NCBI GenBank assembly: GCA_963755995.1
Contig: CAVWLQ010000002.1
Coordinates: 53,028 to 117,027 of the forward strand
Direction: 5' to 3'
Length of the DNA stretch: 64,000 bases
Source of the DNA: an uncultured Chloroflexia bacterium
Lineage (GTDB): Bacteria > Chloroflexota > Limnocylindria > Limnocylindrales > CSP1-4
The position numbers and the translations under genes are program-made. Below the pieces are notes generated by a model. The model made no database searches. It was not told the origin of the DNA and was given only the letters and a program-made list of their open reading frames with translations. Shown here one piece after another: positions 1-64,000 of the stretch; within the stretch, counting starts at the first letter, position 1; each line of letters opens with the position of its first letter.

Positions 1-68
1 ATCCGGGTCGCGGCCGGCGCCGCGGCGCGTGGCACACCGGCCCGCGACGTCCCGTTCCGCGCCGCCAT
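1..68 (-). CDS. 5' fragment of a gene running off the left edge, possibly the second aldehyde-dehydrogenase-like protein of a pair
   Basis: ATG at 68-66 overlaps the ALDH stop (TGATG coupling) and the frame stays open to the window edge (MAARNGTSRAGVPRAAAPAATR). Identity is guessed from context only. Confidence 0.35.
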   Translation of the reverse strand, partial: MAARNGTSRAGVPRAAAPAATR

Positions 69-1591
69 CAGCGGTCCTCCAGCCGGACGTAAGCGTGGAG
101 ACCGTGCATGCCGCCCTCGCGTCCAAAGCCCGATTCCTTGTAGCCGCCGAACGGCGAGGTCGGGTCGAACCGGTTGAACGTGTTGGCCCAGACCACGCCC
201 GCGCGCATCTTCTGGACCATCTCGAGGATCCGCGAGCCCTTGTCGGTCCAGATCCCGGCCGACAGCCCGTAGACGGTGTTGTTGGCCTTCTCGACCGCCT
301 CGTCCGGGGTCCGGAACGTCAGCACGGACAGGACCGGCCCGAAGATCTCCTCGCGCGCGATCCGATGGCTCTGGGCGACGTTGGTGAAGAGCGTCGGCCG
401 GAAGAAGTAGCCCCGGTCGGGCAGGTCGCAGGCGGGCTGGTACATCTCGGCGCCCTCGGCGACGCCGGACGCCACGAGCTCGGTGATCTTCTCCAGCTGG
501 CTCCGCGAGTTGATCGCCCCGACGTCGGTGTTCTTGTCGAGCGGGTCGCCGACCCGGATGGTCGACAGCCGGTCCTTGAGCTTCTCGACCAGGGGCTCGA
601 CGATCGATTCCTGGGCCAGGAGTCGCGACCCGGCGCAGCACACCTCGCCCTGGTTGAAGTAGATGCCGTTGACGATGCCCTCGACGGCCTGATCGAGCGG
701 CGCGTCGTCGAAGACGATGTTGGCGGCCTTGCCGCCGAGCTCGAGGGTCAACGCCTTGTCGGTCCCGGCCACGCCCCTGGCGATCCGCTTGCCGATCTCC
801 GTCGAGCCGGTGAAGGCCACCTTGTCGACACCTGTGTGGGTCACCAGCGCCATCCCGGTCTCGCCCGGGCCGGTGACGATGTTGACGACACCGGGCGGCA
901 GGTCGGCCTGGCGGCACACGTCGGCGAAGAGGAGCGCGGACAGGGGCGTCGTCGAGGCCGGCTTGAGCACGACCGTGTTGCCCGCGGCCAGGGCCGGCGC
1001 GATCTTCCAGGCGAGCATCAGCAGCGGGAAGTTCCACGGGATGATCTGCGCCGCCACGCCGAGCGGCCGGGCGACCCGGCCCGGGAAGGCGTACTCGAGC
1101 TTGTCCGCCCAGCCCGCGTAGTACCAGAAGTGGGCCGCCGCGAGCGGGACGTCGACGTCGCGGCTCTCCTTGATCGGCTTGCCGGAGTCCATCGACTCGA
1201 GGACCGCGAACTCGCGGCTGCGCTCCTGAAGGATCCGCGCGATCCGGAACAGGTACTTGGCGCGCTCGCGGCCCGGGAGCGTGCCCCACGACCGGGTCTG
1301 CGCGCGGCGCGCGGCGCGAACCGCCTTGTCGGCGTCGGCCGGCGTGCCCTTGGCGACCAGGGCCATCGTCTCTTCCGTGGCAGGGTTGACCGTCGCGAAC
1401 GTGCCGCCGCCCTCGGCTGCCACGTCGCGGCCACCGATGAACAGCCCGTACCGCTCCTTGATCGTGACGATGTCGCGCGCCTCGGGTGCGGGCGCGTACT
1501 CCCACGGGATCGCCTGGCCGTCACCGAGGCCCCAGCTCGACGGCGAGCCGACGTTCGACGGGACGAGGCTGGTGGGCGTGTCGGTGGCCAT
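68..1591 (-). CDS. Aldehyde dehydrogenase family protein
   Basis: Motifs IIPWNFP, FTGST, LELGGK, FNQGEVC (catalytic Cys), EEIFGPV, PFGGYKESG. Start set at MATDT, 7 nt after a CATAAT -10-like box; the longer ORF-track start is antisense to the kelch gene. Confidence 0.95.
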   Translation of the reverse strand: MATDTPTSLVPSNVGSPSSWGLGDGQAIPWEYAPAPEARDIVTIKERYGLFIGGRDVAAEGGGTFATVNPATEETMALVAKGTPADADKAVRAARRAQTRSWGTLPGRERAKYLFRIARILQERSREFAVLESMDSGKPIKESRDVDVPLAAAHFWYYAGWADKLEYAFPGRVARPLGVAAQIIPWNFPLLMLAWKIAPALAAGNTVVLKPASTTPLSALLFADVCRQADLPPGVVNIVTGPGETGMALVTHTGVDKVAFTGSTEIGKRIARGVAGTDKALTLELGGKAANIVFDDAPLDQAVEGIVNGIYFNQGEVCCAGSRLLAQESIVEPLVEKLKDRLSTIRVGDPLDKNTDVGAINSRSQLEKITELVASGVAEGAEMYQPACDLPDRGYFFRPTLFTNVAQSHRIAREEIFGPVLSVLTFRTPDEAVEKANNTVYGLSAGIWTDKGSRILEMVQKMRAGVVWANTFNRFDPTSPFGGYKESGFGREGGMHGLHAYVRLEDR

Positions 1592-1714
1592 GCTCGCCAT
1601 TATGTCACTCGGTCCGGACGGTGCTTCCCGGCCGGCCGAGCGGGAGATTCGTACCAGCCTCGCGGTGACCACAGGTCGGGCCGACACCGCCCGAACTTGC
1701 CATATCCTCCCAAC

Positions 1715-2680
1715 ATGCGTATCCGCGTCCTCGTCTCCGGCCTGCTGCTGGCCGGCGTCCTCGCCGGCTGTGGCGTGCTCGGCAAGGCCGCGCCCTCGAC
1801 CGTGGCGACCGGTCCGTGGTCGACCGTGGCCGCCGCGCCGATCGAGCTGACCGAGGTCGCGGTCGCCGTCCACAACGGCCGGATCTGGGTGGCCGGCGGC
1901 CTGCGGCCGGACGGGACCGCGAGCGTGGCCGTCCTCGTGTTCGATCCGGTGACCGGGAAGTGGTCGGCCGGCCCGACGCTTCCCGCCGCTGTCCACCATG
2001 CGGCGCTCGTGTCCACGCCAGCCGGGCTGGCGCTCGTCGGCGGCTACGTCGGTGACACGATGACGCTCCCGACCAACGCGGTCCGACGTCTCGACGATGG
2101 CACGAAAGCCTGGGTCGACGGGGTGCCGCTGCCCGAGGCGCGCGCGGCGGGCGGCGCCGCGTTCGACGGCAAGCGGATCGTCTATGCGGGCGGCGTCAAG
2201 CCGGACGGCGTCGCGAGCGAGGTCTTCGCGTTCGCGCCCGGCGATGAAGCCTGGTCGCCCGCCGGGCGCCTGCCGACGGCCCGGGAGCACCTGGCCGTCA
2301 CGACCGACGGCGCTGGGAGGACCTACGTGCTCGGCGGCCGGGTCGGCGGCCTCGACAAGAACCTGGGCATCGTCGACGTCATCGAGGGCACGAGCGACGT
2401 CCACACGGTCGGCGAGCTGCCGACGCCACGCGGTGGGGTCGGTGCCTTCTGGTGGCCGGCGCTGGGCGCATGCCTGGCCGGCGGCGAGTCACCCGGCGGC
2501 ACGAACCCCCAGGTCGAGTGCATCGCCTCTGATGGGACGCTCAGCAAGCTGCCGGATCTCGGCGTGGCGCGTCACGGCGTCGGGGCCGGGGTGATCGACG
2601 GCACGGCCTACGTCGTGCTCGGCGGACGCCAGCCGGGCCTGTTCGCGAGCGACGTCACCGAGAAGATCGCGCTGCCCTGA
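1715..2680 (+). CDS. Kelch-repeat (beta-propeller) lipoprotein
   Basis: Signal peptide with lipobox LAGC; about six repeats with GG...W motifs (IWVAGG, LALVGG, VYAGG, YVLGG). TATCCT lies 6 nt upstream of the ATG. Confidence 0.85.
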   Translation: MRIRVLVSGLLLAGVLAGCGVLGKAAPSTVATGPWSTVAAAPIELTEVAVAVHNGRIWVAGGLRPDGTASVAVLVFDPVTGKWSAGPTLPAAVHHAALVSTPAGLALVGGYVGDTMTLPTNAVRRLDDGTKAWVDGVPLPEARAAGGAAFDGKRIVYAGGVKPDGVASEVFAFAPGDEAWSPAGRLPTAREHLAVTTDGAGRTYVLGGRVGGLDKNLGIVDVIEGTSDVHTVGELPTPRGGVGAFWWPALGACLAGGESPGGTNPQVECIASDGTLSKLPDLGVARHGVGAGVIDGTAYVVLGGRQPGLFASDVTEKIALP

Positions 2681-2684
2681 CCCC

Positions 2685-3659
2685 TCAGCAGCGGTACCGC
2701 GCGATCGGGTAGGACGGCTCGCAGTAGCGGATGTGGAGGTGGTCGTCGTGACCGCTGTACCACGTCGTCAGGTGCTCGCGGATGAGGACCGGGTCGTTGA
2801 AGTAGATGAGCTTGACGTGGCCGGGCGCGGCCGCCCGGATCATCTTGATCAGGGTCCGGGTGGCGGCCCGGTCGTACGACGCAAGCCGCCAGTTCGTGCC
2901 CCACGTGCACTGGTTCTCGGCGTCCCGGATCGGGCGGATGTCGACGTCGAGACCGACCTCGTGGGTCGCGTGGAGCGGGATGTTTCCGCCGTGCTCGTAG
3001 CTGGCGTCACCCACGGAGACGCGGCCCTGGTGGGTGGCCGCGAAGGCCTTCGATGCCGCCTCGAGCTGGCCGATCGCGCCGCCGGTCGCCCAGTTCGCCT
3101 TGCCGTTGCCGACGCTGTAGTCGCACAGATTGGTTGATGCGCTGAACGACGGATAGTCGTAGTGCCAGATCAGCTTCCGCCACGTCACCGCGCCGACGTT
3201 CCCGTGCGGCGTCATGCGGACGTGCCTCTGGAACGCGATGACCGCGTTGCGGGTCGCGGTCCCGAAGACGCCGTCCACCGTCAGACCGGCCTTGCGCTTC
3301 TCGTTGAGCTCGCGCTGGACGACCTTCACCGCTTCACCGGTCGTGCCCGGATGGAGCCCGACGATGAGCTTCGCCCAGGTCGTGTCGCGGACGATGCCCG
3401 TGGCACTCAGGCCTCTCGCTGTCTGGAACGCCTTGACGGCGTCGCGGGTCGTGGCACCGAAGACGCCGTCCACCGCGATCGTGCTGCCGTGTGCCCGGAG
3501 CAGGCCCTGGATGGCCCGGACGTCGGCGCCACGGTTGCCCAGGCTCTGGTTCGGGAACGCGGCTGAGGACGGACCTGCGGCGGAGGTCCCGGGAGCCGTG
3601 GCGGCCAGGGCGAGCAGGGCGAAGGCGATCGGCAGGAGGCGGCGGGCGGCAGACGTCAT
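2685..3659 (-). CDS. Secreted protein with two PG_binding_1 domains and a MepA-like (penicillin-insensitive) murein endopeptidase domain
   Basis: Signal peptide; two DGVFG.TR.AV.AFQ repeats; H(ATH)EVGLDVD and HDDHLH zinc ligands typical of LAS metallopeptidases. Confidence 0.85.
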   Translation of the reverse strand: MTSAARRLLPIAFALLALAATAPGTSAAGPSSAAFPNQSLGNRGADVRAIQGLLRAHGSTIAVDGVFGATTRDAVKAFQTARGLSATGIVRDTTWAKLIVGLHPGTTGEAVKVVQRELNEKRKAGLTVDGVFGTATRNAVIAFQRHVRMTPHGNVGAVTWRKLIWHYDYPSFSASTNLCDYSVGNGKANWATGGAIGQLEAASKAFAATHQGRVSVGDASYEHGGNIPLHATHEVGLDVDIRPIRDAENQCTWGTNWRLASYDRAATRTLIKMIRAAAPGHVKLIYFNDPVLIREHLTTWYSGHDDHLHIRYCEPSYPIARYRC

Positions 3660-3669
3660 GACCGACAGC

Positions 3670-4605
3670 CTAGCGAACGGCGGGCCGGCGCGGGGGCCAG
3701 CCGAGCTCGCCGCGTCGGGGCGGATCGGCCCCGGCGCGGCTGCAGGTGATGGCGGCCACCTCGACGGCGAGCCGGACCGCAGAGTCGACAAGGCCAGGAT
3801 CAGCGAGCGCCGCACGACCGAGCCCGAGCTCCACCCAGTGGGCGAGGAACGCGCCACCGAAGGCATCCCCGGCACCGACCGTGTCGACGACGGCGACCGC
3901 CGGCGCGGGGATCTCGAGGACCCGGTCCGGCATGACCGCGATGGCCGGGCGCCGGCCGTCGGTCACGAGCACGAGCGCCGGTCCGCGGTCGAGAAGGCCG
4001 CGCGCGGCGGCGACCGGCGCCACGGCCGGGGCGAGGTAGGCAAGGTCGTCGACGCTTGCCTTGACGACGTCGCTCCGCCTGACGATCGCGCCGAGACGGT
4101 CGAGGTAGGCCGCCCGGTCGGTGATGACGCCCGGCCGGCAGTTCGGATCGAGCATCACGACCGTCCCGCTCGAGACGGACGGCATGGCGCCGACGATCGC
4201 GGCGGCCATCGGCTCCAGCACGAGACCCAACGTGCCGACATGGAGCGCCGCCGGCCGCGACGCGAGTGCGTCACGCACCATACCCAGCGACAGGCGTGGC
4301 GCGGACGTGCCCGCCGTGTGGAACCGGTACACCGCCCCGCCGTTCGCATCGAGGTCTGCGACGGCCAGCGTCGTCGGCGCGTCGGTCGTCTCCATCATCG
4401 ACAGGTCGACGCCGTCGCGTGCCAGGGCGTCTCGCAGACGCGCGCCGAACCGGTCGGTCGACAGGCAGCCGAGGAAGGCGACCTGTTCACCGAGCCGGCC
4501 GATGGTCCGCGCGGTGTTGAACGGGCCGCCGCCGGGCGTGGCGGACACCGTCCCGTCCGACCGGACCAGGAGATCGATCAGGGCCTCGCCAGCGACGACG
4601 ATCAT
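3670..4605 (-). CDS. PfkB-family carbohydrate kinase (fructokinase-like)
   Basis: GEALIDL, PGGGPFNTA, LDPNCRP and DTVGAGDAF signatures. Confidence 0.92.
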   Translation of the reverse strand: MIVVAGEALIDLLVRSDGTVSATPGGGPFNTARTIGRLGEQVAFLGCLSTDRFGARLRDALARDGVDLSMMETTDAPTTLAVADLDANGGAVYRFHTAGTSAPRLSLGMVRDALASRPAALHVGTLGLVLEPMAAAIVGAMPSVSSGTVVMLDPNCRPGVITDRAAYLDRLGAIVRRSDVVKASVDDLAYLAPAVAPVAAARGLLDRGPALVLVTDGRRPAIAVMPDRVLEIPAPAVAVVDTVGAGDAFGGAFLAHWVELGLGRAALADPGLVDSAVRLAVEVAAITCSRAGADPPRRGELGWPPRRPAVR

Positions 4606-4641
4606 GGTCCGGATGGTACGGGGCGTCGTACCCTGCCAACG

Positions 4642-5397
4642 ATGGACCGCCGCACCGATGCCGTCGAGCTGCTCGACGGCCCGCTGGACGACCCGGCTGC
4701 GCTGGTCGGCAACCTGCGCGACCTGCGGCGGGTGAACCGCTGGCTCGACGGCGTGACGCTGAGCGCCGGCGCGATCGACGCCCTGGCCGCCCATCGCCAC
4801 GAGGTGACCCTGATCGACGTCGGGACCGGCGGAGCGGACATCCCGCTGGCACTCCTCGCCCGGGCGACGGCGCTGGGGCGCGGCCTGTCGATCGTCGCCA
4901 TCGACAGCCGGCCGGAGGTCCTCGCCGCGGCCGTCCTCGCCACACCGGCCCTGGCGGTCACGGACGGGATCGAGCTGCACGTCGGCGACGGGAGGTCACT
5001 CCCCTTCCCCGATCGGTCGTTCGACGTGGCCCACACCTCGATGGTCGTCCATCACTGCACCCCGGCCGAGGCGGTCACGTTGATGCGCGAGATGGGCCGG
5101 GTCGCCCGGCTCGGCGTGGTGGTCAACGATCTCGATCGCCGGTGGTTCGGCTGGATCGGCGCCTGGCTTCTCTCGCACCTCCTGACCCGCAACCGGTATA
5201 CGCGGCAGGACGCGCCGCTCTCCGTCCGGCGGTCGTATACGGCCAACGAGATGGCCGACATGCTCCGCGAGGCGGGCCTGACGCCGGTCCGCCGTCTGCG
5301 CGGGGCGTTCGGCCAGCGCTACGCGATCGCGGCGCTGCCGTCCGCCGAGAGCGCGGGTGACGGCGGAGCGCCCGACCCGATCGGGGCGGAGGGATGA
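4642..5397 (+). CDS. Class I SAM-dependent methyltransferase (type often found beside PKS genes)
   Basis: DVGTGGAD SAM-binding motif, LPFPDRSFDV, N-terminal ELLD...LRRVNRWL, C-terminal DAPLSVRRSYT. Confidence 0.88.
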   Translation: MDRRTDAVELLDGPLDDPAALVGNLRDLRRVNRWLDGVTLSAGAIDALAAHRHEVTLIDVGTGGADIPLALLARATALGRGLSIVAIDSRPEVLAAAVLATPALAVTDGIELHVGDGRSLPFPDRSFDVAHTSMVVHHCTPAEAVTLMREMGRVARLGVVVNDLDRRWFGWIGAWLLSHLLTRNRYTRQDAPLSVRRSYTANEMADMLREAGLTPVRRLRGAFGQRYAIAALPSAESAGDGGAPDPIGAEG

Positions 5398-6620
5398 CCG
5401 CGGCCGTCGATCGGGTCGAGATCGCGATCGTCGGCGGCGGGCCGGCGGGCGCCGTTCTGGCGGCCCGGCTGGCGAGCGCCGGTCTGGAGGTCGTCGTCTT
5501 CGAGCGCTCGCCGGCCTGGCACTGGCGCGCGGGCGGCGTCTTCGCCTCGCCCGCAGCCGTCGCGGCGCTCGGGCGAGGTGGGCTCGATCCGGTGATCCTG
5601 GCCGAGGTGGCCCGACCGATCCCGGCGATGCGCGTGGAGCCGCCGGGCGGCACCGCGTTCCGCCTGACCTACGGCACCGAGACCGGCGGACCGCCCGCCG
5701 TCGGGTTCGACCGTTCGCGGCTGGATCCGCTCCTGCTCGCGCGAGCGGCCGCTGCCGGTGCAGAGGTCCGGGCCGGCTGGACGGTCACCGCGACCGAGCC
5801 GGCTGCCGGTCGCCTCGAGGTCCGCGATCCGGGCGGACGGTCGGTCGGCGTCCGCGCGTCGGTCGTGGTCGGCGCGGACGGGCCCCACTCGGTCGTGGCC
5901 CGCGGCGCCGGGGTCGCCCGCCCGGTCCGGCTCGACCCGCGGATCGGCCTGACCTATCACCTCGCCGACGACGACCCGACGGCGTGCCGCGACGCCCGGA
6001 TGCGGATCCTGCGCGATGGCTACGTCGGGATCGCGCCCGTGCCGGGCGGGCGGGTCAACGTCGGGATCGTGCTCGGCCGGTCGTGGCGCCCTGCTCTGGC
6101 CCGGGACGGGGCGCGCGCGGTCGTGGATTCGATCGTCGCGGCGATCCCGCCAACGGCCGACGACGCCGCCACGTGGCGCGCAGGACCGCCGCTCGACGCC
6201 GTCGCCGGCGCGTCGCCCCTGGGCCACCGGGTCACCCGACGCGCGGGTCACGGCTGGCTCCTCGTCGGCGACGCGGCGGGCTTCCTGGACCCGTTCACGG
6301 GCGAGGGTCTTCACCGGGCGCTTGTCTCCGCGGAGCTGGCGGCCGGCGCGATCCTGGCGCGTGGGCGCGGCGGTCACGCAGCCGACACGGCGCCCTTCGC
6401 GGCCTACGAGCGGGCGATGCAGCGCCGCTTCCTGGCCAAGGACGGCGTGTCGTGGCTCGTCCAGGCCTTTCTCGGGCGCCCGGCGCTGTTCGATTACGCC
6501 GCCAGGCGGGTCGCCGCGCGGCCGGCCGTCCGTGCGACCATGGGTCTCGTGATGGGCGACCTCGTTCCGGCCGGCCGCGCGCTCGACCCGCGCTTCCTTG
6601 CCGCGCTCCTCGCGCCATGA
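5394..6620 (+). CDS. FAD-dependent oxidoreductase (geranylgeranyl-reductase/aromatic monooxygenase-like)
   Basis: IVGGGPAG, VGADG and LVGDAAGFLDPFTGEG motifs; ATGA overlap with the upstream gene. Confidence 0.9.
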   Translation: MTAAVDRVEIAIVGGGPAGAVLAARLASAGLEVVVFERSPAWHWRAGGVFASPAAVAALGRGGLDPVILAEVARPIPAMRVEPPGGTAFRLTYGTETGGPPAVGFDRSRLDPLLLARAAAAGAEVRAGWTVTATEPAAGRLEVRDPGGRSVGVRASVVVGADGPHSVVARGAGVARPVRLDPRIGLTYHLADDDPTACRDARMRILRDGYVGIAPVPGGRVNVGIVLGRSWRPALARDGARAVVDSIVAAIPPTADDAATWRAGPPLDAVAGASPLGHRVTRRAGHGWLLVGDAAGFLDPFTGEGLHRALVSAELAAGAILARGRGGHAADTAPFAAYERAMQRRFLAKDGVSWLVQAFLGRPALFDYAARRVAARPAVRATMGLVMGDLVPAGRALDPRFLAALLAP

Positions 6621-7111
6621 CCGGCGACGGACGGACGCGTGTCGGGGCCTATGCGATCTGCCTCGACGAGTCCGGCCGGATCCTGCTGTGCCGGATCGCG
6701 CCCGCGGTCAAGCCGGGCGAGTTCTGGACACTGCCCGGGGGCGGGCTCGAGTTCGGGGAACGCCCGGCCATGGCCGTGCTGCGGGAGCTGACCGAGGAGA
6801 GCGGCTACACGGGCGAGATCATCGAGCTGGCCGACGTATCGGATCGCCTGTTCCCGGGTCCGATCGACGGCCTCGAGGGGCGGATGCACGCGATCCGGAT
6901 CGTGTACCGCGTCCGGATCGCCGGCGGCACGTTGCGCGACGAGGTGGACGGCTCGACCGACACGTGCGCCTGGTTCACGCCCCAGGCGGCGGCCCGCCTG
7001 CACCTCGCCGAGCTTGCCCGACGTGCGCTCCGGTCGATCGCGGCCGGCCGCGTGCCGGCGACGCCGCGCGCGGCCATCGTGACAACGCCCGCCCCCGACC
7101 CGGCCGGCTGA
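6617..7111 (+). CDS. NUDIX hydrolase
   Basis: Nudix box GGGLEFGE-x6-RELTEESG; ATGA overlap. Confidence 0.88.
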   Translation: MTGDGRTRVGAYAICLDESGRILLCRIAPAVKPGEFWTLPGGGLEFGERPAMAVLRELTEESGYTGEIIELADVSDRLFPGPIDGLEGRMHAIRIVYRVRIAGGTLRDEVDGSTDTCAWFTPQAAARLHLAELARRALRSIAAGRVPATPRAAIVTTPAPDPAG

Positions 7112-7121
7112 GGACCAGCCG

Positions 7122-7625
7122 ATGCACAGCACGATCATGCTCGACATCGCCGCCCCGGCCGACCTCGTCTTCGACCTCGCCCGTGACCCGCGCCGGTGGG
7201 AGCGGCTGCTCCCCCACTACGTGCGCTCGCACGCCGTGGACGTGCGGGCCGACGCGGTCGTGATCGACTTCGTGGCCCGCCGGCCGTTCCCGCTCGTCGG
7301 CGTCCTGGGGCTCGGCCTGCCGGTGGCCTGGCGTGCGCGCACGTGGAGCGAGCCGGCCACGCGACGGCTCCGTTTCGTGCACGTCGCCGGGGCAACCCGG
7401 GGGATGGACGTCACGTGGCGGATCGAGACACGCGGGCCGGCGGCGTGTCACGTGGCGATCGACCACGACTTCCGCCCGCGCATCGCGCTCTTCGCGGCGT
7501 TCGTCGACCGCGCCTTCACGCGGCCGATCGCGGGCCGGACGCTGGGCACGTTCCGCGCCCTCGCGGAGGCGCTGGCCGACGAGCGGCGATCCGATGCCTC
7601 GGCCGAGACGGAGGGACCGGCATGA
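7122..7625 (+). CDS. SRPBCC/START-fold polyketide cyclase/aromatase-like protein
   Basis: IAAPADLVFDLARDPRRWERLLPHY N-terminus and GMDVTWRI motif; GAGG RBS. Confidence 0.8.
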   Translation: MHSTIMLDIAAPADLVFDLARDPRRWERLLPHYVRSHAVDVRADAVVIDFVARRPFPLVGVLGLGLPVAWRARTWSEPATRRLRFVHVAGATRGMDVTWRIETRGPAACHVAIDHDFRPRIALFAAFVDRAFTRPIAGRTLGTFRALAEALADERRSDASAETEGPA

Positions 7626-8887
7626 CCGACCGGCGACGGATCTGGATCACCGGGATCGGCGTCATCACGGCGATCGGCACGGGCAAGGAGGCGTTCCGCG
7701 CCGGGCTCCGGGCCGGGCGGTCGCCGGTCACCCGGATCGACCGCTTCGATCCGTCCGAGTTCCGGTCGCAGGTCGCGGCGCAGGTCGACGACTTCGACCC
7801 GCTGGCCTGGATGCCGCCCAAGATCGCCCGGCAGCTCGACCGATTCAGCCAGTTCGGCCTGGTCGCCGGGCGGCTCGCCCTGGACGACGCGGGGCTGACG
7901 CCCGGCGAGCGCGGCGGGGCACACCCGCAGCGGATCGGGATCTACCTGGGCTCGGCCCTCGGCGGGATCGCCTACGCCGAGTCACAGCACGAGCGCTACC
8001 TCGAGAAAGGCATCCGCCAGGTGGCCCCGAACCTGGCGCTCGCCGTGTTCGGCGGAGCGGCGCCGGCCAATCTCGGCATCGCGCTCGACGTCCGGGGGCC
8101 GATCCTGTCGACGGCGAACTCGTGCGCGTCGGGCGCCGTCGCTCTTGGCGAGGCGCTCGGGGACCTGCGGGAGGGGCGGATCGACGCGGCGATCGCCGGC
8201 GGCGTCGAGATCCCGCTCAGCCCGCTCGCCTTCGGGGCGTTCGACATCATCCGGGCCCTGTCGGCCGGCCACAACGACGCGCCGGGCACGGCGGCGCGAC
8301 CGTTCGACGTGGGCCGGGACGGCTTCGTCATGGGCGAGGGTGCGGCGCTCCTGGTCCTCGAGACGGCCGAGGCGGCCGAGGCCCGGGGTGCGGTCCCCTA
8401 CGCCGAGCTCATGGGCTACGGCGCGACGTCCGATGCCCACCACATGGTCCAGCCGCGGGCCGACGGGACCGAGGCGGCCCGCGCGGCGACCATCGCGCTC
8501 GACGACGCAGGCGTCGACCCGGCCGCGATCGACTACGTCAACGCGCACGCCTCCTCGACCCCGATCGGAGACATCGCCGAGGCCCGGGCGATCGCCCTCG
8601 CCCTGGGCGACCGGGCGGCCGGCGTGCCGGTCAGCGGCACCAAGGCGCTGTACGGGCACCCGCTCGGGGCGTCCGGTGCGATCGAGGCGGCGATCTGCGC
8701 CCTGACCATCCGTGACGGCTGGGCCCCGGCGTCGGTCAACCTCGCGGAGCCGGACCCGGAGATCGCCACGTTGCTGCCCGGCCTGCTGCGCGACGGCCGC
8801 GACGGCACCTACCGGCACGTGCTGTCGACATCGTTCGGCTTCGGGGGCCTCAACGCTTCGCTGGTCTTCGGCGCCGTCGACGGCTGA
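7622..8887 (+). CDS. Beta-ketoacyl-[ACP] synthase II family protein (FabF/type II KS-like)
   Basis: ITGIG start, catalytic SCASG, NAHASST, KALYGHPLGASG, SFGFGG; ATGA overlap. Confidence 0.92.
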   Translation: MTDRRRIWITGIGVITAIGTGKEAFRAGLRAGRSPVTRIDRFDPSEFRSQVAAQVDDFDPLAWMPPKIARQLDRFSQFGLVAGRLALDDAGLTPGERGGAHPQRIGIYLGSALGGIAYAESQHERYLEKGIRQVAPNLALAVFGGAAPANLGIALDVRGPILSTANSCASGAVALGEALGDLREGRIDAAIAGGVEIPLSPLAFGAFDIIRALSAGHNDAPGTAARPFDVGRDGFVMGEGAALLVLETAEAAEARGAVPYAELMGYGATSDAHHMVQPRADGTEAARAATIALDDAGVDPAAIDYVNAHASSTPIGDIAEARAIALALGDRAAGVPVSGTKALYGHPLGASGAIEAAICALTIRDGWAPASVNLAEPDPEIATLLPGLLRDGRDGTYRHVLSTSFGFGGLNASLVFGAVDG

Positions 8888-9132
8888 TGCTTGATCTCGG
8901 CGTCAGGGACGTCTTCTCGGTGGTATGCCAATGGCGGCATCAGGGCGCTAGCGCGCGCTCCGATCGAGCCCCACCGCGGTAACCGAGACGCCCAAGACGC
9001 CCGACGCCCCCGAGACGCCCGACGATATGCCGCCACTGGCATCACCCAGGACGCTGACCCAAGCCAACGCACGATATGCCGCCATTGGCATCACGGCGGA
9101 GGGTGACCAGAGGCGGCCAAGATCAAGCATCA
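8885..9132. repeat. ~250-bp intergenic element with nested inverted repeats (REP/MITE-like)
   Basis: Outer 17-bp IR TGATGCTTGATCT(C/T)GGC (8885-8901 and 9116-9132, 1 mismatch). Inner perfect 16-bp IR ATGCCAATGGCGGCAT (8925-8940 and 9076-9091). 24-bp direct repeat ACGATATGCCGCCAYTGGCATCAC (9022-9045 and 9071-9094). Short GACGCCC tandem units lie between. Confidence 0.75.
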
Positions 9133-9170
9133 CCGCCAGGAGCCGACGGCCCAAGCGCGCGGGCGAGTGA

Positions 9171-10511
9171 TCAGCGAGGGCGGACGCGACCCGGCAGTGC
9201 GCCGCTCGGTGCAGCGCTCGCGGCAGGGACCGCAGCCGGCACGCCCAGGGGCACCGCTCCCGGCTCAGGCGGCCGGAGCACGCCCCGGTCCAGCCCGTGC
9301 CGGCGCATCCAGACGAGCGCGCCGGCCCCCACGAGGGCTGACAGCACGCCGCCGACCGCGAGCGAGACGGCCACTCCGAAGACCGAGGCGAGCCCGCCCA
9401 TGACCGGCCCGCCGATGGGGGTCGAACCGGCGAAGACCGTCGTGTAGACGCTCATGACCCGGCCCCGCAGGCCGTCCGGCACCGCCAGCTGCATCGTCGT
9501 GTTGGCGGTCGTGGCCATGAGGATCCCGCCGAAGCCGACCGCGACCATCAGCAGCAACGAGGTCGGGAAGGACCGCGACGCGCCAAGAGCGATCTCGCCG
9601 ATCCCCAGGATGAGCGCGCCGTAGCCGATCCGGCGGATCCGGGTGCCGTTGCCGAACGCGAGCCACAGCGCAGCCAGGAGCGAGCCGACGCCGGATGCCG
9701 CCATCAGGAAGCCGTACCCGGCAGCGTCGCTATCGAGCACACCTTCGGCGTACGGCGGGATGATGACCGTGAAGTTGAGCCCGAACGTCCCGACCAGGCC
9801 GACCACCAGGACGGCGATGAGGACCACCGGGGTCGTCCGGACGTACCCAAGACCCTCGCGCAGCTGGGTCATGACCGCACCGAACGACTCGGGTCGCTCG
9901 ATGCGGGCGGCCGGATGGAGCTCGGACTCGCGCATCGCGAGCAATGCCCCGATCACGGCCAGGAAGCTGACGGCATCGATCACGAAGGCTGCGGCCACGC
10001 CGACCGCCCCGATCACAAGACCGGCGACCGCCGGGCCGATGACCCGTGCGCTGTTGAACATCGCCGAGTTCAGGGCGACCGCGTTGCCGATGTCCTCGCG
10101 CCCGACCATCTCGACCGCGAAGGACTGGCGGACCGGCATGTCGACGGCGTTGACCGTCCCGATGCACAGCGCCAACACGATGAGGAACGGGATCGACGCG
10201 AACCCGGTGATCGCGACGACGGCCAGGATGATCGACAGGCACATCTTGATCGCCTGGGTCGCGACGAGGGTCTGCCGCTTGGGCAGGTTGTCGGCCAGGA
10301 CGCCGGCGAAGAGGCCGAACACGAGGACCGGGATGAACTGGGCGGCCGCGACCACCCCCAGCCACAACGGGTCATGGGTCAGCATCAGCACCAGCCAGGC
10401 CTGGGCGACCGACTGCATCCAGGTGCCGATCAGGGAGATCGCCTGGCCGCCGAAGAACAGCCGATAGTTCCGGTGATGGAACGCAGTCATGCCGCGCTGC
10501 ATCGAGGTCAT
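9171..10511 (-). CDS. MFS transporter (MFS_3/H+ antiporter-like, 12 TM)
   Basis: HRNYRLFFGGQAISLIGTWMQ, DMPVRQSF, NSAMFNSARVIGPA, LRGRVMSVY; its own ATG overlaps the upstream stop. Confidence 0.9.
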   Translation of the reverse strand: MTSMQRGMTAFHHRNYRLFFGGQAISLIGTWMQSVAQAWLVLMLTHDPLWLGVVAAAQFIPVLVFGLFAGVLADNLPKRQTLVATQAIKMCLSIILAVVAITGFASIPFLIVLALCIGTVNAVDMPVRQSFAVEMVGREDIGNAVALNSAMFNSARVIGPAVAGLVIGAVGVAAAFVIDAVSFLAVIGALLAMRESELHPAARIERPESFGAVMTQLREGLGYVRTTPVVLIAVLVVGLVGTFGLNFTVIIPPYAEGVLDSDAAGYGFLMAASGVGSLLAALWLAFGNGTRIRRIGYGALILGIGEIALGASRSFPTSLLLMVAVGFGGILMATTANTTMQLAVPDGLRGRVMSVYTTVFAGSTPIGGPVMGGLASVFGVAVSLAVGGVLSALVGAGALVWMRRHGLDRGVLRPPEPGAVPLGVPAAVPAASAAPSGALPGRVRPR

Positions 10512-12005
10512 GCCGCGGCTCCCGAGGCGACCGTCGTCTCCTCGAACGCGTCGTGCTTGCCGCGCGACGCGGACACGACGGCACCGAGCAGGCTGGCGAC
10601 GACGCCGACGCCGAACGCGATATGGAGTGCCGTGATGAACGGCTCCATGTCGATGCCGTCGGCGCCGACCTGCGAGCCGGAGAAGATGCGCCAGCAGGAC
10701 GGACGGGTCGACCACGCTCGCGACGAGCCCGATCGACAGCGCGATGCTGATGACGAAGCCCGTCTGGGTCAGCATCATCCGCGTCCCGGCGCCCATGCCG
10801 CGCTGCGCCGGGGGCACGACGCCCATCACGGCGCTCGTGTTCGGCGAGATGAAGAGCCCGGAGCCGGCGCCGATGATCAGCTGCCAGAGGGCGAGCTGCC
10901 AGTACGGGGTGTCGACCTGGATGGTCGTCAGCCCGAAGAGGCCGACGGCAGTGACCAGCATCCCGGCCGTGGCCAGGAGCCGCGACCCGATCCGGTCCGA
11001 GAGCGCGCCGCTGATCGGCGACAGGACGAGCAGCCCGATGGCGAGCGGCGCCAGCATCAGCCCGGCCGTGACCGGGTCGTAGCCGCGCGCGCCCTGCAGG
11101 TAGAAGACGAGGAGGAACAGGACCCCGTTCCGTGCCACGCCGTTGAGCAGCCCGGTCAGGTTGCCGAGCGCGAACAGCCGGTTGCGGAAGAGGCCGAGGT
11201 CGAGCAGCGGCGCGGGATGATGCGCCTCGACCCACAGGAACGCCGGCGCTGCGATGACGAACGCGGCGAACCCGCCGATGACCCACGGCGTCGTCCAGCC
11301 GTAGATGCCACCGAACGCGAGCGCCGAGACGAGCCCGCTCAGGCCGATCAGGTAGAGGAAGCTGCCGGCGACGTCGAACCCGGCCCGCTCCGTGTGGCGG
11401 CCCTGTTCGACGAGCAGCAGCGCGGCGGCGATCGTGCCGACGATGCCGATCGGCACGTTGAACCAGAACACGGTCTGCCAGCCGTAGCTCGTCAGCCAGC
11501 CGCCGAGGATCGGGCCCAGGATCAGGCCGGCCCCGACGACCATGGCGTTGATCCCGAGGGCGCGGCCGAGCTCCCGGCGCGGGAACGCGTCGGTCACCAG
11601 GGCCGCCGAATTGGCCATCAGGAACGCGCCGCCGATGCCCTGGACGAGCCGAGCGACGATGAGGAGGACGGCGCTCGGGGCCAGCGCGCACGCGACCGAT
11701 GCGATCGTGAACAACGCGAAGCCGCCGGTGTATGAGCGTGCTCGGCCGACCTGGTCGGCGATCCGACCCGCGTTCAGGACGAGGACGGTCGCCGCCAGCG
11801 TGTAGCCGACGACGATCCACATCAGGCTGAACAGGTCCGTATGGAGGTCGCGCAGGATCTCCGGCAGCGCGATGACGAGCGTGCCCGAGGTGAGGGCCGC
11901 CAGCAGGGCGCCGACGCTCGTGACCCCCAGCACGATCCAGCGATAGCGGTCGCGCGTCTCGCCGGCGATGGCGTGGAGGCCGGCGCTCGTTCCGGAGCCG
12001 TTCAT
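10508..12005 (-). CDS. DHA2 (EmrB/QacA-like, 14 TM) MFS transporter with a +1 indel near 10690
   Basis: Motifs ARLVQGIGGA, GPILGGWL, WVFWFNVPIG-like, LLDLGLFRN. Removing one base restores IFSGSQ...SGAAA* ending at TGA 10510-10508; the span is 3n+1. Confidence 0.85.
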
Positions 12006-12499
12006 CGGGTCGTCTCGCCGGCCGTCTCGCCGGGCACGTCGAGCTCGGCCAGGTGTCCGCGGACGCGGGCGAGCCGGGCCTGGGCTTCGTCGATCATGAT
12101 CGCCAGCCGCGCCGCCTTGGCGTCGAGCAGCGCGATCTGGCGCAGGATCCGCTCCTCCGCTTCGCCGAGGTACTCGCGGCGCTCGACCGGGTCGGTCGTG
12201 GCGCGCAGGCGGGCTCGGTTCCGCTCCCGCGCGGCCTCGTCCTCGAGGAGCTGGCGGATCTGGGTCAGCGAGAAGCCCGCGTCGTCGCGCAGGTCGCGGA
12301 TGAACCGCAGGCGGTCCAGGTCGGACGCGTCGTACAGCCGGTAGTCGCCATCGGACCGGGCGGCCGGCGCGAGCAGGCCGACCTCTTCGTAGTAGCGGAT
12401 CGTCCGCGTGGTCAGGCCGATCTCGGCCGCGACCTCGTTGATCCGGAGCAGGCGGGCGGGCGCGGATGTGGGGGCAGGGGGTGTCGGGGTGTGGGGCAT
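12002..12499 (-). CDS. MerR-family transcriptional regulator (copy 1)
   Basis: LRINEVAAEIGLTTRTIRYYEEVGLL..ARSDGDYRLY HTH followed by a coiled coil. Confidence 0.93.
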   Translation of the reverse strand: MPHTPTPPAPTSAPARLLRINEVAAEIGLTTRTIRYYEEVGLLAPAARSDGDYRLYDASDLDRLRFIRDLRDDAGFSLTQIRQLLEDEAARERNRARLRATTDPVERREYLGEAEERILRQIALLDAKAARLAIMIDEAQARLARVRGHLAELDVPGETAGETTR

Positions 12500-12508
12500 C
12501 TCCCCGGT

Positions 12509-12541
12509 ATCATACCAGAACCTTCACGTTTACGTAAAGGT
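12509..12541 (-). promoter_or_regulatory. MerR-type palindromic operator and -10 box upstream of merR copy 1
   Basis: ACCTTCACGT-TT-ACGTAAAGGT dyad (12520-12541); TATGAT on the minus strand (12514-12509). Confidence 0.65.
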
Positions 12542-12583
12542 CATGCTCGGCGTGGGGCCGGCGCTGCCAGTCCTCGACCAGCC

Positions 12584-13906
12584 TCAGCGGGTCCGTGCGG
12601 CGCCCGGGATCGTCCCACCTGTCGGCGAACCCACCGAACCGCCCGGGACGATCTCCAGGGAGTGCCGGCGCCCCCACGCCAGGGCGGCGACGCCGATCAG
12701 CAGCGACAGCGCGCCGCCGAGCGCGATCGCGAACGGGACGCCCGCCGCCGAGGCCACGGCACCCATCGTCAGCCCGCCGAGCGGCACGGAGACGCTGAAG
12801 GCCGTCGTGTAGACGCTCATGACCCGGCCCCGCAGCTGGTCGGGGACCGCCAGCTGGATGGTCGTATTGCCGGTGGCGGCCATCAGGATCGACCCGAAGC
12901 CGATCAGGACCATGAGCCCGAGGGCGATCGCGAAGTTCCGGTCGACGGCCAGGAGGACGGACGAGACGCCGAGCAGCATGGCCCCGGTCGCCAGGCGGAT
13001 CGGGCGCGGCCGGCCACCGAACACCAGTCGCATCGCCGCCAGCAGCGAGCCGATCCCCGACGCCGCCATCAGGAAGCCGTAGCCGGAGGCGTCGCTCTGG
13101 AGGACCCCCTCGGCGAACGCCGGGATGAGGACCGTGAAGTTCATGCCGACCGTCGCGACGGTGGCGACGACGACGACCGCCAGCAGCACGACCTCGGTCC
13201 GGCGCACGTACGCCAGCCCTTCCGCCAGGTTGTCGATCACGGCGCGGACGGACGTCGGTCGCTCGATGCGGACCAGCGTGTGGAACGACTCCTCGTCCAT
13301 GAGCTGAAGCCCGACGATGACCGCGAGGAAGCTGAACGCGTTGATGACGAACGCCGGCCCGACCCCGAAGGCGGCGATGGCCAGACCGGCGAGGGCCGGG
13401 CCGATGACCCGCGCGCCGTTGAACATGGCCGAGTTGAGCGCGACCGCCGGGCTCACGTCGTCGTGCCCGACGAGCTCCACCGAGAACGCCTGCCGCACGG
13501 GCATGTCGACGGCGTTGGCGATGCCCAGCAGGAAGGCCAGCACCAGGATCATCCAGACCTGGACGACGCCGGTGATGGTCAGCACCGCCAGGATCGCGGC
13601 CAGGATCATCATCGCGGTCTGGACCCAGAGCAGGACGCGGCGCTTCGGGAAGGCATCCGCGGCGACGCCGGCGAACAGCCCCAGGATGATGACCGGGAGG
13701 AACTGCGCCGCGGCGACGATGCCCAGCCAGATGGGATCGTGGGTCAGCTCCAGCACGAGCCACGCCTGGGCGACCTGCTGCATCCACGTCCCGACGAGCG
13801 AGACCGCCTGGCCGGCAAAGAAGAGCCGGTAGTTGCGGTGACGGAAGGGGCTCATCCCGTTCGACTCGGCGAGCCGCGACGGGCTGAGAGCGGCGAGGCC
13901 GATCAT
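12584..13906 (-). CDS. MFS transporter, paralog of 9171-10511
   Basis: Same motifs (FRHRNYRLFFAGQAVSLVGTWMQ, DMPVRQAF, LRGRVMSVY); ATGA overlap with the upstream merR. Confidence 0.92.
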   Translation of the reverse strand: MIGLAALSPSRLAESNGMSPFRHRNYRLFFAGQAVSLVGTWMQQVAQAWLVLELTHDPIWLGIVAAAQFLPVIILGLFAGVAADAFPKRRVLLWVQTAMMILAAILAVLTITGVVQVWMILVLAFLLGIANAVDMPVRQAFSVELVGHDDVSPAVALNSAMFNGARVIGPALAGLAIAAFGVGPAFVINAFSFLAVIVGLQLMDEESFHTLVRIERPTSVRAVIDNLAEGLAYVRRTEVVLLAVVVVATVATVGMNFTVLIPAFAEGVLQSDASGYGFLMAASGIGSLLAAMRLVFGGRPRPIRLATGAMLLGVSSVLLAVDRNFAIALGLMVLIGFGSILMAATGNTTIQLAVPDQLRGRVMSVYTTAFSVSVPLGGLTMGAVASAAGVPFAIALGGALSLLIGVAALAWGRRHSLEIVPGGSVGSPTGGTIPGAARTR

Positions 13907-14412
13907 GTCGGGTCGTCGCGCACGGCCGGGGCGCGATCCGGGTGGGGCGCCGGGCCGCCATCGAGCTCGACCAGGTGGGCATCGAGGTGGCGCGCCCGCA
14001 CGCGTGCCTCGCCGATCATCTCGGCGAGACGGTCGGCCTTGGCCTCGAGGATCTCGATCTGGTGGTCGACGCGTGCCCGGGCGTCGAGGAGGAGGGTTCG
14101 TCGCTCGTTCGGATCGCCGGTCTGCCGGTAGCGCTCGCGATTGCGCTCGCGAGCGGCGTCGTCCTCGAGGAGCTGGCCGATCTGGGCCAGCGAGAACCCC
14201 GCGTCATCACGCAGGCTCCGGATGAACTGCAGGCGGTCGAGGTCGGATGCGTCGTACAGCCGGTAGTCGCCGTCGGACCGCGCGGCGGGCTCCAGCAGCC
14301 CGATCTCCTCGTAGTAGCGGATCGCCCGGGTCGTGAGGCCCGTCTCGGCCGCCACCTCGGTGATCCGCAGCAGTCGCTCCGGGGCGCGCGCAGGCGGTTG
14401 GGCATCCGACAT
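13903..14412 (-). CDS. MerR-family transcriptional regulator (copy 2)
   Basis: Nearly identical N-terminal domain to copy 1 (AARSDGDYRLYDASDLDRL). Confidence 0.93.
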   Translation of the reverse strand: MSDAQPPARAPERLLRITEVAAETGLTTRAIRYYEEIGLLEPAARSDGDYRLYDASDLDRLQFIRSLRDDAGFSLAQIGQLLEDDAARERNRERYRQTGDPNERRTLLLDARARVDHQIEILEAKADRLAEMIGEARVRARHLDAHLVELDGGPAPHPDRAPAVRDDPT

Positions 14413-14429
14413 CGGCTAACGATATCGCA

Positions 14430-14451
14430 ACGTTCACCCTCGCGTAAAGGT
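14430..14451 (-). promoter_or_regulatory. Degenerate MerR operator upstream of merR copy 2
   Basis: ACGTTCACCCTCGCGTAAAGGT aligns with the 12520-12541 dyad and sits at a similar distance from the ATG. Confidence 0.5.
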
Positions 14452-14572
14452 TTGGCCGTAGCGCGCGGGGTGGACGTTCGTCCAGTGCACGTCTCGACGG
14501 TGGTCCGTGGTCGGGATGAGGCAGCCGGCGCGACGATGGGCGCAGTCGAAACAACCTACGGAGACCACCACC

Positions 14573-14833
14573 GTGCTCACCATCGTCATCGTCCTGGGCG
14601 CCATCGCCCTCCTGTTCGTGACCGTCCTCACCTTCGCATCGGTCCGTGTCGACCCCGACGTGTCCACCTGGCCGTCCGCGTTCGTCGTCAGCCGGGCGAT
14701 GCCGCCTCGCCCGCGCGGCGTCCAGGAAGAGGACCTGCCGCCGTTCGTGTTCCGGGATCGCGCTCCCTCTCCCGCGGAAGGCGCGGTCGCGCAGCAGCCG
14801 CTCGCCAGCGGGACCTCCCCCGTCCCCTGCTGA
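14573..14833 (+). CDS. Small single-pass membrane protein, hypothetical
   Basis: GGAG RBS plus GTG; N-terminal hydrophobic helix; PRPRGVQEEDLPPFVF; followed by a GC hairpin. Confidence 0.55.
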   Translation: MLTIVIVLGAIALLFVTVLTFASVRVDPDVSTWPSAFVVSRAMPPRPRGVQEEDLPPFVFRDRAPSPAEGAVAQQPLASGTSPVPC

Positions 14834-14843
14834 ACCCTCGGCC

Positions 14844-14871
14844 GGCCGCCGGTGGCTCCCCGCCGGCGGCC
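14844..14871 (+). terminator. GC-rich hairpin, possible terminator
   Basis: GGCCGCCGG...CCGGCGGCC inverted repeat just after the 14833 stop; only a weak U-tract. Confidence 0.35.
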
Positions 14872-14908
14872 TTCCTGCGGCTTTCCGGCGTGGGATGATC
14901 GCTGACCG

Positions 14909-15979
14909 ATGGATGCGGTCTTCCTCGCTCTCGGTCTGTTCCTGATCATCCTCGCGTTCTGGGATCTCTTCGAGACGGTCATCGTCCCCCGGCCCACGCC
15001 GGGCTGGTTCCGGATCGCCCGGTATGTGGTCCGCGGTTCGTGGCGCGTGCTGCGCGCCACGCTGCGCGGACGGTCCGGCGCGACGCGCGACCGGATCCTG
15101 GGCCTGTTCGCGCCGGCGATGGTCATCGCCCTGCTCGTCTCGTGGCTGACCACCCTGATCGTCGGTTACGGCCTGGTTCTGTACGCGCTGCGCGACGAGC
15201 TCCGCCCGATCCCGACCGACCTCGGCACCGCGGTCTACTTCGCGGCGACGTCGCTCCTGACGCTCGGGTTCGGCGACATCGTCGCGGAAGGCCCGTTGGC
15301 CCGCCTGTTCGCGGCCACCGCGGCCGTGGGCGGGCTCGGTGCCGTGGCGCTCGTCGTGACGTTCCTGTTCTCGCTCTACGGCTCGTACCAGCGCCGGGAG
15401 GTGGAGATCGTCGTGTTGCAGGCGTCAGCCGGGGCGCCGCCGTCCGCCGTGGCGCTGCTCGAGAACTACGCCCAGCTGGACCTCACGAGCCGGCTGCCGG
15501 ACCTGTTCCTCGTCTGGCAGCGCTGGGCCGCCGAGGTCCTCGATTCGCACGTCGCATATCCACTGCTGGGCTTCTTCCGGTCGAGCCACGACAACCTGTC
15601 GTGGATCAGCGCGCTGGGCTCGGTGCTCGACACGGCGAGCCTCGTGCTCACGACCATCGAGGGCGTGCCGCGCGGCGAGGCCAAGGTGTTCAAGCGCGTG
15701 GGCACGCACCTGGTCGAGGACATCTACAACCTCGGCTTCCGCGACGGGGCCGGGTCGGACCTGGATCGTGAGTCGTTCGATCTCGTCTGCGATCGGCTCG
15801 AGGAGGCTGGGTTCCGCCTTGCCCCACGCGACGCGGCGTGGCCGGCCTTCGAGGCCTCCCGGGCGACCTACGCGACGCGTCTCGAGTCGATGGCCGGTTA
15901 TTGGGCGATGCCCGCGACGTCCTGGCTGGGCGACCCGGTCGCTCTCCGCGCGCCGGTGCACCCGGAGATCGACCCGTAG
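14909..15979 (+). CDS. Potassium-channel-family protein (Ion_trans_2 pore plus cytoplasmic C-terminal domain)
   Basis: Pore helix and filter AVYFAATSLLTLGFGD flanked by TM helices; C-terminal SHVAYPLLGFFRS motif. Confidence 0.85.
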   Translation: MDAVFLALGLFLIILAFWDLFETVIVPRPTPGWFRIARYVVRGSWRVLRATLRGRSGATRDRILGLFAPAMVIALLVSWLTTLIVGYGLVLYALRDELRPIPTDLGTAVYFAATSLLTLGFGDIVAEGPLARLFAATAAVGGLGAVALVVTFLFSLYGSYQRREVEIVVLQASAGAPPSAVALLENYAQLDLTSRLPDLFLVWQRWAAEVLDSHVAYPLLGFFRSSHDNLSWISALGSVLDTASLVLTTIEGVPRGEAKVFKRVGTHLVEDIYNLGFRDGAGSDLDRESFDLVCDRLEEAGFRLAPRDAAWPAFEASRATYATRLESMAGYWAMPATSWLGDPVALRAPVHPEIDP

Positions 15980-16903
15980 TCAGGGAGCGCTCGGGCTCGG
16001 GCCCTCGGTGACCTGCGACGTCCTCAGCTCGAGCGGGAACGGCAGCGGATCGCTCTTGAGGATCGCGACGAAAGCGGCGGCTTCATCGGGTCCGAATCCC
16101 GCTAGCCCCCCGCCCGTGATCTGGACCTGGCCGTCGCGGATCTCGTTCTGGATGACAGGTGCGCTGACGACGAAGCCATCGAGCGTGATCGCGAGGTAGT
16201 CGCCGATATTGGCGGCGGTGTAGGCGCCGAATGCCCTGGCGCCGGCTGCGGTCAGGACGAAGTCGATCGCGGGTCGACCGTTCTGGTCGCTGCCGACGCT
16301 GGCGGATGCGATCGCATCGCCAGTGAGCAGTGGTGGGAACGCGGCGAGGTCGAGCGCATCGCCTTCTGTGACCTGTGTCGACCCGAGCGGCACGAACGCG
16401 ACCTCGCCCGCGTGCCCGAGCAACATCGAGATCGGATGGGAATCGGTGACCCCTGGGAGCTCGACGACGACCGTGTCCGAACCCTCGATCGTGACCGTCG
16501 GGTCAACGATGCCGGCGGATGCGAGTCGTGACTTGACGACCGTGACGATGGCTGCCATGTCGGCGGAGGTCGGTGTCGCCCCGGCGACCGGTTTGGCGAC
16601 GAACTCGAGACGGAGGCCGGCGATCGCTGACGCGAGCCCCGGCGACGGCGCCGGCGTCGCGGGTGTCAAGGTGATCACTGCAGGCCGTGGACTCGAGCCG
16701 ACAACGACCGCCACGACTCCGCCCGCGACGAGGACGACCGCTGCCACGAGCAGCCCGAAACGAGATCGACCCACCCTGGCGTGTCGTCCGGCGACCGGCG
16801 CGTCCGGGACTCGCCGGAGAGCATCGAGGAGGCTCGGCGGAGCGGGCGGCAGGGACCCGCGATGGAACGCCTCCCCCAGTCGTCGTTCGAGGTCGTCGCT
16901 CAT
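15980..16903 (-). CDS. Putative anti-sigma factor: N-terminal cytoplasmic segment, one TM helix, SecD P1-like extracytoplasmic domain
   Basis: Coupled (ATGA) to the ECF sigma. SecD-like motifs SRL...G..DPTV..EG.D.VVVELPG, LTGDAI, LAITLDG.VVSAPVIQ..I..G..QITG, LKSDPLP; no SecD membrane core. Confidence 0.7.
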   Translation of the reverse strand: MSDDLERRLGEAFHRGSLPPAPPSLLDALRRVPDAPVAGRHARVGRSRFGLLVAAVVLVAGGVVAVVVGSSPRPAVITLTPATPAPSPGLASAIAGLRLEFVAKPVAGATPTSADMAAIVTVVKSRLASAGIVDPTVTIEGSDTVVVELPGVTDSHPISMLLGHAGEVAFVPLGSTQVTEGDALDLAAFPPLLTGDAIASASVGSDQNGRPAIDFVLTAAGARAFGAYTAANIGDYLAITLDGFVVSAPVIQNEIRDGQVQITGGGLAGFGPDEAAAFVAILKSDPLPFPLELRTSQVTEGPSPSAP

Positions 16904-17466
16904 CGACCTGCCTCCTGCCCGTCCGGCGCCAGAGCGTCGTGGAGCCTCTCAAGAGCCCGATGGAGTCTCGATTTCACCGTCCCGAGCGGCCACCCCAGCC
17001 GCTCGGCGATCGCGTCGAGCGGGAGGTCTGCCCAGAAGCGCAGGACGACGACGATCCGCTCATCCGGGCTCAGGCGGATGAGACCGGCGAGCAGCGCGTC
17101 GCGCTCGATGAACTCGGCGAACGGATCGCGACCGGCTGGGTCGATCCCAACGTCGATCGGGACGAACCGCACGATCTTTCGCCGGCGAAGCCGATCGCGG
17201 CAGCCGTTGACCAGGATCCGATCGAACCACGCTTCGAACCTGTCCGCCTCGCGGAGGGTCCCGAACGACTGCCATGCCACCACGAGGGCGTCCTGGACCG
17301 CATCCTCGGCCTCATGCGCATCAGCGAGGAGCAGCCCGGCGAGCCGGTACGCACGATCGAGCGCCGGGCGTGATGCACCGAGAAATGTGGCGTTGCGGGA
17401 CGCGTCGGCTTCGGAGCCGGCGATCTCGGCGGGCGGAGCGTCCACGGGCAGCGCCAGGAGTCTCAT
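16900..17466 (-). CDS. ECF (sigma-70 group 4) RNA polymerase sigma factor
   Basis: Region 2 AEDAVQDALVVAW..FEAWFDRILVN; region 4 ERIVVVLRF..IAERLGWPLGTVKSRLHRA. Confidence 0.92.
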   Translation of the reverse strand: MRLLALPVDAPPAEIAGSEADASRNATFLGASRPALDRAYRLAGLLLADAHEAEDAVQDALVVAWQSFGTLREADRFEAWFDRILVNGCRDRLRRRKIVRFVPIDVGIDPAGRDPFAEFIERDALLAGLIRLSPDERIVVVLRFWADLPLDAIAERLGWPLGTVKSRLHRALERLHDALAPDGQEAGR

Positions 17467-17476
17467 GTCGACAGTC

Positions 17477-17503
17477 CAGACGAACGGCATGCCCGAAAGG
17501 TTC
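17477..17503 (-). promoter_or_regulatory. Putative autoregulated ECF promoter
   Basis: Minus strand GAACC-N16-CGTC(TG), the classic ECF -35/-10 layout, just upstream of the sigma ATG. Confidence 0.5.
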
Positions 17504-17532
17504 TCGCCTGGATGAGCTCGGCTTCTCGCGCT

Positions 17533-18513
17533 TCAGTCGAGCGTGAAGTCGTCCGGGTCCTGATAGCGGCCGGTCCGCTGGAACTCGATCTGCATGAGGA
17601 CGTCGTTGAGCAGGCTGGACGCCCCGAACCGGAACCAGTCGGGCGACATCCAGCGCGGGCCGAGGGTCTCGTACAGGATCACGAGGTACTGGATCGCCTC
17701 TTTCGCGGTCCGGATCCCGCCGGCGGGCTTCATCCCGATCTGCCGTCCCGTCGAGCGCTCGAAGTCGCGGATCGCCTCGAGCATGACCAGCGTGACCGGC
17801 ATCGTGGCCGCCGGCGACACCTTGCCCGTCGAGGTCTTGATGAAGTCCGCGCCGGCTGCCATGGCCAGCACCGACGCACGCCGGACGTTGTCGTAGGTCT
17901 CCAGCTCGCCCGTCTCGAGGATCACCTTGAGGTGCGCCTCGCCGGCCGCCTCCTTGACCTCGACGATCTCCTCGAAGACGGTCAGGTAGTCGCCCGACAG
18001 GAAGGCGCCGCGGTCGATGACCATGTCGACCTCGTCGGCGCCGGCCTCGACGGCCGCGCGGGTCTCGGCGATCTTGATGTCACGGAACGTCTGGCCGGAC
18101 GGGAATCCGGTCGCGACGCTGGCGACCTTCACGGTCGACCCGCGGAGCGCGTCCTTGGCTTCCGCGACGAGCGCCGGATAGACGCACACCGCCGCCACGG
18201 ACGGGATGGTGGCGTCGCCCGGCTGCGGGCGCATCGCCTTCACGCACATCGCGCGGATCTTGCCCGGCGTGTCCTTCCCCTCGAGGGTGGTGAGGTCCAT
18301 CATCGAGATCGCGAGCTCGAGCGCCCACACCTTCGACGCCTTCTTGATCGAGCGCCGCTTGAGCGAATCGACCCGCTCCTCGACTCCGACCTGGTCGACC
18401 GCGGTGACCCGCCCGAGCAGGCTGCCGAGGGGCCCCGGGCGACCGTCCCAGGCACGGATCAGCTCGTTCGCGCGCTCGCGCGTGGGTGACTCGGGGCGTC
18501 GCGTGGCGGTCAT
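17533..18513 (-). CDS. deoC: Deoxyribose-phosphate aldolase
   Basis: MDLTTLEG.DT, VASVATGFPSG, EVDMVI, LKVILETGEL, FIKTSTGK, KPAGGIR, RFGASSLL. Confidence 0.95.
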   Translation of the reverse strand: MTATRRPESPTRERANELIRAWDGRPGPLGSLLGRVTAVDQVGVEERVDSLKRRSIKKASKVWALELAISMMDLTTLEGKDTPGKIRAMCVKAMRPQPGDATIPSVAAVCVYPALVAEAKDALRGSTVKVASVATGFPSGQTFRDIKIAETRAAVEAGADEVDMVIDRGAFLSGDYLTVFEEIVEVKEAAGEAHLKVILETGELETYDNVRRASVLAMAAGADFIKTSTGKVSPAATMPVTLVMLEAIRDFERSTGRQIGMKPAGGIRTAKEAIQYLVILYETLGPRWMSPDWFRFGASSLLNDVLMQIEFQRTGRYQDPDDFTLD

Positions 18514-18570
18514 GGGACGCGAAGGATACACCTCGGCCCACGAGGGGCCGGACGAGGTCGCGACCCTCGC

Positions 18571-20719
18571 CTAGCGGCCGCGGACCCGTGGCAGGGGCGG
18601 CATGCCTTGCCGGCCCTCGACCAGGAAGTGCCGGAACCAGTCCTCCGCGACCCGCAGGTTCTCGACCCGCCGGTACGGCGTCCCCGAGCGAGTCAGCTCG
18701 TGGTTCTCGTCCGGGACGCGCAGCAGCCGCACCGGCCGGCGGAGCGAGCGCAGGACCGTGAACAGCGCCTCGGCCTGGGCGATGGTCGTGCGGATGTCGC
18801 GCTCCGAGTGCTGGATGAGCAGCGGGGTCCGGATCCGGTCGGCGTAGGCGATCGGCGAGATCTCCCGGAAGTAGGCGGGGTCCTCCCACGGCGTCGGTGT
18901 CGAACTCGAGCCGCGCCCAGTCGCCCCCGGAGATGTCGCCGGTGGTGAACAGGACGCTCATGTCCGCCACGGACCGGCACGTCATCGCCGCGCGGAAGCG
19001 GTCGTCGTGTCCGACGATCCAGTTGGTCAGGTAGCCGCCGTAGGAGCCGCCGGTGAGACCGAGGCGCTCCGGATCGGCCAGGCCGTCCGCCACCAGCGCG
19101 TCGACGCCGGCGAGCACGTCGCGCATCGGGCCCGGCCCCCAGTCCCGGTGGTTGGCGTCGTTGAAGGCCTCGCCGTAGCCCTCCGAGCCGCGCGGGTTGC
19201 AGTAGTAGACGCCGATCCCGGCCGCGGCAAGGAGCTGGAACTCCCACGAGAGGGACCAGCCATAGAGCGTGTGCGGGCCGCCGTGGATCTCCACCACGAC
19301 CGGGCCGGGCGGGACGCCGGCCGGGAGGAACCAGCCCTGGATGTCACGCCCGTCGACCGTCGCGTGCCGCTCGATCGGCTCGCGGAGGGCGAGGTCAGCC
19401 AGCACGTCCTTGTTGAGGGACGTCAGGCGCCGCCCGACCGGGCCCTTGGACCGGCCGCTGTCGAGGGTCCACAGATCCGGCGGTGTCGTCGCCGTCGAGC
19501 GCAGGTAGGCGATCCGCGTCCCGCCCCGGCCGGGGGCGGCCACCGCGTGCCAGCCCGAGATGTAGTGACGGTCCTCGGTCAGCCGCTCAAGCCGGCCGTC
19601 GGCGACGGCGATCCGCCATAGCTCGTACGACCCGTCGACCGGGGCGCTGAGATAGAGCCAGCGGCCGCCCTTCGACACGATGAGCGGCGTGGTCTCGCCG
19701 CGGGTCACGTCGCTGCTCATCCCCGAGCCCGGCATCAGGTCGTGAGGGCCGGACAGGTTGCGGCCGCCGCTCGGGGTCGCGTCGGCGCCGTCCGGGTCGA
19801 ACAGCCACACGTCGTTGCGGCTCCCGGCGCCTCCTTCGAGCCGGTGCCCGAACGCGGCGATGGTCCGCCCGTCCGGCAGCCAGGCCGGCCCGTAGAAGCT
19901 GGATCGCGGCCCGCGCGTCACCGCCGTGACCGCGCGCGTCTCGACGTCGACGACGTGGATGTCCTGGTGGCCGCTGAACAGGTCGGGATCGCGCCGCCGG
20001 TTCGAGACGAAGGCGATCCGGCCCCCGTCCGGCGACCAGGCCGGCTCCCGGTCCGCGACCCGCCCGTTGGTCAGGCGGCTGGCCTCGCCGGTCGCGACGT
20101 CGACCAGCCAGAGGTGCGGCACCTTGTCGAACGTGAACCCGGCTCCGTTGAGCATGTAGTCGAGACGGTCGATGAACCGGTAGTCGGAGGGCGGCGGCGT
20201 GCCGGGCTCCGGGCGCCGCTCGATGCCGCGACGCCGATCGTCCTCGACGCGCGTCCCGCCGACGGACGCCGTCACGACCACGAGCCGGGTCCCGTCGGGC
20301 GACCATTCGAACGCGTCGACGCCTCGCGGCAGGTCGGTCAGGCGGCGCGCCTCACCGCCCTCGAGCGGCAGGAGGTGGACCTGGCTGGCGTCCTCGCGGT
20401 CCTTCCCTTGGTGATCCGTCGCCTCGCGGGCGCGACCGTCCGAATGCTCCTCGACGTGCGCGCGCCGGTCGGAGATGAAGGCGAGCGTCCGGCCGTCCGG
20501 CGAGAACCGCGGATGTCGGTCGTGGCGGATACCCAGGGTCACCTGCCGCGCCGAGCCGGAGCCGTCCGTGGCGACCAGCCAGATCGCCGTTCGGTAGCCG
20601 TCAAAGCCGGGGGAGACCGTCTGGACGGTCATCGCCGCGAGCGCACCGTCGGGCGACAGGCGGGGCTCGGTGGCGACGCGGATGCGGTACAGGTCGTCGG
20701 GGCGGGGCGCACGCGGCAC
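18571..20719 (-). CDS. S9 family peptidase (acylaminoacyl peptidase-like) with a +1 indel near 18897
   Basis: PD40/beta-propeller repeats (FSPDG, WSPDG), IHGGPH, GGSYGG nucleophile. The alternate frame supplies HSERD and ENHEL (Asp/His of the triad) and a TAG at 18573-18571; the span is 3n+1. Confidence 0.9.
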
Positions 20720-20776
20720 GGGCGATCCTCCAGCGAGCGGGACGCCCGAAGTCTAGCGGGCTACCATCGAACGACG

Positions 20777-21514
20777 ATGGCCGACCAGCTTTCGCTGCGC
20801 CTCGAAGCCGACCAGCTGCCCGAGCTCCCGGACCTCCGGCCGATGCTCCCGCGTCCGCTGCCGGCGCCATTCGATTCGGACGATCACCTGTTCGAGCCGT
20901 GGTGGGGCGGCCAGCGTGCACTCGTGTCGATCGGGCCGGCCGAGCTCGCGGGGGCGGGTGCGGTCATCGTCCGCGATGCCGACGGACGCGACCTGACCGC
21001 GGCCCTGCCGGAGCTGGCCGGGCTGGCAGTCCGGGTCGCTGCGCGGTCCGCCGTTCTCGATGGCGAGCTGGTCGTGGTCGACGCGGCCGGCCGTGCCGAC
21101 GCCCCGGAGCTCGGTCGACGCCTGGACGGCGGCGTGGGGCGGCCGGTGGCATTCCTCGCCTTCGACCTGCTCCACCTCGACGGCCGGTCGCTGCTGTCGC
21201 AGCCGCTGGTCCGCCGACGGGAGCTGCTCCGCAAGGTGCTCCGACCGGGCGACGAGGTGGTGGCCGTGCCGGCCATCGCGACGGAGGGCATCGCCCTGTA
21301 CGAGGCGGCCGTCGCGCAGGGGATCGCCGGCATCCTCGCCCGTCAGCGGACCAGTCCGTACCTGCCCGGCATCCGCAGCAGGCTCTGGCGCTACGTTGCG
21401 GCGGCGCCGGTCGCCGGCGGCCCGGCCGAACCCGAGGGCGAGCTCGAGGTGCCAGGCCCGGCCGCCGCACCGGTCCTGGCGCTGATCAGCCGGTTGCCGT
21501 TCGACGAGGTCTGA
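20777..21514 (+). CDS. ATP-dependent DNA ligase adenylation-domain homolog (LigC/LigD-like), catalytic motifs degenerate
   Basis: PMLP, VLDGELVV, AFDLLHLDG, SPYLPG.RS..W are present. Motif I reads EPWWGGQR instead of ExKxDGxR; no OB domain. Confidence 0.75.
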   Translation: MADQLSLRLEADQLPELPDLRPMLPRPLPAPFDSDDHLFEPWWGGQRALVSIGPAELAGAGAVIVRDADGRDLTAALPELAGLAVRVAARSAVLDGELVVVDAAGRADAPELGRRLDGGVGRPVAFLAFDLLHLDGRSLLSQPLVRRRELLRKVLRPGDEVVAVPAIATEGIALYEAAVAQGIAGILARQRTSPYLPGIRSRLWRYVAAAPVAGGPAEPEGELEVPGPAAAPVLALISRLPFDEV

Positions 21515-21602
21515 GGCCTGATCGCGGCGGGCTTCGGGTGCTCGATACCGTCGAGATAAGACTGCCGGGAATGGTCAGGGACGGTCGAGACCTGATCGGA
21601 CG

Positions 21603-22298
21603 TCAGTCCACAAGCGGCCGGAGGAGCCCTGCCAGCACCAGGGCCGAGACGATCGGGTAGCCGATGAACACACCGAAGAACCCGAGCACGCGAACCGTGT
21701 CGCCCAGGGCGGGTCGATCCAACAGCCACCCGTGTGCGCGACCGGCGACCTCGACCCAGGACCCCCACCAGATGGCGACGAGGCTCGTCAGCGCGACCGT
21801 GGCGACAAGACCCGCCACCAGGCCGCCGGGTTGCGTGACCGACAGCACGACGATCGCCGCGATCGAGGCGGCAACGACCAGCCCCTGCCACCCCCTGACC
21901 AGCGGGCGCCGCGGCGGCGCACCCGATCGGTACAGGCCGCCGAGCCATGTCTCGTACGAGCCGATCGGTGCTGGCGCAGTGAGGCGAGCCTCCGCGATCG
22001 TTCGCCCATCGAGCAGCGAACGGCCGTCGACGAAGGCATCCGTCTGCATGACTGGCCAGTGCCGGATGAGTGCCACGACCGCCGGCCTGCCATCGATCGT
22101 GACCGACGTCTCGCGCCATGGATGCTGCTGACTGGGCTTCCGCAGCCGGCCGACCGCCGCTCCATCGAGCTCGATCCGGACGGAATTCCGGATGACAGCC
22201 GGGAGCAGGTCGAGGTCGTGATCCCGCCCGCCGGAGGCGATCGTCCAGTGGAGCCGCTCCCTGGCCGTTGCAGTCCCGAGGTCGGGCTCGCGACTCAC
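21603..22298 (-). CDS. Hypothetical membrane protein (3 C-terminal TM helices)
   Basis: Open frame downstream of the ABC permease; hydrophobic C-terminus; no recognised family. Confidence 0.5.
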   Translation of the reverse strand: MSREPDLGTATARERLHWTIASGGRDHDLDLLPAVIRNSVRIELDGAAVGRLRKPSQQHPWRETSVTIDGRPAVVALIRHWPVMQTDAFVDGRSLLDGRTIAEARLTAPAPIGSYETWLGGLYRSGAPPRRPLVRGWQGLVVAASIAAIVVLSVTQPGGLVAGLVATVALTSLVAIWWGSWVEVAGRAHGWLLDRPALGDTVRVLGFFGVFIGYPIVSALVLAGLLRPLVD

Positions 22299-22317
22299 CG
22301 GAGCCGGAACTGCTCCG

Positions 22318-23637
22318 TCACGCGCGCCGCGCCGCCGAGACGAAGGCGCGCAGCCCGGGCCGCTGGCCGTAGAGCAGGACGCCCGCCGCGTACATCCGGG
22401 TCGCGACGACCGCGATGACCGCGATGGCCGCCAGCAGCAGCCCGATCGACAGCAGAAGCTCCCACGGCTGCACGGCCGAGACCATCAGCCGCGCGAGCAT
22501 GACGAACGGGCTGAACGGGGGCACGAACGAAGCGAGCGTCAGGAACGTCCCGCCCCCGCCGCCCAGCACGAGCACCGCGACGAGGTAGCCGGTCATCGCC
22601 ACCAGGCTCAGCGGCAGGGACAGTGTCTGGAGGTCGTCGGGACGGCTGACGAACGAGCCCATCGCGGCGTAGATCAGGGCGAACAGCGTGAACCCGAGCA
22701 GGAAGAAGATCCCGTAGCCCAGCAGCAGCTGGGGCGTCAGACCGCCGAGAGGCGCCCCGGCCACCCAGTCGGGGCCGAGCACGGCCGTCGCGATCTGGTC
22801 CTGGAGGGCGAGCAGCAGGAGCGCCGGGATGGCGATCGCGATGTACTGGGTCAGCCCGGCCGCGCCGATCCCGACGACCTTGCCCGTCAGCATCTGGCGC
22901 GGGGACGCGGCGCTGATCATCAGCTCCATCACGCGGCTGCTCTTCTCGGCGGCGACCCCGGTCGCGACCCACATGCCGTAGATGACGATCGAGATCAGGA
23001 GCAGGATGACGAACACGAGGCCGAGCAGATGGCGGCTGGCGGCCTGGCGCGCATCGAGCGCGACGCCCGCGTCGGTCGCGATGGTGAGCGACTGCACCTG
23101 GTAGGACGGCGGATGGAACTCCGGGCGCGACGCGTCCGGTGGCAGCCGGGCGCTCCAATCGAGGACGCCGATGCCGAAGGCCGCAACGCTCAGGATCTGG
23201 CTGCGCGGGCTGTTCGGTCCCTCGGTCGTCCGCAGAAGCACGTCCACCTGGCCGTTCGCCAGCCGCTGGACGAGCATGATCCCGACGATCGACCCGTTCT
23301 CGAGGGCGGCTTTGGCGGTCGCGGCATCGTCGGCGACCTCGATCGCGAACGGCTTCTTCCATGTCGCGGCGTCCGCGCCGGGCGGGGGGACGTTGAGAAG
23401 CGAGTCGGCCATCGACACCGTGCGGCTGGCGAGGTCCGCGTCGGTGGCCACGACCGCGATCCGGGTGACCGTCTGGCGATCGAGATAGCGGACGGCGATC
23501 GGCGCGATCGCCACCAGCATGGCCAGCAGCGCGAGGACGATCGTCGAACCGATGTACAGCCGGCTGCGGGTCCGGTCGCGATATTCGCGGCGCGCGACGA
23601 TCCCGGCGTTCGGCAGCAGCGGGTCGCGATCCGCCAT
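22318..23637 (-). CDS. ABC-2 type exporter permease (NatB/YhaP-like)
   Basis: IVARREY start, GVAAEKSSRVMELMIS, GKVVG, SFVPPFSPFVMLARL. Confidence 0.92.
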   Translation of the reverse strand: MADRDPLLPNAGIVARREYRDRTRSRLYIGSTIVLALLAMLVAIAPIAVRYLDRQTVTRIAVVATDADLASRTVSMADSLLNVPPPGADAATWKKPFAIEVADDAATAKAALENGSIVGIMLVQRLANGQVDVLLRTTEGPNSPRSQILSVAAFGIGVLDWSARLPPDASRPEFHPPSYQVQSLTIATDAGVALDARQAASRHLLGLVFVILLLISIVIYGMWVATGVAAEKSSRVMELMISAASPRQMLTGKVVGIGAAGLTQYIAIAIPALLLLALQDQIATAVLGPDWVAGAPLGGLTPQLLLGYGIFFLLGFTLFALIYAAMGSFVSRPDDLQTLSLPLSLVAMTGYLVAVLVLGGGGGTFLTLASFVPPFSPFVMLARLMVSAVQPWELLLSIGLLLAAIAVIAVVATRMYAAGVLLYGQRPGLRAFVSAARRA

Positions 23638-24605
23638 CAGGCGATGCCGCCGGCGGGGACGGTCGGGACCGCCAGCCCGGGCTCGACCGTCGTCGCATCA
23701 TCCGACGGGCGGCCGACGTGCTCGATGAACAGCGCCTCCAGGCTCGGCTCCGCCAGGTCGAACCGGGTCACCAGCGCGCCGTGGGCCAGGATCGCGGCCA
23801 GGATCGCCGGCGGATCGGCGCTGGGCAGCAGCTCGAGCTCGGCCCCATCGGGGCCCTTGCGGACGCCCGCGACGCCGGTCAGGCCCGCGAGCCACGGTGG
23901 CAGCGGGTCGCCTTCGAGGGTCAGCCGGACCGTCCGGTGCCCGCTGGCGCGCTTGAGATCGCGCAGCTTGCCGCCGGCCACGAGGCGTCCGTGGTCGACG
24001 ATCGCGACCGATTCGCACAGAGCCTCGGCGGCCTCCATCTGGTGGGTGGAGAAGACGAGGGTCCGGCCACGGTCGCGCAGCTCCATGAACGCCTCGCGCA
24101 GGAGGACGAGGTTGAGCGGGTCGAGCCCGGTGAAGGGCTCGTCCATGAGCAGCACCTCCGGGTCGTGGAGGACCGCGGCGATGAACTGGACCTTCTGCTG
24201 GTTGCCCTTGGACAGCTCCTCGGCCCGGCGTCCCGCGTATTCGGGGATCCGGAAACGCGCCAGCCAGGCGGTCGCCTCGCGCCGGGCGCGCTCGGCCGGC
24301 ATCCCGTACAGCGACCCGAAGTAGACGAGCTGATCCAGGACGCCCATCCGCGGATGGAGCCCGCGCTCCTCGGGCAGGTAGCCCCAGGTCCGACGGGCCA
24401 GCCCCGAGGTCGGCCGGCCATCCCAGCGGATCTCGCCCGCATCGGCCCGGACGATCCCGAGGCAGATCCGCATGGTCGTGGTCTTGCCGGCGCCGTTGGC
24501 CCCGAGGAAGCCGAAGACCTCGCCCCGGCCGACGTCGAACGTCAATCGATCGAGCGCGGTCGTGCTGCCGAACCGCTTGGTGACGTGGTCGATCTCGAGG
24601 CTCAC
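23637..24605 (-). CDS. ABC transporter ATP-binding protein (NatA/YhaQ-like)
   Basis: GANGAGKTT, LSKGNQQ, LMDEPFTGLDP, STH; GTG start 7 nt after TATCCT. Confidence 0.93.
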   Translation of the reverse strand: MSLEIDHVTKRFGSTTALDRLTFDVGRGEVFGFLGANGAGKTTTMRICLGIVRADAGEIRWDGRPTSGLARRTWGYLPEERGLHPRMGVLDQLVYFGSLYGMPAERARREATAWLARFRIPEYAGRRAEELSKGNQQKVQFIAAVLHDPEVLLMDEPFTGLDPLNLVLLREAFMELRDRGRTLVFSTHQMEAAEALCESVAIVDHGRLVAGGKLRDLKRASGHRTVRLTLEGDPLPPWLAGLTGVAGVRKGPDGAELELLPSADPPAILAAILAHGALVTRFDLAEPSLEALFIEHVGRPSDDATTVEPGLAVPTVPAGGIA

Positions 24606-24708
24606 GACGCCGAGGATAGCGGCGTTTCCGCGCAGCCACGTCCGGCCAGTGGTCCTGGGCCGTCGAGCAACCACGCTCGTCCGAGGGCGAGGGGGTACGA
24701 TCGGTCGC

Positions 24709-25095
24709 ATGAACCGCACGACCCCGGTCACGATCCACGCGAACCGGGCTGCCGGTCGCCTCGAGATCGGCTGGGACGACGGCCACGCCACCGTGTACGA
24801 CACGACCACGCTGCGCTGGCTGTGCCCCTGCGCGTTCTGTCGCGGCGAGGCGGGCCTGCCGGGCTGGCTGGACAGCGGCCCGACCCTGACCGAGGAGCAG
24901 ACCCGCCTGACCGACATCTCGATGGTCGGCGGCTACGCGATCGCCCCGACCTGGGCGGATGGCCACCACACCGGCTACTACACGTTCACGATGCTTCGCG
25001 ACCGCTGCCCGTGCGAGTCCTGCGCGGCCATCCGGCGGCTCGGGGCGCCCACCGTCGGATCCGCCGTCGCGGATCGCCATGAGGAGCACGCATGA
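24709..25095 (+). CDS. DUF971 / GBBH-like N-terminal domain protein
   Basis: W.DGH...LR..CPCAFC, VGGYAI..WADGH.TGYY..LR..CPCESC; TACGAT 6 nt upstream. Confidence 0.85.
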   Translation: MNRTTPVTIHANRAAGRLEIGWDDGHATVYDTTTLRWLCPCAFCRGEAGLPGWLDSGPTLTEEQTRLTDISMVGGYAIAPTWADGHHTGYYTFTMLRDRCPCESCAAIRRLGAPTVGSAVADRHEEHA

Positions 25096-25448
25096 TCGTC
25101 GTCACGACCCCCTACCTCGCCGGCAACCGCATCGTCGAGAGCAAAGGCATGGTCTTCGGGCTCGTGGTGCGCAGCCGTGGGCTGGGCGGCAACCTGATGG
25201 CCAGCATCCGCTCGCTCGGCGGTGGCGAGATCCACGAGTACACCAGCCTGCTCGAGGACACCCGCCGGCAGGCGCTCGACCGGCTCGTCCAGAACGCGAC
25301 GCTGCTCGGTGCGAACGCGGTGCTCTCGATGCGCTTCGACAGCTCGGAGCTGTCCGGCACGATGAGCGAGATCGTCGCCTACGGCACCGCGGTCATCGTC
25401 GCCCCCGACCCGGGGGGCACGGGCGGCCCGACCACTCCCGTCGAATGA
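25092..25448 (+). CDS. YbjQ / UPF0145 family protein
   Basis: GGEI.EYT.LL..R..AL.RL...A...GANAV..MRFD and EIVAYGTAV. Confidence 0.92.
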   Translation: MIVVTTPYLAGNRIVESKGMVFGLVVRSRGLGGNLMASIRSLGGGEIHEYTSLLEDTRRQALDRLVQNATLLGANAVLSMRFDSSELSGTMSEIVAYGTAVIVAPDPGGTGGPTTPVE

Positions 25449-25807
25449 CCGCCGGCCTGGGGGTCGCCCGCGTCATCGTCCTCCTGTTCGGCGTGACCAT
25501 GATGCTGGCCGGCCTGGCCACCATCGCCTTCGGCGGCGCGGCCGCCTTCATCACCGGGCTGTGGATCCTCGGCATCGGCATCGCCTGCATCGTCGGCACC
25601 CTGATCGAGCGCGTGCGCTATCGCTCGGACGCCACCGACCGGGACGGGCTGCCGACCGGGAGGGCGGGCGGCGAGCCGCCGGGGACCCGCCTCGAACCCC
25701 GCTTCCGGCGGAGCGACGAGGTCTTCGTCGACCCGACGTCGGGCCACCGGATGCGGGTCTGGCTGGACCCGGCGAATGGCGAACGGCGGTACCTGACCGA
25801 GGATTGA
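25445..25807 (+). CDS. Small membrane protein, hypothetical
   Basis: Two TM helices, ERVRY, C-terminal F..SDEVFVDP.SG..MRVWLDP..GERRY; ATGA overlap. Confidence 0.7.
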   Translation: MTAGLGVARVIVLLFGVTMMLAGLATIAFGGAAAFITGLWILGIGIACIVGTLIERVRYRSDATDRDGLPTGRAGGEPPGTRLEPRFRRSDEVFVDPTSGHRMRVWLDPANGERRYLTED

Positions 25808-25884
25808 GCACGAGGGGCGTGCTATCCTCGCCGGCCGGGCCAGACACGCGTGTCGGCCCCGTTGCGGAGGCCCAGCACCCCCCG

Positions 25885-28062
25885 ATGGCCGCGATCGATC
25901 CCGGCGCACCCGCCCGCCCTGCCGTCGCGCCACGACCCCGTCGCGCCAGCCGCCCGAAGGTCACCTTCCCGTACCTGAACCGCGAGCTGTCCTGGCTCGA
26001 GTTCAATGCCCGCGTCCTGCACGAGGCGCGCGACGAGCGCAACCCGCTGCTCGAACGGGTGAAGTTCCTGGCCATCTTCGCGGGCAACCTCGACGAGTTC
26101 TTCCAGGTGCGGGTCGCCGGCCTGCGCCAGCAGGTGGAGGCGCGCAAGGTCGCCCGCTCGCCGGACGGCCGGACCGCAGACGAGCAGCTGGCGGCGGTGC
26201 GCGAGCGCGTGCTCGGGCTCGTGGCCGACCATTCGGCGATCTTCCTGTCGGTTCGCCGGACTCTGGCCGCCGAGGGCGTGGAGCTGCTCGACTACGCCAG
26301 CATCCCGGAGCATCACGAGGCGCTCCGCCGGCGGTTCCTCGACGAGATCTTCCCCGTCCTGACGCCGCTCGCCGTCGATCCCGGCCATCCGTTCCCGTAC
26401 ATCTCGACCCTCAGCCTCTCGATCGCCGTCGGGCTGCGCGACCCGGAGACCGGCGAGCGCGGCTTCGCCCGGGTCAAGGTCCCGCAGATCCTGCCCCGTC
26501 TGCTCGAGGTCGAGCCGTCCCGCTTCGTCCTGCTCGACCAGGTCATCGAGGCCAACCTCGACGCGCTGTTCAGCGGCATGGAGGTCGAGGAGCACCACCT
26601 CTTCCGGGTCACCCGCAACGCCGACTTCGAGATCGAGGAGGACGAGGCGGACGACCTCCTCCTGGCGATCGAGGAGGAGCTTCGGCGGCGGCGCTTCGGC
26701 GCCGCGGTCCGGCTCGAGGTCGAGCGGTCGATGCCGGCCGCCACCCGAGCCCTGTTGCTGCGCGGCCTGGGGCTCGGCGAGGCCGACTGCTACGAGGTCA
26801 GCGGGATGCTCGACCTGACCGGGCTGTGGGCGATCGCCGACCTCGACCGGCCCGACCTCAAGCCCGTGCCGTGGTCGCCGGTCACCCCGCCCCGGCTGAT
26901 CCCGCCCGACGAGGACGAGCCGGCCGACGTCTTCGCGGCGATCCGGGCGGGCGACATCCTCGTCCACCATCCGTACGAGTCGTTCGCCGCGTCGACCGAG
27001 CGGTTCATCACCCAGGCCGCCAACGATCCCGACGTCCTGACCATCAAGCAGACGCTCTACCGCACCTCGGGCGACTCGCCCATCGTCCAGTCGCTGATCA
27101 GGGCCGCCGAGCGCGGCAAGCAGGTCGTCGTCCTGGTCGAGATCAAGGCCCGCTTCGACGAGGAGGCCAACATCGTCTGGGCGCGCAAGCTGGAGCGTGC
27201 CGGCGCACACGTCGTGTACGGGCTGGTCGGCCTCAAGACGCACTCGAAGACGGCCCTCGTCGTCCGACGCGAGGGGTCCGGCCTGCGGCGCTACGTCCAC
27301 ATCGGGACCGGCAACTACAACCCGAAGACGGCGCGCCTGTACGTGGACCTCGGCCTGCTGACCTGCCGGCCCGAGATCGGCGCGGACGTGACCGACCTGT
27401 TCAACAACCTGACCGGGCTCTCGCGTCAGCGGACGTTCCGCCGGCTGCTCGTCGCGCCGCACAGCCTGCGTCCGCGGTTCCTCGACCTGGTCGATCGCGA
27501 GGTCGGCCATGCGGCGTCCGGACGGCCGGCCCGGATCGTCCTCAAGCTCAACGCGATCGTCGACGTGGCCGTCATCGAGGCGCTGTATCGGGCGTCGAAC
27601 GCGGGCGTCTCGATCGACCTGATCATCCGGGGCGCCTGCTCGATCCAGCCCGGTCTGCCCGGCGTGTCCGAGAACATCCGGGTCCGCTCCATCATCGGCG
27701 AGTTCCTCGAGCATTCGCGGATCTGGAGCTTCGACAACGGCGGCGAGCGCGAGTGGTACATCGGCTCCGCGGACCTGATGGATCGCAACCTGGACCGGCG
27801 GGTGGAGGCGGTCGCCCCCGTCGAGGATTTCGACGCCCAGGTGCGGCTGGCCCAGATCATCGACGTGATGCTCGCCGACGACCGGCGCTCATGGCAGCTC
27901 AAGCCGGATGCCACCTGGGTCCGGACGGAGACCCTCGAGGGACGCGAGGGCACGATCGACACCTTCGAGGTGCTCAAGGAGGATGCATTGGCCAACGGCA
28001 GCGTCGTGACGACCCCCCACCGACCGGCCGCCGGCGCCGGCTCGCTGGACCCGCGCGCGTGA
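25885..28062 (+). CDS. ppk1: Polyphosphate kinase 1
   Basis: NRELSWLEFNARV, NLDEFFQVRVAGL, HHPYESF (phospho-His), KQTLYRTS, KARFDEE, GTGNYN, FLEHSRI, SADLMDRNLDRRVE. Confidence 0.97.
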   Translation: MAAIDPGAPARPAVAPRPRRASRPKVTFPYLNRELSWLEFNARVLHEARDERNPLLERVKFLAIFAGNLDEFFQVRVAGLRQQVEARKVARSPDGRTADEQLAAVRERVLGLVADHSAIFLSVRRTLAAEGVELLDYASIPEHHEALRRRFLDEIFPVLTPLAVDPGHPFPYISTLSLSIAVGLRDPETGERGFARVKVPQILPRLLEVEPSRFVLLDQVIEANLDALFSGMEVEEHHLFRVTRNADFEIEEDEADDLLLAIEEELRRRRFGAAVRLEVERSMPAATRALLLRGLGLGEADCYEVSGMLDLTGLWAIADLDRPDLKPVPWSPVTPPRLIPPDEDEPADVFAAIRAGDILVHHPYESFAASTERFITQAANDPDVLTIKQTLYRTSGDSPIVQSLIRAAERGKQVVVLVEIKARFDEEANIVWARKLERAGAHVVYGLVGLKTHSKTALVVRREGSGLRRYVHIGTGNYNPKTARLYVDLGLLTCRPEIGADVTDLFNNLTGLSRQRTFRRLLVAPHSLRPRFLDLVDREVGHAASGRPARIVLKLNAIVDVAVIEALYRASNAGVSIDLIIRGACSIQPGLPGVSENIRVRSIIGEFLEHSRIWSFDNGGEREWYIGSADLMDRNLDRRVEAVAPVEDFDAQVRLAQIIDVMLADDRRSWQLKPDATWVRTETLEGREGTIDTFEVLKEDALANGSVVTTPHRPAAGAGSLDPRA

Positions 28063-29843
28063 GCGCAGCCGTCGAGCGCCCCGTCGAGGTCGAGCTCAAG
28101 TACCGGGTCGTCGACCTCGCCGTCGCCGAGCGCTACCTGGTGGCCGAGGAGATCGGCTCATTCAGCGGCACCGCCGCGCCGCGCTCGTCGCAGCTCGAGG
28201 ACCGCTACGTCGACACTGCGGACGGGGCGATGACCCGGGCCGGGTTCGCCGTCCGGTTGCGGCGCTCGGGAAAGGGCACGATCGTGTCGGTCAAGTCTCT
28301 CGCCCGGACGGACGGTCCGGGTGGCTCGGTCCGGCGCGAAGAGCTCGAAGGTCCGGCAGACCGGACGGCCGGGCCGCTCGACTGGCCCGCGTCGGACGCC
28401 CGCTCGCTCGTCCTCGAGCTGGCCGGCGACGCACCGCTGGTGGAGCTCGTGACCATCCGGCAGCTGCGACGCAAGCGGGTCGTCCGCGACGGCGACACGC
28501 GGGTCGAGCTGAGCCTCGACGAGGTCGACGTCGTGTCGCGCTCCCGCGTCGTCGACCGGTTCGTGGAGCTCGAGGCGGAGCTGGTCCGCGGCGCCGAGGA
28601 GCGGCTGACCTCCCTGGCCGACGTCTTCGCCGCGGATCATGCCCTGGCGCCCGCCAGCGGCAGCAAGTTCGAGGCGGCGATGGAAGCGGTCCGAACGGGC
28701 TCGCGCCGGCGCCGCGGTGGATCCGCCGCCGGGGCGGAGGACGAGGTCGCCGAGCAGCCCGACGACGCCGAAGACCGCGAGACCGAGGCCGAGGCCACGT
28801 CCGCCGAGCCCGCGTCCGCCGAGCACGAGCCGATCGGCGCCGTCGCGACCACGTCCGACGTCGTCGACGAGGCGATCGAGGAGGCGACGAGCCAGGACGC
28901 GCGCCTCGTTGTCGGTCGGAACCCCGGGGTGACCGCCGACGACCACGTGGCCGAGGCCGGCCGCAAGGTCATGCGCTTCCACCTCGCCCGGATGCTCGCC
29001 CGTGAGGCCGGCACCCGCGAGGGGTCGGACCCCGAGGATCTCCACGCGATGCGCGTCGCCACCCGCCGCCAGCGCGCCGCCTGGCGCGTCTTCGGGGCGT
29101 CGTTCCGGCCGGCCCGCACGAAGCGCTACCGCAATGGCCTGCGCGAGATCGCGTCACGGCTCGGTGCGGTTCGCGACCTCGACGTGCTGCTCGAGGCGGC
29201 CGACCTGTACCGGGCGGACCTGCCGGTCAGCGAGCAGCGCGCGATCGAGCCGCTCCTGTCCGACTGGCGCGAGCACCGTGACGACGCGCGCGTCCTGCTC
29301 ATCCGCGAGCTGGACTCGGACGGCTACCGGCGGTGGGTCGACGACTACCGCGATTTCGTCCGGACCGAGGGCGCTGCGGTGGTCCCGGTCCTGCCGACCC
29401 AGCCGCACCGGGTCCGAGACACCGCCGGTTCCCGGATCTGGACCGCCTACGAGCAGATGCGCGGCTACGAGCCCGTCCTGCGCTGGGCGGACGTCGAGAC
29501 GCTCCACGAGCTGCGGATCGCCGGCAAGTGGCTGCGCTACACGCTCGAGTTCGTGCGCGAGGCGCTCGGCGATGACGCGGCGCCGCTGATCGCCCGCGTG
29601 ACCGCCCTTCAGGACCACCTGGGCCTGATGAACGACGCGGACGTGTCGGCGTCGATGGCCCGGACGTTCCTCGTCGAGCACGCGGGCGACCTGTCCGGTC
29701 TCGAGAGCGCGGCCATCGGGCGCTACCTGATCAGCCGCGAGCGCGAGGTCGCCCGGTTGCGGCGGAGCATCGGGGCACCGTGGCGCGGCGTGGCCGGTGT
29801 CACGTTCCGGCGGACGCTCGGGCGGGTCGTCGCCAAGCTGTAA
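28059..29843 (+). CDS. CYTH (triphosphate tunnel) plus CHAD domain protein with acidic linker
   Basis: EVELKY (ExExK) and ELEAEL in CYTH; LHAMRVATRRQR, LGAVRDLDV, LHELRIAGKWLRY, LQDHLGLMND in CHAD; GTGA overlap with ppk1. Confidence 0.92.
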   Translation: MSAAVERPVEVELKYRVVDLAVAERYLVAEEIGSFSGTAAPRSSQLEDRYVDTADGAMTRAGFAVRLRRSGKGTIVSVKSLARTDGPGGSVRREELEGPADRTAGPLDWPASDARSLVLELAGDAPLVELVTIRQLRRKRVVRDGDTRVELSLDEVDVVSRSRVVDRFVELEAELVRGAEERLTSLADVFAADHALAPASGSKFEAAMEAVRTGSRRRRGGSAAGAEDEVAEQPDDAEDRETEAEATSAEPASAEHEPIGAVATTSDVVDEAIEEATSQDARLVVGRNPGVTADDHVAEAGRKVMRFHLARMLAREAGTREGSDPEDLHAMRVATRRQRAAWRVFGASFRPARTKRYRNGLREIASRLGAVRDLDVLLEAADLYRADLPVSEQRAIEPLLSDWREHRDDARVLLIRELDSDGYRRWVDDYRDFVRTEGAAVVPVLPTQPHRVRDTAGSRIWTAYEQMRGYEPVLRWADVETLHELRIAGKWLRYTLEFVREALGDDAAPLIARVTALQDHLGLMNDADVSASMARTFLVEHAGDLSGLESAAIGRYLISREREVARLRRSIGAPWRGVAGVTFRRTLGRVVAKL

Positions 29844-29858
29844 TCGCGATCCGCCGCC

Positions 29859-30791
29859 CTAGGCTCGCCAGCCGTGGGCCAGGTCCACGAGGCTGTCCCG
29901 CCACGCCGGGCCGGCATGATCAACGGCGAGGATCGCGCCCTCCCGGACGCCGGCCTCCGAGACGCGGAGCCGATCCGCGCCGTACGTCTCGAGGATCGCG
30001 TCCACGATCGCCGCGCCGGCCGGCAGGATCCGGGCGCGGATGGGATTGATCAGGTGCCGTTCGGACGCGATCGCCGCCGGCTCGGCGGCGAGGATCGCCA
30101 GCACCTCCGCGATCCGCTCGCGCGTGAGGGTTCGATCGAGCATCGCGGCAGGGAGCACCTTGAGCAGGTTCGACGCGGTGCCACCGACCGCGACGATCTC
30201 GCTGGGGTGGGCCGCCGGGGCGCCGGCGATGACCTCGCGGGCCGCGGCATGCATCGCGGCGACCTCGGCGGGCGTCGCCGGATCGTGCGTGACGAACCGG
30301 TCGCTGAGTCGGGCGGACCCAAGCTGGAGACCCGTCGCTCGCGGACGGTGGGTCGGGTCGACGATGCAGAACTCGCAGCTGCCGCCGCCGACGTCGATCA
30401 CGAGGGTCTCCTGGGTGACCGGCATGCCCTCGGTGACGCCGATGATGGTCAGGTACGCCTCCTCGGCATGAGTCAGGACGTGGACCGGCGCCCCGGCCGC
30501 GGCGAACACCTCCCGGACGACCGCGGCCGCGTCGGCGGCCCGGCGGATCGGCTCGGTGCCGAGGAACGTGATGCCGGTCGCGCCGAGGCGAGCGGCCGTG
30601 TCCGCGTATCGGACGAGAACGGCCGTCAGCTCGCCGCGGCGGGCACGACCCAGGTAGCCGCGCTCGTCGACGGCCGTGCCGAGACCGAGGAAGACCGACT
30701 CGTCGACCAGCGGCTGGAGCCGGTGGCCGGCGACGACGGCGGCAACGAGATGGACCGAGTTGGACCCGATGTCGACCGCCGCGCCGACCAC
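29859..30791 (-). CDS. ppx: Ppx/GppA exopolyphosphatase, short form without HD domain
   Basis: DIGSNSVHL, TEPIRRA, EEAYL, DVGGGSCE, GGTASNL, GVREG. Start uncertain (GTG chosen). Confidence 0.85.
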   Translation of the reverse strand: MVGAAVDIGSNSVHLVAAVVAGHRLQPLVDESVFLGLGTAVDERGYLGRARRGELTAVLVRYADTAARLGATGITFLGTEPIRRAADAAAVVREVFAAAGAPVHVLTHAEEAYLTIIGVTEGMPVTQETLVIDVGGGSCEFCIVDPTHRPRATGLQLGSARLSDRFVTHDPATPAEVAAMHAAAREVIAGAPAAHPSEIVAVGGTASNLLKVLPAAMLDRTLTRERIAEVLAILAAEPAAIASERHLINPIRARILPAGAAIVDAILETYGADRLRVSEAGVREGAILAVDHAGPAWRDSLVDLAHGWRA

Positions 30792-30840
30792 GGGGCCGGG
30801 CGTGAGGGACGGGTCGACGGTCGCCTGGGTCGTGATGTCG

Positions 30841-31974
30841 TCAGGAGGGGGCGTCGTCGGGACCAGCGGAGGCCGGACGAAGGGACCTCCGCGCTGGCGA
30901 TCGGGTCGTGGATCGAGGGGTGGCCGGCTTGCTGGTCGGCGTCTTGGGCTTGGCGGCGGTCGATGCCGGCTTCCCGGCGGCCGGCGCCCGCTTGGCCGTC
31001 GACCGCGTGCGGGTCGCTGCGGGCTTGCGGGTCGTGGCAGGTTTGGCGGCCGCCTTCGCCGGCGTCCCGGTCGTTGCGGGCTTGGTGGTCGCTGTCCTGG
31101 CGGTCGGGGGCTTCGCGGCAGAGGCAGGCTTGCGAGCGGTGGTGGTCCGTCGTGCGGGGGCCGGCTTCGCGGATGCGACGGGCGTCGAGGGTGTGGTCCC
31201 TGCAGGCGTCCTGGCGGGGGCCGCTGCCGTCGTCGTCGCGACTGCTGCCGGCGTGGCGGCGGTCGCCGCGGTTGCGGGTGTCGCCGCGGTCGTCGGCTTC
31301 GCCGCGGTCGCCGGCTTCGCGGCGGTCGTCCGCTTCGCGGGTGACGTCGGCTTCCGGGCAGTCGCCGGCTTGCGCGGCGACGCAGATGCCGGGGCCTTCG
31401 ACGCGGCCGATGCTGGCGTCGCGGCCGTTGGAGCCGCGGTCGCGGCCCTCGAAGCGGCAGGTGCACGCCGGGTCGTCGCCGGCTTCCGCGTGCTCGCGGA
31501 TCGAGTCGCTCGCGCGGCGGTCGCCCGTTTCGTCCGCCGCGTCGTGGCTCGCGGGGTGGTGGCCCGCGGGGTGGTGGCGCGCGGCGCCGGCGCGGGCGCA
31601 GGTGCCAACGTCGCGGTCGCAGTCGGCGGTGCAGCCGTGACCGCGGCCGATCCGGCTGCCTCGGCTGCGGCCCGTTGCAGCTTGGCCGCCAGCGACGAGA
31701 CCTCCTTGGCCGCCTCGGTGGCCTGACGCGTTCGCTTCCCGACCTGCTTGCGGCCCTTGGTCGCCTCGGCTGCCTGCAATTGCCGGAGACGCTTCGCCTC
31801 GGTCTTGCGCGCGGCAGCGAGCTTCTTCTCGAGCTTGTGCAGCTCCTTCGCCGTGCGACCGGACACCGGGGTCACGGTGCCGTCGGCGTCGACGATGACA
31901 TCGGTGACGGTCTCGACGCCGCCCCCGCGCGGTCCTTCGGCCCGTTTCGACGGCTTGTCGCCTCGCTTGGCCAT
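30841..31974 (-). CDS. Basic Lys/Arg/Ala/Pro/Thr-rich low-complexity protein (histone H1/AlgP-like tail after a coiled coil)
   Basis: GGAGG RBS; N-terminal helical/coiled-coil region, then repeats RATTP x3, AAKPAT, RKPA; lies in an operon between the metallophosphoesterase and ppx. Confidence 0.7.
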   Translation of the reverse strand: MAKRGDKPSKRAEGPRGGGVETVTDVIVDADGTVTPVSGRTAKELHKLEKKLAAARKTEAKRLRQLQAAEATKGRKQVGKRTRQATEAAKEVSSLAAKLQRAAAEAAGSAAVTAAPPTATATLAPAPAPAPRATTPRATTPRATTRRTKRATAARATRSASTRKPATTRRAPAASRAATAAPTAATPASAASKAPASASPRKPATARKPTSPAKRTTAAKPATAAKPTTAATPATAATAATPAAVATTTAAAPARTPAGTTPSTPVASAKPAPARRTTTARKPASAAKPPTARTATTKPATTGTPAKAAAKPATTRKPAATRTRSTAKRAPAAGKPASTAAKPKTPTSKPATPRSTTRSPARRSLRPASAGPDDAPS

Positions 31975-31990
31975 GCGGATCGACCTCCGT

Positions 31991-32866
31991 TCAGCGGCGC
32001 GCGATGCGCGCACCCTCGTAGAGCAGCGTGGGCCGGCCGGTCGACACGGACCGTCGCCAGATCGCAAGTCTGCCATGTTCGTCGAGGATCTCGAGATAGC
32101 TGGCGTCACGCCGTCCGTCGTTGACGAGCGCCCCGGCGCTGGCGATGACGACCGTCCCGCGGCCGTCGGACAGCTGCCAGGCGTTGGCCCGGTGGATGTG
32201 GCCGTGGAGGGCGAGGTCCACCTCGAGGTCGGTCAGGAGGGCCAGCACGTCGCCCGAGCGATGGGTCAGGTCACCGTCGCGGAGCTTCCGGCCCGGGACC
32301 GGCAACAGGCCGTGGTGCAGCGCGAAGATCCGCAGCGCCCCCGGCCGGGCGCGGCGCAGCTCCCGAGCAGCGCGCTCCAGCGATTCGGACCGGAGCCGCG
32401 GCGTCGAGTTGACCGCGACGACGTGGACGTCGGTGCCCCGATGCCCACCGGCGAGACTCCCGAACCGCGCGATCCAGGCCTCCTCCGGGTCGTCGCCACT
32501 GGAGGCGTCACCGTCCCCGATCTCGCGTCCCGTCTCGTCGAACCCGAGCGTCAGCGCGGGCTCGAGCGCCAGGAAATAGTCGAGATCCGAATCGACCGGC
32601 AACGGTCGCGCGTCGCCGGGTGGTCCGACCGACCGCTCGAGGTCGCGATTGCCGGGGATGACGACGCGCGGGATCGAGCCGAAGCGCGCCAGCTCGGCCG
32701 CGACCTCGTCGAGCTCGGACGGACGGCCGTCGGCCGACAGGTCGCCGGTGACGACGACGAGGTCGGGCGCGCGTGCGAGAGCCGAGTCCACGAGCGAGCG
32801 CAGGGCGCGCCGCAGCTCGGGCGAGCCATCGAAGTGGAAGTCGGAGAGGTGGACGATCCGGGTCAT
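31991..32866 (-). CDS. Calcineurin-like metallophosphoesterase
   Basis: SDFH, TGDL, PGNRD, LHH, HGHIH metal-binding motifs. Confidence 0.88.
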   Translation of the reverse strand: MTRIVHLSDFHFDGSPELRRALRSLVDSALARAPDLVVVTGDLSADGRPSELDEVAAELARFGSIPRVVIPGNRDLERSVGPPGDARPLPVDSDLDYFLALEPALTLGFDETGREIGDGDASSGDDPEEAWIARFGSLAGGHRGTDVHVVAVNSTPRLRSESLERAARELRRARPGALRIFALHHGLLPVPGRKLRDGDLTHRSGDVLALLTDLEVDLALHGHIHRANAWQLSDGRGTVVIASAGALVNDGRRDASYLEILDEHGRLAIWRRSVSTGRPTLLYEGARIARR

Positions 32867-33573
32867 GCGGACACCGGCTGGCCGGCTCGCCCACCCGGCC
32901 GTGCGTCGGCGCGCGCGGCCAGGACCGAATCCGCCGCCCGGAGCACGCGCTGGCCGACCTGCTCGATCGGGTCGGCTGCGCGGATGCGGGTGAAGCCACC
33001 GGGACCCGCATACCGGTCGAAACAGGCGTAGAGGCGCCCGGCGAACAGCCGGTAGCTCTCGCGCAGGTCTGCCGACAGCCCGACGTCGAGACCTGCCTCG
33101 TACGGATCCGGATCGTCGACGTGTCGGGCCAGGGACGCCTCGGCGTCGACGTCGAGGAACAGCACGGCGTCCGGCGCCGGCACGAACGCGAACAGGGCAT
33201 CGAGCCAGGCGCCGTCCACGCCGCGGGCCTCGGCTCGCGCCATCGGGGTCCAGCAGTACCGGTCGGCGAGCACGACGAGACCGGCGCGCAGGGCGGGCAT
33301 GACCACCTGCTCGACGCGCTCGGCCAGGTCCGCGGCGTAGAGGAGCGCCGTCTCGGTCGGGTCCGCCTCGCGATCGCGTTTCGCGCGTCGGATCCGATCC
33401 CCGCTCAGGAGCGAGCTTGCGAGCGACGTCCGGGCGACGCCCCGACCGGCATAGCGCAGGTGTTCGTCGAGGCGTCGGAGATGGGTCGAGCGGCCCGACC
33501 GGTCGATCCCCTCGAGGACGAACAGCACACCGGGCTGGCCGTGGGCGCCGGGCCGGGCAGACGGCGTCGTCAT
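32863..33573 (-). CDS. Thymidylate-kinase-like P-loop protein (B)
   Basis: EGIDRSGRST P-loop variant, LLYAAD, VLADRY, PDAVLFLDV, YEAGLD.GLS motif. Confidence 0.8.
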   Translation of the reverse strand: MTTPSARPGAHGQPGVLFVLEGIDRSGRSTHLRRLDEHLRYAGRGVARTSLASSLLSGDRIRRAKRDREADPTETALLYAADLAERVEQVVMPALRAGLVVLADRYCWTPMARAEARGVDGAWLDALFAFVPAPDAVLFLDVDAEASLARHVDDPDPYEAGLDVGLSADLRESYRLFAGRLYACFDRYAGPGGFTRIRAADPIEQVGQRVLRAADSVLAARADARPGGRAGQPVSA

Positions 33574-33578
33574 GGTCC

Positions 33579-34262
33579 TCACCGGCCGGCGGGCATCCGC
33601 GGCGTCCCCGGCCGCCTCGGGCCCCCGGAACGGCCGACGGTCGGCGCGGTCAGCATCGGCCGGATGGCCTCTCGGATCGTGGCGACGCGGACACCGGGAT
33701 CGGTCCGTGGATCGATGACGAGGGCGTCCACCGGCCACGGCTCGGTCGCCCCATCCTCCAGCAATCCCTCGTAGGCGGCCATCAGGCGTTCCAGGAACGC
33801 GGCATAGGCCAGCGCCACTGCCTCGCCGCGGGCGGCGGACGGTCGCGTCGCGATCGCGCGGGCCAAGGCGGCCGCCGGTTCCTGGCGATGGAACAGAACG
33901 AGGTCCGGGCGCGGCGCGAACCGGTACAGGGACGCGATCCAGGCCGGGTCGAGGCCGCGCGCCACCTCGCGGGCAACGGCGGTCCAGACATAGCGGTCGG
34001 CCAGCACGACGTCGCCGCGGGCCAGCGGCCGCTCGATCTCCACCGCGATCCGGCGAGCGGCCTCCGACGCAGCCAGCAGGGCCGCGACCCGGGGCGTGAG
34101 AGCCTGCCGTCCACCCGGCATGCCGGCGGCGCGGGCCACCACGCGCGAGGGTCGCCATGTCACCAGGTGGACGCGGCGACCCTTCCGCTCCAGCCACCGC
34201 GCGACGCCGTCGAGACCGGCCGACTTGCCGGATCCATCCAGGCCCTCGGCCGCGATCAACAC
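33579..34262 (-). CDS. Thymidylate-kinase-like P-loop protein (A)
   Basis: AEGLDGSGKS P-loop, VLADRYVWT..AR..ARG, PDLVL. Confidence 0.8.
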   Translation of the reverse strand: MLIAAEGLDGSGKSAGLDGVARWLERKGRRVHLVTWRPSRVVARAAGMPGGRQALTPRVAALLAASEAARRIAVEIERPLARGDVVLADRYVWTAVAREVARGLDPAWIASLYRFAPRPDLVLFHRQEPAAALARAIATRPSAARGEAVALAYAAFLERLMAAYEGLLEDGATEPWPVDALVIDPRTDPGVRVATIREAIRPMLTAPTVGRSGGPRRPGTPRMPAGR

Positions 34263-34372
34263 CCGACGACCCGGTCGAGACGCAGTGCTGGCACGCCTTC
34301 GATGCTAGCGCGTGGGCGCCGGCGCCGACGGCTGCCCGGCGCCGACGGCTCCGCCGCCGCTATCCTCCAGGC

Positions 34373-34744
34373 ATGCCGCTGATCCTCATCGGCCTCGGCG
34401 GCTTCGCCGGCGCGATCTCGCGCTACCTCGTCGACGGCTTCGTCGTCGAGCGCACGGGGGCGGCGTTCCCGTGGGGCACCCTGGTGGTGAACCTCACCGG
34501 CTCGTTCGTGCTCGGCCTGCTGTTCGCCCTCACCGCCGAGCGGGCCATCCTGCCGGCGGACATCCGCGGTCCCGTGATGGTCGGCTTCATCGGCGCCTAC
34601 ACGACGTTCTCGACCTACATGCTCGAATCGTGGGCCCTCCTCGAAGGCGGCTCGTGGGCGCCGGCCCTGGCGAACCTCGGCGGCTCGGTGATCCTCGGCC
34701 TGGTGGCCGTCGCGGCCGGCCTGGCGGTGGGCCGGGCGCTCTGA
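34373..34744 (+). CDS. crcB: Fluoride channel Fluc/CrcB
   Basis: GGFAGAISRY, FPWGTLVVNLTGSF, GFIGAYTTFST; TATCCT 6 nt upstream of the ATG. Confidence 0.93.
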   Translation: MPLILIGLGGFAGAISRYLVDGFVVERTGAAFPWGTLVVNLTGSFVLGLLFALTAERAILPADIRGPVMVGFIGAYTTFSTYMLESWALLEGGSWAPALANLGGSVILGLVAVAAGLAVGRAL

Positions 34745-34763
34745 GGCCGCGCACGGCCGGATC

Positions 34764-34802
34764 GTTAACGATCCGCTAACCCACGACGCATCGCCCGTTC
34801 AT
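34764..34802 (+). promoter_or_regulatory. Putative PHO box (11-bp-phased direct repeats) upstream of pstS
   Basis: GTTAAC (34764), GCTAAC (34775) and GTTCAT (34797) are in 11-bp register and resemble OmpR/PhoP-type GTTCA(C) half-sites. Confidence 0.5.
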
Positions 34803-34894
34803 GACGGGCCGCGATGGTGTCCTCGTCAAGTGAAAGGAACCGCAATGTCCCAGAACCGCCGTGCCCCAGCGGCGGCCACGAGGAGGATCATCGA

Positions 34895-36073
34895 GTGATC
34901 ACGACCCCCAGGCGCCTCGGTGCGCTCACGCTGATCGCGGCAATCGGCCTGAGCGCCTGCTCGAGCAGCGCCGCCTCGACGTCGCCCGCCGCGTCAGTCG
35001 CGGCCCCGACCACGGCGACCAGCCTGGCGCCCTCGACCGGCGACGCATCGGCCGGCCCGAGCATGGCGGCAGCACCGGTGCCGCCGTCGGCCTCGATCAC
35101 GCTCCAGGGCGCGGGCGCCACCTTCCCGGCACCGCTCTACGACAGCTGGTTCCAGGCATTCAACGGCGTCTACCCGAACGTCCAGATCGACTACCAGGCC
35201 AACGGCTCGGGGGCGGGCATCAAGGCCATCACAGAGGGGACCGTCGACTTCGGCGCTTCCGACGCAGCGATGAAGGACGAGGAGATCGCGGCCCTGCCAT
35301 CCGGCGCCAAGATGCTCCACTTTCCCACCGCCCTTGGCGCGGTGGTGATGATCTACAACCTGCCGGACACGCCCAAGCTCCAGCTCGACTCGGCCAACAT
35401 CGCCGGGATCTACCTGGGCACGATCAAGAAGTGGAACGACCCCGCCATCGCGGCCAATAACGCGGGCGTGACACTGCCTGACCTGGACATCCTCGTCGTC
35501 CACCGCTCGGACGGCTCGGGGACGACCAACGCCTTCACGACCTACCTCGACACGGTCGACCCCACCTGGCACTCGACCGTGGGCAAGGGCAAGGAGGTCA
35601 AGTGGCCCACAGGTATCGGCGCGGCCGGAAACGACGGCGTCGCGACCGCGGTCAAGCAGACGCCGGGCGCGGTCGGATACGTCGAGCTGAACTATGCATC
35701 GGCCACGAAGCTGACTTCTGCCTACGTCAAGAATGCGGACGGGGCCTTCGTGCCCGGCTCGACCGACGGTGTCACGGCCGCTGCCGAGGCAGCCCTCGCG
35801 GACTTCCCCGCCGACTTCCGCCAGGCCCCGATCATCAACGGCGCCGGTGCGGACACCTACCCGATCGCCTCGTACACGTACCTGCTCGTCTACCAGGATC
35901 AGGCGAACGCGGACAAGGGCCAGACGCTCGTCTCGTTCTTGTACTGGGCGCTGACCGACGGTCAGGCGACGGAAGCCTCGCTGGGGTACGCGCCTCTACC
36001 CAAGGAAGTCCAGGAGAAGGCGCTGACCGAGCTCCACCTCGTCACGACCGGCGGCTCGCCGATCTGGCCCTGA
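34895..36073 (+). CDS. pstS: Phosphate ABC transporter substrate-binding lipoprotein
   Basis: AGGAGG RBS; lipobox LSAC; GAGATFPAPLY, GSGAGI, DFGASD, HRSDGSGTT, YPIASYTY. Confidence 0.96.
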   Translation: MITTPRRLGALTLIAAIGLSACSSSAASTSPAASVAAPTTATSLAPSTGDASAGPSMAAAPVPPSASITLQGAGATFPAPLYDSWFQAFNGVYPNVQIDYQANGSGAGIKAITEGTVDFGASDAAMKDEEIAALPSGAKMLHFPTALGAVVMIYNLPDTPKLQLDSANIAGIYLGTIKKWNDPAIAANNAGVTLPDLDILVVHRSDGSGTTNAFTTYLDTVDPTWHSTVGKGKEVKWPTGIGAAGNDGVATAVKQTPGAVGYVELNYASATKLTSAYVKNADGAFVPGSTDGVTAAAEAALADFPADFRQAPIINGAGADTYPIASYTYLLVYQDQANADKGQTLVSFLYWALTDGQATEASLGYAPLPKEVQEKALTELHLVTTGGSPIWP

Positions 36074-36098
36074 CCTCCATCGCAGGTCGAGCGATCGA

Positions 36099-36137
36099 CG
36101 ATGTGGGTGCCCCGATCGGGTCGGGCACTCCACATCG
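36099..36137 (+). terminator. Imperfect stem-loop between pstS and pstC (partial terminator or mRNA stabiliser)
   Basis: CGATGTGG-GTGCCC...GGGCAC-TCCACATCG; typical position after a binding-protein gene. Confidence 0.5.
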
Positions 36138-36185
36138 GCTTGAGCCGAACGCTACCCTCGACAGACCGATGACAGGCAGGGATCG

Positions 36186-37139
36186 ATGACCCATTTGACG
36201 CTCGTCGCGCGCTCTCGCCAGGGGACCGGGCAGCTGGCGGATCGCGCCTTCCGCGGCTCGACCCGGTTCGCGGCGGGGACGGTCGGCGCGCTCCTGATCC
36301 TGATCGCGCTGCTTCTGATCTGGAACTCCCGTCTGACCTGGCAGACCTTCGGCCTGGCCTTCATCACCGGCGAGGTGTGGGATCCGGTCGCGGGCATCTA
36401 CGGGGCACTGCCGTTCATCGTCGGCACCGTCCTCTCGTCGCTCCTGGCGATCGCCATCGCGGCCCCCATCGGCATCTTCACCGCGATCTACCTCTCGGAG
36501 CTGGCGCCGGGTCGGGTGGCCACGCCGCTGACCTTCATGATCGAGCTGCTTGCCGCGATCCCGAGCGTCGTCATCGGCCTGTGGGGCGTCTTCATCCTGG
36601 CCCCCTTCCTGCGCGGAACGGTCGAGGCGTGGATCGTGTCGGTCTTCGGCTGGATCCCGTTCCTGGGTGGTCCGACCTACGGCATCGGCCTGTTCAGCGC
36701 AGGAGTGATCCTCACGATCATGGTCCTGCCGACCGTCGTCACCATCTCGCGCGAGGTCATCCAGGCGGTCCCAGGCTCGCAACGTGAGGCGATGTTCGCG
36801 CTCGGCGCGACACGTTGGGAGACGATCCGGCGGGCGGTGGTCCCGTATGCGAGGTCGGGAATCATCGGGGCGGTCATCCTCGGGCTTGGCCGGGCGCTCG
36901 GCGAGACGATGGCGGTGACGATGATCATCGGCAACAAGGACGCGATCCCGACCTCGTTGTTCGACCAGACCCAGACGATCGCCTCGAAGATCGCCACGAC
37001 CTTCAACGAGGCGCCGGCCGGGCTGCCGACCTCCAGCCTGATCGCCCTGGGGCTGATCCTGCTGGTCGTGACCGTGATCATGAACGTGGTCGCCCGCCTG
37101 CTCGTGTGGCGGGTCGCCGGTCCCGTGGGAGGCGACTGA
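36186..37139 (+). CDS. pstC: Phosphate ABC transporter permease
   Basis: [34 protein letters not shown]. Confidence 0.95.
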
Positions 37140-38020
37140 TGGCCGCCGCGAACCCGGCCCTGGTCAGCCGCCTCACCGCGACCGGCTCACACGGCCGCCG
37201 GCTGTGGGTCGACCGCGGCATGCGCACGGTGGCGCTCCTGGCGGCGCTGGCCTGCGTCATCCCGCTCGCCGCAGTGCTCATCTTCGTGACCATCAACGGC
37301 CTGGCCGCCCTCAACCTGGACCTGCTGACCAAGCCGTCGCGAGCCCAGGGCATCGGCGGTGGCGCATACGGGGCAATCCTCGGCACGATCCAGATGGTCG
37401 GCCTCGCCACGCTCATCGCGATCCCCTTCGGCGTCCTGGCCGGGATCTACGTCAACGAGTTCAGCTCGCAGCGCGCCGCCCGCGGCGTACGGTTCGCGGC
37501 GGACGTCCTCGTCGGGGTGCCGTCGATCCTGATCGGGATCTTCGTCTATACATTCCTCGTCCAGCCGTTCAAGCAGTACAACGCGTTCGCCGGCAGCGTC
37601 GCCCTGGCCGTGATCATGGTGCCGGTCATCATGCGCACGACCGAGGAGATCCTGAAGCTCGTCCCCGGCTCGCTCCGCGAGGCCTCCCTGGCGCTCGGGA
37701 TCCCGACCTGGCGGACCGTCCTGTCCGTCGCCGTCCGGACGGGGCTGCCCGGCATCCTGACCGGGATCATGCTCGCCGTCGCCCGGGCGGCCGGCGAGAC
37801 CGCGCCGCTGCTGTTCACGGCCCTCGGCAGCCGGCTCGTGAACGTCGGCGACTTCTCGAAGCCGATGGATGCCCTGCCCTTGTTCATCTTCGTCAACGCC
37901 CGGCAGCCGTACGAGCTGCAGAACCAGCAGGCCTGGGGTGCGGCGTTCCTGCTCTTGCTGTTCGTCCTCGTCGTCAACGTCCTCGTCCGCTTCCGGACCG
38001 CGGGACAGCGAGCCCGATGA
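37139..38020 (+). CDS. pstA: Phosphate ABC transporter permease
   Basis: [29 protein letters not shown]; TGATG overlap. Confidence 0.95.
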
Positions 38021-38937
38021 AGGAGCCCGATCCCGTGACCACCCAGCTGCGCGACCCATCTCCCAGGCCACCGGAGACGAAGGCCGACCCTTCGCCCGTG
38101 CAGGCCATGGCAGCGACCCGGACGGATGCGTCGGCGGCGCTATCGACCGGTACGGTCGAGCAAGCCTCGGGCCGGATCGACATCGACGGGCTGCACGTCT
38201 ACTACGGCGCCTTTCGAGCTGTGCGGGACATTTCTCTGACCGTCCAGCCGCATGCGATCACGGCGATCATCGGACCGTCCGGTTGCGGCAAGTCGACGTT
38301 CCTGCGAACCCTCAACCGGATGCACGAGCTGACTCCCGAGACGCGCGTCGAGGGATCCGTTCGGCTGGACGGCGAGGACATCTATGGCTCGGCGATCGAC
38401 CCGGTGGCACTGCGGCGGGTCGTCGGCATGGTCTTCCAACGGCCCAACCCGTTTCCCACGATGTCGATCTACGACAACGTCATCGCCGGGCTCCGGCTGA
38501 CCGGCCGGCCGAAGACTTCCACCTATGACGAAGTGGTCGAGCGATGTCTCCGTCGGGCCGCGCTGTGGGACGAGGTCAAGGACAAGCTCCGCCAGGGCGG
38601 CACGTCGCTGTCGGGTGGCCAGCAGCAGCGACTGTGCATCGCGCGGGCCCTCGCAGTCGACCCCGAGGTCATCCTGATGGACGAGCCGGCGTCCGCGCTG
38701 GACCCGGTCGCCACGCTCCGGATCGAGGAGCTGATGGCCGAGCTGCGCTCGAACTACACCATCGTGATCGTCACTCACAACATGCAGCAGGCCTCGCGGA
38801 TCAGCGACTACACGGCGTTCTTCACGATGGGTCCGGACCGGGCGGGCTACCTGGTCGAGATGGACCAGACCGTCCAGATCTTCACCAACCCGAGCCAGCA
38901 GCTGACCGAGGACTACGTCTCCGGCCGGTTCGGTTGA
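38017..38937 (+). CDS. pstB: Phosphate ABC transporter ATPase
   Basis: [47 protein letters not shown]-terminus. Confidence 0.96.
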
Positions 38938-38950
38938 ACCGAGGTCGACG

Positions 38951-39721
38951 ATGACCGACGACCATCTGACGGGAGATACGATGATGGACGCCCAGATCGA
39001 GGCGCTGATGACCGATTCCCGCAACACCGAGGCGCATCCGGACCTGTCGCGGCCGGGTGGCTCGGCTCCCCGCGAGGCGCTGGACCGCGAAGAGCAGTTG
39101 ATCCGCGACTCCGTGCTCAGGATGGGCGCCCTCGTCGAGGCGGCGATCCGGGAGGCGTCCCGAGCCCTGGTCGCGCACGACCCGGCGCTCGCGCTGGACG
39201 TCATCAAGGGTGACGCGATCATCAACGAGGCCCAGCGAGGAGTCTCGCGTCTGATCGCGGTCACCATCGCAACTCAGCAACCGGTGGCGCGCGACCTGCG
39301 CTACCTCCTCACCCTGGACCATGTGACGTACGAGCTGGAACGGATGGGCGACCACGCGGCATCGGTCGCCAAGGCGGCGATCAAGCTGGCTCCTGAGCCG
39401 CCACTCGAACACCACATCCACCTGCCCGAGATGGCAGAGCGTTCGGCGGTCCTCGTCCACGGCGTCCTGAGGGCACTGATCGAATCGGACGCGATCAAGG
39501 CCCGTGAGATCGCGGTCGAGGACGACGAGATCGACCGGCTCTACCACGCCACCTTCGACGAGGTCGTGGAGTTGATGCGTCAGGACCCGGCCAATGTGGA
39601 GCGCGGCACCCGGATCATCATCGCCTCGCACTACCTGGAGCGGATCGGCGACCGGGCGACGAACATCGCCGAGGACGTCGTCTACCTCGTGACGGGAGAC
39701 GTCGAAGACCTCAACCCGTGA
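38951..39721 (+). CDS. phoU: Phosphate signalling/transport regulator
   Basis: QQPVARDLR, ELERMGDHA, LERIGDRATNIAE duplicated motifs. Confidence 0.95.
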   Translation: MTDDHLTGDTMMDAQIEALMTDSRNTEAHPDLSRPGGSAPREALDREEQLIRDSVLRMGALVEAAIREASRALVAHDPALALDVIKGDAIINEAQRGVSRLIAVTIATQQPVARDLRYLLTLDHVTYELERMGDHAASVAKAAIKLAPEPPLEHHIHLPEMAERSAVLVHGVLRALIESDAIKAREIAVEDDEIDRLYHATFDEVVELMRQDPANVERGTRIIIASHYLERIGDRATNIAEDVVYLVTGDVEDLNP

Positions 39722-39783
39722 CCGGGCCGGCGGGTGGCCGGGGCAGGCCCGCTCGCGCGTCGAACCGCTACCCTAGCGGGGTC

Positions 39784-40269
39784 GTGACCGATCTCTCGTT
39801 CCTCCGCCATGCGCACGCCGGCGACCGCCTCACCTGGCAAGGCCCCGACGAGAACCGGCCGCTCTCGGACAAGGGCGAGCGCCAGGCCGAGCGCCTGGGA
39901 GCGTTCCTTGCCGGCGTCAAGTTCTCGCCGGACGTCTTCATCACGTCGCCCAAGGTCCGTGCGGCGCGCACCGCGGAGATCGTCGCCGGCCACCTGGGCA
40001 CGCCCGTCACGGTCGACGACCGGCTCGCCAGCCCTTTCGACCTCCCGACCCTCGAGCGGATCCTTGTCGACGCCGGTGATCCCGCCCGGCCCGTGATCGT
40101 CGGTCACGACCCCGACTTCAGCGAGCTCCTCGCGCTCCTGTCGGGCACCGCGGACCTGCCGATGCGCAAGGGCGCGTTCGCGCTGGTCGATGTCGAGCGC
40201 CCGCTGTCCGCCGGCGCCGGAACGCTCCGCTGGCTGGTCCCGCCTGACCTGCTGAAACCCGAGCGCTGA
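39784..40269 (+). CDS. sixA: SixA-like histidine phosphatase
   Basis: LRHAHA, RPLSDKG, TSPKVRA..TA, VGHDP, LRWLVPP. Alternative start at GTG 39718. Confidence 0.85.
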   Translation: MTDLSFLRHAHAGDRLTWQGPDENRPLSDKGERQAERLGAFLAGVKFSPDVFITSPKVRAARTAEIVAGHLGTPVTVDDRLASPFDLPTLERILVDAGDPARPVIVGHDPDFSELLALLSGTADLPMRKGAFALVDVERPLSAGAGTLRWLVPPDLLKPER

Positions 40270-40280
40270 GGGGCGCGCCG

Positions 40281-40922
40281 CTACTCGGCCGGGTCGAGCG
40301 GACCGCCGCGCAGGGACCGGTACGCGAGCGTCCCGAGGGCCGCCCCGAGGATCGGCGCCGCGATGTAGATCCAGAGATGCGCGAAGTCGCCTGAGATGAT
40401 CGCCGGCCCGATCGAGCGAGCCGGGTTCATCGATGCGCCGCTGATCGGACCGCCGACGAGGGCACCGAGGGCCACCGTGCCGCCGATCGCGAGCGCGGCC
40501 GCCTGCCCGACGGCCCGGATGTCCGTCGCCACGGCCGTGATCACCAGCATCAGGACGAACGTCAGGACGACCTCCCAGGCGAAGGACTGCAGGTCGGACC
40601 CGGTCGGCTGGGTGACGCCCAGGTCGGCGTCCGGCCCGAGCGTCGCGCGCAGGGCGAGCGCCGCGATGGTGGCTCCCAGGATCTGGGCGGCCGCGTACGC
40701 GGCGACCCTGGACCAGGGCAGGTGCCGCCCGATCGCGAAGGCGATCGAGACCGCCGGATTGAAGTGGGCGCCGGAGATGTGGCCGAAGGTGTACACCATC
40801 ACCGCGACGACCAGGCCGAAGGCGAGCGCGACCGATGTCGGAGGGAGCCCGTTCGCGATCGCGCCGCAACCGAAGAAGACGAGCGCGAAGGTGCCCAGGA
40901 ACTCGGCGGCGACAGCCCTCAA
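40281..40922 (-). CDS. MIP-family aquaporin/aquaglyceroporin (AqpS-like arsenite channel by context)
   Basis: AEFLGTF, SGAHFNPAVS, SMNPARSIGP; TTG start overlapping the ArsC stop. Confidence 0.92.
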   Translation of the reverse strand: MRAVAAEFLGTFALVFFGCGAIANGLPPTSVALAFGLVVAVMVYTFGHISGAHFNPAVSIAFAIGRHLPWSRVAAYAAAQILGATIAALALRATLGPDADLGVTQPTGSDLQSFAWEVVLTFVLMLVITAVATDIRAVGQAAALAIGGTVALGALVGGPISGASMNPARSIGPAIISGDFAHLWIYIAAPILGAALGTLAYRSLRGGPLDPAE

Positions 40923-41752
40923 GCGAGGGCGGGTCGCCGCGGCCGACCTGCGGCGCGGAGCGCGACCTCGATGAAAGGTCGGAGGCGGGCGGACACCTCG
41001 GTCTCGGTCCGACGGAATGCGGCGAGCTTCTCTTCGTCAGAGCCCTCCACCTCCGATGGGTCATCCAGTCCCCAGTGCAGCGTGTTCGAGGATCCCGGGA
41101 AGACCGGGCATGTCGCGCGGGCGCGATCACAGACGGTGATGACGTAGTCGAACGTCTGGTCCAGGAACTCGGTGATCGACTTGCTGCGGGCACCGTCTCC
41201 AGTCGATGCCGGCCTCCTCGAGGACACGATGGCGAACGGGTTGACCCGGGTCACCTCTGTGCCCGCCGAAAAGACCTCGAAGTCATCGCCGCCGTACCGC
41301 TCGAGCAGCGCCTCGGCGATCTGGCTTCGGGCCGAGTTGTGGGTGCAGACGAAGAGGACGCGGATCGGCGCTTTGGACACGGGACGCTCCTTCCGTGAGG
41401 CTCGGCCGGCGGCCGCGATCGTCATCTCGAGATCGAGCAGCTCGCCCTCGAGCCGATCGAGGTCCGCGCGCTGCCGGGCGATGCCCGGCGTTGTTCCGCC
41501 ACCAACGGCGCGAGGTCGAGGTCCACGGCACCCCGCTCGAGGCAGAGGCGCGCGAGTCGCCCCGCATCTTCCGGCGCGAGGCCCAGCCGCCGGAGCGAGA
41601 TGACGAGGCGGAGCCGCGCGAGATCGACGCTCGTCGTACTCGCGGTAGCCGTTCGGGCGGCGCGCGGGTGCCGGAAGGACGCCCTCCTGCTCGTACCAGC
41701 GCACTGCTGAGGCGGCCACCCCGGCGCGTGTCGCAAGCTCGGCGATCCTCAT
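40919..41752 (-). CDS. arsC: MerR-HTH/ArsC (LMW-PTP-fold, thioredoxin-type arsenate reductase) fusion, with two pairs of compensating indels
   Basis: N-terminal MRIAELA..AVRWYEQEGVL..RRPNGYREY; C-terminal LFVCTHNSARSQ, TVCDRARATCPVFPG, HWGLDDP. No stop in any frame across the junction; internal AAGGAG plus GTG near 41380. Confidence 0.8.
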   Translation of the reverse strand: MRIAELATRAGVAASAVRWYEQEGVLPAPARRPNGYREYDERRSRAAPPRHLAPAAGPRAGRCGATRAPLPRAGCRGPRPRAVGGGTTPGIARQRADLDRLEGELLDLEMTIAAAGRASRKERPVSKAPIRVLFVCTHNSARSQIAEALLERYGGDDFEVFSAGTEVTRVNPFAIVSSRRPASTGDGARSKSITEFLDQTFDYVITVCDRARATCPVFPGSSNTLHWGLDDPSEVEGSDEEKLAAFRRTETEVSARLRPFIEVALRAAGRPRRPALA

Positions 41753-41760
41753 GCGTCGCG

Positions 41761-41791
41761 ATCGTAGACCTTCGAGTCGCTCGAAGGTCAA
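41761..41791 (-). promoter_or_regulatory. MerR-type promoter with 19-bp spacer and dyad operator
   Basis: Minus strand TTGACC-N19-TACGAT with the perfect dyad GACCTTCGAG-TCG-CTCGAAGGTC (41767-41789). Confidence 0.8.
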
Positions 41792-42135
41792 GCGTCATCT
41801 TCTAGGCGCGTGGCCTCGACCACCGGGAGGCGTCGCGATGTGGGCGGGAGACCGATGGCCGGGCCGAACCCGCCGGCGAGCTCGCGGAAGCGCTCGACCG
41901 CCTGGGGCCGGATCGAGTACCAGATCCAGGTCCCGCGCCGCTCGCCTGCGATCCAGCCCGCGTCGCGGAGGACCTTGAGATGGTGCGACACGGTCGGCTG
42001 GCTGACGTCGCAGCAGGCGGTGAAGTCGCAGGCGCAGACCTCGGCGAGATCGCTCAACTGGCGGAGGATGGCGAGTCGGGTCGGGTCGGCGGCGGCCTGG
42101 AGGAGCAGGACGTCCGGGTCGGTCTGGCGCTTCAT
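41788..42135 (-). CDS. arsR: ArsR/SmtB arsenic-responsive repressor
   Basis: ADPTRLAIL, EVCACDFTACC, SQPTVSHHLKVLRDAG, RRGTWIWY. Confidence 0.92.
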   Translation of the reverse strand: MKRQTDPDVLLLQAAADPTRLAILRQLSDLAEVCACDFTACCDVSQPTVSHHLKVLRDAGWIAGERRGTWIWYSIRPQAVERFRELAGGFGPAIGLPPTSRRLPVVEATRLEDDA

Positions 42136-42142
42136 GCGCTCA

Positions 42143-42182
42143 CTGTATTGACAAATATCTATCTTGACAAGTATCAATACAG
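42143..42182. promoter_or_regulatory. Divergent arsR/arsM promoter with ArsR-type inverted repeat
   Basis: AT-rich island with CTGTATTGA...TCAATACAG arms and two TTGACA hexamers. Confidence 0.7.
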
Positions 42183-42214
42183 CGACCACGGCCCGCCAGC
42201 ACCCGAGGAGCACG

Positions 42215-43054
42215 ATGACCACCGCGACCACGACGAGCGAGTCCACCGAGAGCATCCACGAGGACGTTCGCCAGCACTATGCAGACGCGGCGATCCGGGC
42301 GACCCAAGGCTCCTCGTGTTGCAGCGATCCCGAGACCATCGGCGCCAACCTGTACTCCGCGCTCGAGCGCGATGAACTGCCGGACGCCGCGGTCCTCGCT
42401 TCTCTCGGCTGCGGCAACCCGACCGCGGTCGCGGATCTCCATCCGGGCGAGCGCGTCCTCGACCTCGGTTCGGGCGGCGGCATCGATGTCCTCCTCTCGG
42501 CCAAGCGGGTCGGTCCGACCGGTCGCGCGTTCGGTGTCGACATGACCGACGAGATGCTGGCGCTGGCCCAGCAGAACGCCGCCCAGGCCGGCGCGACAAA
42601 CGTCGAGTTCCTCAAGGGCCACATCGAGGCGCTACCGCTGCCTGCCGAGTCGATCGACGTCGTGATCAGCAACTGCGTCGTCAACCTCGCGGCGGACAAG
42701 CCCGCCGTCTTCGCCGAGATCGCCCGGGTCCTGCGCCCGGGCGGTCGGATCGGCATCAGCGACATCGTGGCCGAGGACTCGCTGAGCCCCGAGCAGCGCG
42801 CCGAGCGCGGCTCGTACGCGGGCTGCATCGCTGGCGCCCTGTCCATCTCGGAGTTCCGCCAGGGCCTCGAGGCGGTCGGGCTGACCGAGGTCTCGATCAC
42901 GCCGTCGCACACCGTCACCGACGGGATGATCAGCGCGATCATCAAGGCGACCAAGCCCGCGGATGCGCGACCGCTGATCGACCTGACCGCGAAGCGCGGG
43001 CTGCTGCCGGTCGCCGAGGCCGGCGGCTGCTGCGGTGGCGAGGGCTGCTGCTGA
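42215..43054 (+). CDS. arsM: Arsenite S-adenosylmethionine methyltransferase
   Basis: [32 protein letters not shown]; Cys pairs at the N-terminus and C-terminal [10 protein letters not shown]; GAGGAG RBS. Confidence 0.95.
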
Positions 43055-43485
43055 TGCAGCTCAGCCGCGCCGCACGCGGCGACTGGTCCTCGGTCCGCGA
43101 CCTGCTGACCGAGGCCGGCCTGCCACTGGACGGCGCGGCCGAGGCGTTCGCAAGCGGTGTCATCGCCAGGGATGGCGATCGCCTGGTCGGCTGTGCGGCC
43201 ATCGAGCCGTACGACGGAGTCGCACTTCTCCGCTCGGTCGCCGTCGTGCCCGACCAACGAGGGACGGGCGTCGGGACGAGTCTCGTCCATGCGGTCGAGG
43301 ATCTGGCGCGGGATCGCGGGGCGACGAGCCTCCTCCTGTTGACCGAGAGGGCCGAGTCATGGTTCAGCCGCCTCGGCTACGCGGTCATCGATCGCGCGAC
43401 GGTGCCGGCGGACGTTGCGCGCTCCGTCGAGTTCGAGACCGCCTGCTCGACGAGTGCCGTCGCGATGCGCCGGACCTTCGCGTAA
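43054..43485 (+). CDS. ArsN2-like GNAT acetyltransferase
   Basis: [41 protein letters not shown]; coupled to arsM. Confidence 0.85.
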
Positions 43486-43490
43486 CCGTC

Positions 43491-44414
43491 ATGTCCCGTC
43501 CGCCGATCGCGCCGCGTGATCTTGCCGCGCTGATCCTCGCTGCCACCAGCTGGGGTGTCGGCACGGTCATCAGCAAAGCGGCCCTCACCGAGATCTCGCC
43601 GTTCACGCTCCTTCCAGTCCAACTCGCCGCCAGCCTCGCGGTCCTGGCCGTCCTGATGCGATCTCAGGGGATCTCGTTCCGGACCGAAGGCTCGCCACTG
43701 CTGGGCCGGCTCGGCCTCCTGAACCCGGGTCTCGCATACGCGCTTGGCCTGATCGGGCTGACGACGATCACGGCCAGCCTGTACGTTCTGCTGTGGGCCG
43801 TCGAGCCGCTGATGATCCTGTTCCTGGCGGCCTGGTTCCTGCGCGAGCGGATCACACCGGCCTTTGTCGTCCTGTCACTCACCGCGGTCACCGGGATGGT
43901 CGTGATCCTCTATGACCCATCGGCGAGCACCGGAGAGCTGATCGGGGTGAGCCTGACGCTCGTCGGGATCCTGTGCTGCGCGGTCTATTCCGTCGTCACA
44001 CGACGTTGGATCCCGGATGCCACGGAGACGAGCCAGGTGGTCCTCTCCCAGCAGGCACACGCACTCGTGCTGGCCATCGGGCTGGTCCTCGTGGTCGGCC
44101 TGGGCGGCGGCCGGATCGTGCCGACGGCGCTGACTCCGTTCGGTCTCGCAAGTGCGATCGGCTCCGGCGTCCTCTACTACGCCGGCGCCTACTGGTTCTA
44201 CCTCGGCGCACTGCGCCACGTCCCGGCCTCGTACGCGGCGCTCTCGTTCTACCTGATCCCGATCGTGGGCGTTGCGGCGGGGGCGATCCTGCTCGGCGAG
44301 CGGCTCGATCCGCGTCAGTGGATCGGCGCACTCATCGTCCTCGGGGCGATCCTCGCGATCCTCCGCCAGCCGTCAGCGGAACGTCAGGAGGCGGCGGTGA
44401 CGGCAACGGCCTGA
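43491..44414 (+). CDS. DMT/EamA family transporter
   Basis: 10 hydrophobic segments in two EamA repeats; LLGERL..QWIG. Confidence 0.88.
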   Translation: MSRPPIAPRDLAALILAATSWGVGTVISKAALTEISPFTLLPVQLAASLAVLAVLMRSQGISFRTEGSPLLGRLGLLNPGLAYALGLIGLTTITASLYVLLWAVEPLMILFLAAWFLRERITPAFVVLSLTAVTGMVVILYDPSASTGELIGVSLTLVGILCCAVYSVVTRRWIPDATETSQVVLSQQAHALVLAIGLVLVVGLGGGRIVPTALTPFGLASAIGSGVLYYAGAYWFYLGALRHVPASYAALSFYLIPIVGVAAGAILLGERLDPRQWIGALIVLGAILAILRQPSAERQEAAVTATA

Positions 44415-44440
44415 CCGGCGCACGGATCAGGCCGGACCGC

Positions 44441-45836
44441 TCAGTCGGCCGGCAGCATCGTCATCGCGTGATCCGGGCGCAGCAGGAACGGCGGCAGGTA
44501 GGCGGGCAGGTTCGAGAACGGCAGGACATCCGGGTGGAGCTCGATCCCGAGCGCGTCGGCCATGAACGCAGCGACGCGCCTGGATCCGTGCCCACGCCGC
44601 GGGATGGGCCGCTTCGAACGCCGCGCGCAGGGACGCGTCGGCGAGCGCCACGCCGTCCTCGATGTTGGTCGTGAAGTAGTCGGTCCCGGTCGCCGGGATG
44701 ATGTCCACCTGGAAGGCCATCCCGGACCGGAGCTCGATCGTCGACCCGCGCGAGATCGGCGAGTTGACCCACTCGTCGAGCTGGATCTGATGGCCGGGAT
44801 TGAGGAAGATCCCGAAGAACGGATCGCCCAGGTGCCGGTCCACGATCTCGAACAGCGCGCCACCGGTCTGCCCGATCCGCAGCGCGCCGTACCACTCGGC
44901 GACCGCCTCGAAATACGGCGCCACGAGGCGGTCGACGTAGTCGCCGATGCCGGCCGGGAGCTCGGCGGCGTCGGCGACCACGAACCCCGCCCGGCAGACG
45001 AGAGCGCCCCAGATCCCGAAGGCGACGGTGAACCGGTCGCCGGCCTCGATGGCCCGATCGCCCGGGCTCAGCAGCCCGAGCGTCGCGCGCGGACCGGCGG
45101 TGAGCATGAGGTGGCAGGACAGCGGCGCCCCGTCCCAGTCGAGGAGCCGGACCGCCTCGCGTTCGGTCATCCCGGGCCGGAGGCCGAGCAGCAGCCGGCG
45201 CACCCCGTTCGAGGTCCGGCAGGCGGCGTCTTCGAGCGCGGCCAGCTGGTCCACCTCGTTGATGACCCGCAGCCCGTCGCCGGCGTCGATGAGCAGGTCG
45301 GTCGCGTTCTCGACCGCGCCACTCTCCCCCGTGACCCGTCGCAGCTCGTCGGCGATGTAGGACGGGACGTCCATCGAGCCGCGGTCCGCGTACGTCTTCC
45401 AGCCGACGACCCCCACCCGGCTCCCCTGCCCGATCCCCTCCTCGCCCAGGATCTCCGCGAGCGGGCGCGATCGGTCGCGCGGCTGGCCGGGCAGGCTCAG
45501 GTCCTGGAACCGGTGGCGGCGCATGGCCAGCGGTGCCGCGCCGGCCATCCCGTAGCACTCGTTGCCGACCAGGATGGCCGGGTCGCCGGCCGGCCCGACG
45601 ATGAGCACGGCCTCCTCGAAGCGCGGGTCGAACCCGGTCAGCCAGGCGAGGTTCGCGCTGTGCTCGCGGTCGGCGTACATGACCAGCCGGTCGTAGCCCC
45701 GCTCCGCGACGCGAGCGCGAAGGGCGGCCAGCCGCGTCCGATACAGCGACGGCGGCAGCTCCGGGCTCGCATCGGGCATCCCGAAGTCGGGCAGGTCGAT
45801 CGGGGCGAGGCGGGCCTCGGCGCTTCGGGCGGTCAT
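44441..45836 (-). CDS. Xaa-Pro aminopeptidase/creatinase-like protein (M24 fold) with a +1 indel near 44570
   Basis: YADREH.ANL.WLTGFDPRFEE, LNPGHQIQLDEW, QVDIIP, NIEDG. The alternate frame completes FMADALGI..PLSN-like C-terminus to a stop at 44443-44441. Confidence 0.75.
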
Positions 45837-45844
45837 GTCGTTCG

Positions 45845-47566
45845 CTACTCCTTGGGTCGCGACCAGGGCTGGATCGCCGTCGCGTCGCGCTCGATGGTGG
45901 CGAACTGGTCGGCGGTCGCGTGGAGCCAGGGACCGACGGTGCCGTCCGGCCACTGGACGCGGACCTCCGCGCCGTCGGCCCCGCCGAGACCGACGTGGAC
46001 CCAGCCGAGCTCGCCGCCGGCGTGCCCGCCACCGACCGTGTGCTCCCGACGGACGGTCGTGTCACCCATCTTGACCTCGATCCAGGCGCCGATCGCGTCC
46101 CGGTTCGGGCCCGGTTGGGCCAGACGGAGGGCCAGCCAGTGCCCGGCCGACGCCGACTCCGCCCCCGCTCCGTCGACGCCGGTGTTCCGCCAGAGCCGCA
46201 CTGGGGCGTCGTAGAAGACCTCGACGAGGTCGGGTAGGCCGTCGAGGTTGAGATCGGCCAGGGCTGCGCCCCGCCCGCGCTCGTAGTCGAGGATGCCGGC
46301 GGCCTCGGCCACCTGGGTGTACATGCCGTCGGGCTGACCGAGGAACAGGTCCGACGGGTCGCGGGTCGCGTACTCGGCCTGCTGGTCGACGTTGCCCTTC
46401 GAGACGAAGAGGTCGATCAGGCCGTCGTTGTTGACGTCCTGGAACTCGGGGTGCCAGGCGGTCGACGGCAGCGGGTCGCCGCCGGTCGACGGCCGTGTCG
46501 CCGACACGCCGAGCTTGAGCGCCAGGTCCCCGTAGGTCGGCTGCGACGGTCCGCCGGACAGGGCCTGGAGGACGTTCGGACCCTGGCTCGTCAGATAGGC
46601 GTCGGGATAGCCGTCGCCGTCGACGTCGTAGCTGCCGATCCCCATGCCCTGGATCCGGACCGGCTTCCAGCCATCCGCGGCGGTGTACTGGCGGGGTGCC
46701 TCGCCCGGCGCGACCCGCCAGAGCTGCTCCTGACCGTCGCCCAGCTCGCTGTAGTAGTGGCGGTCGTTGCTCACCCGGAGGTCCCGTCGACCGGACCGAT
46801 CCCAATCGCTGAACAGCATCGACAGCGTGCACCAGGACGGCGTCAGCGGGATCGGAGCGTCGTAGCGTTGGCCGCCGGCGGCCGGCCGGATGAGCTCGTC
46901 GTCCGCGCACAGGTGATTCGGGTCCTGGGTGGCCGCGTCGGCCACGTAGTTGCCGAACGCCAGGGTCGGCAGGCTCGCGGCACCCTCCCAGGTCGCGCTG
47001 AACGCGGTCGTGATCGCGTCGCCACCGGCCATCCCCCACCTCTCGTTGGCACGCTCGAACCGGCAATCGCCCAGGCCGCGCAGGGCCACGTTCTCGCCGT
47101 TCCGGAGGACCATCAGGTCGACCGTGCCGTCGCCATCGACGTCGAGCGGGTAGGCGCCGATGACCGCGGTGAGATCGGTGGCCGGATCGGCCACCTTCGC
47201 GAACCGCAGCGCCCCACCGACCGTGCTCTCGTTGCGGTACAGGGCGGCCGGGGCACTCCCGCCCGAGACGTACAGGTCGGGCCGGCCATCGCCGTCGCAG
47301 TCGGTGACCGCGACCCCGCCGCCGACCGAGTACGGGAAGTCGCCCATGTAGGTGTGGCCGACGCCGGATCCGGCAGTCTCGTCGACGAAGCGCGGTGGCC
47401 CGAGGGCCGTCGAGGACGGGGACCCCAGCCGGCTGACCGCGAAACCGCCGCCGATGACCACGACCGCCACGACGGCCACGACGATGGCGACGACCGCCCG
47501 CCGGGGCCGGATCACTGTTCGGGAGCCGGCGGCGACCGTCACGTGTTCGGGGCGCGGCTCGGTCAT
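45845..47566 (-). CDS. CRTAC1/ASPIC-UnbV family FG-GAP repeat protein, N-terminally membrane anchored
   Basis: Repeated DxDGDG.xDL Ca-binding motifs; C-terminal NRDAIGA.IEV..VGGGH.GG..VHVGLG..VQWPDG. Confidence 0.88.
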   Translation of the reverse strand: MTEPRPEHVTVAAGSRTVIRPRRAVVAIVVAVVAVVVIGGGFAVSRLGSPSSTALGPPRFVDETAGSGVGHTYMGDFPYSVGGGVAVTDCDGDGRPDLYVSGGSAPAALYRNESTVGGALRFAKVADPATDLTAVIGAYPLDVDGDGTVDLMVLRNGENVALRGLGDCRFERANERWGMAGGDAITTAFSATWEGAASLPTLAFGNYVADAATQDPNHLCADDELIRPAAGGQRYDAPIPLTPSWCTLSMLFSDWDRSGRRDLRVSNDRHYYSELGDGQEQLWRVAPGEAPRQYTAADGWKPVRIQGMGIGSYDVDGDGYPDAYLTSQGPNVLQALSGGPSQPTYGDLALKLGVSATRPSTGGDPLPSTAWHPEFQDVNNDGLIDLFVSKGNVDQQAEYATRDPSDLFLGQPDGMYTQVAEAAGILDYERGRGAALADLNLDGLPDLVEVFYDAPVRLWRNTGVDGAGAESASAGHWLALRLAQPGPNRDAIGAWIEVKMGDTTVRREHTVGGGHAGGELGWVHVGLGGADGAEVRVQWPDGTVGPWLHATADQFATIERDATAIQPWSRPKE

Positions 47567-47633
47567 GCTCGGCTACCGGACGGGGACATCGTCGGCGCAC
47601 GATAGCCGAGAACCCCGTTCATCGCCGTCGACC

Positions 47634-48680
47634 TCACCCGCCGCCGGGCGCTCCGGAGCGAGCCCCGCCCATATCGACGGCGCCGGCCGACCCGGCCGAG
47701 CCGGCCGCCGCAAGGATCCGCTCGATGACGCGCAGGTTGGCGACGGCGTCCTCGATCGGCGTGGGGGTCGGCAGGCCGTCGAGGACGGCCGACGCGAACC
47801 GTTCGCCCTCCACCGCATATGGATCCGCCGTCTCGAAGCGCAGGACCTCCGTGGCGGGCGCCACAGGCGGGTCGCCGCCCGCGGTCAGCCAGATCTCGGT
47901 CGGGCGGTCGGGCGGGATGTTGAACGGGATCGGGATCGTGATCCGGCCGGTCGTGCCGTAGACGTGCACGCGCTGGTCCGGCTCCGCCCGGGTGGAGCAG
48001 GTGAACGTCGCGACCCCATCCCCGAAGCCGAGCAGCGCGCTGGCAACGACGTCGACGCCGGCGTCCGGATCCCGGCGCAGCCACGCCTGGACGTTCTGCG
48101 GCTCCTCGCCGAACAGCATCCGCGACAGGTTGATGCAATAGCAGCCGATGTCGAACAGGGCGCCGCCGCCGACGTCCGCCTGGTTCCGGATGTTCGCCAG
48201 GTCGTCGTTGAAGTACGAGAACCAGCTGTCGATTGCGACCAGCTGCCCGATCCGCCCAGCCGCCACGAGCTCGCGCACGGCGACCCACGATGGGTGGAGG
48301 CGGTACATGAACGCCTCCATCAGGTGGACGCCGGCGGCCCGGCTCGCCTCCGCCATCCGCTCGGCGTCGGCCGCCTTCAGCGCGAGTGGCTTCTCGCACA
48401 GGACGTGCTTGCCCGCCCGCGCGGCCGCGATCGTCCATTCGGCATGCATGTGGTTGGGCAGCGGGATGTAGACCGCGTCCACCTCAGGATCGGCCAGGAG
48501 TGCCTCGTACGAGCCGTGGGCTCGCGGGATCCCCAGCTCGGCGGCCGCCGCCGCAGCACGTCGGTCGTCGCGCGACGCGATCGCCACGATCTCGCAGCGG
48601 GCCGCCTTGCGGAGCCCGGGGATGACCTTGTTCCGGGCGATGTCCGCGGTCGACAGGATCCCCCAGCGGAGTGTGCTCAT
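47634..48680 (-). CDS. Gfo/Idh/MocA oxidoreductase (sugar dehydrogenase-like)
   Basis: WGILSTADIA, YIPLPNHMH, HVLCEKP, EAFMYRLHP, GGGALFDIGCY. Confidence 0.92.
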   Translation of the reverse strand: MSTLRWGILSTADIARNKVIPGLRKAARCEIVAIASRDDRRAAAAAAELGIPRAHGSYEALLADPEVDAVYIPLPNHMHAEWTIAAARAGKHVLCEKPLALKAADAERMAEASRAAGVHLMEAFMYRLHPSWVAVRELVAAGRIGQLVAIDSWFSYFNDDLANIRNQADVGGGALFDIGCYCINLSRMLFGEEPQNVQAWLRRDPDAGVDVVASALLGFGDGVATFTCSTRAEPDQRVHVYGTTGRITIPIPFNIPPDRPTEIWLTAGGDPPVAPATEVLRFETADPYAVEGERFASAVLDGLPTPTPIEDAVANLRVIERILAAAGSAGSAGAVDMGGARSGAPGGG

Positions 48681-48746
48681 GGCGGAACCGTCCCTCGAGC
48701 GCGCATCTTGACACCACGTCCAGCGTGGACCAGTGTGTCACAGACT

Positions 48747-48767
48747 TTTGGAAGAAAGGAACACAAA
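48747..48767. promoter_or_regulatory. Putative ROK/XylR operator, degenerate
   Basis: TTTGGAAG-AAAGG-AACACAAA has the same 8-5-8 geometry as the site before xylA and lies between the divergent genes. Confidence 0.5.
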
Positions 48768-48773
48768 CCGAGC

Positions 48774-50033
48774 GTGTTGAACCGACGGGACGAGCTCGGA
48801 CAGCGCAGCGAGACGGTTCGCCGGGCGAACCTGAGCGTCATCCTGCGCGAGCTGCACACGCGCGGCGCCCTCTCGCGATCGGAGCTCGTGGCACGCACCG
48901 GTCTCACCCGCAGCGCGATCCGCGGCCTCATCGGCGAGCTGGCCGCGAGCGGACTCGTGTCGGAGACGCGGGCCGCGCCGCTCGGGACGCCGGGTCGGCC
49001 GTCGCCGCTCGTCTCGCCGGTCCCCGACGGAGCGACGGTCCTGGCCCTCGACATCGAGGTCGACTCGATCGCGGCGGCGGTCGTCGGGCTCGGTGGCGAG
49101 ATCATCGACGAGATCCGGGTCGACCGGCCGCGCCGGCACTCCTCGGTCAGCCAGGTCGTCGCCGACCTCGGCGAGCTGGCGGACACCCTCCAGCGCGACG
49201 ATCCGTCACCCGATGCGCGGATCGGGATCGGCGTCGCGGTCGTCGGCGTCGTCCGCCGGTCCGACGGGGTCGTGTCGATGGCCCCCAACCTCGGCTGGAT
49301 CGATGTCGGCCTCCGGGACGAGCTCGTCCGCAGGTTCGGTGACGACGTCCCGATCCACGTCGCGAACGAGGCCGACCTGGGTGCCCTCGCGGAAGCACGC
49401 CGCGGGGCCGCAGTCGGGGCCGACCACATCCTGTACCTGTCGGGCGAGGTCGGCGTCGGCGGGGGCATCATCGTCGACGGCGAGCCGTTCATCGGCGCCG
49501 CCGGGTATGGCGGCGAGGTCGGCCACATGCCGGTCAACGCGGCCGGCGGCCTCGCGTGCCGCTGCGGGTCCATCGGCTGCTGGGAGACCGAGGCGGGCTC
49601 GCAGAGCCTCCTCCGGCGAGCGGGCCGGATCCCGACCGGCGGCCGGGACGCGATCGACGAGCTCCTCGCGGAGGCGGAGGCGGGCTCGCCGGTCGCTCTC
49701 GATGCCCTCATGGAGACCGGGCGATGGATCGGGATCGGGCTGGCCGGTCTCGTCAACCTGCTCGATCCGCGGCTCGTCGTCTTCGGTGGGCTGTTCAGCC
49801 GGATCCACCCGTTCGTCGCTCAGATCGTCGAGGCGGAGCTCGATCGTCGGGCCCTCTCGGCGCCTCGACGACTGGTGCGGATCGTCCCATCGAAGCTGGG
49901 CGTCGAGGCGTCGCTGCGCGGCGCCGCTGAGCTCGCGATGGAGCCACTCCTGGCCGATCCGGCCAGGTGGATGCGCCCGCGGGGCGTTGACACGCGATAC
50001 GGCATAGCGGGGCACAGGAGGGTGGTAGCCTAG
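48774..50033 (+). CDS. ROK-family transcriptional repressor (XylR-like)
   Basis: N-terminal HTH LSRSELVARTGLTRS, GRPS; NEADLGALAE, GEVGH, CRCGSIGCWE zinc motif. Confidence 0.92.
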   Translation: MLNRRDELGQRSETVRRANLSVILRELHTRGALSRSELVARTGLTRSAIRGLIGELAASGLVSETRAAPLGTPGRPSPLVSPVPDGATVLALDIEVDSIAAAVVGLGGEIIDEIRVDRPRRHSSVSQVVADLGELADTLQRDDPSPDARIGIGVAVVGVVRRSDGVVSMAPNLGWIDVGLRDELVRRFGDDVPIHVANEADLGALAEARRGAAVGADHILYLSGEVGVGGGIIVDGEPFIGAAGYGGEVGHMPVNAAGGLACRCGSIGCWETEAGSQSLLRRAGRIPTGGRDAIDELLAEAEAGSPVALDALMETGRWIGIGLAGLVNLLDPRLVVFGGLFSRIHPFVAQIVEAELDRRALSAPRRLVRIVPSKLGVEASLRGAAELAMEPLLADPARWMRPRGVDTRYGIAGHRRVVA

Positions 50034-50093
50034 CGCCGACATTCGGACCCTTGTGATTCGATATGGACCCCAGAGGAGGAGGACAGAACAGCG

Positions 50094-51255
50094 ATGATCA
50101 GCAAGAGATTCGGGTCGCTCATGGCCGTGGCCGTGGTCGTCCTGGCGGCGTGCTCGAGCTCGGGCTCGAGTCCCGCGGCGAGCGGCGGGACCGGTGGCTC
50201 GGCCGCTGCGACCGATTGCACGGTCGGCGTCTCGTGGAACAACTTCCAGCAGCCGCGCTGGGCAGCCCATGACAAGCCGAACATCCAGGCGACCGTCGAG
50301 GCCGGCGGCGGCAAGTACATCGACGCCGACGCGAACCTGAGCAACGAGCAGCAGCTGACCGACGTCGACACTCTGATCTCGAAGGGTGCCAAGGTCCTGA
50401 TCCTGCTGGCCCAGGACAACAAGGCCATCCTTCCGGCGCTCCAGAAGGCGAAGGACGCGGGCATCCCCGTCATCGCCTACGACCGCCTGATCGAGGATCC
50501 GAGCATCCTCTACATCACGTTCGACAACGTCCTCGTCGGCCAGAAGGAAGCCGAGGCCATCATCGCCAAGGTGCCGAAGGGCAACTACGTCCTGATCAAG
50601 GGCGACCCGGGCGACCCGAACGCATCCACGTTCCTGCCGCCAGGGCTGGGACCTGGCCGGCCTGAAGGACAAGGTCGCCTCCGGCGACATCAAGATCCTC
50701 AACGGTCCTGACGGGACGTTCACGGACGCCTGGAAGACCGAGAAGGCCCAGACCAACATGGAAGCGATCATCGACAAGGCCGTCGCCGACGGCACCAAGA
50801 TCGACGCGATCCTGGCCGAGAACGACAGCACGGCGCTCGGCGTCGTCGGTGCGCTGACGGCCAAGAACTACGGCTTCCCGCCCCTGAGCGGCCAGGACGG
50901 CGACCCCGCCAACCTGAACAACGTCGCGCTGGGCAAGCAGTACGTGGACGTCTTCAAGAACGCCAACGAGCTGGGCAAGCTCGCCGGCGCGGCCGCGCTG
51001 AAGCTCTGCGCGGACCCGAAGAACCTGGCCCTGACGATCCCGGACGGCCTCGTCGCCCCCGACGTGGCGCCGAAGGACGGGCTCACAGCCAAGGACTTCA
51101 CGACCCCGGGCAAGACCGTGGTCAAGTCGTTCATCCTCCAGCCGACCCCGCTCACCGCGGAGAACCTCCAGGTGGCGATCGACGCGAAGCAGATCACCAA
51201 GGCGGACCTGTGCAAGGGCGTCGACGCGGCGACCGCACCGGCAGCCTGCAAGTAG
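50094..51255 (+). CDS. xylF: Sugar (xylose) ABC transporter substrate-binding lipoprotein, XylF-like, with a +1 indel near 50640
   Basis: AGGAGG RBS; lipobox LAAC; VGVSWNNFQQPRW, VIAYDRLI, ITFDN, AENDSTA, SGQDGD. Split across two ORF-track frames; the span is 3n+1. Confidence 0.82.
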
Positions 51256-51284
51256 CGGTCTCCGACCGCTGACCTAGCAATCCA

Positions 51285-51318
51285 ACCTGCGTCCCCGGGG
51301 CAACCCGGGGACGCAGGT
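51285..51318 (+). terminator. Perfect 15-bp stem with GCAA tetraloop after the binding-protein gene
   Basis: ACCTGCGTCCCCGGG-GCAA-CCCGGGGACGCAGGT; no U-tract, so probably an mRNA stabiliser or attenuating hairpin. Confidence 0.7.
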
Positions 51319-51350
51319 CGATTCGCCCCAAAGACCAGGAGGGGCCCGTC

Positions 51351-52676
51351 GTGGCGAACGTGGCGGACACGGCACCGGTTTCGAGTCAGGCGCAGCCTCC
51401 CGTTCGGACCTCATTGCGCGGTCTGCTGGCGCAGACGGAGATCGATCTCCGGCTGTTCGGCATGCTCCTCGCCCTCGGGCTGATCCTGCTCACGTTCAAC
51501 ATCCTGAGCGGTGGCAAGTTCTTCCAGCCCACCAACATGGTGACGCTGGCGGTCCAGGCGACCGGCGTGGCGATCATCGCCACCGGCATGGTCCTCGTCA
51601 TCGTGTCGCGCAACATCGACCTGTCCGTCGGGTCCCTGGTCGGCTTCATCGCCATGACCTACGCGCTGCTCATGACCGACTGGATGCCGAACATCCTGGG
51701 CATCGGCCCGGACTTTCCCTTCCGCTGGCTCATCGCACTGGCCTTCGGCGTCGTCCTCGGGGCGGGCTTCGGGGCGCTCCAGGGGTTCATCATCGCCTAC
51801 GTCGGCGTGCCCTCGTTCATCGTCACGCTGGGCGGGCTGCTGTCGATCCGCGGAGCCGTCTGGTATCTCTCGAGCGGCGCCGCCGTGTCCGGCCTGGACA
51901 CGAACTTCCAGCTCGTCGGTGGCGGAGCCCAGGGATCCGTGGGCGGACCGCTGACCTGGATCATCGGCGTGGTGGGCTGTGTTGCCATCATCGCGTTGCT
52001 CATCAACGGCCGTCGCCAGAGACGGCGCTACGGATTCCCCGTCCGCCCGGTCTGGGCGGAGGTCCTCCTCGGGGTGGTCGGGTGCGGCTTGGTGCTGGCC
52101 GTGGCCGCGTTCGCCAACGCCAACCTCTGGCCGGAGGGTCTGGCCGAACGCGTCGCCGCGGAGCAGAACCTGGGACCGACGCCCGCCGGCGGCTGGCGGA
52201 TCCCGACCGGCTTCCCGTTCCCGCTCGTCCTGCTCATCGGCGTGACGCTGGCCATGACCTGGCTGGCGACCCGGCGCCGCTTCGGCCGCTATGTCTACGC
52301 CTACGGCGGCAATCCCGATGCGGCCGAGCTGGCCGGCATCAACACACGCTGGACGATCCTCAAGACCTACGCCCTGATGGGCATCCTGTGCGCTCTCGCC
52401 GCCGCCGTCGCCGCGGCACGGCTCAACGGCGCGACGCTCGACGTCGGCCAGAGCTACGAGCTGTACGTCATCGCCGCGGCCGTCGTCGGCGGCACGTCGT
52501 TCGCGGGCGGCATCGGGACCATCCCGGGCGCCGTCCTGGGCGCCTTCGTCCTGCAGTCGCTCGCCTACGGGCTGAGCTTCATGGGCGTCAACTCGCCCGG
52601 CCAGAATGTCGTCGCCGGGATCGTGCTGATCCTGGCCGTGGGCTTCGACTCCTTCAACCGCCGGCGCAGCTCGTGA
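51351..52676 (+). CDS. xylH: Sugar ABC transporter permease, XylH-like
   Basis: AGGAGG RBS; IDLSVGS, PSFIVTLGG, GGNPDAAELAGI, ELYVIAAAVVGGTS. Confidence 0.88.
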   Translation: MANVADTAPVSSQAQPPVRTSLRGLLAQTEIDLRLFGMLLALGLILLTFNILSGGKFFQPTNMVTLAVQATGVAIIATGMVLVIVSRNIDLSVGSLVGFIAMTYALLMTDWMPNILGIGPDFPFRWLIALAFGVVLGAGFGALQGFIIAYVGVPSFIVTLGGLLSIRGAVWYLSSGAAVSGLDTNFQLVGGGAQGSVGGPLTWIIGVVGCVAIIALLINGRRQRRRYGFPVRPVWAEVLLGVVGCGLVLAVAAFANANLWPEGLAERVAAEQNLGPTPAGGWRIPTGFPFPLVLLIGVTLAMTWLATRRRFGRYVYAYGGNPDAAELAGINTRWTILKTYALMGILCALAAAVAAARLNGATLDVGQSYELYVIAAAVVGGTSFAGGIGTIPGAVLGAFVLQSLAYGLSFMGVNSPGQNVVAGIVLILAVGFDSFNRRRSS

Positions 52677-52695
52677 ACGGCAGGAGGATGGCCCA

Positions 52696-53490
<795 letters not shown>

Positions 53491-53517
53491 CGCCGGTCCG
53501 GGCGGGGCGCTCGGGGC

Positions 53518-55002
53518 CTACGGCCCGTCGAACGTGGGGGCGAGCGCCGGGTAGAGCGCCCGGAACCGGGCGTGCGCCGCCCGGTAGGCCTCGACGCCGG
53601 CGCCGGGCTCGGCGACGGGCGTGACCGTGACGATGGCCGTCGTGGCCGTCTCGACGTCGGTGAACCAGCCCGCGCCGACTGCGGCCAGGATCGCCGCCCC
53701 GTAGGCTGCGCCCTCCGTCGTCGACACGGTCGCGATCCCGGTCTCCAGCACGTCCGCCAGGATCGACCGCCACAGCGGGCTGGCGATTCCGCCGCCGGAG
53801 GCCCGGATCCGGCTCGGGCGGGGCAGGCCGGCCGCGAGCATGAGATCGAGACCGTCGCGAAGACCGAAGGCGACGCCCTCGATGACCGCCCGGGTCAGGT
53901 GGCGCCGGTCGTGGCCGATGGTCAGCCCGACGAACGCGCCACGCGCGTACGGGTCCGGGTACGGGCTCCGCTCCCCCGTCAGGTACGGCAGGAAGAACAG
54001 GCCGTCGGTGGCCGCCTCCACGTCGGCGGCGGCCTCCACGAGGGCACCGAACTCGGTCCCCGGGGCCAGCGCGTCGCGGAACCAGCGCAGGCTGCCGGCG
54101 GCCGACAGCATGACCGACATCATGTGCCACCGACCGGGGACGGCGTGACAGAAGGCGTGGACGATGCCCTTTGGCTCGTGGAGCGGGCGGTCCGTCGCGG
54201 CGAAGACGACCCCGGAGGTCCCGAGCGACAGCGCCATCTCCCCGGGTGCCACGACCCCGACCCCGACCGCGTTGGCCGACTGGTCGCCGCCGCCGGCGAC
54301 GACCGGGGTGCCGGGTCGCAACCCCGTGGCGGCGGCGGCGAGCGCCGTGATCGTGCCGGTCACCGCCGGGCCCTCGAACGTGGGCGGCAGCCAGGCGGGC
54401 GGGATCCGGAGCGCGGCCACGACCTCGGGCGACCAGTCGCGCGCGGCGAGGTCGAACAGGATCGTGCCGGACCCGTCGGCCTTGTCCATGACGTGCTCCC
54501 CGGTCAGGCGAAGCCGCAGGTAGTCCTTGGGCAGCAGGACGTGGGCGGCCCGCGACCACACGTCGGGCTCATGGTCGCGGACCCAGACGAGCTTCGGCGC
54601 CGTGAAGCCGGTCAGCGCGTCGTTGCCGGTGATCGCGACGAGCCGTTCGGGGCCGACCGCGGCGCGGATCGCGTCGCACTCGGCAGCGGTCCGCTGGTCG
54701 TTCCACAGGATGGCTGGACGAAGCACCCGGTCGGCGTCGTCGAGCAGGACGAGCCCGTGCATCTGGCCCGTCAGGCCGATGGCCTCGACGTCGTCACCGG
54801 AGGCGCCCGCCGTGGCCAGGACGGACCCGATCGCGGTGACGGCCCCGTCCCACCAGGCCGCCGGATCCTGCTCGCTCCAGAGCGGGTGGGGCGTGCTGAA
54901 ACGGTACTCGGCGGTGCCGACCCCGCGGACGGTACCGGTCTCGTCGACGAGGACGGCCTTGGTGGCCGTCGTCGAGACGTCGATGCCGAGGGTGAGACCC
55001 AC
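53518..55002 (-). CDS. xylB: Xylulokinase
   Basis: [42 protein letters not shown]. Confidence 0.94.
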
Positions 55003-55004
55003 CC

Positions 55005-56369
55005 TCAGTGGCCGGCGGTCGACTCGACCGGCGCCCCGGCCGCCCTCCAGGTCGACTCGTTGACCACGTTCTCGAGCAGCTCCTGGTGGCCCGACACGGG
55101 CCGCGGATCGATCGCGCCGGACGCGACCTTCCCCTCGAGCGATGCGAGCGTCTCCGAGCCGTCGAGGATCGCGCTGCCGAGCGCGCCGCTCCAGCCCCGG
55201 TAGCGCGCCTCCCGCATCTCCGCGAGACGACCCGTCTCGATCAGGTCCGCCGCGACCAGGAGTGCCTGGGCGAGCGTGTCGAGACCGCCGATGTGAGCGT
55301 GGAACAGGTCGGTCCGGTCCGTGCTCTGGCGGCGCAGCTTGGCATCGAAGTTGAAGCCGCCCGGCGCGATGCCACCGGCGCGGAGGATCTCGTACAGGGG
55401 CAACGCGAGGTCCTCGACCGAGTTCGGGAACTGGTCGGTGTCCCAGCCGTTCTGTGGGTCGCCGCGGTTGGCGTCGATGCTGCCGAGGATCCCGTTGGCG
55501 GCCGCGAACGCGACCTCATGGTGGAAGCTGTGGCCGGCCAGCGTCGCGTGGTTGGCCTCGATGTTCACGCGGTACTCGTCCTCGAGCCCGTTGCGGACGA
55601 GGAAGCCGTAGACGGTCGCCACGTCGTAGTCGTACTGGTGCTTGGTCGGCTCCATCGGCTTCGGCTCGATCAGGAGCTGGCCGCCGAACCCGATCCGGTG
55701 CTTGTGCTCCGCGACGAGGTGCAGGAACCGGGCGAGCTGGGCGCCCTCACGCTTGAGGTCCGTGTTCAGGAGCGTGTCGTAGCCCTCGCGGCCGCCCCAC
55801 AGGACATAGTTCTCGCCACCGAGGCGCTGGGTGACCTCGAGCATGTGCTTGACCTGCGCCGCGGCGTAGGCGAAGACCTCGGGATCCGGGTTGGTGGAGG
55901 CGCCCGCCTGGTAGCGCGGATGCGTGAACAGGTTGGCCGTCCCCCACAGCAGCCGGACGCCGGTCCGCTCCTGGTAGCCGGCCGCGTCGTCGCTCAGCGC
56001 ATCGAGGGCGGCCCGGAACTCGGCGAAGCTTCCGGTCTCGGGCGCGACGTCCCGGTCGTGGAAGCAGTAGTACGGGATCCCGATCTTCTCGAAGAACTCG
56101 AAGGCCACGGCCATCTTGGTCCGGGCGCCATCCATCGGGTCCACGGAGCCGTCAAGCCACGGCCGATCCAGCGTCCCGACGCCGAACATGTCCACGCCCG
56201 CCCAGGCGAACGAGTGCCAGAAGCAGACGCCCGGTCGCAGGTGGTCTTCCATGCGCGTGCCGAGGACGAGCCGGTCGGGGTCGTAGACCTTGTAGGAGAG
56301 CGGCTCGGTCGACATCAGGCCGCCGAACCGGATCCGTTCCGGGACCTCGGTGAAGAACGCCTCGGCCAT
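55005..56369 (-). CDS. xylA: Xylose isomerase (class II)
   Basis: [51 protein letters not shown]; GGAGG RBS. Confidence 0.97.
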
Positions 56370-56449
56370 CACCCCAACCTCCCTGTGCCCAGCCCCTGGA
56401 ACGGTCACGCGACGAGCCGCGGCTCCGGTCCCCGAGCGTACCACGCGCA

Positions 56450-56470
56450 TTTGTGCGAGAGGCGCACAAA
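56450..56470. promoter_or_regulatory. Palindromic ROK/XylR-type operator upstream of xylA
   Basis: Perfect dyad TTTGTGCG-N5-CGCACAAA. Confidence 0.65.
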
Positions 56471-56497
56471 CCAGCGATGTCACGCCCGCCGTGCGCC

Positions 56498-57745
56498 TCA
56501 GCCCGTGGATGCGACCCCGGGCCCGTCGTCGTCGGCCGCGGCGATCGGGAACGGCAGCGCGATCGGGTCGGCGGCGAGGCGGCTGCGGCCGTCGGCGTCG
56601 AACCGATCCAGGCCGAGGTCGGTCACGTCGACGACGTCGGTCCGGCCGTGGATCGCGAGGTCGGCCGCCGCGCGGGCGACGCCCGGACCCCACATCATCC
56701 CGTGGCCGCCGGCCGAGGCGACGGTCACGCCCTCGATCGGTGCGCCGTCTGCGTCGAGGGCCGGCCCGAGGATCGGCAGGTGGTCCGGCGTGTAGTCGAT
56801 CGTGGCGACCCAGATCCGGCGCAGGCCGAGGCCGGCGGTCACCGGCACGAGACCGGCCAACCGCGCCCGCATCGCGTCGTGGAAGGCCCAGTCGATCGAG
56901 CGCGCCTCGCCCGGCGCCTCGTCCGGGTCGCTCCAGCCGACGAGCAGGCCGCGCTCCTCGAGCCGCCAGTACAGCCCGGCGCCGATGTCGAAGACCATCG
57001 GCATCCGCTCGACGTCGAAGGCCGGATGGGGCTCGAGCACGCTCACGGTGTGGCGGGCCGCCCCGACCGGGATGCGGACGCCCGCCGCGCGGCCGACGGC
57101 GCGCAGGCTCGGTCCGCCGGTCAGGAGCACGCGCTCGGTCTCGATGGCGCCCCGGTCGGTCTCCACGGCGACGACTCGCCGGCCGCCACTCGTCGCGGTC
57201 GTGCGGAGGCCCGTGAACGTCGTCCGCTCGCGCAGCTCGACCCCCGCCGCCTGCATCGCCAGCGAGTACGCGCGCACGTTCCGGGGCGGGTCGATCGCGC
57301 CGTCGGTCGCGAGGTAGCTCCCGCCGCGGTGGCCGTTCGGGGCCAGCGTGACCGCGGTCTCGGCGGCGGCCGCGGCGTCCAGCCAGGCAACGTCGAGACC
57401 GGCGGCCCGCTGCATCGCGACGCGCTCCCGACCGGCGGCCTCGTCCGCCTCGGTCACGGCGAGGATCAGGTAGCCCAGCTCACGGAAGCCCGAATCCGTG
57501 CCGTAGGTCGCGTGCTGGCCGTTGTAAAAGTCGATGCTCCACCGGCCGAGCGCGACCGTGGCCGGCGTCCCGCCCTGCGCGCGGACCATCCCGGCCGCCC
57601 GCGACGAGGCGCCGCCACCGACCTGGCCGCGGTCCAGGACGACCACACGGCCGGCGCCCGATGCCGCCGCGAAGACCGACGCCCAGCCACCGATCGTGCC
57701 GGCGCCGACGATCACCAGCTCGGCGCGCTCTGCCCGTTCCGCCAC
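56498..57745 (-). CDS. FAD-dependent oxidoreductase (DAO/sarcosine oxidase beta-like)
   Basis: [37 protein letters not shown]. Confidence 0.9.
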
Positions 57746-57838
57746 GCTCGTCCTCCGTCGGGGTTCGGTCGCAGGATAGGCGCGCCGCCTCGGCGGCCGA
57801 GGCGCCGTCGCGGCCCGCGACTCCCCCGCTCTCCTCGG

Positions 57839-58519
57839 TCAGCCGTCGAGTGCGGCGGCCTCGACGCAGACCGCGACGACGCCGAGGCGCGCCAGGCGCT
57901 CGAACGTCGAGCGACGCCGCACTGTCCACGCCGCGACGTCGAGACCGGCCGCCCGTGCCAAAGCCATGGAACGCGGATCGATGGATCGCCAATTGACGGC
58001 GACGGCCCGGCACCCGAGCTCGACCGCCAGGGCCACCGTGGGCGTGTCCAGCGCCTGGCTGTTGAGCCAGCGCGGCCACGCCGGTGCCAGGTGCGCGACC
58101 CGCTCCAGGGCGACCGGATCGAACGACGACACGATCGCCGCGGTCAGTCCGGGACCGCGGCCGGCGGCCAGCACCCCGGCGACATCCGGCCCCGGATCGA
58201 CCTTCAGCTCGATGTCGAGAAAGACGCGTCGGCCGACTGCGAGCAGGATGTCGGCCAGGGTCGGGATGCCGACGGCGTCGAGCTCGTCGACCGTGAGGGT
58301 ATCGACCCGGTCCGGCCGGCCGTGCAGCCGCTGGAGCGTCTCGTCGTGGTAGACCACGAGCGCCCCGTCAGACGCCCGGCACACGTCCAGCTCGAGACCA
58401 TCGCAGCCCGGGATCGCGAGCGCGGCGGTGAACGCTCCCAGCGTGTTCTCGGGCGCCCCCCGCCAGTCCCCGCGATGCGCGAGACGCAGCGGTCGAGGCG
58501 ACGTCGCGGATCCGGCCAC
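57839..58519 (-). CDS. Glycerophosphodiester phosphodiesterase family protein
   Basis: AHRG..APENT, ELDV, HDETL.R, IELK, SSFD, WTV; GTG overlaps the upstream TAG. Confidence 0.88.
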   Translation of the reverse strand: MAGSATSPRPLRLAHRGDWRGAPENTLGAFTAALAIPGCDGLELDVCRASDGALVVYHDETLQRLHGRPDRVDTLTVDELDAVGIPTLADILLAVGRRVFLDIELKVDPGPDVAGVLAAGRGPGLTAAIVSSFDPVALERVAHLAPAWPRWLNSQALDTPTVALAVELGCRAVAVNWRSIDPRSMALARAAGLDVAAWTVRRRSTFERLARLGVVAVCVEAAALDG

Positions 58520-59266
58520 TAGCCGATCTCGAGCACGGTCGCGATCCCGAGGTGATCGCTCGGGTACAGCGTCGGGTCCTCGGGGGCCGGGCGATCGAAG
58601 ACCAGCCGGGCCGACTCGACCCGGGCCACGCCGCGGACCCACACGTAGTCGAGGCATTCCGGGTCGCCGTCGGTATCCATGGCGGGCGCCTGGAGCCCGG
58701 ACGGCCAGGTCACGTCCGGATCGGCCCCGTTGGCCTCGGCGAAGGCGGACCGGAACCCGGCCGCGCGGAGGCGCTGCGGGCCCGGTTCCGCGGGATCGGC
58801 GTTGAAGTCGCCCATCAGGATCGTCGCGTCCCCACCGGGTCCGCCGTCCAGCCAGGGCAGGATCGCGGCGATCTGCTCGTCTCGCTCCGCCTCGTCCGGT
58901 GCCGAGGTGATGGAGGTGGGTGACGACGACGAGAACGGACGAACCGCCGGGCAGCGCGACGATCGCCCGATGCGCGGACCTGTTCAGCCCCAGCTCGAGG
59001 CGGTCCGCCTCGGCCGCGGCGAGGGGCTCTCGAATGAGCAGGCTGTTGCCGTACTCCGGGCGGCCGGCCCAACCGCGCACGACGCCGTAGCGGCCCTCCC
59101 CCGCCGCGCCGAGCAAGCGATCCTGCTGCATCGGATAGACGACCTCCTGGAGCCCCAGGAGGTCGGGCTGGAGGGCCGCCATGTCCGCCAGCAGGAGCGG
59201 CAGGCGCTCGAACCAGCGATCGGCCAGGTTGCGGATGTTCAGGGTCGCGACGTGCAGGCGATCCAT
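58519..59266 (-). CDS. Endonuclease/exonuclease/phosphatase (EEP) family protein with a +1 indel near 58900
   Basis: TLNI, GLQEV, THLH; alternate frame GDFNA, LDYVW, SDH; GAGGAG RBS; the span is 3n+1. Confidence 0.85.
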
Positions 59267-59274
59267 CGGACTCC

Positions 59275-60501
59275 TCAGCTCGGCGGTGGGGCGATGGGGA
59301 TCGTGAACGAGAACGTGCTGCCGGCGCCCTCGGTCGACTCGACCCGGATCCGGCCGCCGTGCTGCTCGACGATATGGCGGGCGATGGCCAGCCCGAGACC
59401 GGTCCCGCCGCTCTCGCCGCGGACGCGCGCCCGGTCGACCTTGTAGAAGCGCTCGAAGATGCGCGCCTGAGCCGCACGCGGGATCCCGACGCCGTGGTCC
59501 GCGACGGACACCACCACCTCCGGCGGCTCGCTCCGCACCGTGACGGTCACGGCCCCGCCGTCGGGGCTGAACTTGACCGCGTTGTGGAGCAGGTTGACCA
59601 GGACCTGCTGGAGGCGCGCCTCGTCCCCCCGGACGGTCGGCACCGGCTCGGGGATGACGACGGACAGGGCGACCCCCTGCCGTTCGGCGAACAGGCGCAG
59701 CCGGTCCGTCGCGTCCTGGGCGACCTCGCCCAGGTCGAGCGGGTCCATCGCCCCGAGCGCCCGGCCGCTCTCGATCCGGGACAGGTCGAGCAGCTCGTTG
59801 ACCATCTGGACGAGATGGCCCGTCTCCACCTCGATGCTCGCGATCCGGTCGCGCATCCGGGGCGGCACGCCCTTCCCGGCAGCCGCGGCATCCCGCGCCA
59901 GCGTCTCGGTCAGCAGGCTGACGGTCGTGAGCGGCGTGCGCAGCTCATGCGACAGGTTGTCGATGAACTCGGTCCGGATGCGCTGCAGGCGACGGAGCTC
60001 GGAGACGTCCTCGAGGATCAGCCAGATGCCGCCGCCCGGCGCCCGGTGCGCGTGGACGACGATGCGCGGACCGTCCGCGCCGGCCAGCGCCACCTCGCCG
60101 GTGGCCCGGCCGTCGGCGAATGCCGCGCGCGCGATCGCCTCCACCTGGAGGTCGAGGAACATCTCGATGAGCGACCGCCCGACCAGCGAGCCGGCTGCGC
60201 GCTGCATGAGGCCGTGGGCGGCCGCGTTGGCCGTGACGATCCGCAGCCGCTCGTCGACGCCGATGACACCCAGCCGGAGGGCCTCGATCAGTGCGGCCCG
60301 GTCGACGGCCGCGGCCGTCGCCTCCTCCTCGAGACGGGTCGTCCGTTCCCGGAGCTCGGTGATCGCGACGACGGGGTCCGTCCCGGGTGCGACATCCGCC
60401 GCTCGCTCCAGCGCGATGACCTGCCGGCGCGCGCGGGTCGCGGCCGCGCCGACGATCAGCAGGGCGCCCAACGCCACGATCGCGATCAGCCACGCCTCCA
60501 T
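59275..60501 (-). CDS. PhoR-like sensor histidine kinase (TM, PAS, HisKA, HATPase)
   Basis: EFIDNLSHELRTPL, NLLHNAVKF, DHGVGI, IFERFYKVDRAR, GTGLGLAI. Confidence 0.9.
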   Translation of the reverse strand: MEAWLIAIVALGALLIVGAAATRARRQVIALERAADVAPGTDPVVAITELRERTTRLEEEATAAAVDRAALIEALRLGVIGVDERLRIVTANAAAHGLMQRAAGSLVGRSLIEMFLDLQVEAIARAAFADGRATGEVALAGADGPRIVVHAHRAPGGGIWLILEDVSELRRLQRIRTEFIDNLSHELRTPLTTVSLLTETLARDAAAAGKGVPPRMRDRIASIEVETGHLVQMVNELLDLSRIESGRALGAMDPLDLGEVAQDATDRLRLFAERQGVALSVVIPEPVPTVRGDEARLQQVLVNLLHNAVKFSPDGGAVTVTVRSEPPEVVVSVADHGVGIPRAAQARIFERFYKVDRARVRGESGGTGLGLAIARHIVEQHGGRIRVESTEGAGSTFSFTIPIAPPPS

Positions 60502-60543
60502 CGCCGCGAGCATCCCACAGCCGAGCGCCGGGATGTTCGGCGG

Positions 60544-61614
60544 TCAGTCGCCGCGGCGCGGACGAACGCGAGCGGCCGGCCGGTCGTCCGGCAGGAAGCG
60601 CGGCCGCCACGCCCGGGTGAGGGAGGCGAAGGCTGTCGGCGCGAAGGCGTGGCGCAGGACGAGCAGGTGAGCGAGCCGGCGCGCGGAGCGTCGCGCGCGG
60701 GCCAGGGTGGCCGGGTCCGTGAGGGCCGCGGGGATGGCCGCCGCGGCATCGCCCGCCGCCAGGATCGAGGACACCCGGAGCGCCTCGTCGTCATCGGGCG
60801 AGGTCCCCGGCGGCCACGGCTCGTCGGGCTGGCGGTCGAGACCGGCCCGCCCGGCGGTCGCTGCCAGCGCCGTCACACCGGCCGCGTCGAGCGCCGCCAG
60901 CCGGGCGAGGAGCGCCCGGACGGCGACGCCGTTCGGCCCGTAGCGGGGCTGTCCCACGGCGGCCTGCCAGCCCCGGGTCAGGCGCTCCCGCGCGCGCTCG
61001 CGGAACGGGTCGGTCAGGAGCTCGTCGAGGAAGTCGCCGAGGACGAGCTCGGTCCCGAAGCCCTCGACGGCGTCGCGCACGCCGGGCCTGGCCGCCGCGG
61101 CAGGATCGAGCCGCGCGTCCACGGCCGTGGCCATCGCCGCGAGCGCCGCGAGCCGGTCCTCGGGCAGGAACCGCGCGATCGTGGCCCCGAAGGCGATCGG
61201 TGGCGGCTCGGCGCACGCGAGACGGTCGATCTCGTCGGGATCCAGCGCCGCGACGCGGTCCAGGAAGCGGGCCAGGGCCTCGGCCGGGTCGAGGGGGCGG
61301 CGCCGGACGCTCCGCGCGGTTTCGGGCGCCGCGGGGCCCGGCTCCCGGCGCGGGTCGCGACCGCCCGTGTCGCGGAGCGACCGGCGCAGGCCACGCTCGT
61401 GGTCGTACCGCGCCCGCAGCTCGGGATCGCTCAGCCAGTCGTGCGCGACGTTGATCCGCTTGGCCCGCTCGAGACCGGTCGGGCCTGCGACGTCCGGGTG
61501 GTGGAGGCGCAGCAGCGACCGCCAGGCGACCTCGATCGCCTCCGGACTGGCATCGACGGAGATCTCGAGGCGTGCGTACAGGTCGTCGGTGGGCAGCGTT
61601 GGGCGTGGTGGCAC
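60544..61614 (-). CDS. J-domain (DnaJ class C) protein with uncharacterised helical C-terminus
   Basis: DLYARL..AWR.LLR.HHPD..RINVAHDWLSDP..RARYD; TAGGAT 6 nt upstream of the GTG. Confidence 0.82.
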   Translation of the reverse strand: MPPRPTLPTDDLYARLEISVDASPEAIEVAWRSLLRLHHPDVAGPTGLERAKRINVAHDWLSDPELRARYDHERGLRRSLRDTGGRDPRREPGPAAPETARSVRRRPLDPAEALARFLDRVAALDPDEIDRLACAEPPPIAFGATIARFLPEDRLAALAAMATAVDARLDPAAAARPGVRDAVEGFGTELVLGDFLDELLTDPFRERARERLTRGWQAAVGQPRYGPNGVAVRALLARLAALDAAGVTALAATAGRAGLDRQPDEPWPPGTSPDDDEALRVSSILAAGDAAAAIPAALTDPATLARARRSARRLAHLLVLRHAFAPTAFASLTRAWRPRFLPDDRPAARVRPRRGD

Positions 61615-61663
61615 GTGTGAATCCTAGTGGTCAGCGACCCATCCGCTCGCTAGACTCCGCGAC

Positions 61664-62179
61664 GTGAGCTTCATCAAGCGCGCCAGGGAAGCCGCCGAGG
61701 CCGCTGCCGGGCAGGCGCAGCAGGCTGCGGGCATGGTCACGCACACCGCCGCCGACCCGGAGACACAGGAGCGGCTGGGCCAGTCCGCGCGGAGCGCCCT
61801 CGGCGCGGCACGCCGCGGCGTCTCGACCGTCGTGGAGCGGATCGACCCCGGCGTCCTGGCCGATCTCATCATCAAGTCGACTGCGCTCCAGGAGATGACC
61901 AACGGGTCGCTCCGCGAGAAGCGGTCGCCGTACCGGATCTCCGAGGTCAGCATCACGGCGTCGATCCCGCCGGGCGTGACGTTCGCCATCAGCCGGCTCG
62001 ACGTCCCCGATGAGGCGCTGACCGGGACCGAGGTCTCGTCCGAGCAGCTTGCGGAGGAGATGCCGGCCACCGGCGACGCGGTCATCTCGCTCGATGGCAC
62101 GAGCCTGAGCCAGGAGCAGCTGGCCGAGGTCCGGGCCGCGCTGGCGAGCGAGGTCCCCGAGGACATCGGCGGCGGCTGA
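61664..62179 (+). CDS. Conserved-looking hypothetical protein
   Basis: TAGACT 7 nt upstream of the GTG; normal codon usage; acidic C-terminus; no recognised family. Confidence 0.6.
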   Translation: MSFIKRAREAAEAAAGQAQQAAGMVTHTAADPETQERLGQSARSALGAARRGVSTVVERIDPGVLADLIIKSTALQEMTNGSLREKRSPYRISEVSITASIPPGVTFAISRLDVPDEALTGTEVSSEQLAEEMPATGDAVISLDGTSLSQEQLAEVRAALASEVPEDIGGG

Positions 62180-62200
62180 CGCCGCGACCGGCCCGACCGG

Positions 62201-63907
62201 CTAGTCCCGGGCGCCGGTCAGGAGCGCCTCGACCTCCTCGATCGAGCGGGTCGCCCGTTCCCCCGTCGCGCGTTCCGTGACCTCGACGCCGCCCGCCGCC
62301 AGCGAGCGCGGGCTGACGGTCAGGATCCAGGGCATGCCCAGCAGCTCGGCGTCCGTGAACTTGACGCCCGGCGACTCGTCCCGGTCGTCCCACAGGATCT
62401 CGCGGCCGGCGTCGACGGCGACCTGGTGGAGGCGCTCGGCGAGCTCCGCGACCCTGGGCTCCCTGGCCGCCCCGATCTCGACCAGGTGCGCGGCGTAGGG
62501 CGCGACCTCAGCCGGCCAGATGATGCCCTTGTCGTCATGGTGGGCTTCGACGACGCAGGCGACGTTGCGCCCGACGCCGATGCCGTACGAGCCCATGATG
62601 ATCGGGTGGGCCACGCCGTCCTCGCCGAGGTACGTCGCCCCGACCGCGTCGCTGTACCTCGTGCCGAGCTTGAAGATGTTGCCGACCTCGATCCCGTTGC
62701 GCAGGATCAGCGGCTGACCGCAGGTCGGGCAGGGATCGCCCTCCTGGGCGTTGGTCAGGTCGGCGACGACGTCCGGCGTGAAGTCGCGGCCGACGTTCAC
62801 GTTGCGGTAGTGCCAGCCGACCCGGTTGGCGCCCGCGACCAGGTTCGGCGAGCGCGCGACGAGGTCGTCCACGACGACGACCGTGTCGTGTGCGCCGATC
62901 GGCGACCCGTAGCCGGGCTCCATGCCGGCCGCCTTGATCTCCTCGATCGTGGCGGGCCGGAGGCCGCCGCCCTTGGCCGCGATGGCGTTGACGAGCTTGG
63001 TCTCGTTGACCTCGTGATCGCCGCGCACGATCGCGGTCACGAGGCGTCCGTCGCCGGTCACGAAGAACGCGGCCTTGGCCGTCCGCTCCGGTCCGATGCC
63101 GAGGAACGCGGCCAGCGTCGCGATCGTGGTCGTGCCGGGCGTCTCGACCTCCTCGAGCGGGGCGGCCTCCTCGGGGGCGGGATCGGGCTTGGGGATGACC
63201 GCGACCTGGCGATTGGCGGCGTAGCCGCACGCCTCGCACAGGACGAGGACGTCCTCGCCGGCCGGGTTGAGGACCATGAACTCATGGGCCAGGCTGCCGC
63301 CCATCATCCCGACGTCGGAGCTGACCGGGATCGCGTCGAGGCCGAGGCGCTCGAAGATCCGGACGTACGCGCCGTGCTGCGCCCAGTAGCTGGCGTCGAG
63401 GCCGGCCTCGTCGCGGTCGCAGCTGTAGGCGTCCTTCATGACGAACTCGCGGACGCGGATCAGACCGCCCCGGGCCCGCGGCTCGTCGCGCCACTTGGTC
63501 TGGAAGTGGTAGACCTGCAGCGGGAGCTGGCGCCACGACTTGACGATGTCGGCGAGGAGCAGGGCGACGACCTCCTCGTGGGTCATCGCAAGGACCATGT
63601 CCCGGCCGTTGCGATCCTTGAACCGGGTCAGCTCCGGGCCGACGGCGTCGAACCGGCCGCTCGCGCGCCAGACGTCCGCGGGGTGGACGACCGGCATCTC
63701 CAGCTCCTGGCCGCCGATCGCGTTCTGCTCCTCGCGGATGACCTGCTCGACCCGGTCGTTGACCCGCTTGCCGAGCGGCAGCAGCGAATAGATCCCGGAC
63801 CCGAGCTGGCGGACGTAGCCCGCGCGGACGAGCAGGCGGTGCGACGGCATCTCGGCGTCGGCCGGATCGTCACGGAGGGTGCTGAAGAAGAGCTGGGAGA
63901 GACGCAT
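62201..63907 (-). CDS. proS: Proline--tRNA ligase (bacterial type with INS editing domain)
   Basis: MRLSQLF..TLR, SHRLLVRAG, THEE, RDEPRARGGLIRVREF.MKDAYS, GIEVGNIFKLG, MGSYGIG, DDRDESPGVKF.DAELLG. Confidence 0.97.
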   Translation of the reverse strand: MRLSQLFFSTLRDDPADAEMPSHRLLVRAGYVRQLGSGIYSLLPLGKRVNDRVEQVIREEQNAIGGQELEMPVVHPADVWRASGRFDAVGPELTRFKDRNGRDMVLAMTHEEVVALLLADIVKSWRQLPLQVYHFQTKWRDEPRARGGLIRVREFVMKDAYSCDRDEAGLDASYWAQHGAYVRIFERLGLDAIPVSSDVGMMGGSLAHEFMVLNPAGEDVLVLCEACGYAANRQVAVIPKPDPAPEEAAPLEEVETPGTTTIATLAAFLGIGPERTAKAAFFVTGDGRLVTAIVRGDHEVNETKLVNAIAAKGGGLRPATIEEIKAAGMEPGYGSPIGAHDTVVVVDDLVARSPNLVAGANRVGWHYRNVNVGRDFTPDVVADLTNAQEGDPCPTCGQPLILRNGIEVGNIFKLGTRYSDAVGATYLGEDGVAHPIIMGSYGIGVGRNVACVVEAHHDDKGIIWPAEVAPYAAHLVEIGAAREPRVAELAERLHQVAVDAGREILWDDRDESPGVKFTDAELLGMPWILTVSPRSLAAGGVEVTERATGERATRSIEEVEALLTGARD

Positions 63908-64000
63908 CCGCGAAGGATAGCGGGCGCGCCGCCTCGCGACTGTCAGGCGGGATCGGTGACGAGCGACGACCATGCCGGCTTCCGGACGCCCCGGCCGAGC

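Follow-up and report, generated by a model that had tools for sequence, protein, structure and literature searches.

Two thymidylate kinase (TMK)-like genes, a metallophosphoesterase gene and a gene for a histone-like protein stand in one row with an exopolyphosphatase gene (ppx), opposite the polyphosphate kinase gene ppk1, and the question raised by this locus is what they do there. The window, meaning the whole stretch of DNA analysed, is 64,000 nucleotides long and comes from an uncultured Chloroflexia bacterium. According to the original prediction, the four genes without an obvious role could form an undescribed module of the polyphosphate (polyP) granule, covering scaffolding, phosphotransfer and hydrolysis and co-regulated with phosphate uptake. 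The reading preferred here, to which we assign a probability of roughly three in four, is that this locus of a soil Chloroflexota genome serves as a centre of polyP turnover, composed of a family-3 polyphosphate kinase (PPK3) cassette, a histone-like gene with ppx, a ppk1/CYTH-CHAD pair and a pst operon.

The G+C content across the window is 68–76%, so lists of open reading frames are noisy. A frame plot of third-position GC resolved five consecutive minus-strand coding segments at 29859-34262. The first (33579..34262, 227 aa) encodes a TMK-like protein, here called K-type, resembling the catalytic subunit cPPK3. The second (32863..33573, 236 aa) encodes another, called R-type, resembling the second subunit rPPK3; both match Pfam PF02223 (Thymidylate_kin). 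These are followed by a calcineurin-like metallophosphoesterase (MPE; 31991..32866, 291 aa; PF00149 Metallophos, 62 bits), a histone-H1/AlgP-like protein (HLP; 30841..31974, 377 aa), recognized by its composition, and ppx (29859..~30791). The five genes are closely spaced, as had been proposed. Five nucleotides separate the K-type stop from the R-type start, the R-type and MPE genes overlap by 4 nt, and 16 nt lie between MPE and HLP and about 49 nt between HLP and the likely GTG start of ppx. No terminator-like site was found among the five genes on their own strand, and they may be co-transcribed.

The operon ends in ppx and does face ppk1 and the CYTH-CHAD gene: ppx and the plus-strand CYTH-CHAD fusion (28059..29843; Pfam CHAD 172 bits, CYTH 46.5 bits) are convergent, with 15 nt between their stops. 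The start of CYTH-CHAD overlaps the stop of ppk1 (25561..28062, plus strand), which has all four Pfam domains, PP_kinase_N, PP_kinase, PP_kinase_C_1 and PP_kinase_C, at 128-248 bits. The listed open reading frame of ppk1 begins at 25561; third-position GC indicates coding from about 25900, and the true start is probably near that position. The ppk1-CYTH/CHAD pair is retained in G261, G333, G124 and G151. Beyond the other end of the operon, the predicted phosphate genes are all present on the plus strand, namely pstS (34814-36073; PBP_like_2), pstC (36186-37139; BPD_transp_1), pstA (about 37140-38020; BPD_transp_1), pstB (about 38044-38937; ABC_tran), phoU (38951-39721; PhoU) and a gene for a SixA-like histidine phosphatase (39718-40269; His_Phos_1; 55 bits to TIGR00249 sixA, below its cut-off of 74.5). 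The prediction had passed over crcB, a fluoride channel gene (34373..34744, plus strand; CRCB, 93 bits) that lies between the operon and pstS and is divergent from the operon across a gap of about 110 bp.

Recently, PPK3 was described as a heteromeric polyphosphate kinase that arose by exaptation of two dTMP-kinase paralogs (Hofmann et al., J Biol Chem 2026, PMC12995831; preprint 10.1101/2024.08.28.610084). According to the accessible text of that paper, the enzyme was biochemically characterized in Sulfolobus acidocaldarius, where Saci_2019 is cPPK3 and Saci_2020 is rPPK3, and the Sulfolobus orthologs lack dTMP kinase activity (PMC12995831). The S. tokodaii protein ST1543 (PDB 2plr/5h70) is named there as a cPPK3 homolog. 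By sequence and fold, the TMK-like pair in the window is the two subunits, cPPK3 and rPPK3, of such an enzyme; membership in the PPK3 clade was judged from profile scores and Foldseek. The K-type profile scored 268 bits against the ST1543 chains and at most 79 bits against true TMKs, and the R-type profile 219 and at most 84 bits respectively. An AF2 model of the R-type (pLDDT 88.7) returned ST1543 chains as all of its top eight Foldseek matches (TM 0.85-0.88). Against PF02223 the K-type scored 62-63 bits and the R-type 77-78 bits, whereas a canonical tmk elsewhere in the genome (G000:C4:228376-228942) scored 150 bits. Both paralogs missed the NCBI dTMP-kinase equivalog cut-off (60.3 vs 83.25 for the K-type). 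After the DRY motif both read [IVC][YFW]T..A+..RG, unlike the dTMP-kinase stretch, which in the genome's own Tmk is FADSTLAYQG; by sequence, the dTMP-binding residues are not conserved.

The original prediction is partly supported. Its central idea, that the genes lacking an obvious role belong to polyP metabolism, held, and the TMK-like pair is PPK3; the description of the module as undescribed did not hold, because the enzyme and its ppx/sixA/CHAD/pst neighbourhood are already in print (PMC12995831). The neighbourhood is conserved well beyond this genome. A tandem pair occurs in 77/80 related loci from several phyla, the exceptions being two contig-cut loci and one single gene, with ppx nearby in 55/80 and a SixA-like gene in 53/80. 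Pfam matches to Ppx-GppA, His_Phos_1, CHAD and PstS lie beside the pair in acidobacterial, Nitrospiraceae, Binataceae and other loci. Ten Melainabacteria-labelled loci and 7/8 Verrucomicrobia-type loci carry the pair without a nearby ppx. Among the sampled Chloroflexota genomes 78/401 have the pair; the accessible text of the PPK3 paper speaks of 'a few bacteria' (PMC12995831). PPK3-like domains were also found fused to Ppx domain III/HD, Nudix, SPX and pyrophosphatase domains.

The arrangement resembles that of S. acidocaldarius in several ways. ppx shares an operon with two adjacent dTMP-kinase paralogs, the canonical tmk is encoded separately in the genome, genes for SixA, CHAD and Pst are close by, and one subunit has an intact active site while that of the other is altered (PMC12995831). 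The nearest solved structure for both subunits is the S. tokodaii cPPK3 homolog. Unlike in S. acidocaldarius, the host is bacterial (Chloroflexota), the MPE and HLP genes intervene between the kinase genes and ppx, and CHAD is part of a CYTH fusion in the convergent ppk1 operon. PPK1 and two PPK2 genes are also present in the genome, so there is no gap here that PPK3 would be needed to fill. PPK1 and PPK2 are missing from most PPK3 carriers, and the accessible text of the paper does not mention PPK1, PPK2 and PPK3 together in one genome (PMC12995831). A pairing of an active with a degenerate module is also known from two-domain class II PPK2 enzymes such as P. aeruginosa PA3455, in which an active P-loop kinase module is joined to a degenerate oligomerization/activation module (PMC12995831). 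Here, however, the modules are separate polypeptides of dTMP-kinase lineage, and neither matched Pfam PPK2 at E <= 0.01.

The two subunits differ consistently in the Walker A motif. The K-type has an intact Walker A (GSGKSA) and DRY and retains the invariant LID arginines R135 and R140. In the R-type (GIDRSGRST) the Walker lysine is replaced by arginine and DRY is intact. The upstream pair member has the Walker lysine in 77/78 pairs, and the downstream member has arginine at that position in 78/78. Among the best 150 library representatives the position was R in 57, K in 64 and C in 4, and one K-type had DQY. All K-types lie on one side of a tree branch (support 80/84), and the K/R labels require two changes, which is the minimum. 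Invariant arginines number seven in the K-type and four in the R-type; by sequence, this matches the published retention of the basic cleft in cPPK3 only (PMC12995831). The DRX arginine, by contrast, which rPPK3 is stated to lack (PMC12995831), is kept in 78/78 R-types as DRY, DRW or NRY, and the lesion of the R-type is the Walker-A substitution. A 'regulatory, inactive' status for this subunit would thus rest on a lesion other than the published one, and the accessible text of the PPK3 paper does not mention a Walker-A Lys->Arg change with the DRX arginine kept (PMC12995831).

In the preferred reading, the MPE serves this PPK3 subtype as a dedicated partner and has a putative role in phosphate-bond hydrolysis. 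It carries the metal-binding motifs DxH, GD, GNRD, HH and GHxH; residues D9/H11, D42, N73/D75, H184/H185 and H223/H225 are invariant in 24 orthologs, and the arginine of GNRD, which replaces the histidine of GNHD, is present in all. Residues 80-123 form a disordered acidic loop. The gene immediately upstream of the MPE is a PPK3 gene in 22/23 informative metagenome contigs, that is, in 8/8 group-1 and 14/15 group-2 contigs with enough upstream sequence, and in 0/51 contigs carrying only weaker MPE relatives. The two MPE-linked groups are about 35% identical. Counting against the preferred reading, the protein encoded behind the MPE in group-2 loci has a tail that is acidic instead of basic, and these cassettes are not near ppx. 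The MPE is also directly downstream of PPK3 in L004-L007, G261 and G241, the last of which carries the MPE-linked subtype alongside a standard PPK3 pair. This linkage does not appear in the accessible text of the PPK3 paper (PMC12995831).

Yeast Ppn1 and Ppn2 are endopolyphosphatases of the metallophosphatase superfamily, a precedent that this fold can cut polyP. Like them, the MPE has the calcineurin-like fold and a polyP-metabolizing context. Unlike them, it has arginine at the GNHD histidine, and its nearest solved folds are the bacterial class-III phosphodiesterases Rv0805 and Lmo2642, GpdQ and YydD. The AF2 model (pLDDT 79), which agrees with the beta-sandwich fold of the family, had YydD, Lmo2642, Rv0805, GpdQ and purple acid phosphatases as Foldseek neighbours (E 1e-11 to 1e-13 for Rv0805, GpdQ and Lmo2642); all were generic phosphodiesterases or phosphatases, with no known polyphosphatase among them.

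The five genes are a composite rather than the single module first proposed. Two genomes of the same genus, G333 and G124, have the order pst...(crcB) / HLP-ppx / CYTH-CHAD-ppk1 and thus carry HLP and ppx at the same site, with TMK-TMK-MPE missing. cPPK3-rPPK3-MPE behaves as a three-gene presence/absence cassette, a behaviour absent from the accessible text of the PPK3 paper (PMC12995831).

The strongest alternative, though an improbable one, is that the pair, though derived from PPK3, has ceased to be a kinase here. As a module it would then bind polyP or nucleotides, with no catalysis or a different one, and regulate or target the MPE, and perhaps Ppx, and hydrolysis by the MPE would be the real work of the cassette. 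In the window's clade, no enzyme of the operon evolves faster than the K-type: its identity to L007/L127/L128 is 47-49%, whereas the R-type reaches 59-61%, the MPE 68-69% and PPK1 80-82%. Its branch in the tree is long, and 9 residues present in other K-types are missing from its LID-proximal segment. In a sister sub-clade (L007, L126, L127, L128), the Walker lysine has been lost from 4/4 K-types, yet the open reading frames, DRY and MPE are intact, so canonical kinase activity of the subtype is not assured. MPE-linked R-types of both groups share a derived P-loop, EGID[RL]SGR, which has lost the usual Gly and is unlike that of the standard PPK3 pairs of G241 and G281; the presence of PPK1 and two PPK2 genes would also suit a non-kinase role. 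Against this, the K-type in the window has Walker GSGKS, DRY and both LID arginines, group-2 K-types keep GSGKST, and for both subunits the cPPK3 structure is by far a closer match than any other family.

It is considerably less probable that a mobile TMK-TMK-MPE cassette with another role, such as nucleotide-pool manipulation or phage defence, landed by chance upstream of an unrelated histone-like/ppx operon. The patchy presence of the cassette within one genus would fit such an insertion, as would the group-2 cassettes, which lie away from ppx (no ppx match in 19 loci). The MPE also gave a sub-threshold match to the NCBIfam 'anti-phage phosphoesterase' (54 bits vs a cut-off of 420), and both TMK-like proteins matched the PADLOC candidate PDC-M51B at a sub-threshold 20-28 bits. 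However, every one of these defence matches is far under its cut-off, ppx follows the MPE in 8/8 metagenome contigs of the window's group with downstream sequence, and the PPK3 family is both linked to ppx, sixA and CHAD across phyla and found in the domain fusions described above. That the two genes are ordinary redundant (d)NMP kinases is the least credible reading, for although relatives are auto-annotated 'dTMP kinase' and the Pfam Thymidylate_kin cut-off is exceeded, it is contradicted by the separate 150-bit tmk, the missed equivalog cut-off, the divergent residues after DRY and the inactivity of the Sulfolobus orthologs as dTMP kinases (PMC12995831).

HLP and ppx make up the rest of the operon. 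HLP (pI 12) matched no Pfam or NCBIfam family. Its first 125 aa or so are conserved and rich in K/R/E/A; the rest is a 252-aa tail of A32/T21/P16/R12/K8 % with 49 K+R and 2 D+E, KPA/AKP repeats and tandem repeats of period 18 at 31263-31379. Only four relatives of the N-terminal part were found, a tiny, lineage-specific family; the ortholog in L007 has plain KPAAA repeats. HLP orthologs adjoin ppx in L004-L007, G261, G333 and G124. This operon with ppx is a difference from algP of Pseudomonas aeruginosa, which is not known to be in an operon with ppx. AlgP is a histone H1-like protein with a 124-aa helical N-terminal domain and a disordered KPAA-repeat tail (net charge +55), and it localizes to polyP granules (PMC9239181, accessible text). 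In architecture alone, HLP is alike, with its N-terminal part, its long, presumably disordered, strongly basic Ala/Pro/Lys-rich repeat tail and a charge of the same order, whereas its tail is richer in Thr and Arg (PMC9239181). A granule-scaffolding role for HLP is proposed solely from this AlgP-like architecture. The ppx product is a short two-domain exopolyphosphatase of the Ppx/GppA family (PF02541, 132 bits, profile positions 1-279 of 285) with ASKHA domains I and II and no domain III/HD. It scored 195 bits to TIGR03706 exopolyphosphatase, below the cut-off of 307. Where the gene starts is uncertain; the first start codon past the upstream stop codon is GTG at 30791.

In the polyP turnover centre envisaged here, HLP and the short exopolyphosphatase would be the resident unit of the site, and HLP, through its predicted helical N-terminal part and basic repeat tail, may bind polyP and/or DNA. 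The K-type, with its intact Walker-A lysine, would be the counterpart of catalytic cPPK3, and the R-type that of the non-catalytic, oligomerizing rPPK3. By analogy with the Sulfolobus enzyme, their putative alpha2beta2 heteromer would transfer phosphate reversibly between polyP and ADP/ATP, favouring ATP regeneration. The MPE may hydrolyse polyP or else a phosphoanhydride that the kinase forms or uses as a primer. On the far side of the convergent junction, PPK1 would synthesize long-chain polyP and CYTH-CHAD would bind polyP and trim short chains, with phosphate supply and sensing provided by the pst-phoU-sixA operon.

For the PPK3 family, a more tentative proposal, which we consider possible though doubtful, is that cPPK3-rPPK3-MPE is a self-contained, horizontally mobile polyP cassette and a new PPK3 subtype. 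The GNRD-type MPE would then be a bacterial polyphosphatase or phosphoanhydride hydrolase functionally coupled to the kinase, and the Arg-P-loop subunit would be more than a scaffold, since loss of the K-type Walker lysine in a sub-clade implies that this subunit must handle nucleotide or polyP. Coexistence with standard PPK3 in G241, and with PPK1 and PPK2 here, would indicate a role distinct from bulk polyP synthesis.

Third-position GC frame plotting resolved five successive minus-strand coding segments between 29859 and 34262 of the window, where a G+C content of 68-76% fills simple ORF lists with spurious frames. The first two match Pfam Thymidylate_kin: an upstream gene with a Walker-A lysine (K-type; 33579-34262, minus strand, 62 bits) and a downstream gene with arginine at that position (R-type; 32863-33573, minus strand, 78 bits). 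They are followed by a calcineurin-like metallophosphoesterase (MPE; Metallophos, 31991-32866, minus strand, 62 bits), a 377-residue histone-H1/AlgP-like protein (HLP; 30841-31974, minus strand), delimited by the frame plot and matched by no Pfam or NCBIfam model, and a Ppx-GppA gene (ppx; 29859 to about 30791, minus strand, 132 bits). Successive spacings are 5, -4, 16 and about 49 nt. The ppx stop lies 15 nt from that of CYTH-CHAD, which follows ppk1 on the opposite strand. Upstream of the operon, across a gap of ~110 bp, Pfam identified crcB, followed by pstS-pstC-pstA-pstB-phoU and a SixA-like gene. The original prediction of five tightly packed, co-oriented genes ending in ppx and converging on ppk1 and CYTH-CHAD, with pst-phoU-sixA nearby, was thus confirmed by frame plot, Pfam and spacing, with crcB as the first upstream gene. 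A sigma-70 promoter scan returned 0 sites and is uninformative in a Chloroflexota genome of 72% G+C; a terminator scan, equally uninformative at this composition, found 2 sites where 0.8 were expected, neither of them lying between operon genes on their strand. Rfam gave no match within the window. A YbjQ-family gene (25092-25448) lies upstream of ppk1, and also adjoins ppk1 in two other genomes of the phylum sample (G124 and G151).

Beyond the SixA-like gene, a MIP-family channel (40281-40922, minus strand) follows directly, and then an ArsR-type regulator (41788-42255, minus strand), a SAM methyltransferase (42164-43054, plus strand) and a GNAT acetyltransferase (43054-43485, plus strand); the stretch 40281-43485 resembles a detoxification cluster of the arsenic type, next to the phosphate transporter. 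Two adjoining same-strand ORFs (50094-50711 and 50758-51255), upstream of an ABC permease and ATPase, match PF13407, one over profile positions 1-137 and the other over 174-254; this periplasmic binding protein gene is split, frameshifted or an assembly error. On the minus strand, 9171-14412 holds two tandem MerR-regulator/MFS-transporter pairs, the first MFS ORF (944 aa) apparently comprising two MFS halves or a duplication.

PPK3 is a polyphosphate kinase reported from Sulfolobus acidocaldarius, a heteromer of two 'thymidylate kinases' encoded beside ppx (Hofmann et al., J Biol Chem 2026, PMC12995831). Saci_2019 is the catalytic subunit, cPPK3, and Saci_2020 is rPPK3, inactive yet activating; the complex is alpha2beta2, and its reaction is reversible, with ATP formation from ADP and polyphosphate favoured (PMC12995831). 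S. tokodaii ST1543 (2plr/5h70) was named as a cPPK3 homologue in the same paper. The window pair resembles this homologue far more than true thymidylate kinases. The K-type profile scored 268 bits against the ST1543 chains and 79 bits against the best true thymidylate kinase, and the R-type profile 219 and 84 bits respectively. The eight best Foldseek matches to an AF2 model of the window R-type (pLDDT 88.7) were all ST1543 chains (TM 0.85-0.88). Neither paralog reaches the NCBIfam dTMP-kinase equivalog cut-off of 83.25 (60 and 79 bits), and the window's own genome, 72.6% complete, encodes, in addition to the two, a canonical tmk (150 bits) on a different contig. A maximum-likelihood tree built from 23 K-types, 24 R-types and the canonical Tmk of the window's genome placed the K-types on one side of a branch (support 80/84), and the K/R labels needed two changes, the fewest possible; exact placement of the sequences of the window's clade is unsure because of long branches. 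On these profile scores, structural matches and tree split, the pair was filed under PPK3, with a probability of family membership of about 0.9; the K-type was taken to be cPPK3 and the R-type its second subunit. By analogy with the Sulfolobus enzyme, the two proteins would form a heteromer.

The genomic setting of the pair points the same way. The S. acidocaldarius operon is ordered sixA-ppx-cPPK3-rPPK3-CHAD, and PPK3 relatives, chiefly bacterial dTMPK paralogs, are reported to adjoin PPX, SixA, CHAD, Nudix and PstS/C genes (PMC12995831). Scanning a single genome from each species with an alignment of the R-type's relatives yielded 80 related loci; the closest are labelled Chloroflexia, Chloroflexota or Limnocylindrales, and the remainder Melainabacteria, Acidobacteriota, Verrucomicrobia, Nitrospirae, Binatia and others. 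Tandem TMK-like genes occur in 77 of these loci, the exceptions being two contig-end cuts and one single gene. Within the fetched flanks, a Ppx/GppA gene was found in 55/80 loci and a SixA-like gene in 53/80; by label, ppx lies near the pair in 41/45 Acidobacteriota, 0/10 Melainabacteria and 1/8 Verrucomicrobia-type loci. Pfam, applied to nine loci, confirmed Ppx-GppA, His_Phos_1, CHAD, PstS and ROK kinase genes beside the pair. The neighbourhood is conserved across phyla. The proposed polyphosphate module stands in so far as the pair is assigned to PPK3 and is linked to ppx, sixA and CHAD; it is not undescribed, since its core is the published PPK3 (PMC12995831).

The definition of PPK3 comes from a single archaeal enzyme, and the summary of the paper speaks of 'few bacteria' (PMC12995831). 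In the Chloroflexota sample, a PPK3-type pair was found in 78/401 genomes (62/322 high-quality ones). PPK1 was found in 197/401, a tally that takes in three genomes flagged unpublished (G272, G038 and G344), all without PPK3. Hand cross-tabulation of the two tables placed PPK1 in 22/78 PPK3 carriers versus 175/323 others, which agrees with the statement that the majority of PPK3 carriers encode neither PPK1 nor PPK2 (PMC12995831). The pair is near-universal in some families (22/25 and 5/5 genomes), with no PPK1 match there (0/25 and 0/5). Co-occurrence of both kinases is concentrated in one family (15/16 carriers) and in the window's genus; the window's own genome carries ppk1, two PPK2 genes, PPK3 and a second Ppx/GppA gene. 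Only in the window's clade does ppk1 lie within the fetched flanks of the pair (3/80 loci). It has been proposed that one kinase replaces the other in situ (PMC12995831), and the window locus, with PPK3 and PPK1 side by side, may represent an intermediate state of such a replacement.

The two subunits differ at the Walker-A position, where the upstream member has lysine in 77/78 pairs and the downstream member arginine in 78/78, the window included in both. The DRX arginine is kept in both members, whereas rPPK3 of Sulfolobus is said to lack it (PMC12995831); the R-types here thus differ in retaining the DRX arginine and replacing the Walker lysine with arginine. Library representatives at E <= 1e-30 formed 673 clusters at 50% identity. 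Among the best 150 of these, P-loop-like motifs carry R in 57, K in 64 and C in 4 at the Walker position, and one K-type has DQY; these motifs therefore suggest that the second subunit has changed in more than one way. The cysteine form (G.GC[ST]T) occurs in P0160, P0169, P0222 and P0256. Domain fusions were also seen among the PPK3-like library proteins (P0127-P0262): TMK-TMK in P0127, P0137 and P0149; TMK-TMK-Ppx domain III/HD in P0128, P0135 and P0141; Nudix-TMK in four proteins; SPX-TMK-DUF2252 in P0196; MFS-TMK-APH/DUF2252 in five; and inorganic pyrophosphatase-TMK inside very long polyvalent-type proteins (P0186, P0219 and P0225).

Kinase activity in the window's own clade is subject to caveats that its sequences raise. 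Of the operon's enzymes, the K-type evolves fastest, with 47-49% identity to its counterparts on the related contigs L007, L127 and L128, compared with 59-61% for the R-type, 61-65% for Ppx, 68-69% for MPE and 80-82% for PPK1. GSGKS, DRY and the invariant arginines are all present in the window K-type, which has a 9-residue deletion beside the LID. In a sister sub-clade (L007 at 7025-8725, L126, L127 and L128), the K-type Walker lysine is gone in 4/4 (GAGT.. or GAGM..) while the ORF, DRY, the Arg-type partner, MPE and ppx are retained, so that neither subunit there has the canonical P-loop lysine.

MPE orthologs are rare, occurring in 4/401 phylum genomes at E <= 1e-10: the window's own, the same-genus G261, and G241 and G281 of another family. 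G241 has the order TMK-TMK-MPE and carries, on a different contig, an additional PPK3 pair of the standard kind; the MPE of G281 has no pair nearby. A metagenome scan with the MPE alignment identified orthologs on 29 contigs; these form two groups, one at 57-83% identity and the other at 33-36%. Of the contigs that extend roughly 700 bp or more upstream of MPE, 8/8 in group 1 and 14/15 in group 2 (exception, L151) have a PPK3 gene immediately upstream of it, counts that include the near-duplicates L141/L142, L147/L148 and L149/L150; the corresponding figure for contigs carrying only weaker MPE relatives is 0/51. MPE-linked R-types share the P-loop EGID[RL]SGR[ST]T, as against EG[TAS]DG[SV]GRST in standard R-types. 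MPE is thus a dedicated partner of one PPK3 subtype. No fusion of MPE with a PPK3-like TMK domain was present among the 26 long library proteins scanned. Matches of MPE and the TMK-like genes to PADLOC and NCBIfam defence models were all far below threshold and were rejected as evidence of a part in defence.

All metal ligands are kept in MPE, and the histidine of GNH[DE] is arginine in 24/24 aligned orthologs. The MPE model (pLDDT 79; residues 80-123 form a disordered acidic loop) resembles YydD, Lmo2642, Rv0805, GpdQ and purple acid phosphatases in Foldseek. The modelled fold is that of a phosphodiesterase or phosphatase, without a specific pointer to substrate. It seems rather doubtful that MPE acts on polyphosphate itself, a reaction for which yeast Ppn1 and Ppn2 are a precedent among metallophosphoesterase folds.

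HLP has a pI of 12, and its last 252 residues (A 32%, T 21%, P 16%, R 12%, K 8%) contain 49 Lys and Arg and 2 Asp and Glu; its gene is built partly of 18-nt tandem repeats. Orthologs were found on contigs L004-L007 and in G261, G333 and G124. They share an N-terminal segment, approximately KEL+xLEK+LAAAR.TE.KRL.QL...GRKQVAKR.RQ, of a small family (4 relatives found), and vary in the repeats of their basic tails (KPAAA in L007, TTKRSTTKAA in G333). AlgP of Pseudomonas aeruginosa has a 124-residue helical N-terminal domain and a disordered KPAA-repeat tail, with a net charge of +55, associates with polyphosphate granules and is required for their even spacing (PMC9239181). HLP parallels AlgP at the level of architecture, with an N-terminal part followed by a basic repeat tail. 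In group 2, the gene after MPE (L123:475-1533, P0121; L122:1622-2332, P0122; L135-L153) encodes a protein whose coiled-coil-like N-terminus bears a conserved motif (approximately KKLxKRExRxQERLQEAQxAxAKAxERFxRAEARLQKR) and whose long, acidic tail is rich in Glu, Ala and Gln; in G241 and G281 it is followed by a DUF2851 gene. Homology of this protein to the HLP N-terminal part was rejected, its HMM finding nothing in 1971 ORFs at E <= 10; as hhalign gave a probability of 31%, it is treated as a positional analogue only.

The operon is composite. The same-genus genomes G333 (91% complete) and G124 (94% complete) lack both the pair and MPE, and have at the same site sixA-phoU-pstBACS(-crcB), HLP-ppx and CYTH-CHAD-ppk1, whereas all five genes face CYTH-CHAD-ppk1 in G261, L004, L005 and L007. 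HLP and ppx are thus the unit resident at this site, preceded by a cassette of three genes, cPPK3-rPPK3-MPE, that is present in some genomes and absent from others. The cassette may have been either inserted or deleted; the window's intergenic DNA next to crcB, aligned with its G124 counterpart, gave no similarity past the crcB start.

In the proposed scheme, PPK1 would make long polyphosphate from ATP, and CYTH-CHAD would bind it. PPK3 would equilibrate the polymer with the ADP/ATP pool, by analogy with the Sulfolobus enzyme mainly regenerating ATP at low energy charge. MPE might cut polyphosphate, or remove a phosphoanhydride by-product or primer; HLP may coat or tether the polymer; and Ppx would free phosphate from chain ends. 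The adjoining pst-phoU-sixA genes would presumably connect phosphate supply to the locus. It is probable that the operon as a whole serves polyphosphate turnover in this manner.

Titles and abstract openings yielded nothing on TMK-derived PPK3 beyond the paper of Hofmann and colleagues and its preprint. The text of these two makes no mention of metallophos-, phosphoesterase, phosphodiesterase, calcineurin, COG1409, histone or Chloroflex-. Neither the PPK3 subtype linked to MPE nor the cassette organisation was found in the searched texts, nor were an AlgP-like gene within a ppx operon, the physical adjacency of PPK3 and PPK1, or the Arg-P-loop second subunit, the last of which the supplement to the paper (Figs S15-S19, Tables S2 and S3) may show.

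With 78/401 Chloroflexota genomes and 673 clusters, PPK3 is common in some bacterial phyla, well above 'few bacteria', and the usual alteration of its second subunit is replacement of the Walker-A lysine by arginine, not loss of the DRX arginine. One PPK3 subtype travels with a phosphoesterase of its own. The AlgP-like basic protein in the ppx operon is a second, independent genetic hint that histone-H1-like tails have a part in polyphosphate biology.

Follow-up and report, generated by a model that had tools for sequence, protein, structure and literature searches.

Eukaryotic linker-histone C-terminal domains and HU-type proteins join a structured part to a disordered basic tail. Among bacterial proteins that act on polyphosphate (polyP), the closest described counterpart of the protein reported here is AlgP (AlgR3) of P. 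aeruginosa, a histone H1-like, 352-aa protein of charge +55 in which a helical N-domain of 124 aa precedes a disordered, KPAA-rich C-domain with 25 perfect KPAA repeats; AlgP accumulates on polyP granules, whose number and spacing are normal only when the tail is present (PMC9239181). A 2025 review divides AlgP into three parts: an N-domain predicted to be an antiparallel coiled coil, a C-domain that is disordered, and a short "tip" (PMC11894788). In PhaF of Pseudomonas a folded helical N-part carries an H1-like tail, which is proposed to link a storage granule to the nucleoid (PMC9239181, PMC11894788). In Hfq, a structured N-part carries a disordered C-terminal extension that forms condensates with polyanions (PMC11894788). 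The CHAD domain, on the other hand, is an experimentally shown polyP-binding, granule-targeting module (PMC6537752), and the CHAD "phosins", PptA for example, are non-enzymatic proteins that are encoded beside ppk or ppx and bind polyP or granules (PMC6537752, PMC6771595).

We analysed a 64,000-nucleotide stretch of DNA ("the window") from a soil Chloroflexota genome, a 3.7-Mb, 7-contig assembly that is 72.6% complete. Within a group of polyP genes the window encodes a 377-aa basic protein directly upstream of ppx (Table 1). By analogy, this protein probably binds and organises polyP much as the unrelated Pseudomonas AlgP does. The openly accessible literature that was searched holds no description of the protein's family or of a polycation gene fixed beside ppx.

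Table 1. Features of the basic gene and its neighbours, in window coordinates
Feature	Coordinates	Strand	Basis
Gene for the 377-aa basic protein	30841..31974, stop codon included	-	stop-free translation; kept in relatives
GGAGG ribosome-binding site, 9 nt before the ATG	31984..31988	-	sequence; RBS-like GGAG or GAGG ahead of M-A-K in relatives
Residues 1-38, flexible basic/acidic leader, possible small beta-hairpin (25-28/34-37)	31861..31974	-	structure models; moderately conserved
Residues 39-113, conserved helical hairpin (helix 39-72, turn K73-G74, helix 75-113)	31636..31860	-	AlphaFold2 model and alignment
Residues 114-361, polycationic tail of A/T/P/R/K, predicted to be disordered, repeats imperfect (RATTP, AAKPAT, RKPAT)	30892..31635	-	composition, TRF, model, dN/dS, indels
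Residues 362-377, C-terminal tip RRSLRPASAGPDDAPS, the tail's only acidic residues	30844..30891	-	translation; RRS-x-x-P-type ending in 20 of 69 homologues
ppx, 310-aa exopolyphosphatase of the Ppx/GppA family, a short form with two domains; co-transcription probable	29859..30791	-	PF02541, 2.8e-38; adjacency
CYTH-CHAD protein (PF01928 + PF05235), acidic inter-domain linker, convergent with ppx	28065..29843	+	Pfam
ppk1, polyphosphate kinase 1, start codon not fixed	25900..28062	+	domain scan
Calcineurin-like metallophosphoesterase, its stop 16 nt upstream of the basic gene	31991..32866	-	domain scan
Two tandem thymidylate-kinase-family genes, head of the same-strand gene string	32863..34262	-	domain scan

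Architecture and comparison with described systems

Alanine (28.6%), threonine (17.8%), proline (12.5%), arginine (10.6%) and lysine (9.0%) are the main residues of the basic protein, whose net charge is +59. The original prediction described its tail as nearly free of acidic residues and built from K, R, A, P and T, and this is accurate: the 262 residues from 116 to 377 include 20 K and 29 R against two D (residues 373 and 374) and no E. Alanine, threonine and proline make up 70% of the tail and threonine alone 22%, R is more frequent than K, and the commonest distance between basic residues is 5. Short motifs recur, AAKP five times, RKPA four times and KPAT six times. The AAKPAT and RKPA repeats that had been noted are present, but the reported three copies of RATTP are two, followed by RATTR. 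The tail DNA contains imperfect arrays only (TRF: 15 nt x 2.7, 18 nt x 5.4 and 21 nt x 2.4).

The N-terminal part is helical in both structure models. AlphaFold2, with a 36-row alignment, predicts a helical hairpin with pLDDT values above 90 for approximately residues 41-100 (mean pLDDT 77, pTM 0.55), and the single-sequence model of the whole protein has a beta-hairpin (25-28/34-37) and one long helix (42-114). We therefore consider the helical domain robust and attribute the hairpin fold to the alignment-based model. The "N-terminal coiled coil" of the original prediction holds to the same extent, as a helical domain that is a hairpin with the alignment and a single helix without it. A disorder prediction was among the checks that had been suggested; in the single-sequence model the tail has pLDDT values of 35-47 and no secondary structure.

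With 18 K/R against 7 D/E, the hairpin too is basic. R62 is invariant in the family, L48, L52, A55, K61, Q65, R81, Q84 and A88 are conserved at 90% or more, and K80 is also among the best-conserved residues. The window protein carries the core pattern of the family, RKLEKRLaaARatEaKRLRQ ... KRxrQA, with R62 in place. Positions 61-65 and 80-84 are about equally far from the turn and so, by helical geometry, should face each other; in the modelled hairpin they would form a conserved basic patch. A Foldseek search of the PDB with the hairpin model returned generic helical hairpins only, with no match at E<=0.001, and a profile of the N-domain sequence matched no PDB chain at E<=10.

The likeness to AlgP that had been noted for the tail extends further, in that all three parts of AlgP are predicted in the window protein. 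The two proteins are similar in size (352 and 377 aa) and net charge (+55 and +59), and in each a helical N-domain of ~110-125 aa, predicted to form an antiparallel coiled coil, is followed by a long polycationic C-domain, disordered and rich in A, P and basic residues, of the kind that also marks PhaF, and by a short atypical tip. The antiparallel arrangement is that of the AlphaFold2 hairpin in the window protein, where the single-sequence model has one helix, and is likewise a prediction in AlgP. The differences are also clear. Whereas AlgP has its array of perfect KPAA repeats, the window tail is rich in T, has more R than K, and contains KPAA once in the translation (residues 317-320), and it lacks the tandem KPAA (and KPVA/KTAAA) repeats of AlgP and PhaF tails. 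The window gene is fixed beside ppx in a polyP island, whereas the accessible portions of PMC9239181 and PMC11894788 mention no such linkage for AlgP. The phylum, Chloroflexota, is different as well. Scans of the whole protein against Pfam and NCBIfam, phasin models included, matched no model (0 Pfam families at E<=0.01), which at the level of sequence is consistent with a protein that is not homologous to AlgP. We do not file the protein in the AlgP family, because it has no KPAA array and because no homology was detected in these library scans.

The other described systems share less with the window protein. Like PhaF, it joins a helical N-part to an H1-like tail, but the N-domain of PhaF is a phasin and its polymer is PHA rather than polyP (PMC9239181, PMC11894788). 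None of 11 N-domains of the new family matched the phasin model PF05597 even at E<=10, one gave PF09361 at E = 0.11, and a PF05597 search of the window's own genome found nothing. The likeness to the phosins is that these too are non-enzymatic proteins encoded beside ppk or ppx (PMC6537752, PMC6771595). A phosin, however, is a folded bundle of helices that encloses a basic tunnel, whereas the basic protein has no CHAD domain (PF05235) and would bind through its disordered tail, and the island has a separate gene for a CHAD protein. Unlike Hfq, linker histones and HU, the basic protein shows no Sm, winged-helix or HU fold by Pfam, and no HC2 repeats were found by the same means.

Reading frame, selection and variation of the tail

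The gene had been described as encoding a protein of ~377 aa behind a good GGAGG ribosome-binding site. We agree: the frame is free of stops from the ATG at 31974, and GGAGG precedes this codon at the spacing given in Table 1. An alternative, GTG-started ORF of 422 aa covers the gene. The longer start is unlikely because 10 of 11 aligned relatives begin M-A-K/R behind an RBS-like GGAG or GAGG. The stop of the basic gene is separated by 49 nt from the GTG of ppx (30791). A scan of positions 29500-34800 yielded no promoter-like site and one terminator-like site on the wrong strand, and is uninformative at such GC.

The GC content around the gene is 74-80%, and in DNA so rich in GC the open frame might be a product of chance, or the gene might be decaying and non-functional. 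Long spurious ORFs do overlap the gene in other frames, and the GC content at the third codon position (GC3 = 0.82) does not single out the tail frame. Because codons for A, T and P have C at the second position (GC2 = 0.90), codon-position GC cannot by itself fix the frame of the tail. In approximately 12 relatives, moreover, the tail switches to an R/P/G-rich or D/E/H-rich frame or runs into ppx (L011, L012, L063, L098 and L101; P0005, P0014 and P0025). These switches look like frameshifts and may be assembly errors.

Four further observations fix the tail frame. Relatives show no interruption of this frame and share its composition, though their sequences and lengths differ. Comparison with the closest relative, L062, whose Ppx is 94% identical to that of the window, gave dN/dS values of 0.12 for the N-domain (115 codons) and 0.29 for the tail (243 aligned codons); values from pairs beyond L062 were set aside because the low-complexity alignments, at 42-53% identity, are unreliable. 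All three indels found in the tail in independent short-read soil contigs (at 30996, 31136 and 31294) are 3 nt long; a 2-nt deletion at 31877, in the N-domain, occurs in one low-depth soil contig. Finally, C-terminal tips recur among the 69 complete homologues, with an RRS-x-x-P ending rich in D and G in 20, KPKPxA in 7 and NPPA in 6. The basic gene is real and under purifying selection. Given also the conserved start and ribosome-binding site, the charge of the tails described below and the 53 clusters that the N-domain profile matches at E<=1e-10, the view of the gene as a chance or decaying frame is already disfavoured, and we regard it as extremely improbable.

The charge of the tail is conserved while its sequence and length vary. 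Net charge is at least +10 in the tails of 62 of the 69 complete, non-identical homologues, and is zero or negative in two (L028 and L036). Among 55 homologues without many atypical residues, tails range from 34 to 310 aa (median 192) with a K+R fraction of 0.15-0.27, but this filter counts D, E and Q as atypical and so favours non-acidic tails, for which reason the unfiltered 62 of 69 is the figure to trust. One genus (L048) has the same N-domain with an acidic EP-repeat tail, still upstream of ppx, and together with L028 and L036 it speaks against any universal "polycation" rule. In two homologues, both located away from polyP genes, a DUF5679 zinc ribbon (PF18930, 1e-10 and 2.2e-10) comes after a hairpin-like segment. 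The literature on DUF5679, among the matches listed, is about viruses.

Distribution of the family and linkage to ppx

A word-indexed search with the tail alone scored 8000 candidates, none of which reached E<=0.001, an outcome to be expected of a low-complexity sequence. With residues 1-115 this search found 4 close relatives only, and an ESM Atlas search with residues 1-118 gave no usable match. A profile of the N-domain, run against 1.84 billion representatives, matched 92 clusters at E<=1e-3, of which 16 reach E<=1e-30; almost all are from one bacterial family. The matches listed have a short helical N-part followed by a K/R/A/P/T tail, and the 48 named relatives are Chloroflexota MAGs, many of them assigned to Candidatus Limnocylindria or Limnocylindrales. 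When the profile was run over 401 genomes of the class, 46 were matched, with 26 of 28 in the window's genus and 43 of 137 in its family. In three other families the counts were 0 of 16, 0 of 92 and 0 of 2, and a fourth gave two weak matches in 153 genomes, both away from polyP genes. Across family genomes that are at least 90% complete, the profile matched 47 of 169. The hairpin-tail protein is confined to one lineage.

Within this lineage the basic gene is strictly adjacent to ppx. The original prediction tied the protein genetically to the polyP enzymes on the evidence of one locus, and named homologues unlinked to ppx or ppk as grounds for giving it up. It withstood this check, since the linkage recurs in relatives: a co-oriented ppx comes immediately after the gene in 11 of 11 loci, 29 of 30 (L013-L042) and 45 of 48 named loci, and in the four loci where no ppx follows (1 of 30, 3 of 48) the contigs end first. 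Of the hits in other genera of the family, 14 of 17 are directly upstream of ppx; for a further homologue (L058) no ppx was detected, but ppk1-CYTH-CHAD is 1.6 kb away, and two (L052 and L059) are located elsewhere. More than 10 genera share the placement of the gene in front of ppx. CYTH-CHAD is convergent with the pair in 43 of the 48 named loci, the other five being short contigs. The metallophosphoesterase and Tmk-like genes, by contrast, accompany the pair in only 12 of the 48, and in other loci the upstream genes are different and often on the opposite strand. Since the genes further upstream vary, the conserved unit is the basic gene and ppx, facing CYTH-CHAD and ppk1. The acidic linker of the CYTH-CHAD protein had been proposed as an electrostatic partner of the basic tail. 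The linker is indeed acidic (23 D/E against 4 K/R in residues 223-300), but nothing ties it to the basic protein.

The neighbourhood also bears on the idea that the protein binds RNA or associates with ribosomes. Arg-rich disordered tails bind RNA, and PhaF, a paralogue of AlgP, is reported to be a translation activator with a disordered RNA-binding region (PMC12818456). Against this precedent, the neighbourhood contains no RNA or translation genes and the linkage is to polyP genes, and we consider this idea very unlikely.

The main rival is a general nucleoid-associated, linker-histone-like protein that binds DNA, for which the adjacency to ppx would reflect co-regulation in a phosphate or stringent response. 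Enzymes of the Ppx/GppA family can also act on pppGpp, and the window genome has two Ppx/GppA genes, the window copy and one on another contig. The composition and disorder of the tail match those of DNA-binding H1-like tails, and the hairpin is also fused to the DUF5679 zinc ribbon at loci that lack polyP genes. AlgP itself binds DNA and is found on the nucleoid in cells without polyP (PMC11894788). The distribution of the family argues against this rival. It is unlike that of a housekeeping nucleoid protein because it is patchy (47 of 169 family genomes, with only the two weak matches in 263 genomes of other families of the class) and tied to ppx: among 17 genomes without a ppx-linked copy, of which 14 have no profile match and 3 have unlinked or weak matches, a ppx orthologue (E<=1e-30) is absent from 7. 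A fixed place upstream of ppx in more than 10 genera is likewise atypical of a core chromatin protein. We rate the nucleoid reading as unlikely, though credible.

The ten ppx orthologues in the same 17 genomes bear on another rival, a dedicated accessory factor of Ppx that would act as a polyP-binding arm in trans, or as an inhibitor that shields polyP, with no part in scaffolding or positioning. The tight and conserved coupling to ppx favours this rival, as does the short form of the enzyme: the window Ppx, at 310 aa, matches only the N-terminal ~300 positions of the long-form models (9-297 of 496 and 14-303 of 513). However, 6 of the 10 ppx loci show no comparable ORF upstream, including two from the window's genus (L110 and L112), so this Ppx does not need the basic gene. 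One ppx (L118) is preceded by a very divergent ORF with a helical part and a K/A/P tail (weak profile match, E = 3.6e-4), another (L113) has PE repeats in the Ppx frame, and at a third (L117) the contig is too short on the upstream side. In one genus (L111) the Ppx domain is part of a 566-aa ORF, fused in frame to a helical segment rich in K and A and to an acidic PE linker. The K/A-rich segment was considered as a homologue of the hairpin and rejected (hhalign probability 0.3). The L111 fusion supports the accessory reading in that charged segments are joined to Ppx itself, and it hints that this Ppx tends to acquire charged extensions; being non-homologous to the hairpin, which weighs on the other side, it indicates that Ppx gained a charged extension on more than one occasion. 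A contact between the basic protein and Ppx is conjectural. A complex prediction for Ppx and the N-domain (residues 1-115) scored 0.00 in two runs, which counts neither for nor against. On balance we judge a dedicated Ppx accessory rather unlikely.

Proposed role and significance

The reading that we prefer is a polyP-binding polycation analogous to AlgP, with an antiparallel helical N-domain, a polycationic disordered tail and a short tip, and with no detectable homology to AlgP; our confidence in it is evenly balanced. A long polyanion as the ligand and a role in polyP turnover are suggested by the combination of a charge-conserved, acid-free disordered tail, a basic hairpin and a fixed place before a short Ppx in a PPK1/CHAD island. 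The island context supports a role in polyP because it also holds ppk1 and the neighbouring CYTH-CHAD gene, the only CHAD gene found in the 72.6%-complete genome. Since such a polycation would bind DNA or RNA as readily as polyP, it is solely the gene linkage that points to polyP as the ligand. Several observations count against the preferred reading: the basic gene is co-oriented with ppx and opposite to ppk1, some ppx genes occur without it, and the family includes acidic tails and DUF5679 forms. The original interpretation, a polycation unrelated to AlgP that organises granules or phase-separates and bridges polyP and nucleoid, is partly supported overall: the linkage to the polyP enzymes recurs and the library scans detected no homology to AlgP, whereas polyP binding, granule localisation, phase separation and bridging to the nucleoid stay proposals.

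As a polyP-binding polycation, the protein might work as follows. The proline-rich, acid-free disordered tail, with about one K or R per five residues, would bind polyP chains or granules multivalently by charge, and the basic helical hairpin could be a folded handle by which the protein associates with itself or holds a second ligand. By coating, condensing or positioning polyP, the protein may set the accessibility of the polymer to Ppx, a role suggested by the probable co-transcription of the two genes, from which basic protein and short Ppx would be made together. Because the window Ppx is of the short form, there is also the possibility that the polycation supplies affinity for polyP in trans to the enzyme, or shields the polymer from it.

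A bolder version, which we put forward as doubtful, is that the protein is an operon-encoded, independently evolved "polyphosphate histone" of the Limnocylindria. The hairpin would be a stalk on which effectors have been swapped (polycation tail, EP-repeat tail, DUF5679), and the polycation would be the missing polyP-binding arm of the short Ppx, determining whether polyP stays protected in a condensate or is passed on to the enzyme. If this were true, the family would be a convergent counterpart of AlgP, and its genetic linkage would make the relation between polycation and polyP enzyme directly testable.

The reach of these findings is limited to uncultured organisms of one bacterial family. 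What is new is a putative polyP polycation, similar to AlgP, whose gene stands beside those of the polyP enzymes. Ppx, PPK1, the CHAD protein and the polycation constitute a ready-made reconstitution set, for which the family offers natural controls in tails of 34-310 aa, the acidic-tail variant and the Ppx fusion variant. Bacterial cell biology has yet to explain how polyP condensates are shaped by charged disordered proteins, and the hairpin-tail family would provide an independent, non-homologous example of the AlgP build in another phylum.

Reading frames across the basic tail

Two long ORFs cross the tail of the basic gene in other frames, one on each strand (see table). The 535-aa ORF was rejected as coding sequence because it is a mere upstream prolongation of the ppx frame with a GC3 of 0.61. 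Gene callers could mis-annotate ppx as a 535-aa protein. In many relatives known from MAGs the tail switches frame or continues into ppx (loci L011, L012, L063, L098 and L101; proteins P0005, P0014 and P0025), and the run-ons are predicted "fusion" proteins of 655-731 aa in which the Ppx sequence is garbled. Probably these frame changes stem from indel errors that long-read assembly left in GC-rich repeats; real frameshifting is a less likely alternative.

Features of the window and of loci in other genomes
Feature	Location	Strand	Remarks
Overlapping ORF, 535 aa	window 29859-31466	-	crosses basic tail in another frame
Overlapping ORF, 588 aa	window 29874-31640	+	crosses basic tail in another frame
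Tandem thymidylate-kinase-family genes, calcineurin-like metallophosphoesterase	window 31991-34262	-	family-model scan
Hairpin-family N-domain, long EP/TP-repeat tail	L048 (G393:C3), about 5983-7356	+	upstream of ppx
Hairpin-like segment, C-terminal DUF5679 zinc ribbon	L052:5836-6519	+	PF18930
Hairpin-like segment, C-terminal DUF5679 zinc ribbon	L059:5746-6306	-	PF18930
Ppx fusion ORF, 566 aa	L111 (G042:C32), L111:1480-3177	-	PF02541 at residues 271-541
Second Ppx/GppA-family gene, own genome	G000:C6:13635-14468	-	Pfam score 168.9 bits

Variation in the hairpin and Ppx proteins

Some hairpin-profile matches in other genera carry different C-terminal parts. The tail at L048 is acidic instead of basic, and its reading frame past the repeats is doubtful. 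The two DUF5679 fusions have no ppk, ppx or CHAD gene in the surrounding 6 kb or so, and the papers that a full-text search of literature outside subscription turned up describe no function for DUF5679.

The second Ppx/GppA-family gene of the genome scores higher with Pfam than the window copy (132.3 bits). At L111, a ppx locus from a genome that has no ppx-linked hairpin-family copy, the fusion ORF has a K/A-rich helical segment connected to the Ppx domain by an acidic P/E/A linker; its N-terminal part was rejected as a hairpin-family homologue (hhalign probability 0.3). Another locus of that genus, L113, shows PE repeats within the Ppx frame.

Gene neighborhood

The tandem thymidylate-kinase-family genes (PF02223 matches in the window of 1.5e-21 and 5.7e-17) and the metallophosphoesterase head a same-strand string that ends with the basic gene and then ppx. 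This block accompanies the basic gene-ppx pair in 12 of the 48 named loci. Directly past the operon, at 34157-38937 (+) of the window, a CrcB-like ORF and pstS-, pstC-, pstA- and pstB-like ORFs were assigned by eye only. If the pst assignments are correct, the polyP island adjoins genes for high-affinity phosphate uptake.

Follow-up and report, generated by a model that had tools for sequence, protein, structure and literature searches.

Two thymidylate kinase-like paralogs at the head of a Chloroflexota polyphosphate operon as probable subunits of a family-3 polyphosphate kinase

Introduction

Our question was what two adjacent genes of the thymidylate kinase fold do at the head of an operon in a polyphosphate (polyP) locus. 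The window, a stretch of 64,000 nucleotides from an uncultured Chloroflexia bacterium (GCA_963755995.1, contig CAVWLQ010000002.1), carries these as genes A and B. A first-pass annotation, made from the letters alone, had proposed that they form a heterodimeric pair which uses polyP or pyrophosphate as donor, or acts as a sensor, rather than serving as housekeeping thymidylate kinase (Tmk).

A system of this kind has been described. The family-3 polyphosphate kinase (PPK3) was first characterised in the archaeon Sulfolobus in 2024-2026 (Hofmann et al., J Biol Chem 2026, PMC12995831; preprint 10.1101/2024.08.28.610084). According to that report, SaPPK3 of S. acidocaldarius consists of the adjacent dTMPK paralogs Saci_2019 (cPPK3) and Saci_2020 (rPPK3), which make up a heteromeric, reversible ATP:polyP kinase. 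The Sulfolobus enzyme is an alpha2beta2 heteromer whose favoured direction is ADP + polyP -> ATP; one subunit is inactive and the complex is a kinase all the same, and the Sulfolobus homologues are described as being without dTMPK activity. The polyP cleft of cPPK3 is positively charged and conserved, the S. tokodaii homologue of this subunit is STK_15430, and the ADP and polyP sites are swapped when PPK3 is compared with PPK2 (PMC12995831).

We consider it very likely, from sequence comparison and structural models, that A and B are the two subunits of a bacterial PPK3, with the activity inferred and the membership based on homology and genomic context. The pair would then be a heteromer of two exapted thymidylate kinase paralogs, moving phosphate reversibly between ATP/ADP and polyphosphate. 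It is a further member of a system already described, in a bacterial host. The idea of a polyP-linked pair that is not a housekeeping Tmk thus finds support, and it agrees with the published PPK3 being two adjacent dTMPK paralogs (PMC12995831). For pyrophosphate as the donor we found nothing for or against.

Two coupled paralogs with different Walker A motifs

Gene A (33579..34262, minus strand, 227 aa, GTG start) is assigned to the Lys-type, cPPK3-like clade and gene B (32863..33573, minus strand, 236 aa, ATG start) to the Arg type of PPK3 subunit. Both open reading frames are exactly as first annotated, and with 62.4 bits for A and 77.5 bits for B both lie above the 27-bit cut-off of Pfam Thymidylate_kin (PF02223). 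Gene A begins with VLIAAEGLDGSGKS and has the Walker A motif GLDGSGKS (K13) and a DRY motif (R90) within LADRYVWT. Gene B contains LEGIDRSGRSTH, has GIDRSGRST (R28) as Walker A, and carries its DRY (R105) within LADRYCWT. R28 is present in every one of the 29 aligned orthologues, so the Arg in place of the Walker A Lys is no sequence error. The lid is intact in B (PDPYEAGLDVGLS) and deleted in A, where the alignment has a 10-column gap; the EWNSS...GKKK segment of Lys-type subunits is also replaced in A.

Only 5 nt separate the TGA of A from the ATG of B, with GAGGA directly upstream of that ATG, and the stop of B and the start of the gene that follows overlap as ATGA. This confirms the two as translationally coupled paralogs of the thymidylate kinase fold. 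Measured against loci L018-L022, A has a dN/dS of 0.11-0.27 and B one of 0.06-0.15, which shows purifying selection on both genes, with A evolving about twice as fast as B in the Chloroflexota lineage at hand.

The closest solved relative is a cPPK3 homologue

Searched against the PDB with phmmer, A and B both had STK_15430 (2plr/5h70) as first hit. A scored 79.4 bits there and 40.5 with the best of the canonical Tmk, B 83.9 bits there and 62.2 with the next match. The separation is larger for the less diverged locus L037, where the Lys type scores 203.7 against 58.5 and the Arg type 162.1 against 52.2. The AF2 models (pLDDT 89.5 for A and 92.5 for B) gave the same result in Foldseek, the best 8 matches being st1543 chains in each case. 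STK_15430/st1543 of Sulfurisphaera tokodaii (PDB 2plr, 4nzy, 4rzx, 5h70) is therefore the best match of A and B in sequence and fold, at about 28-31% identity, and differs from them in that A has no lid and B no Walker Lys. The Lys-type subunits of other phyla have EGIDGSGKS, EWNSS and YEAGxD in common with it. By sequence and predicted fold, A and B are shown to be nearer to the solved cPPK3 homologue than to canonical dTMPK.

Phylogeny against Tmk, a check suggested with the first-pass annotation, separated the pair as well. In an IQ-TREE analysis (PMSF), whose 63 rows were made up entirely of 58 pair members and 5 canonical Tmk taken from the same order, the two groups split with support of 100/100. 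Gene A falls within the Lys-type clade (support of 99/92), where its stem is 2.38 substitutions per site long, and after rooting the B clade branches outside the Lys and Arg clades of other phyla. Constraining all Arg-type subunits, a group named post hoc from the tree, to be monophyletic lowers the lnL by 7.5, and the AU test does not reject this (p-AU 0.244). In a FastTree of 171 sequences the two Limnocylindria clades had fallen outside those of the Lys and Arg types. The PMSF tree put A inside the Lys clade, and we take the FastTree position as a long-branch artefact.

The suggested kinship with PPK2 did not hold in the family sense. Neither A nor B gave a match to PF03976 at E <= 0.01 in a Pfam profile search, and the genome has two true PPK2 genes elsewhere (319 and 259 bits). 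What A and B may share with PPK2 is being P-loop kinases that act on polyphosphate, as we infer for the pair. The association of an active with an inactive paralogous unit also recalls the two-domain class II PPK2, with its inactive N-terminal domain, a comparison made in PMC12995831.

Structural modeling of the A-B heterodimer gave an ipSAE of 0.89 (median of 3 runs), against 0.00 for the best control, with a contact agreement of at least 73% between runs and a partner pLDDT of at least 86. Calibration of the ipSAE mark had passed 116 of 157 solved complexes and 2 of 215 mismatched pairs. Proteins of the TMK family usually dimerise through the same helices as those of the predicted interface, and given the many solved TMK dimers the passing score may reflect likeness to those structures. 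With that qualification the model supports binding of A to B, as had been proposed. Fusion of the two subunits in a single open reading frame occurs at L031, L032, L033 and L040, and also in P0047, P0125 and P0130.

Likeness to SaPPK3 extends to the arrangement of two neighboring paralogs of the dTMPK fold that share an operon with ppx; CHAD and SixA are found here in other parts of the island. It also includes a separate canonical tmk, the loss of the EP residues, damage to the catalytic motif of one subunit, a heteromer, here as a prediction, and the S. tokodaii cPPK3 homologue as the nearest solved structure of A and B. Differences from SaPPK3 are a bacterial host (Chloroflexota, Limnocylindria-like), an operon that also includes a metallophosphoesterase and a basic protein of low complexity, and a Lys-type subunit that is lidless and faster evolving. 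The damage in the second subunit also differs. The rPPK3 proteins Saci_2020 and STK_15420 are without the Arg of DRX, as shown for these two archaeal rPPK3 only (PMC12995831), whereas B has Lys replaced by Arg in Walker A and keeps DRY. Since A and B both keep DRY, B is without the published rPPK3 signature.

Which subunit carries catalysis

By analogy with SaPPK3, A would be the catalytic and B the regulatory subunit, an assignment made tentative in the Chloroflexota lineage by A being lidless and evolving about twice as fast. We kept 80 related loci found by scan patterns containing GRST, so that the Arg is present in them by construction. In 76 of these, from about nine bacterial phyla, a subunit with Lys (rarely Thr or Arg) is paired with a subunit that has the Walker A Arg, the states being Lys+Arg in 69, Thr+Arg in 5 and Arg+Arg in 2. 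In the remaining 4 the Walker A could be read for the Arg type only, and in at least three of them the partner or its Walker A is cut by a contig end. All 83 Arg-type sequences from the loci have DR[YFW]. Thr stands for Lys in 5 of the 16 A subunits of relatives with a readable Walker A, and both Thermomicrobiales pairs are Arg+Arg, so that a classical Lys-dependent catalytic site is not universal in Chloroflexota. Judged by sequence, the Lys subunit is the degenerate one in this lineage, with its lid deleted and its Lys lost in 5 of the 16 readable relatives.

One tentative reading, to which we give a limited share of our confidence, is that the roles have shifted in Chloroflexota. B, with lid and DRY and a slower rate, may form the functional core while A decays to a scaffold, and phosphoryl transfer to or from polyphosphate may be supported by the Walker A Arg, or a transfer may take place in a composite site made of the P-loop of A and the lid of B. 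The reading of A as a scaffold is based on its deleted lid, the change of Lys to Thr in 5 relatives and that of Lys to Arg in Thermomicrobiales. If true, Arg-supported transfer or a composite A/B site would be an unusual mechanism for a P-loop kinase, and the shift would account for why Arg and no other residue replaces Lys across the family. The Lys/Arg dichotomy of the subunits, together with the lineages without a Walker Lys, provides concrete mutants for probing how the second subunit works.

The same features could also be taken further, to a non-catalytic or weakly catalytic pseudokinase module that binds polyphosphate or nucleotide and regulates or scaffolds PPK1, Ppx and the phosphoesterase in this Chloroflexota lineage. 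It is as such a minority view that the sensor role once proposed for the pair survives. The Arg for Lys in all B orthologues, the lost lid of A and the pairs without any Walker Lys (5 Thr+Arg and 2 Arg+Arg loci) would all fit, and PPK1 and the two PPK2 genes already supply polyP kinase activity in the genome. An exhaustive profile search adds that among 95 proteins the non-Lys Walker residues were R in 51, C in 3, N in 1 and G in 1, a dominance of Arg that is more in keeping with retained binding of phosphate than with random decay. However, A retains GKS and DRY, B retains DRY and the lid, and both are under purifying selection; Lys+Arg is the norm in phyla without a nearby PPK1, and the characterised PPK3 is a kinase with one subunit inactive (PMC12995831). 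On balance we think such a module unlikely, and favor a PPK3 that is an active kinase.

Relatives and their genomic context

The neighbors of the 80 related loci point to polyphosphate as well. Ppx is found near 44 of them, CHAD near 24 and PPK1 near 14. Pfam searches confirmed a neighborhood of polyP genes in 5 of 12 sampled loci, a sixth having a ROK kinase adjoining the pair, and the confirmed operons include PPK2|K|R|Ppx|SixA|CHAD and SixA|Ppx|K|R, written with K and R for the two subunits. Among the relatives from the exhaustive search are fusions with Ppx domain III/HD, NUDIX, inorganic pyrophosphatase, SPX/MFS and APH/DUF2252 kinase-like domains.

Part of this context could also be read as belonging to a P-loop kinase with another acceptor or donor, such as a polyP- or ATP-dependent NMP/NDP/dNMP or small-molecule kinase, whose link to polyP is indirect. 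The replaced nucleotide-monophosphate site residues of Tmk and the fusions to NUDIX, pyrophosphatase and APH/DUF2252 kinase-like domains are consistent with this, as are the 33 of 61 loci from other phyla that have neither Ppx nor CHAD in the available flanking DNA. We regard it as quite improbable, for PMC12995831 describes the closest characterised relative as a polyP kinase that showed no dTMP kinase activity, the Ppx and CHAD counts given above speak for polyP, and ppx ends the operon here.

Confirmed relatives occur in at least 268 species-level genomes, and the exhaustive search yielded 675 clusters (50% identity) at E <= 1e-30. The distribution reported for PPK3 is mainly crenarchaeal with "a few bacteria", and among the 22 Chloroflexota rows listed from the supplementary table mmc1.xlsx, PPK3=1 stands in 1 (PMC12995831). 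Our scan suggests that PPK3 is far more widespread in uncultured bacteria than reported. Most PPK3 genomes are given in that report as having neither PPK1 nor PPK2, whereas here the locus itself holds PPK1 and the genome two PPK2 genes. Finding PPK3 and PPK1 co-resident at one locus bears on the idea of in situ replacement put forward there (PMC12995831).

The housekeeping thymidylate kinase

A canonical tmk, which the first reading had advised looking for, is present elsewhere in the genome (G000:C4:228376-228942, 150.1 bits) and has TREPGGT. At the aligned site A has VTWRPSR and B ARTSLASS, in agreement with the first-pass statement that both genes keep DRY and lack the REPG motif. The dTMP-binding residues of the EP motif are thus not kept, with WRPS in A and RTSL in B in place of REPG. 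A and B resemble canonical Tmk (TIGR00041, PF02223) in fold, in the position of the P-loop and in having DRY, and differ from it in the absent REPGG, in their separate clade and in their scores of 59.3 (A) and 78.8 (B), both below the cut-off of 83.25 of the dTMP-kinase equivalog NCBIfam TIGR00041. The canonical Tmk itself has CARF, that is, Ala for the Asp of its DRx motif. All 8 genomes examined from the genus keep CARF in their canonical Tmk, and in six of them the query used for the A/B pair had no match, which identifies the canonical Tmk as the housekeeping enzyme.

That one or both genes are ordinary ATP:dTMP kinases, redundant copies of the housekeeping enzyme, is extremely improbable, since the Pfam matches, the label 'dTMP kinase' that JGI gives to the orthologues and the Ala in the genome's own Tmk are outweighed by the equivalog scores, the missing REPGG, the 100/100 split, the CARF conservation in the genus and the lack of dTMPK activity reported for the Sulfolobus homologues (PMC12995831). 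Databases still label such PPK3-like proteins as dTMP kinase; for annotation, A and B should be treated as polyphosphate genes and not as thymidylate kinases.

The operon and its polyphosphate/phosphate island

The pair heads a minus-strand operon that continues with a metallophosphoesterase, a basic protein and Ppx. The operon sits in a polyphosphate/phosphate island together with PPK1, CYTH-CHAD, PstSCAB, PhoU and SixA. PPK1 (25960..28062, plus strand, in an ORF that opens at 25561) has all four domains (PP_kinase_N, PP_kinase middle, C_1 and C), and it is followed by a CYTH-CHAD protein (28059..29843, plus strand; CHAD 172 bits, CYTH 46.5 bits), CHAD being a polyphosphate-binding domain. 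On the other side of the operon lie phosphate uptake genes in the order pstS-pstC-pstA-pstB-phoU (34814..39721, plus strand). The names PstS, PstC, PstA and PstB are what we take these proteins to be from their translations as read by eye, and PhoU (38951..39721, plus strand) scores 130.5 bits. A SixA-like histidine phosphatase comes next (39718..40269, plus strand; His_Phos_1 53.7 bits), and the same family also adjoins the pair in L077, L063 and L065.

The metallophosphoesterase (31991..32866, minus strand, 291 aa, Metallophos 62 bits), whose start overlaps the stop of B (ATGA), was found in all 17 Limnocylindria-like loci and both Thermomicrobiales loci but in none of the 61 loci from other phyla, and is a Chloroflexota-specific member of the operon. 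A PDB sequence search gave no close characterised relative (best 23.6 bits), NCBIfam gave no specific function, with scores far under all cut-offs, and a search of the ESM Atlas returned Chloroflexota Metallophos clusters only and no specific function. An anti-phage role was considered and rejected, the DS9 model scoring 54 bits against a cut-off of 420.

The operon ends with the Ppx/GppA exopolyphosphatase (29859..30860, start approximate, minus strand; Ppx-GppA 132.1 bits). Between the phosphoesterase and ppx lies an ORF of 377 aa (30841..31974, minus strand) with no Pfam family found, which encodes a basic protein of low complexity (Ala 29%, Thr 18%, Pro 12%, Arg+Lys 20%). A phmmer search found its N-terminal 125 aa again in the same place in L018-L023 and, weakly, in L029.

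A coupled pair of thymidylate-kinase-like genes

Two ORFs lie within 32863-34262 on the minus strand of the window. Gene A, the Lys-type subunit (33579-34262, minus strand, GTG start, 227 aa), has the N-terminus VLIAAEGLDGSGKS and contains LADRYVWT, and gene B, the Arg-type subunit (32863-33573, minus strand, ATG start, 236 aa), contains LEGIDRSGRSTH and LADRYCWT. The two are translationally coupled, with 5 nt between the A stop and the B start and a GAGGA upstream, and the B stop overlaps the start codon of a metallophosphoesterase gene (ATGA). Both match Pfam Thymidylate_kin (PF02223; 62.4 bits for A and 77.5 for B, cut-off 27) and both score below the curated cut-off of 83.25 for the dTMP-kinase equivalog (59.3 and 78.8). 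DRY is kept in both, and in the alignment the REPG position reads WRPS in A and RTSL in B. These positions, motifs and scores show that the first-pass annotation, made from the sequence alone, was correct in every element of its observation: two TMK-fold paralogs, Arg for the P-loop Lys in one, DRY in both and REPG missing.

The same annotation held that the pair is not the housekeeping Tmk. PF02223 matches three proteins in the genome (7 contigs, 72.6% complete): A, B and one on another contig at 150 bits (1459-2145 of locus L001), which reads GPEGAGKT...TREPGGT and is the canonical Tmk. This separate gene, the sub-cut-off equivalog scores, the replaced REPG and the split in the tree described below all uphold that view. 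The canonical Tmk and its genus counterparts (L098-L104) have CARF[AVS]DS in place of DRF, so that the Asp of DRx is Ala. CARF was present in all eight genus genomes checked, and a search with B as query did not find the A/B pair in six of these eight; it is thus a lineage trait of a working Tmk and no sign of A or B replacing it. A reading of A and B as PPK2 is ruled out, since neither gave a PF03976 match in the Pfam scan and the two true PPK2 genes of the genome (319 and 259 bits) are at other sites.

Relationship to PPK3

A third family of polyphosphate kinases, PPK3, was described in S. acidocaldarius by Hofmann et al. (JBC 2026, PMC12995831; preprint 10.1101/2024.08.28.610084). According to that paper, saci_2019 and saci_2020 lie next to each other, carry a dTMP-kinase annotation and share an operon with ppx, sixA and a CHAD gene. 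Together they give a heteromeric (alpha2beta2), reversible polyphosphate kinase in which Saci_2019 is catalytic and Saci_2020 is inactive yet stimulatory; neither phosphorylates dTMP. The same paper treats the solved S. tokodaii protein STK_15430 (PDB 2plr/5h70) as a homologue of the catalytic subunit, cPPK3, and describes the PPK3 clade as chiefly bacterial dTMPK paralogs with a canonical tmk elsewhere in their genomes.

Among PDB sequences the best match of both subunits is 2plr/5h70, at 79.4 bits for A (next, Thermus Tmk, 40.5) and 83.9 for B (next 62.2). The margin is wider in the less diverged Melainabacteria pair of locus L037, with 203.7 against 58.5 bits for the Lys-type and 162.1 against 52.2 for the Arg-type subunit. 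Confident AF2 models were obtained (pLDDT 92.5 for B and 89.5 for A), and the top eight Foldseek matches in the PDB were st1543 chains for each model, with TM-scores of 0.68-0.89 that vary with the chain length used for normalising. In a 63-row PMSF tree (IQ-TREE), the split between the 58 pair members and the 5 canonical Tmk has support 100/100; as none of its rows is a characterised Saci protein, this tree is not anchored by experiment. The phylogeny thus agrees with a pair distinct from Tmk, and the polyP-linked TMK-fold pair proposed at first pass proves closest to the solved cPPK3 homologue in sequence and fold. Judged on these similarities, A and B very probably form a new member of the recently published PPK3 family, and the proposal would be a correct rediscovery of it.

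Predicted partnership of the two subunits

The A and B domains are fused in one ORF of about 500 aa at four related loci (L031, L032, L033 and L040), and likewise in the metagenomic proteins P0047, P0125 and P0130. A structural model of the heterodimer suggested at first pass gave a median ipSAE of 0.89 over three runs against 0.00 for the best control, contact agreement of at least 73% and partner pLDDT of at least 86. Of 157 solved complexes 116 passed the ipSAE mark, as did 2 of 215 mismatched pairs; these counts are only approximate here because our own alignments were used. The predicted interface involves residues 41-73 and 107-115 of A and 54-89 and 120-130 of B, the helices by which TMK-family proteins usually dimerise. 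The model could therefore pass through its likeness to solved TMK dimers, and heteromer specificity is not implied.

Conservation and gene neighborhood

A pattern scan with one genome taken from each GTDB species yielded over 601 matches, of which 268 were confirmed and 80 loci kept. Their source MAGs carry the labels Chloroflexota, mostly Limnocylindria/Limnocylindrales, Cyanobacteriota (Melainabacteria-type), Planctomycetota, Acidobacteriota, Verrucomicrobiota, Omnitrophota, Sumerlaeota, Dormibacterota and Eisenbacteria. The predominance of Limnocylindria/Limnocylindrales among the Chloroflexota loci places the window in that lineage. An EG[IVL]DGSGK[ST] protein is paired with an EGxDxxGR[ST] protein in 69 of the 80, Thr with Arg in 5 and Arg with Arg in 2, the Arg being there by construction since GRST was within the scan patterns. 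At the other 4 only the Arg-type Walker A is readable, the partner or its Walker A being cut by a contig end in at least 3. Within the window's genus the distribution is patchy: with the B query the pair was found only in the window's own genome (G000) and G023 of 25 genomes, several of them incomplete.

Within the DNA extent around each locus, Ppx lies beside the pair at 44 of 80 (17/17 Limnocylindria-like, 27/61 of other phyla), CHAD at 24, and, in Chloroflexota only, metallophosphoesterase at 19 and PPK1 at 14. The metallophosphoesterase is present at 19/19 Chloroflexota loci (L018-L033, L040, L034, L045) and 0/61 of other phyla, where a SixA-type histidine phosphatase tends to replace it. 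A Pfam scan of neighbors covered 90 of 119 selected ORFs from 12 sampled loci. With K and R for the Lys-type and Arg-type genes, the orders were PPK2, K, R, Ppx, SixA, CHAD (L077); SixA, Ppx, K, R, response regulator, kinase (L063); SixA, Ppx, K, R, response regulator (L065); R, CHAD, Ppx, K (L043); and PPK1, phosphoesterase, pair, CHAD, phosphoesterase, CYTH (L045). In L049 (Verrucomicrobiota) a ROK-family kinase (10658-11644) directly follows the pair; polyphosphate glucokinases belong to this family. No phosphate genes were seen among the scanned ORFs of the remaining six loci.

By analogy with the characterised homologue, the A+B heteromer would bind ATP/ADP at the P-loop, and polyP where dTMP was once bound, interconverting ATP + polyP(n) and ADP + polyP(n+1). 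Its probable role would be to regenerate ATP from polyP produced by the adjacent PPK1, the same polymer being presumably acted on by Ppx, CHAD and the phosphoesterase. This metallophosphoesterase (31991-32866, minus strand) is translationally coupled to gene B. Between it and ppx is a basic low-complexity ORF of 377 aa (30841-31974, minus strand; Ala 29%, Thr 18%, Pro 12%, Arg+Lys 20%) that matched no Pfam family. Its first 125 residues are found again at the equivalent place in L018-L023 and, weakly, in L029. The product may be a granule protein, given its likeness to the histone-H1/AlgP-like proteins that occur with polyP granules. A SixA-like histidine phosphatase (39718-40269, plus strand) follows phoU and overlaps its end. 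SixA is a regular PPK3-operon partner in PMC12995831, and likewise in L063, L065 and L077.

Differences from published PPK3

Compared with the PPK3-associated genes listed in the accessible parts of PMC12995831 (including Tables S2 and S3), the metallophosphoesterase and the basic protein are additional in this operon. That source also reports both PPK1 and PPK2 absent from most PPK3 genomes, whereas here PPK1 is 4 kb from the pair and two PPK2 genes are present. The second subunit differs as well: the aligned rPPK3 (regulatory) subunits Saci_2020 and STK_15420 are shown there without the Arg of DRX, and here the lesion is Walker-A Lys to Arg. DR[YFW] is found in 83/83 Arg-type sequences from the loci and in 49/51 Arg-type proteins among the top profile-search matches; 6 of 39 Lys-type proteins among those matches are without it and may be archaeal in style.

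In the PMSF tree A falls within the Lys-type (cPPK3-like) clade (support 99/92) on a stem of 2.38 substitutions per site. Its alignment has a 10-column deletion at the lid (YEAGxD segment), and the EWNSS...GKKK segment is also gone. Judged by dN/dS against L018-L022, both genes are under purifying selection (0.11-0.27 for A, 0.06-0.15 for B), and dN is roughly twice as high in A as in B. Thr stands in for the Walker Lys in 5/16 readable A subunits of relatives, and Arg does so in the A subunit of both Thermomicrobiales pairs. Given that B keeps its lid and DRY, is better conserved than A and belongs to a clade that branches basally, the mapping of the Lys subunit as catalytic and the Arg subunit as regulatory is uncertain for this lineage. 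A single clade of all Arg-type subunits, a group named after tree inspection, was not rejected (p-AU 0.244). These subunit-level differences merit bench testing.

Neither subunit has a Walker-A Lys in the fused L031, L032, L033 and L040 of the Limnocylindria-like branch (GT[AGD] + GRS) or in the Thermomicrobiales L034 and L045 (GRA + GRS). The first domain of L040 reads DHY instead of DRY.

Wider family and domain fusions

An exhaustive hmmsearch of 1.84 billion representatives with the Arg-type profile returned 33,755 proteins at E <= 1e-3, a count that includes canonical Tmk, with 15,368 at E <= 1e-10 and 675 at E <= 1e-30. Of the best 150, 149 were examined, and 95 of these have one P-loop and a length of no more than 330 aa. 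Arg is strongly preferred over other Lys replacements in these 95 best-match proteins (Arg 51, Lys 39, Cys 3, Asn 1, Gly 1), which would be more in keeping with a retained role in phosphate binding than with decay.

Among P0123-P0271 of this search, relatives of the pair are joined to further domains linked to phosphate. Two TMK-like domains are joined to Ppx domain III/HD in P0124, P0126 and P0138. Other fusions are with NUDIX (P0232, P0257, P0259, P0264) and inorganic pyrophosphatase (P0184, P0212, P0224). An MFS transporter, a TMK-like domain and an APH/DUF2252 kinase-like domain are combined in P0173, P0200, P0203, P0209, P0215 and P0233, and SPX, TMK-like and DUF2252 domains in P0189; these MFS and SPX forms look eukaryotic and could lead to unrecognised polyP enzymes.
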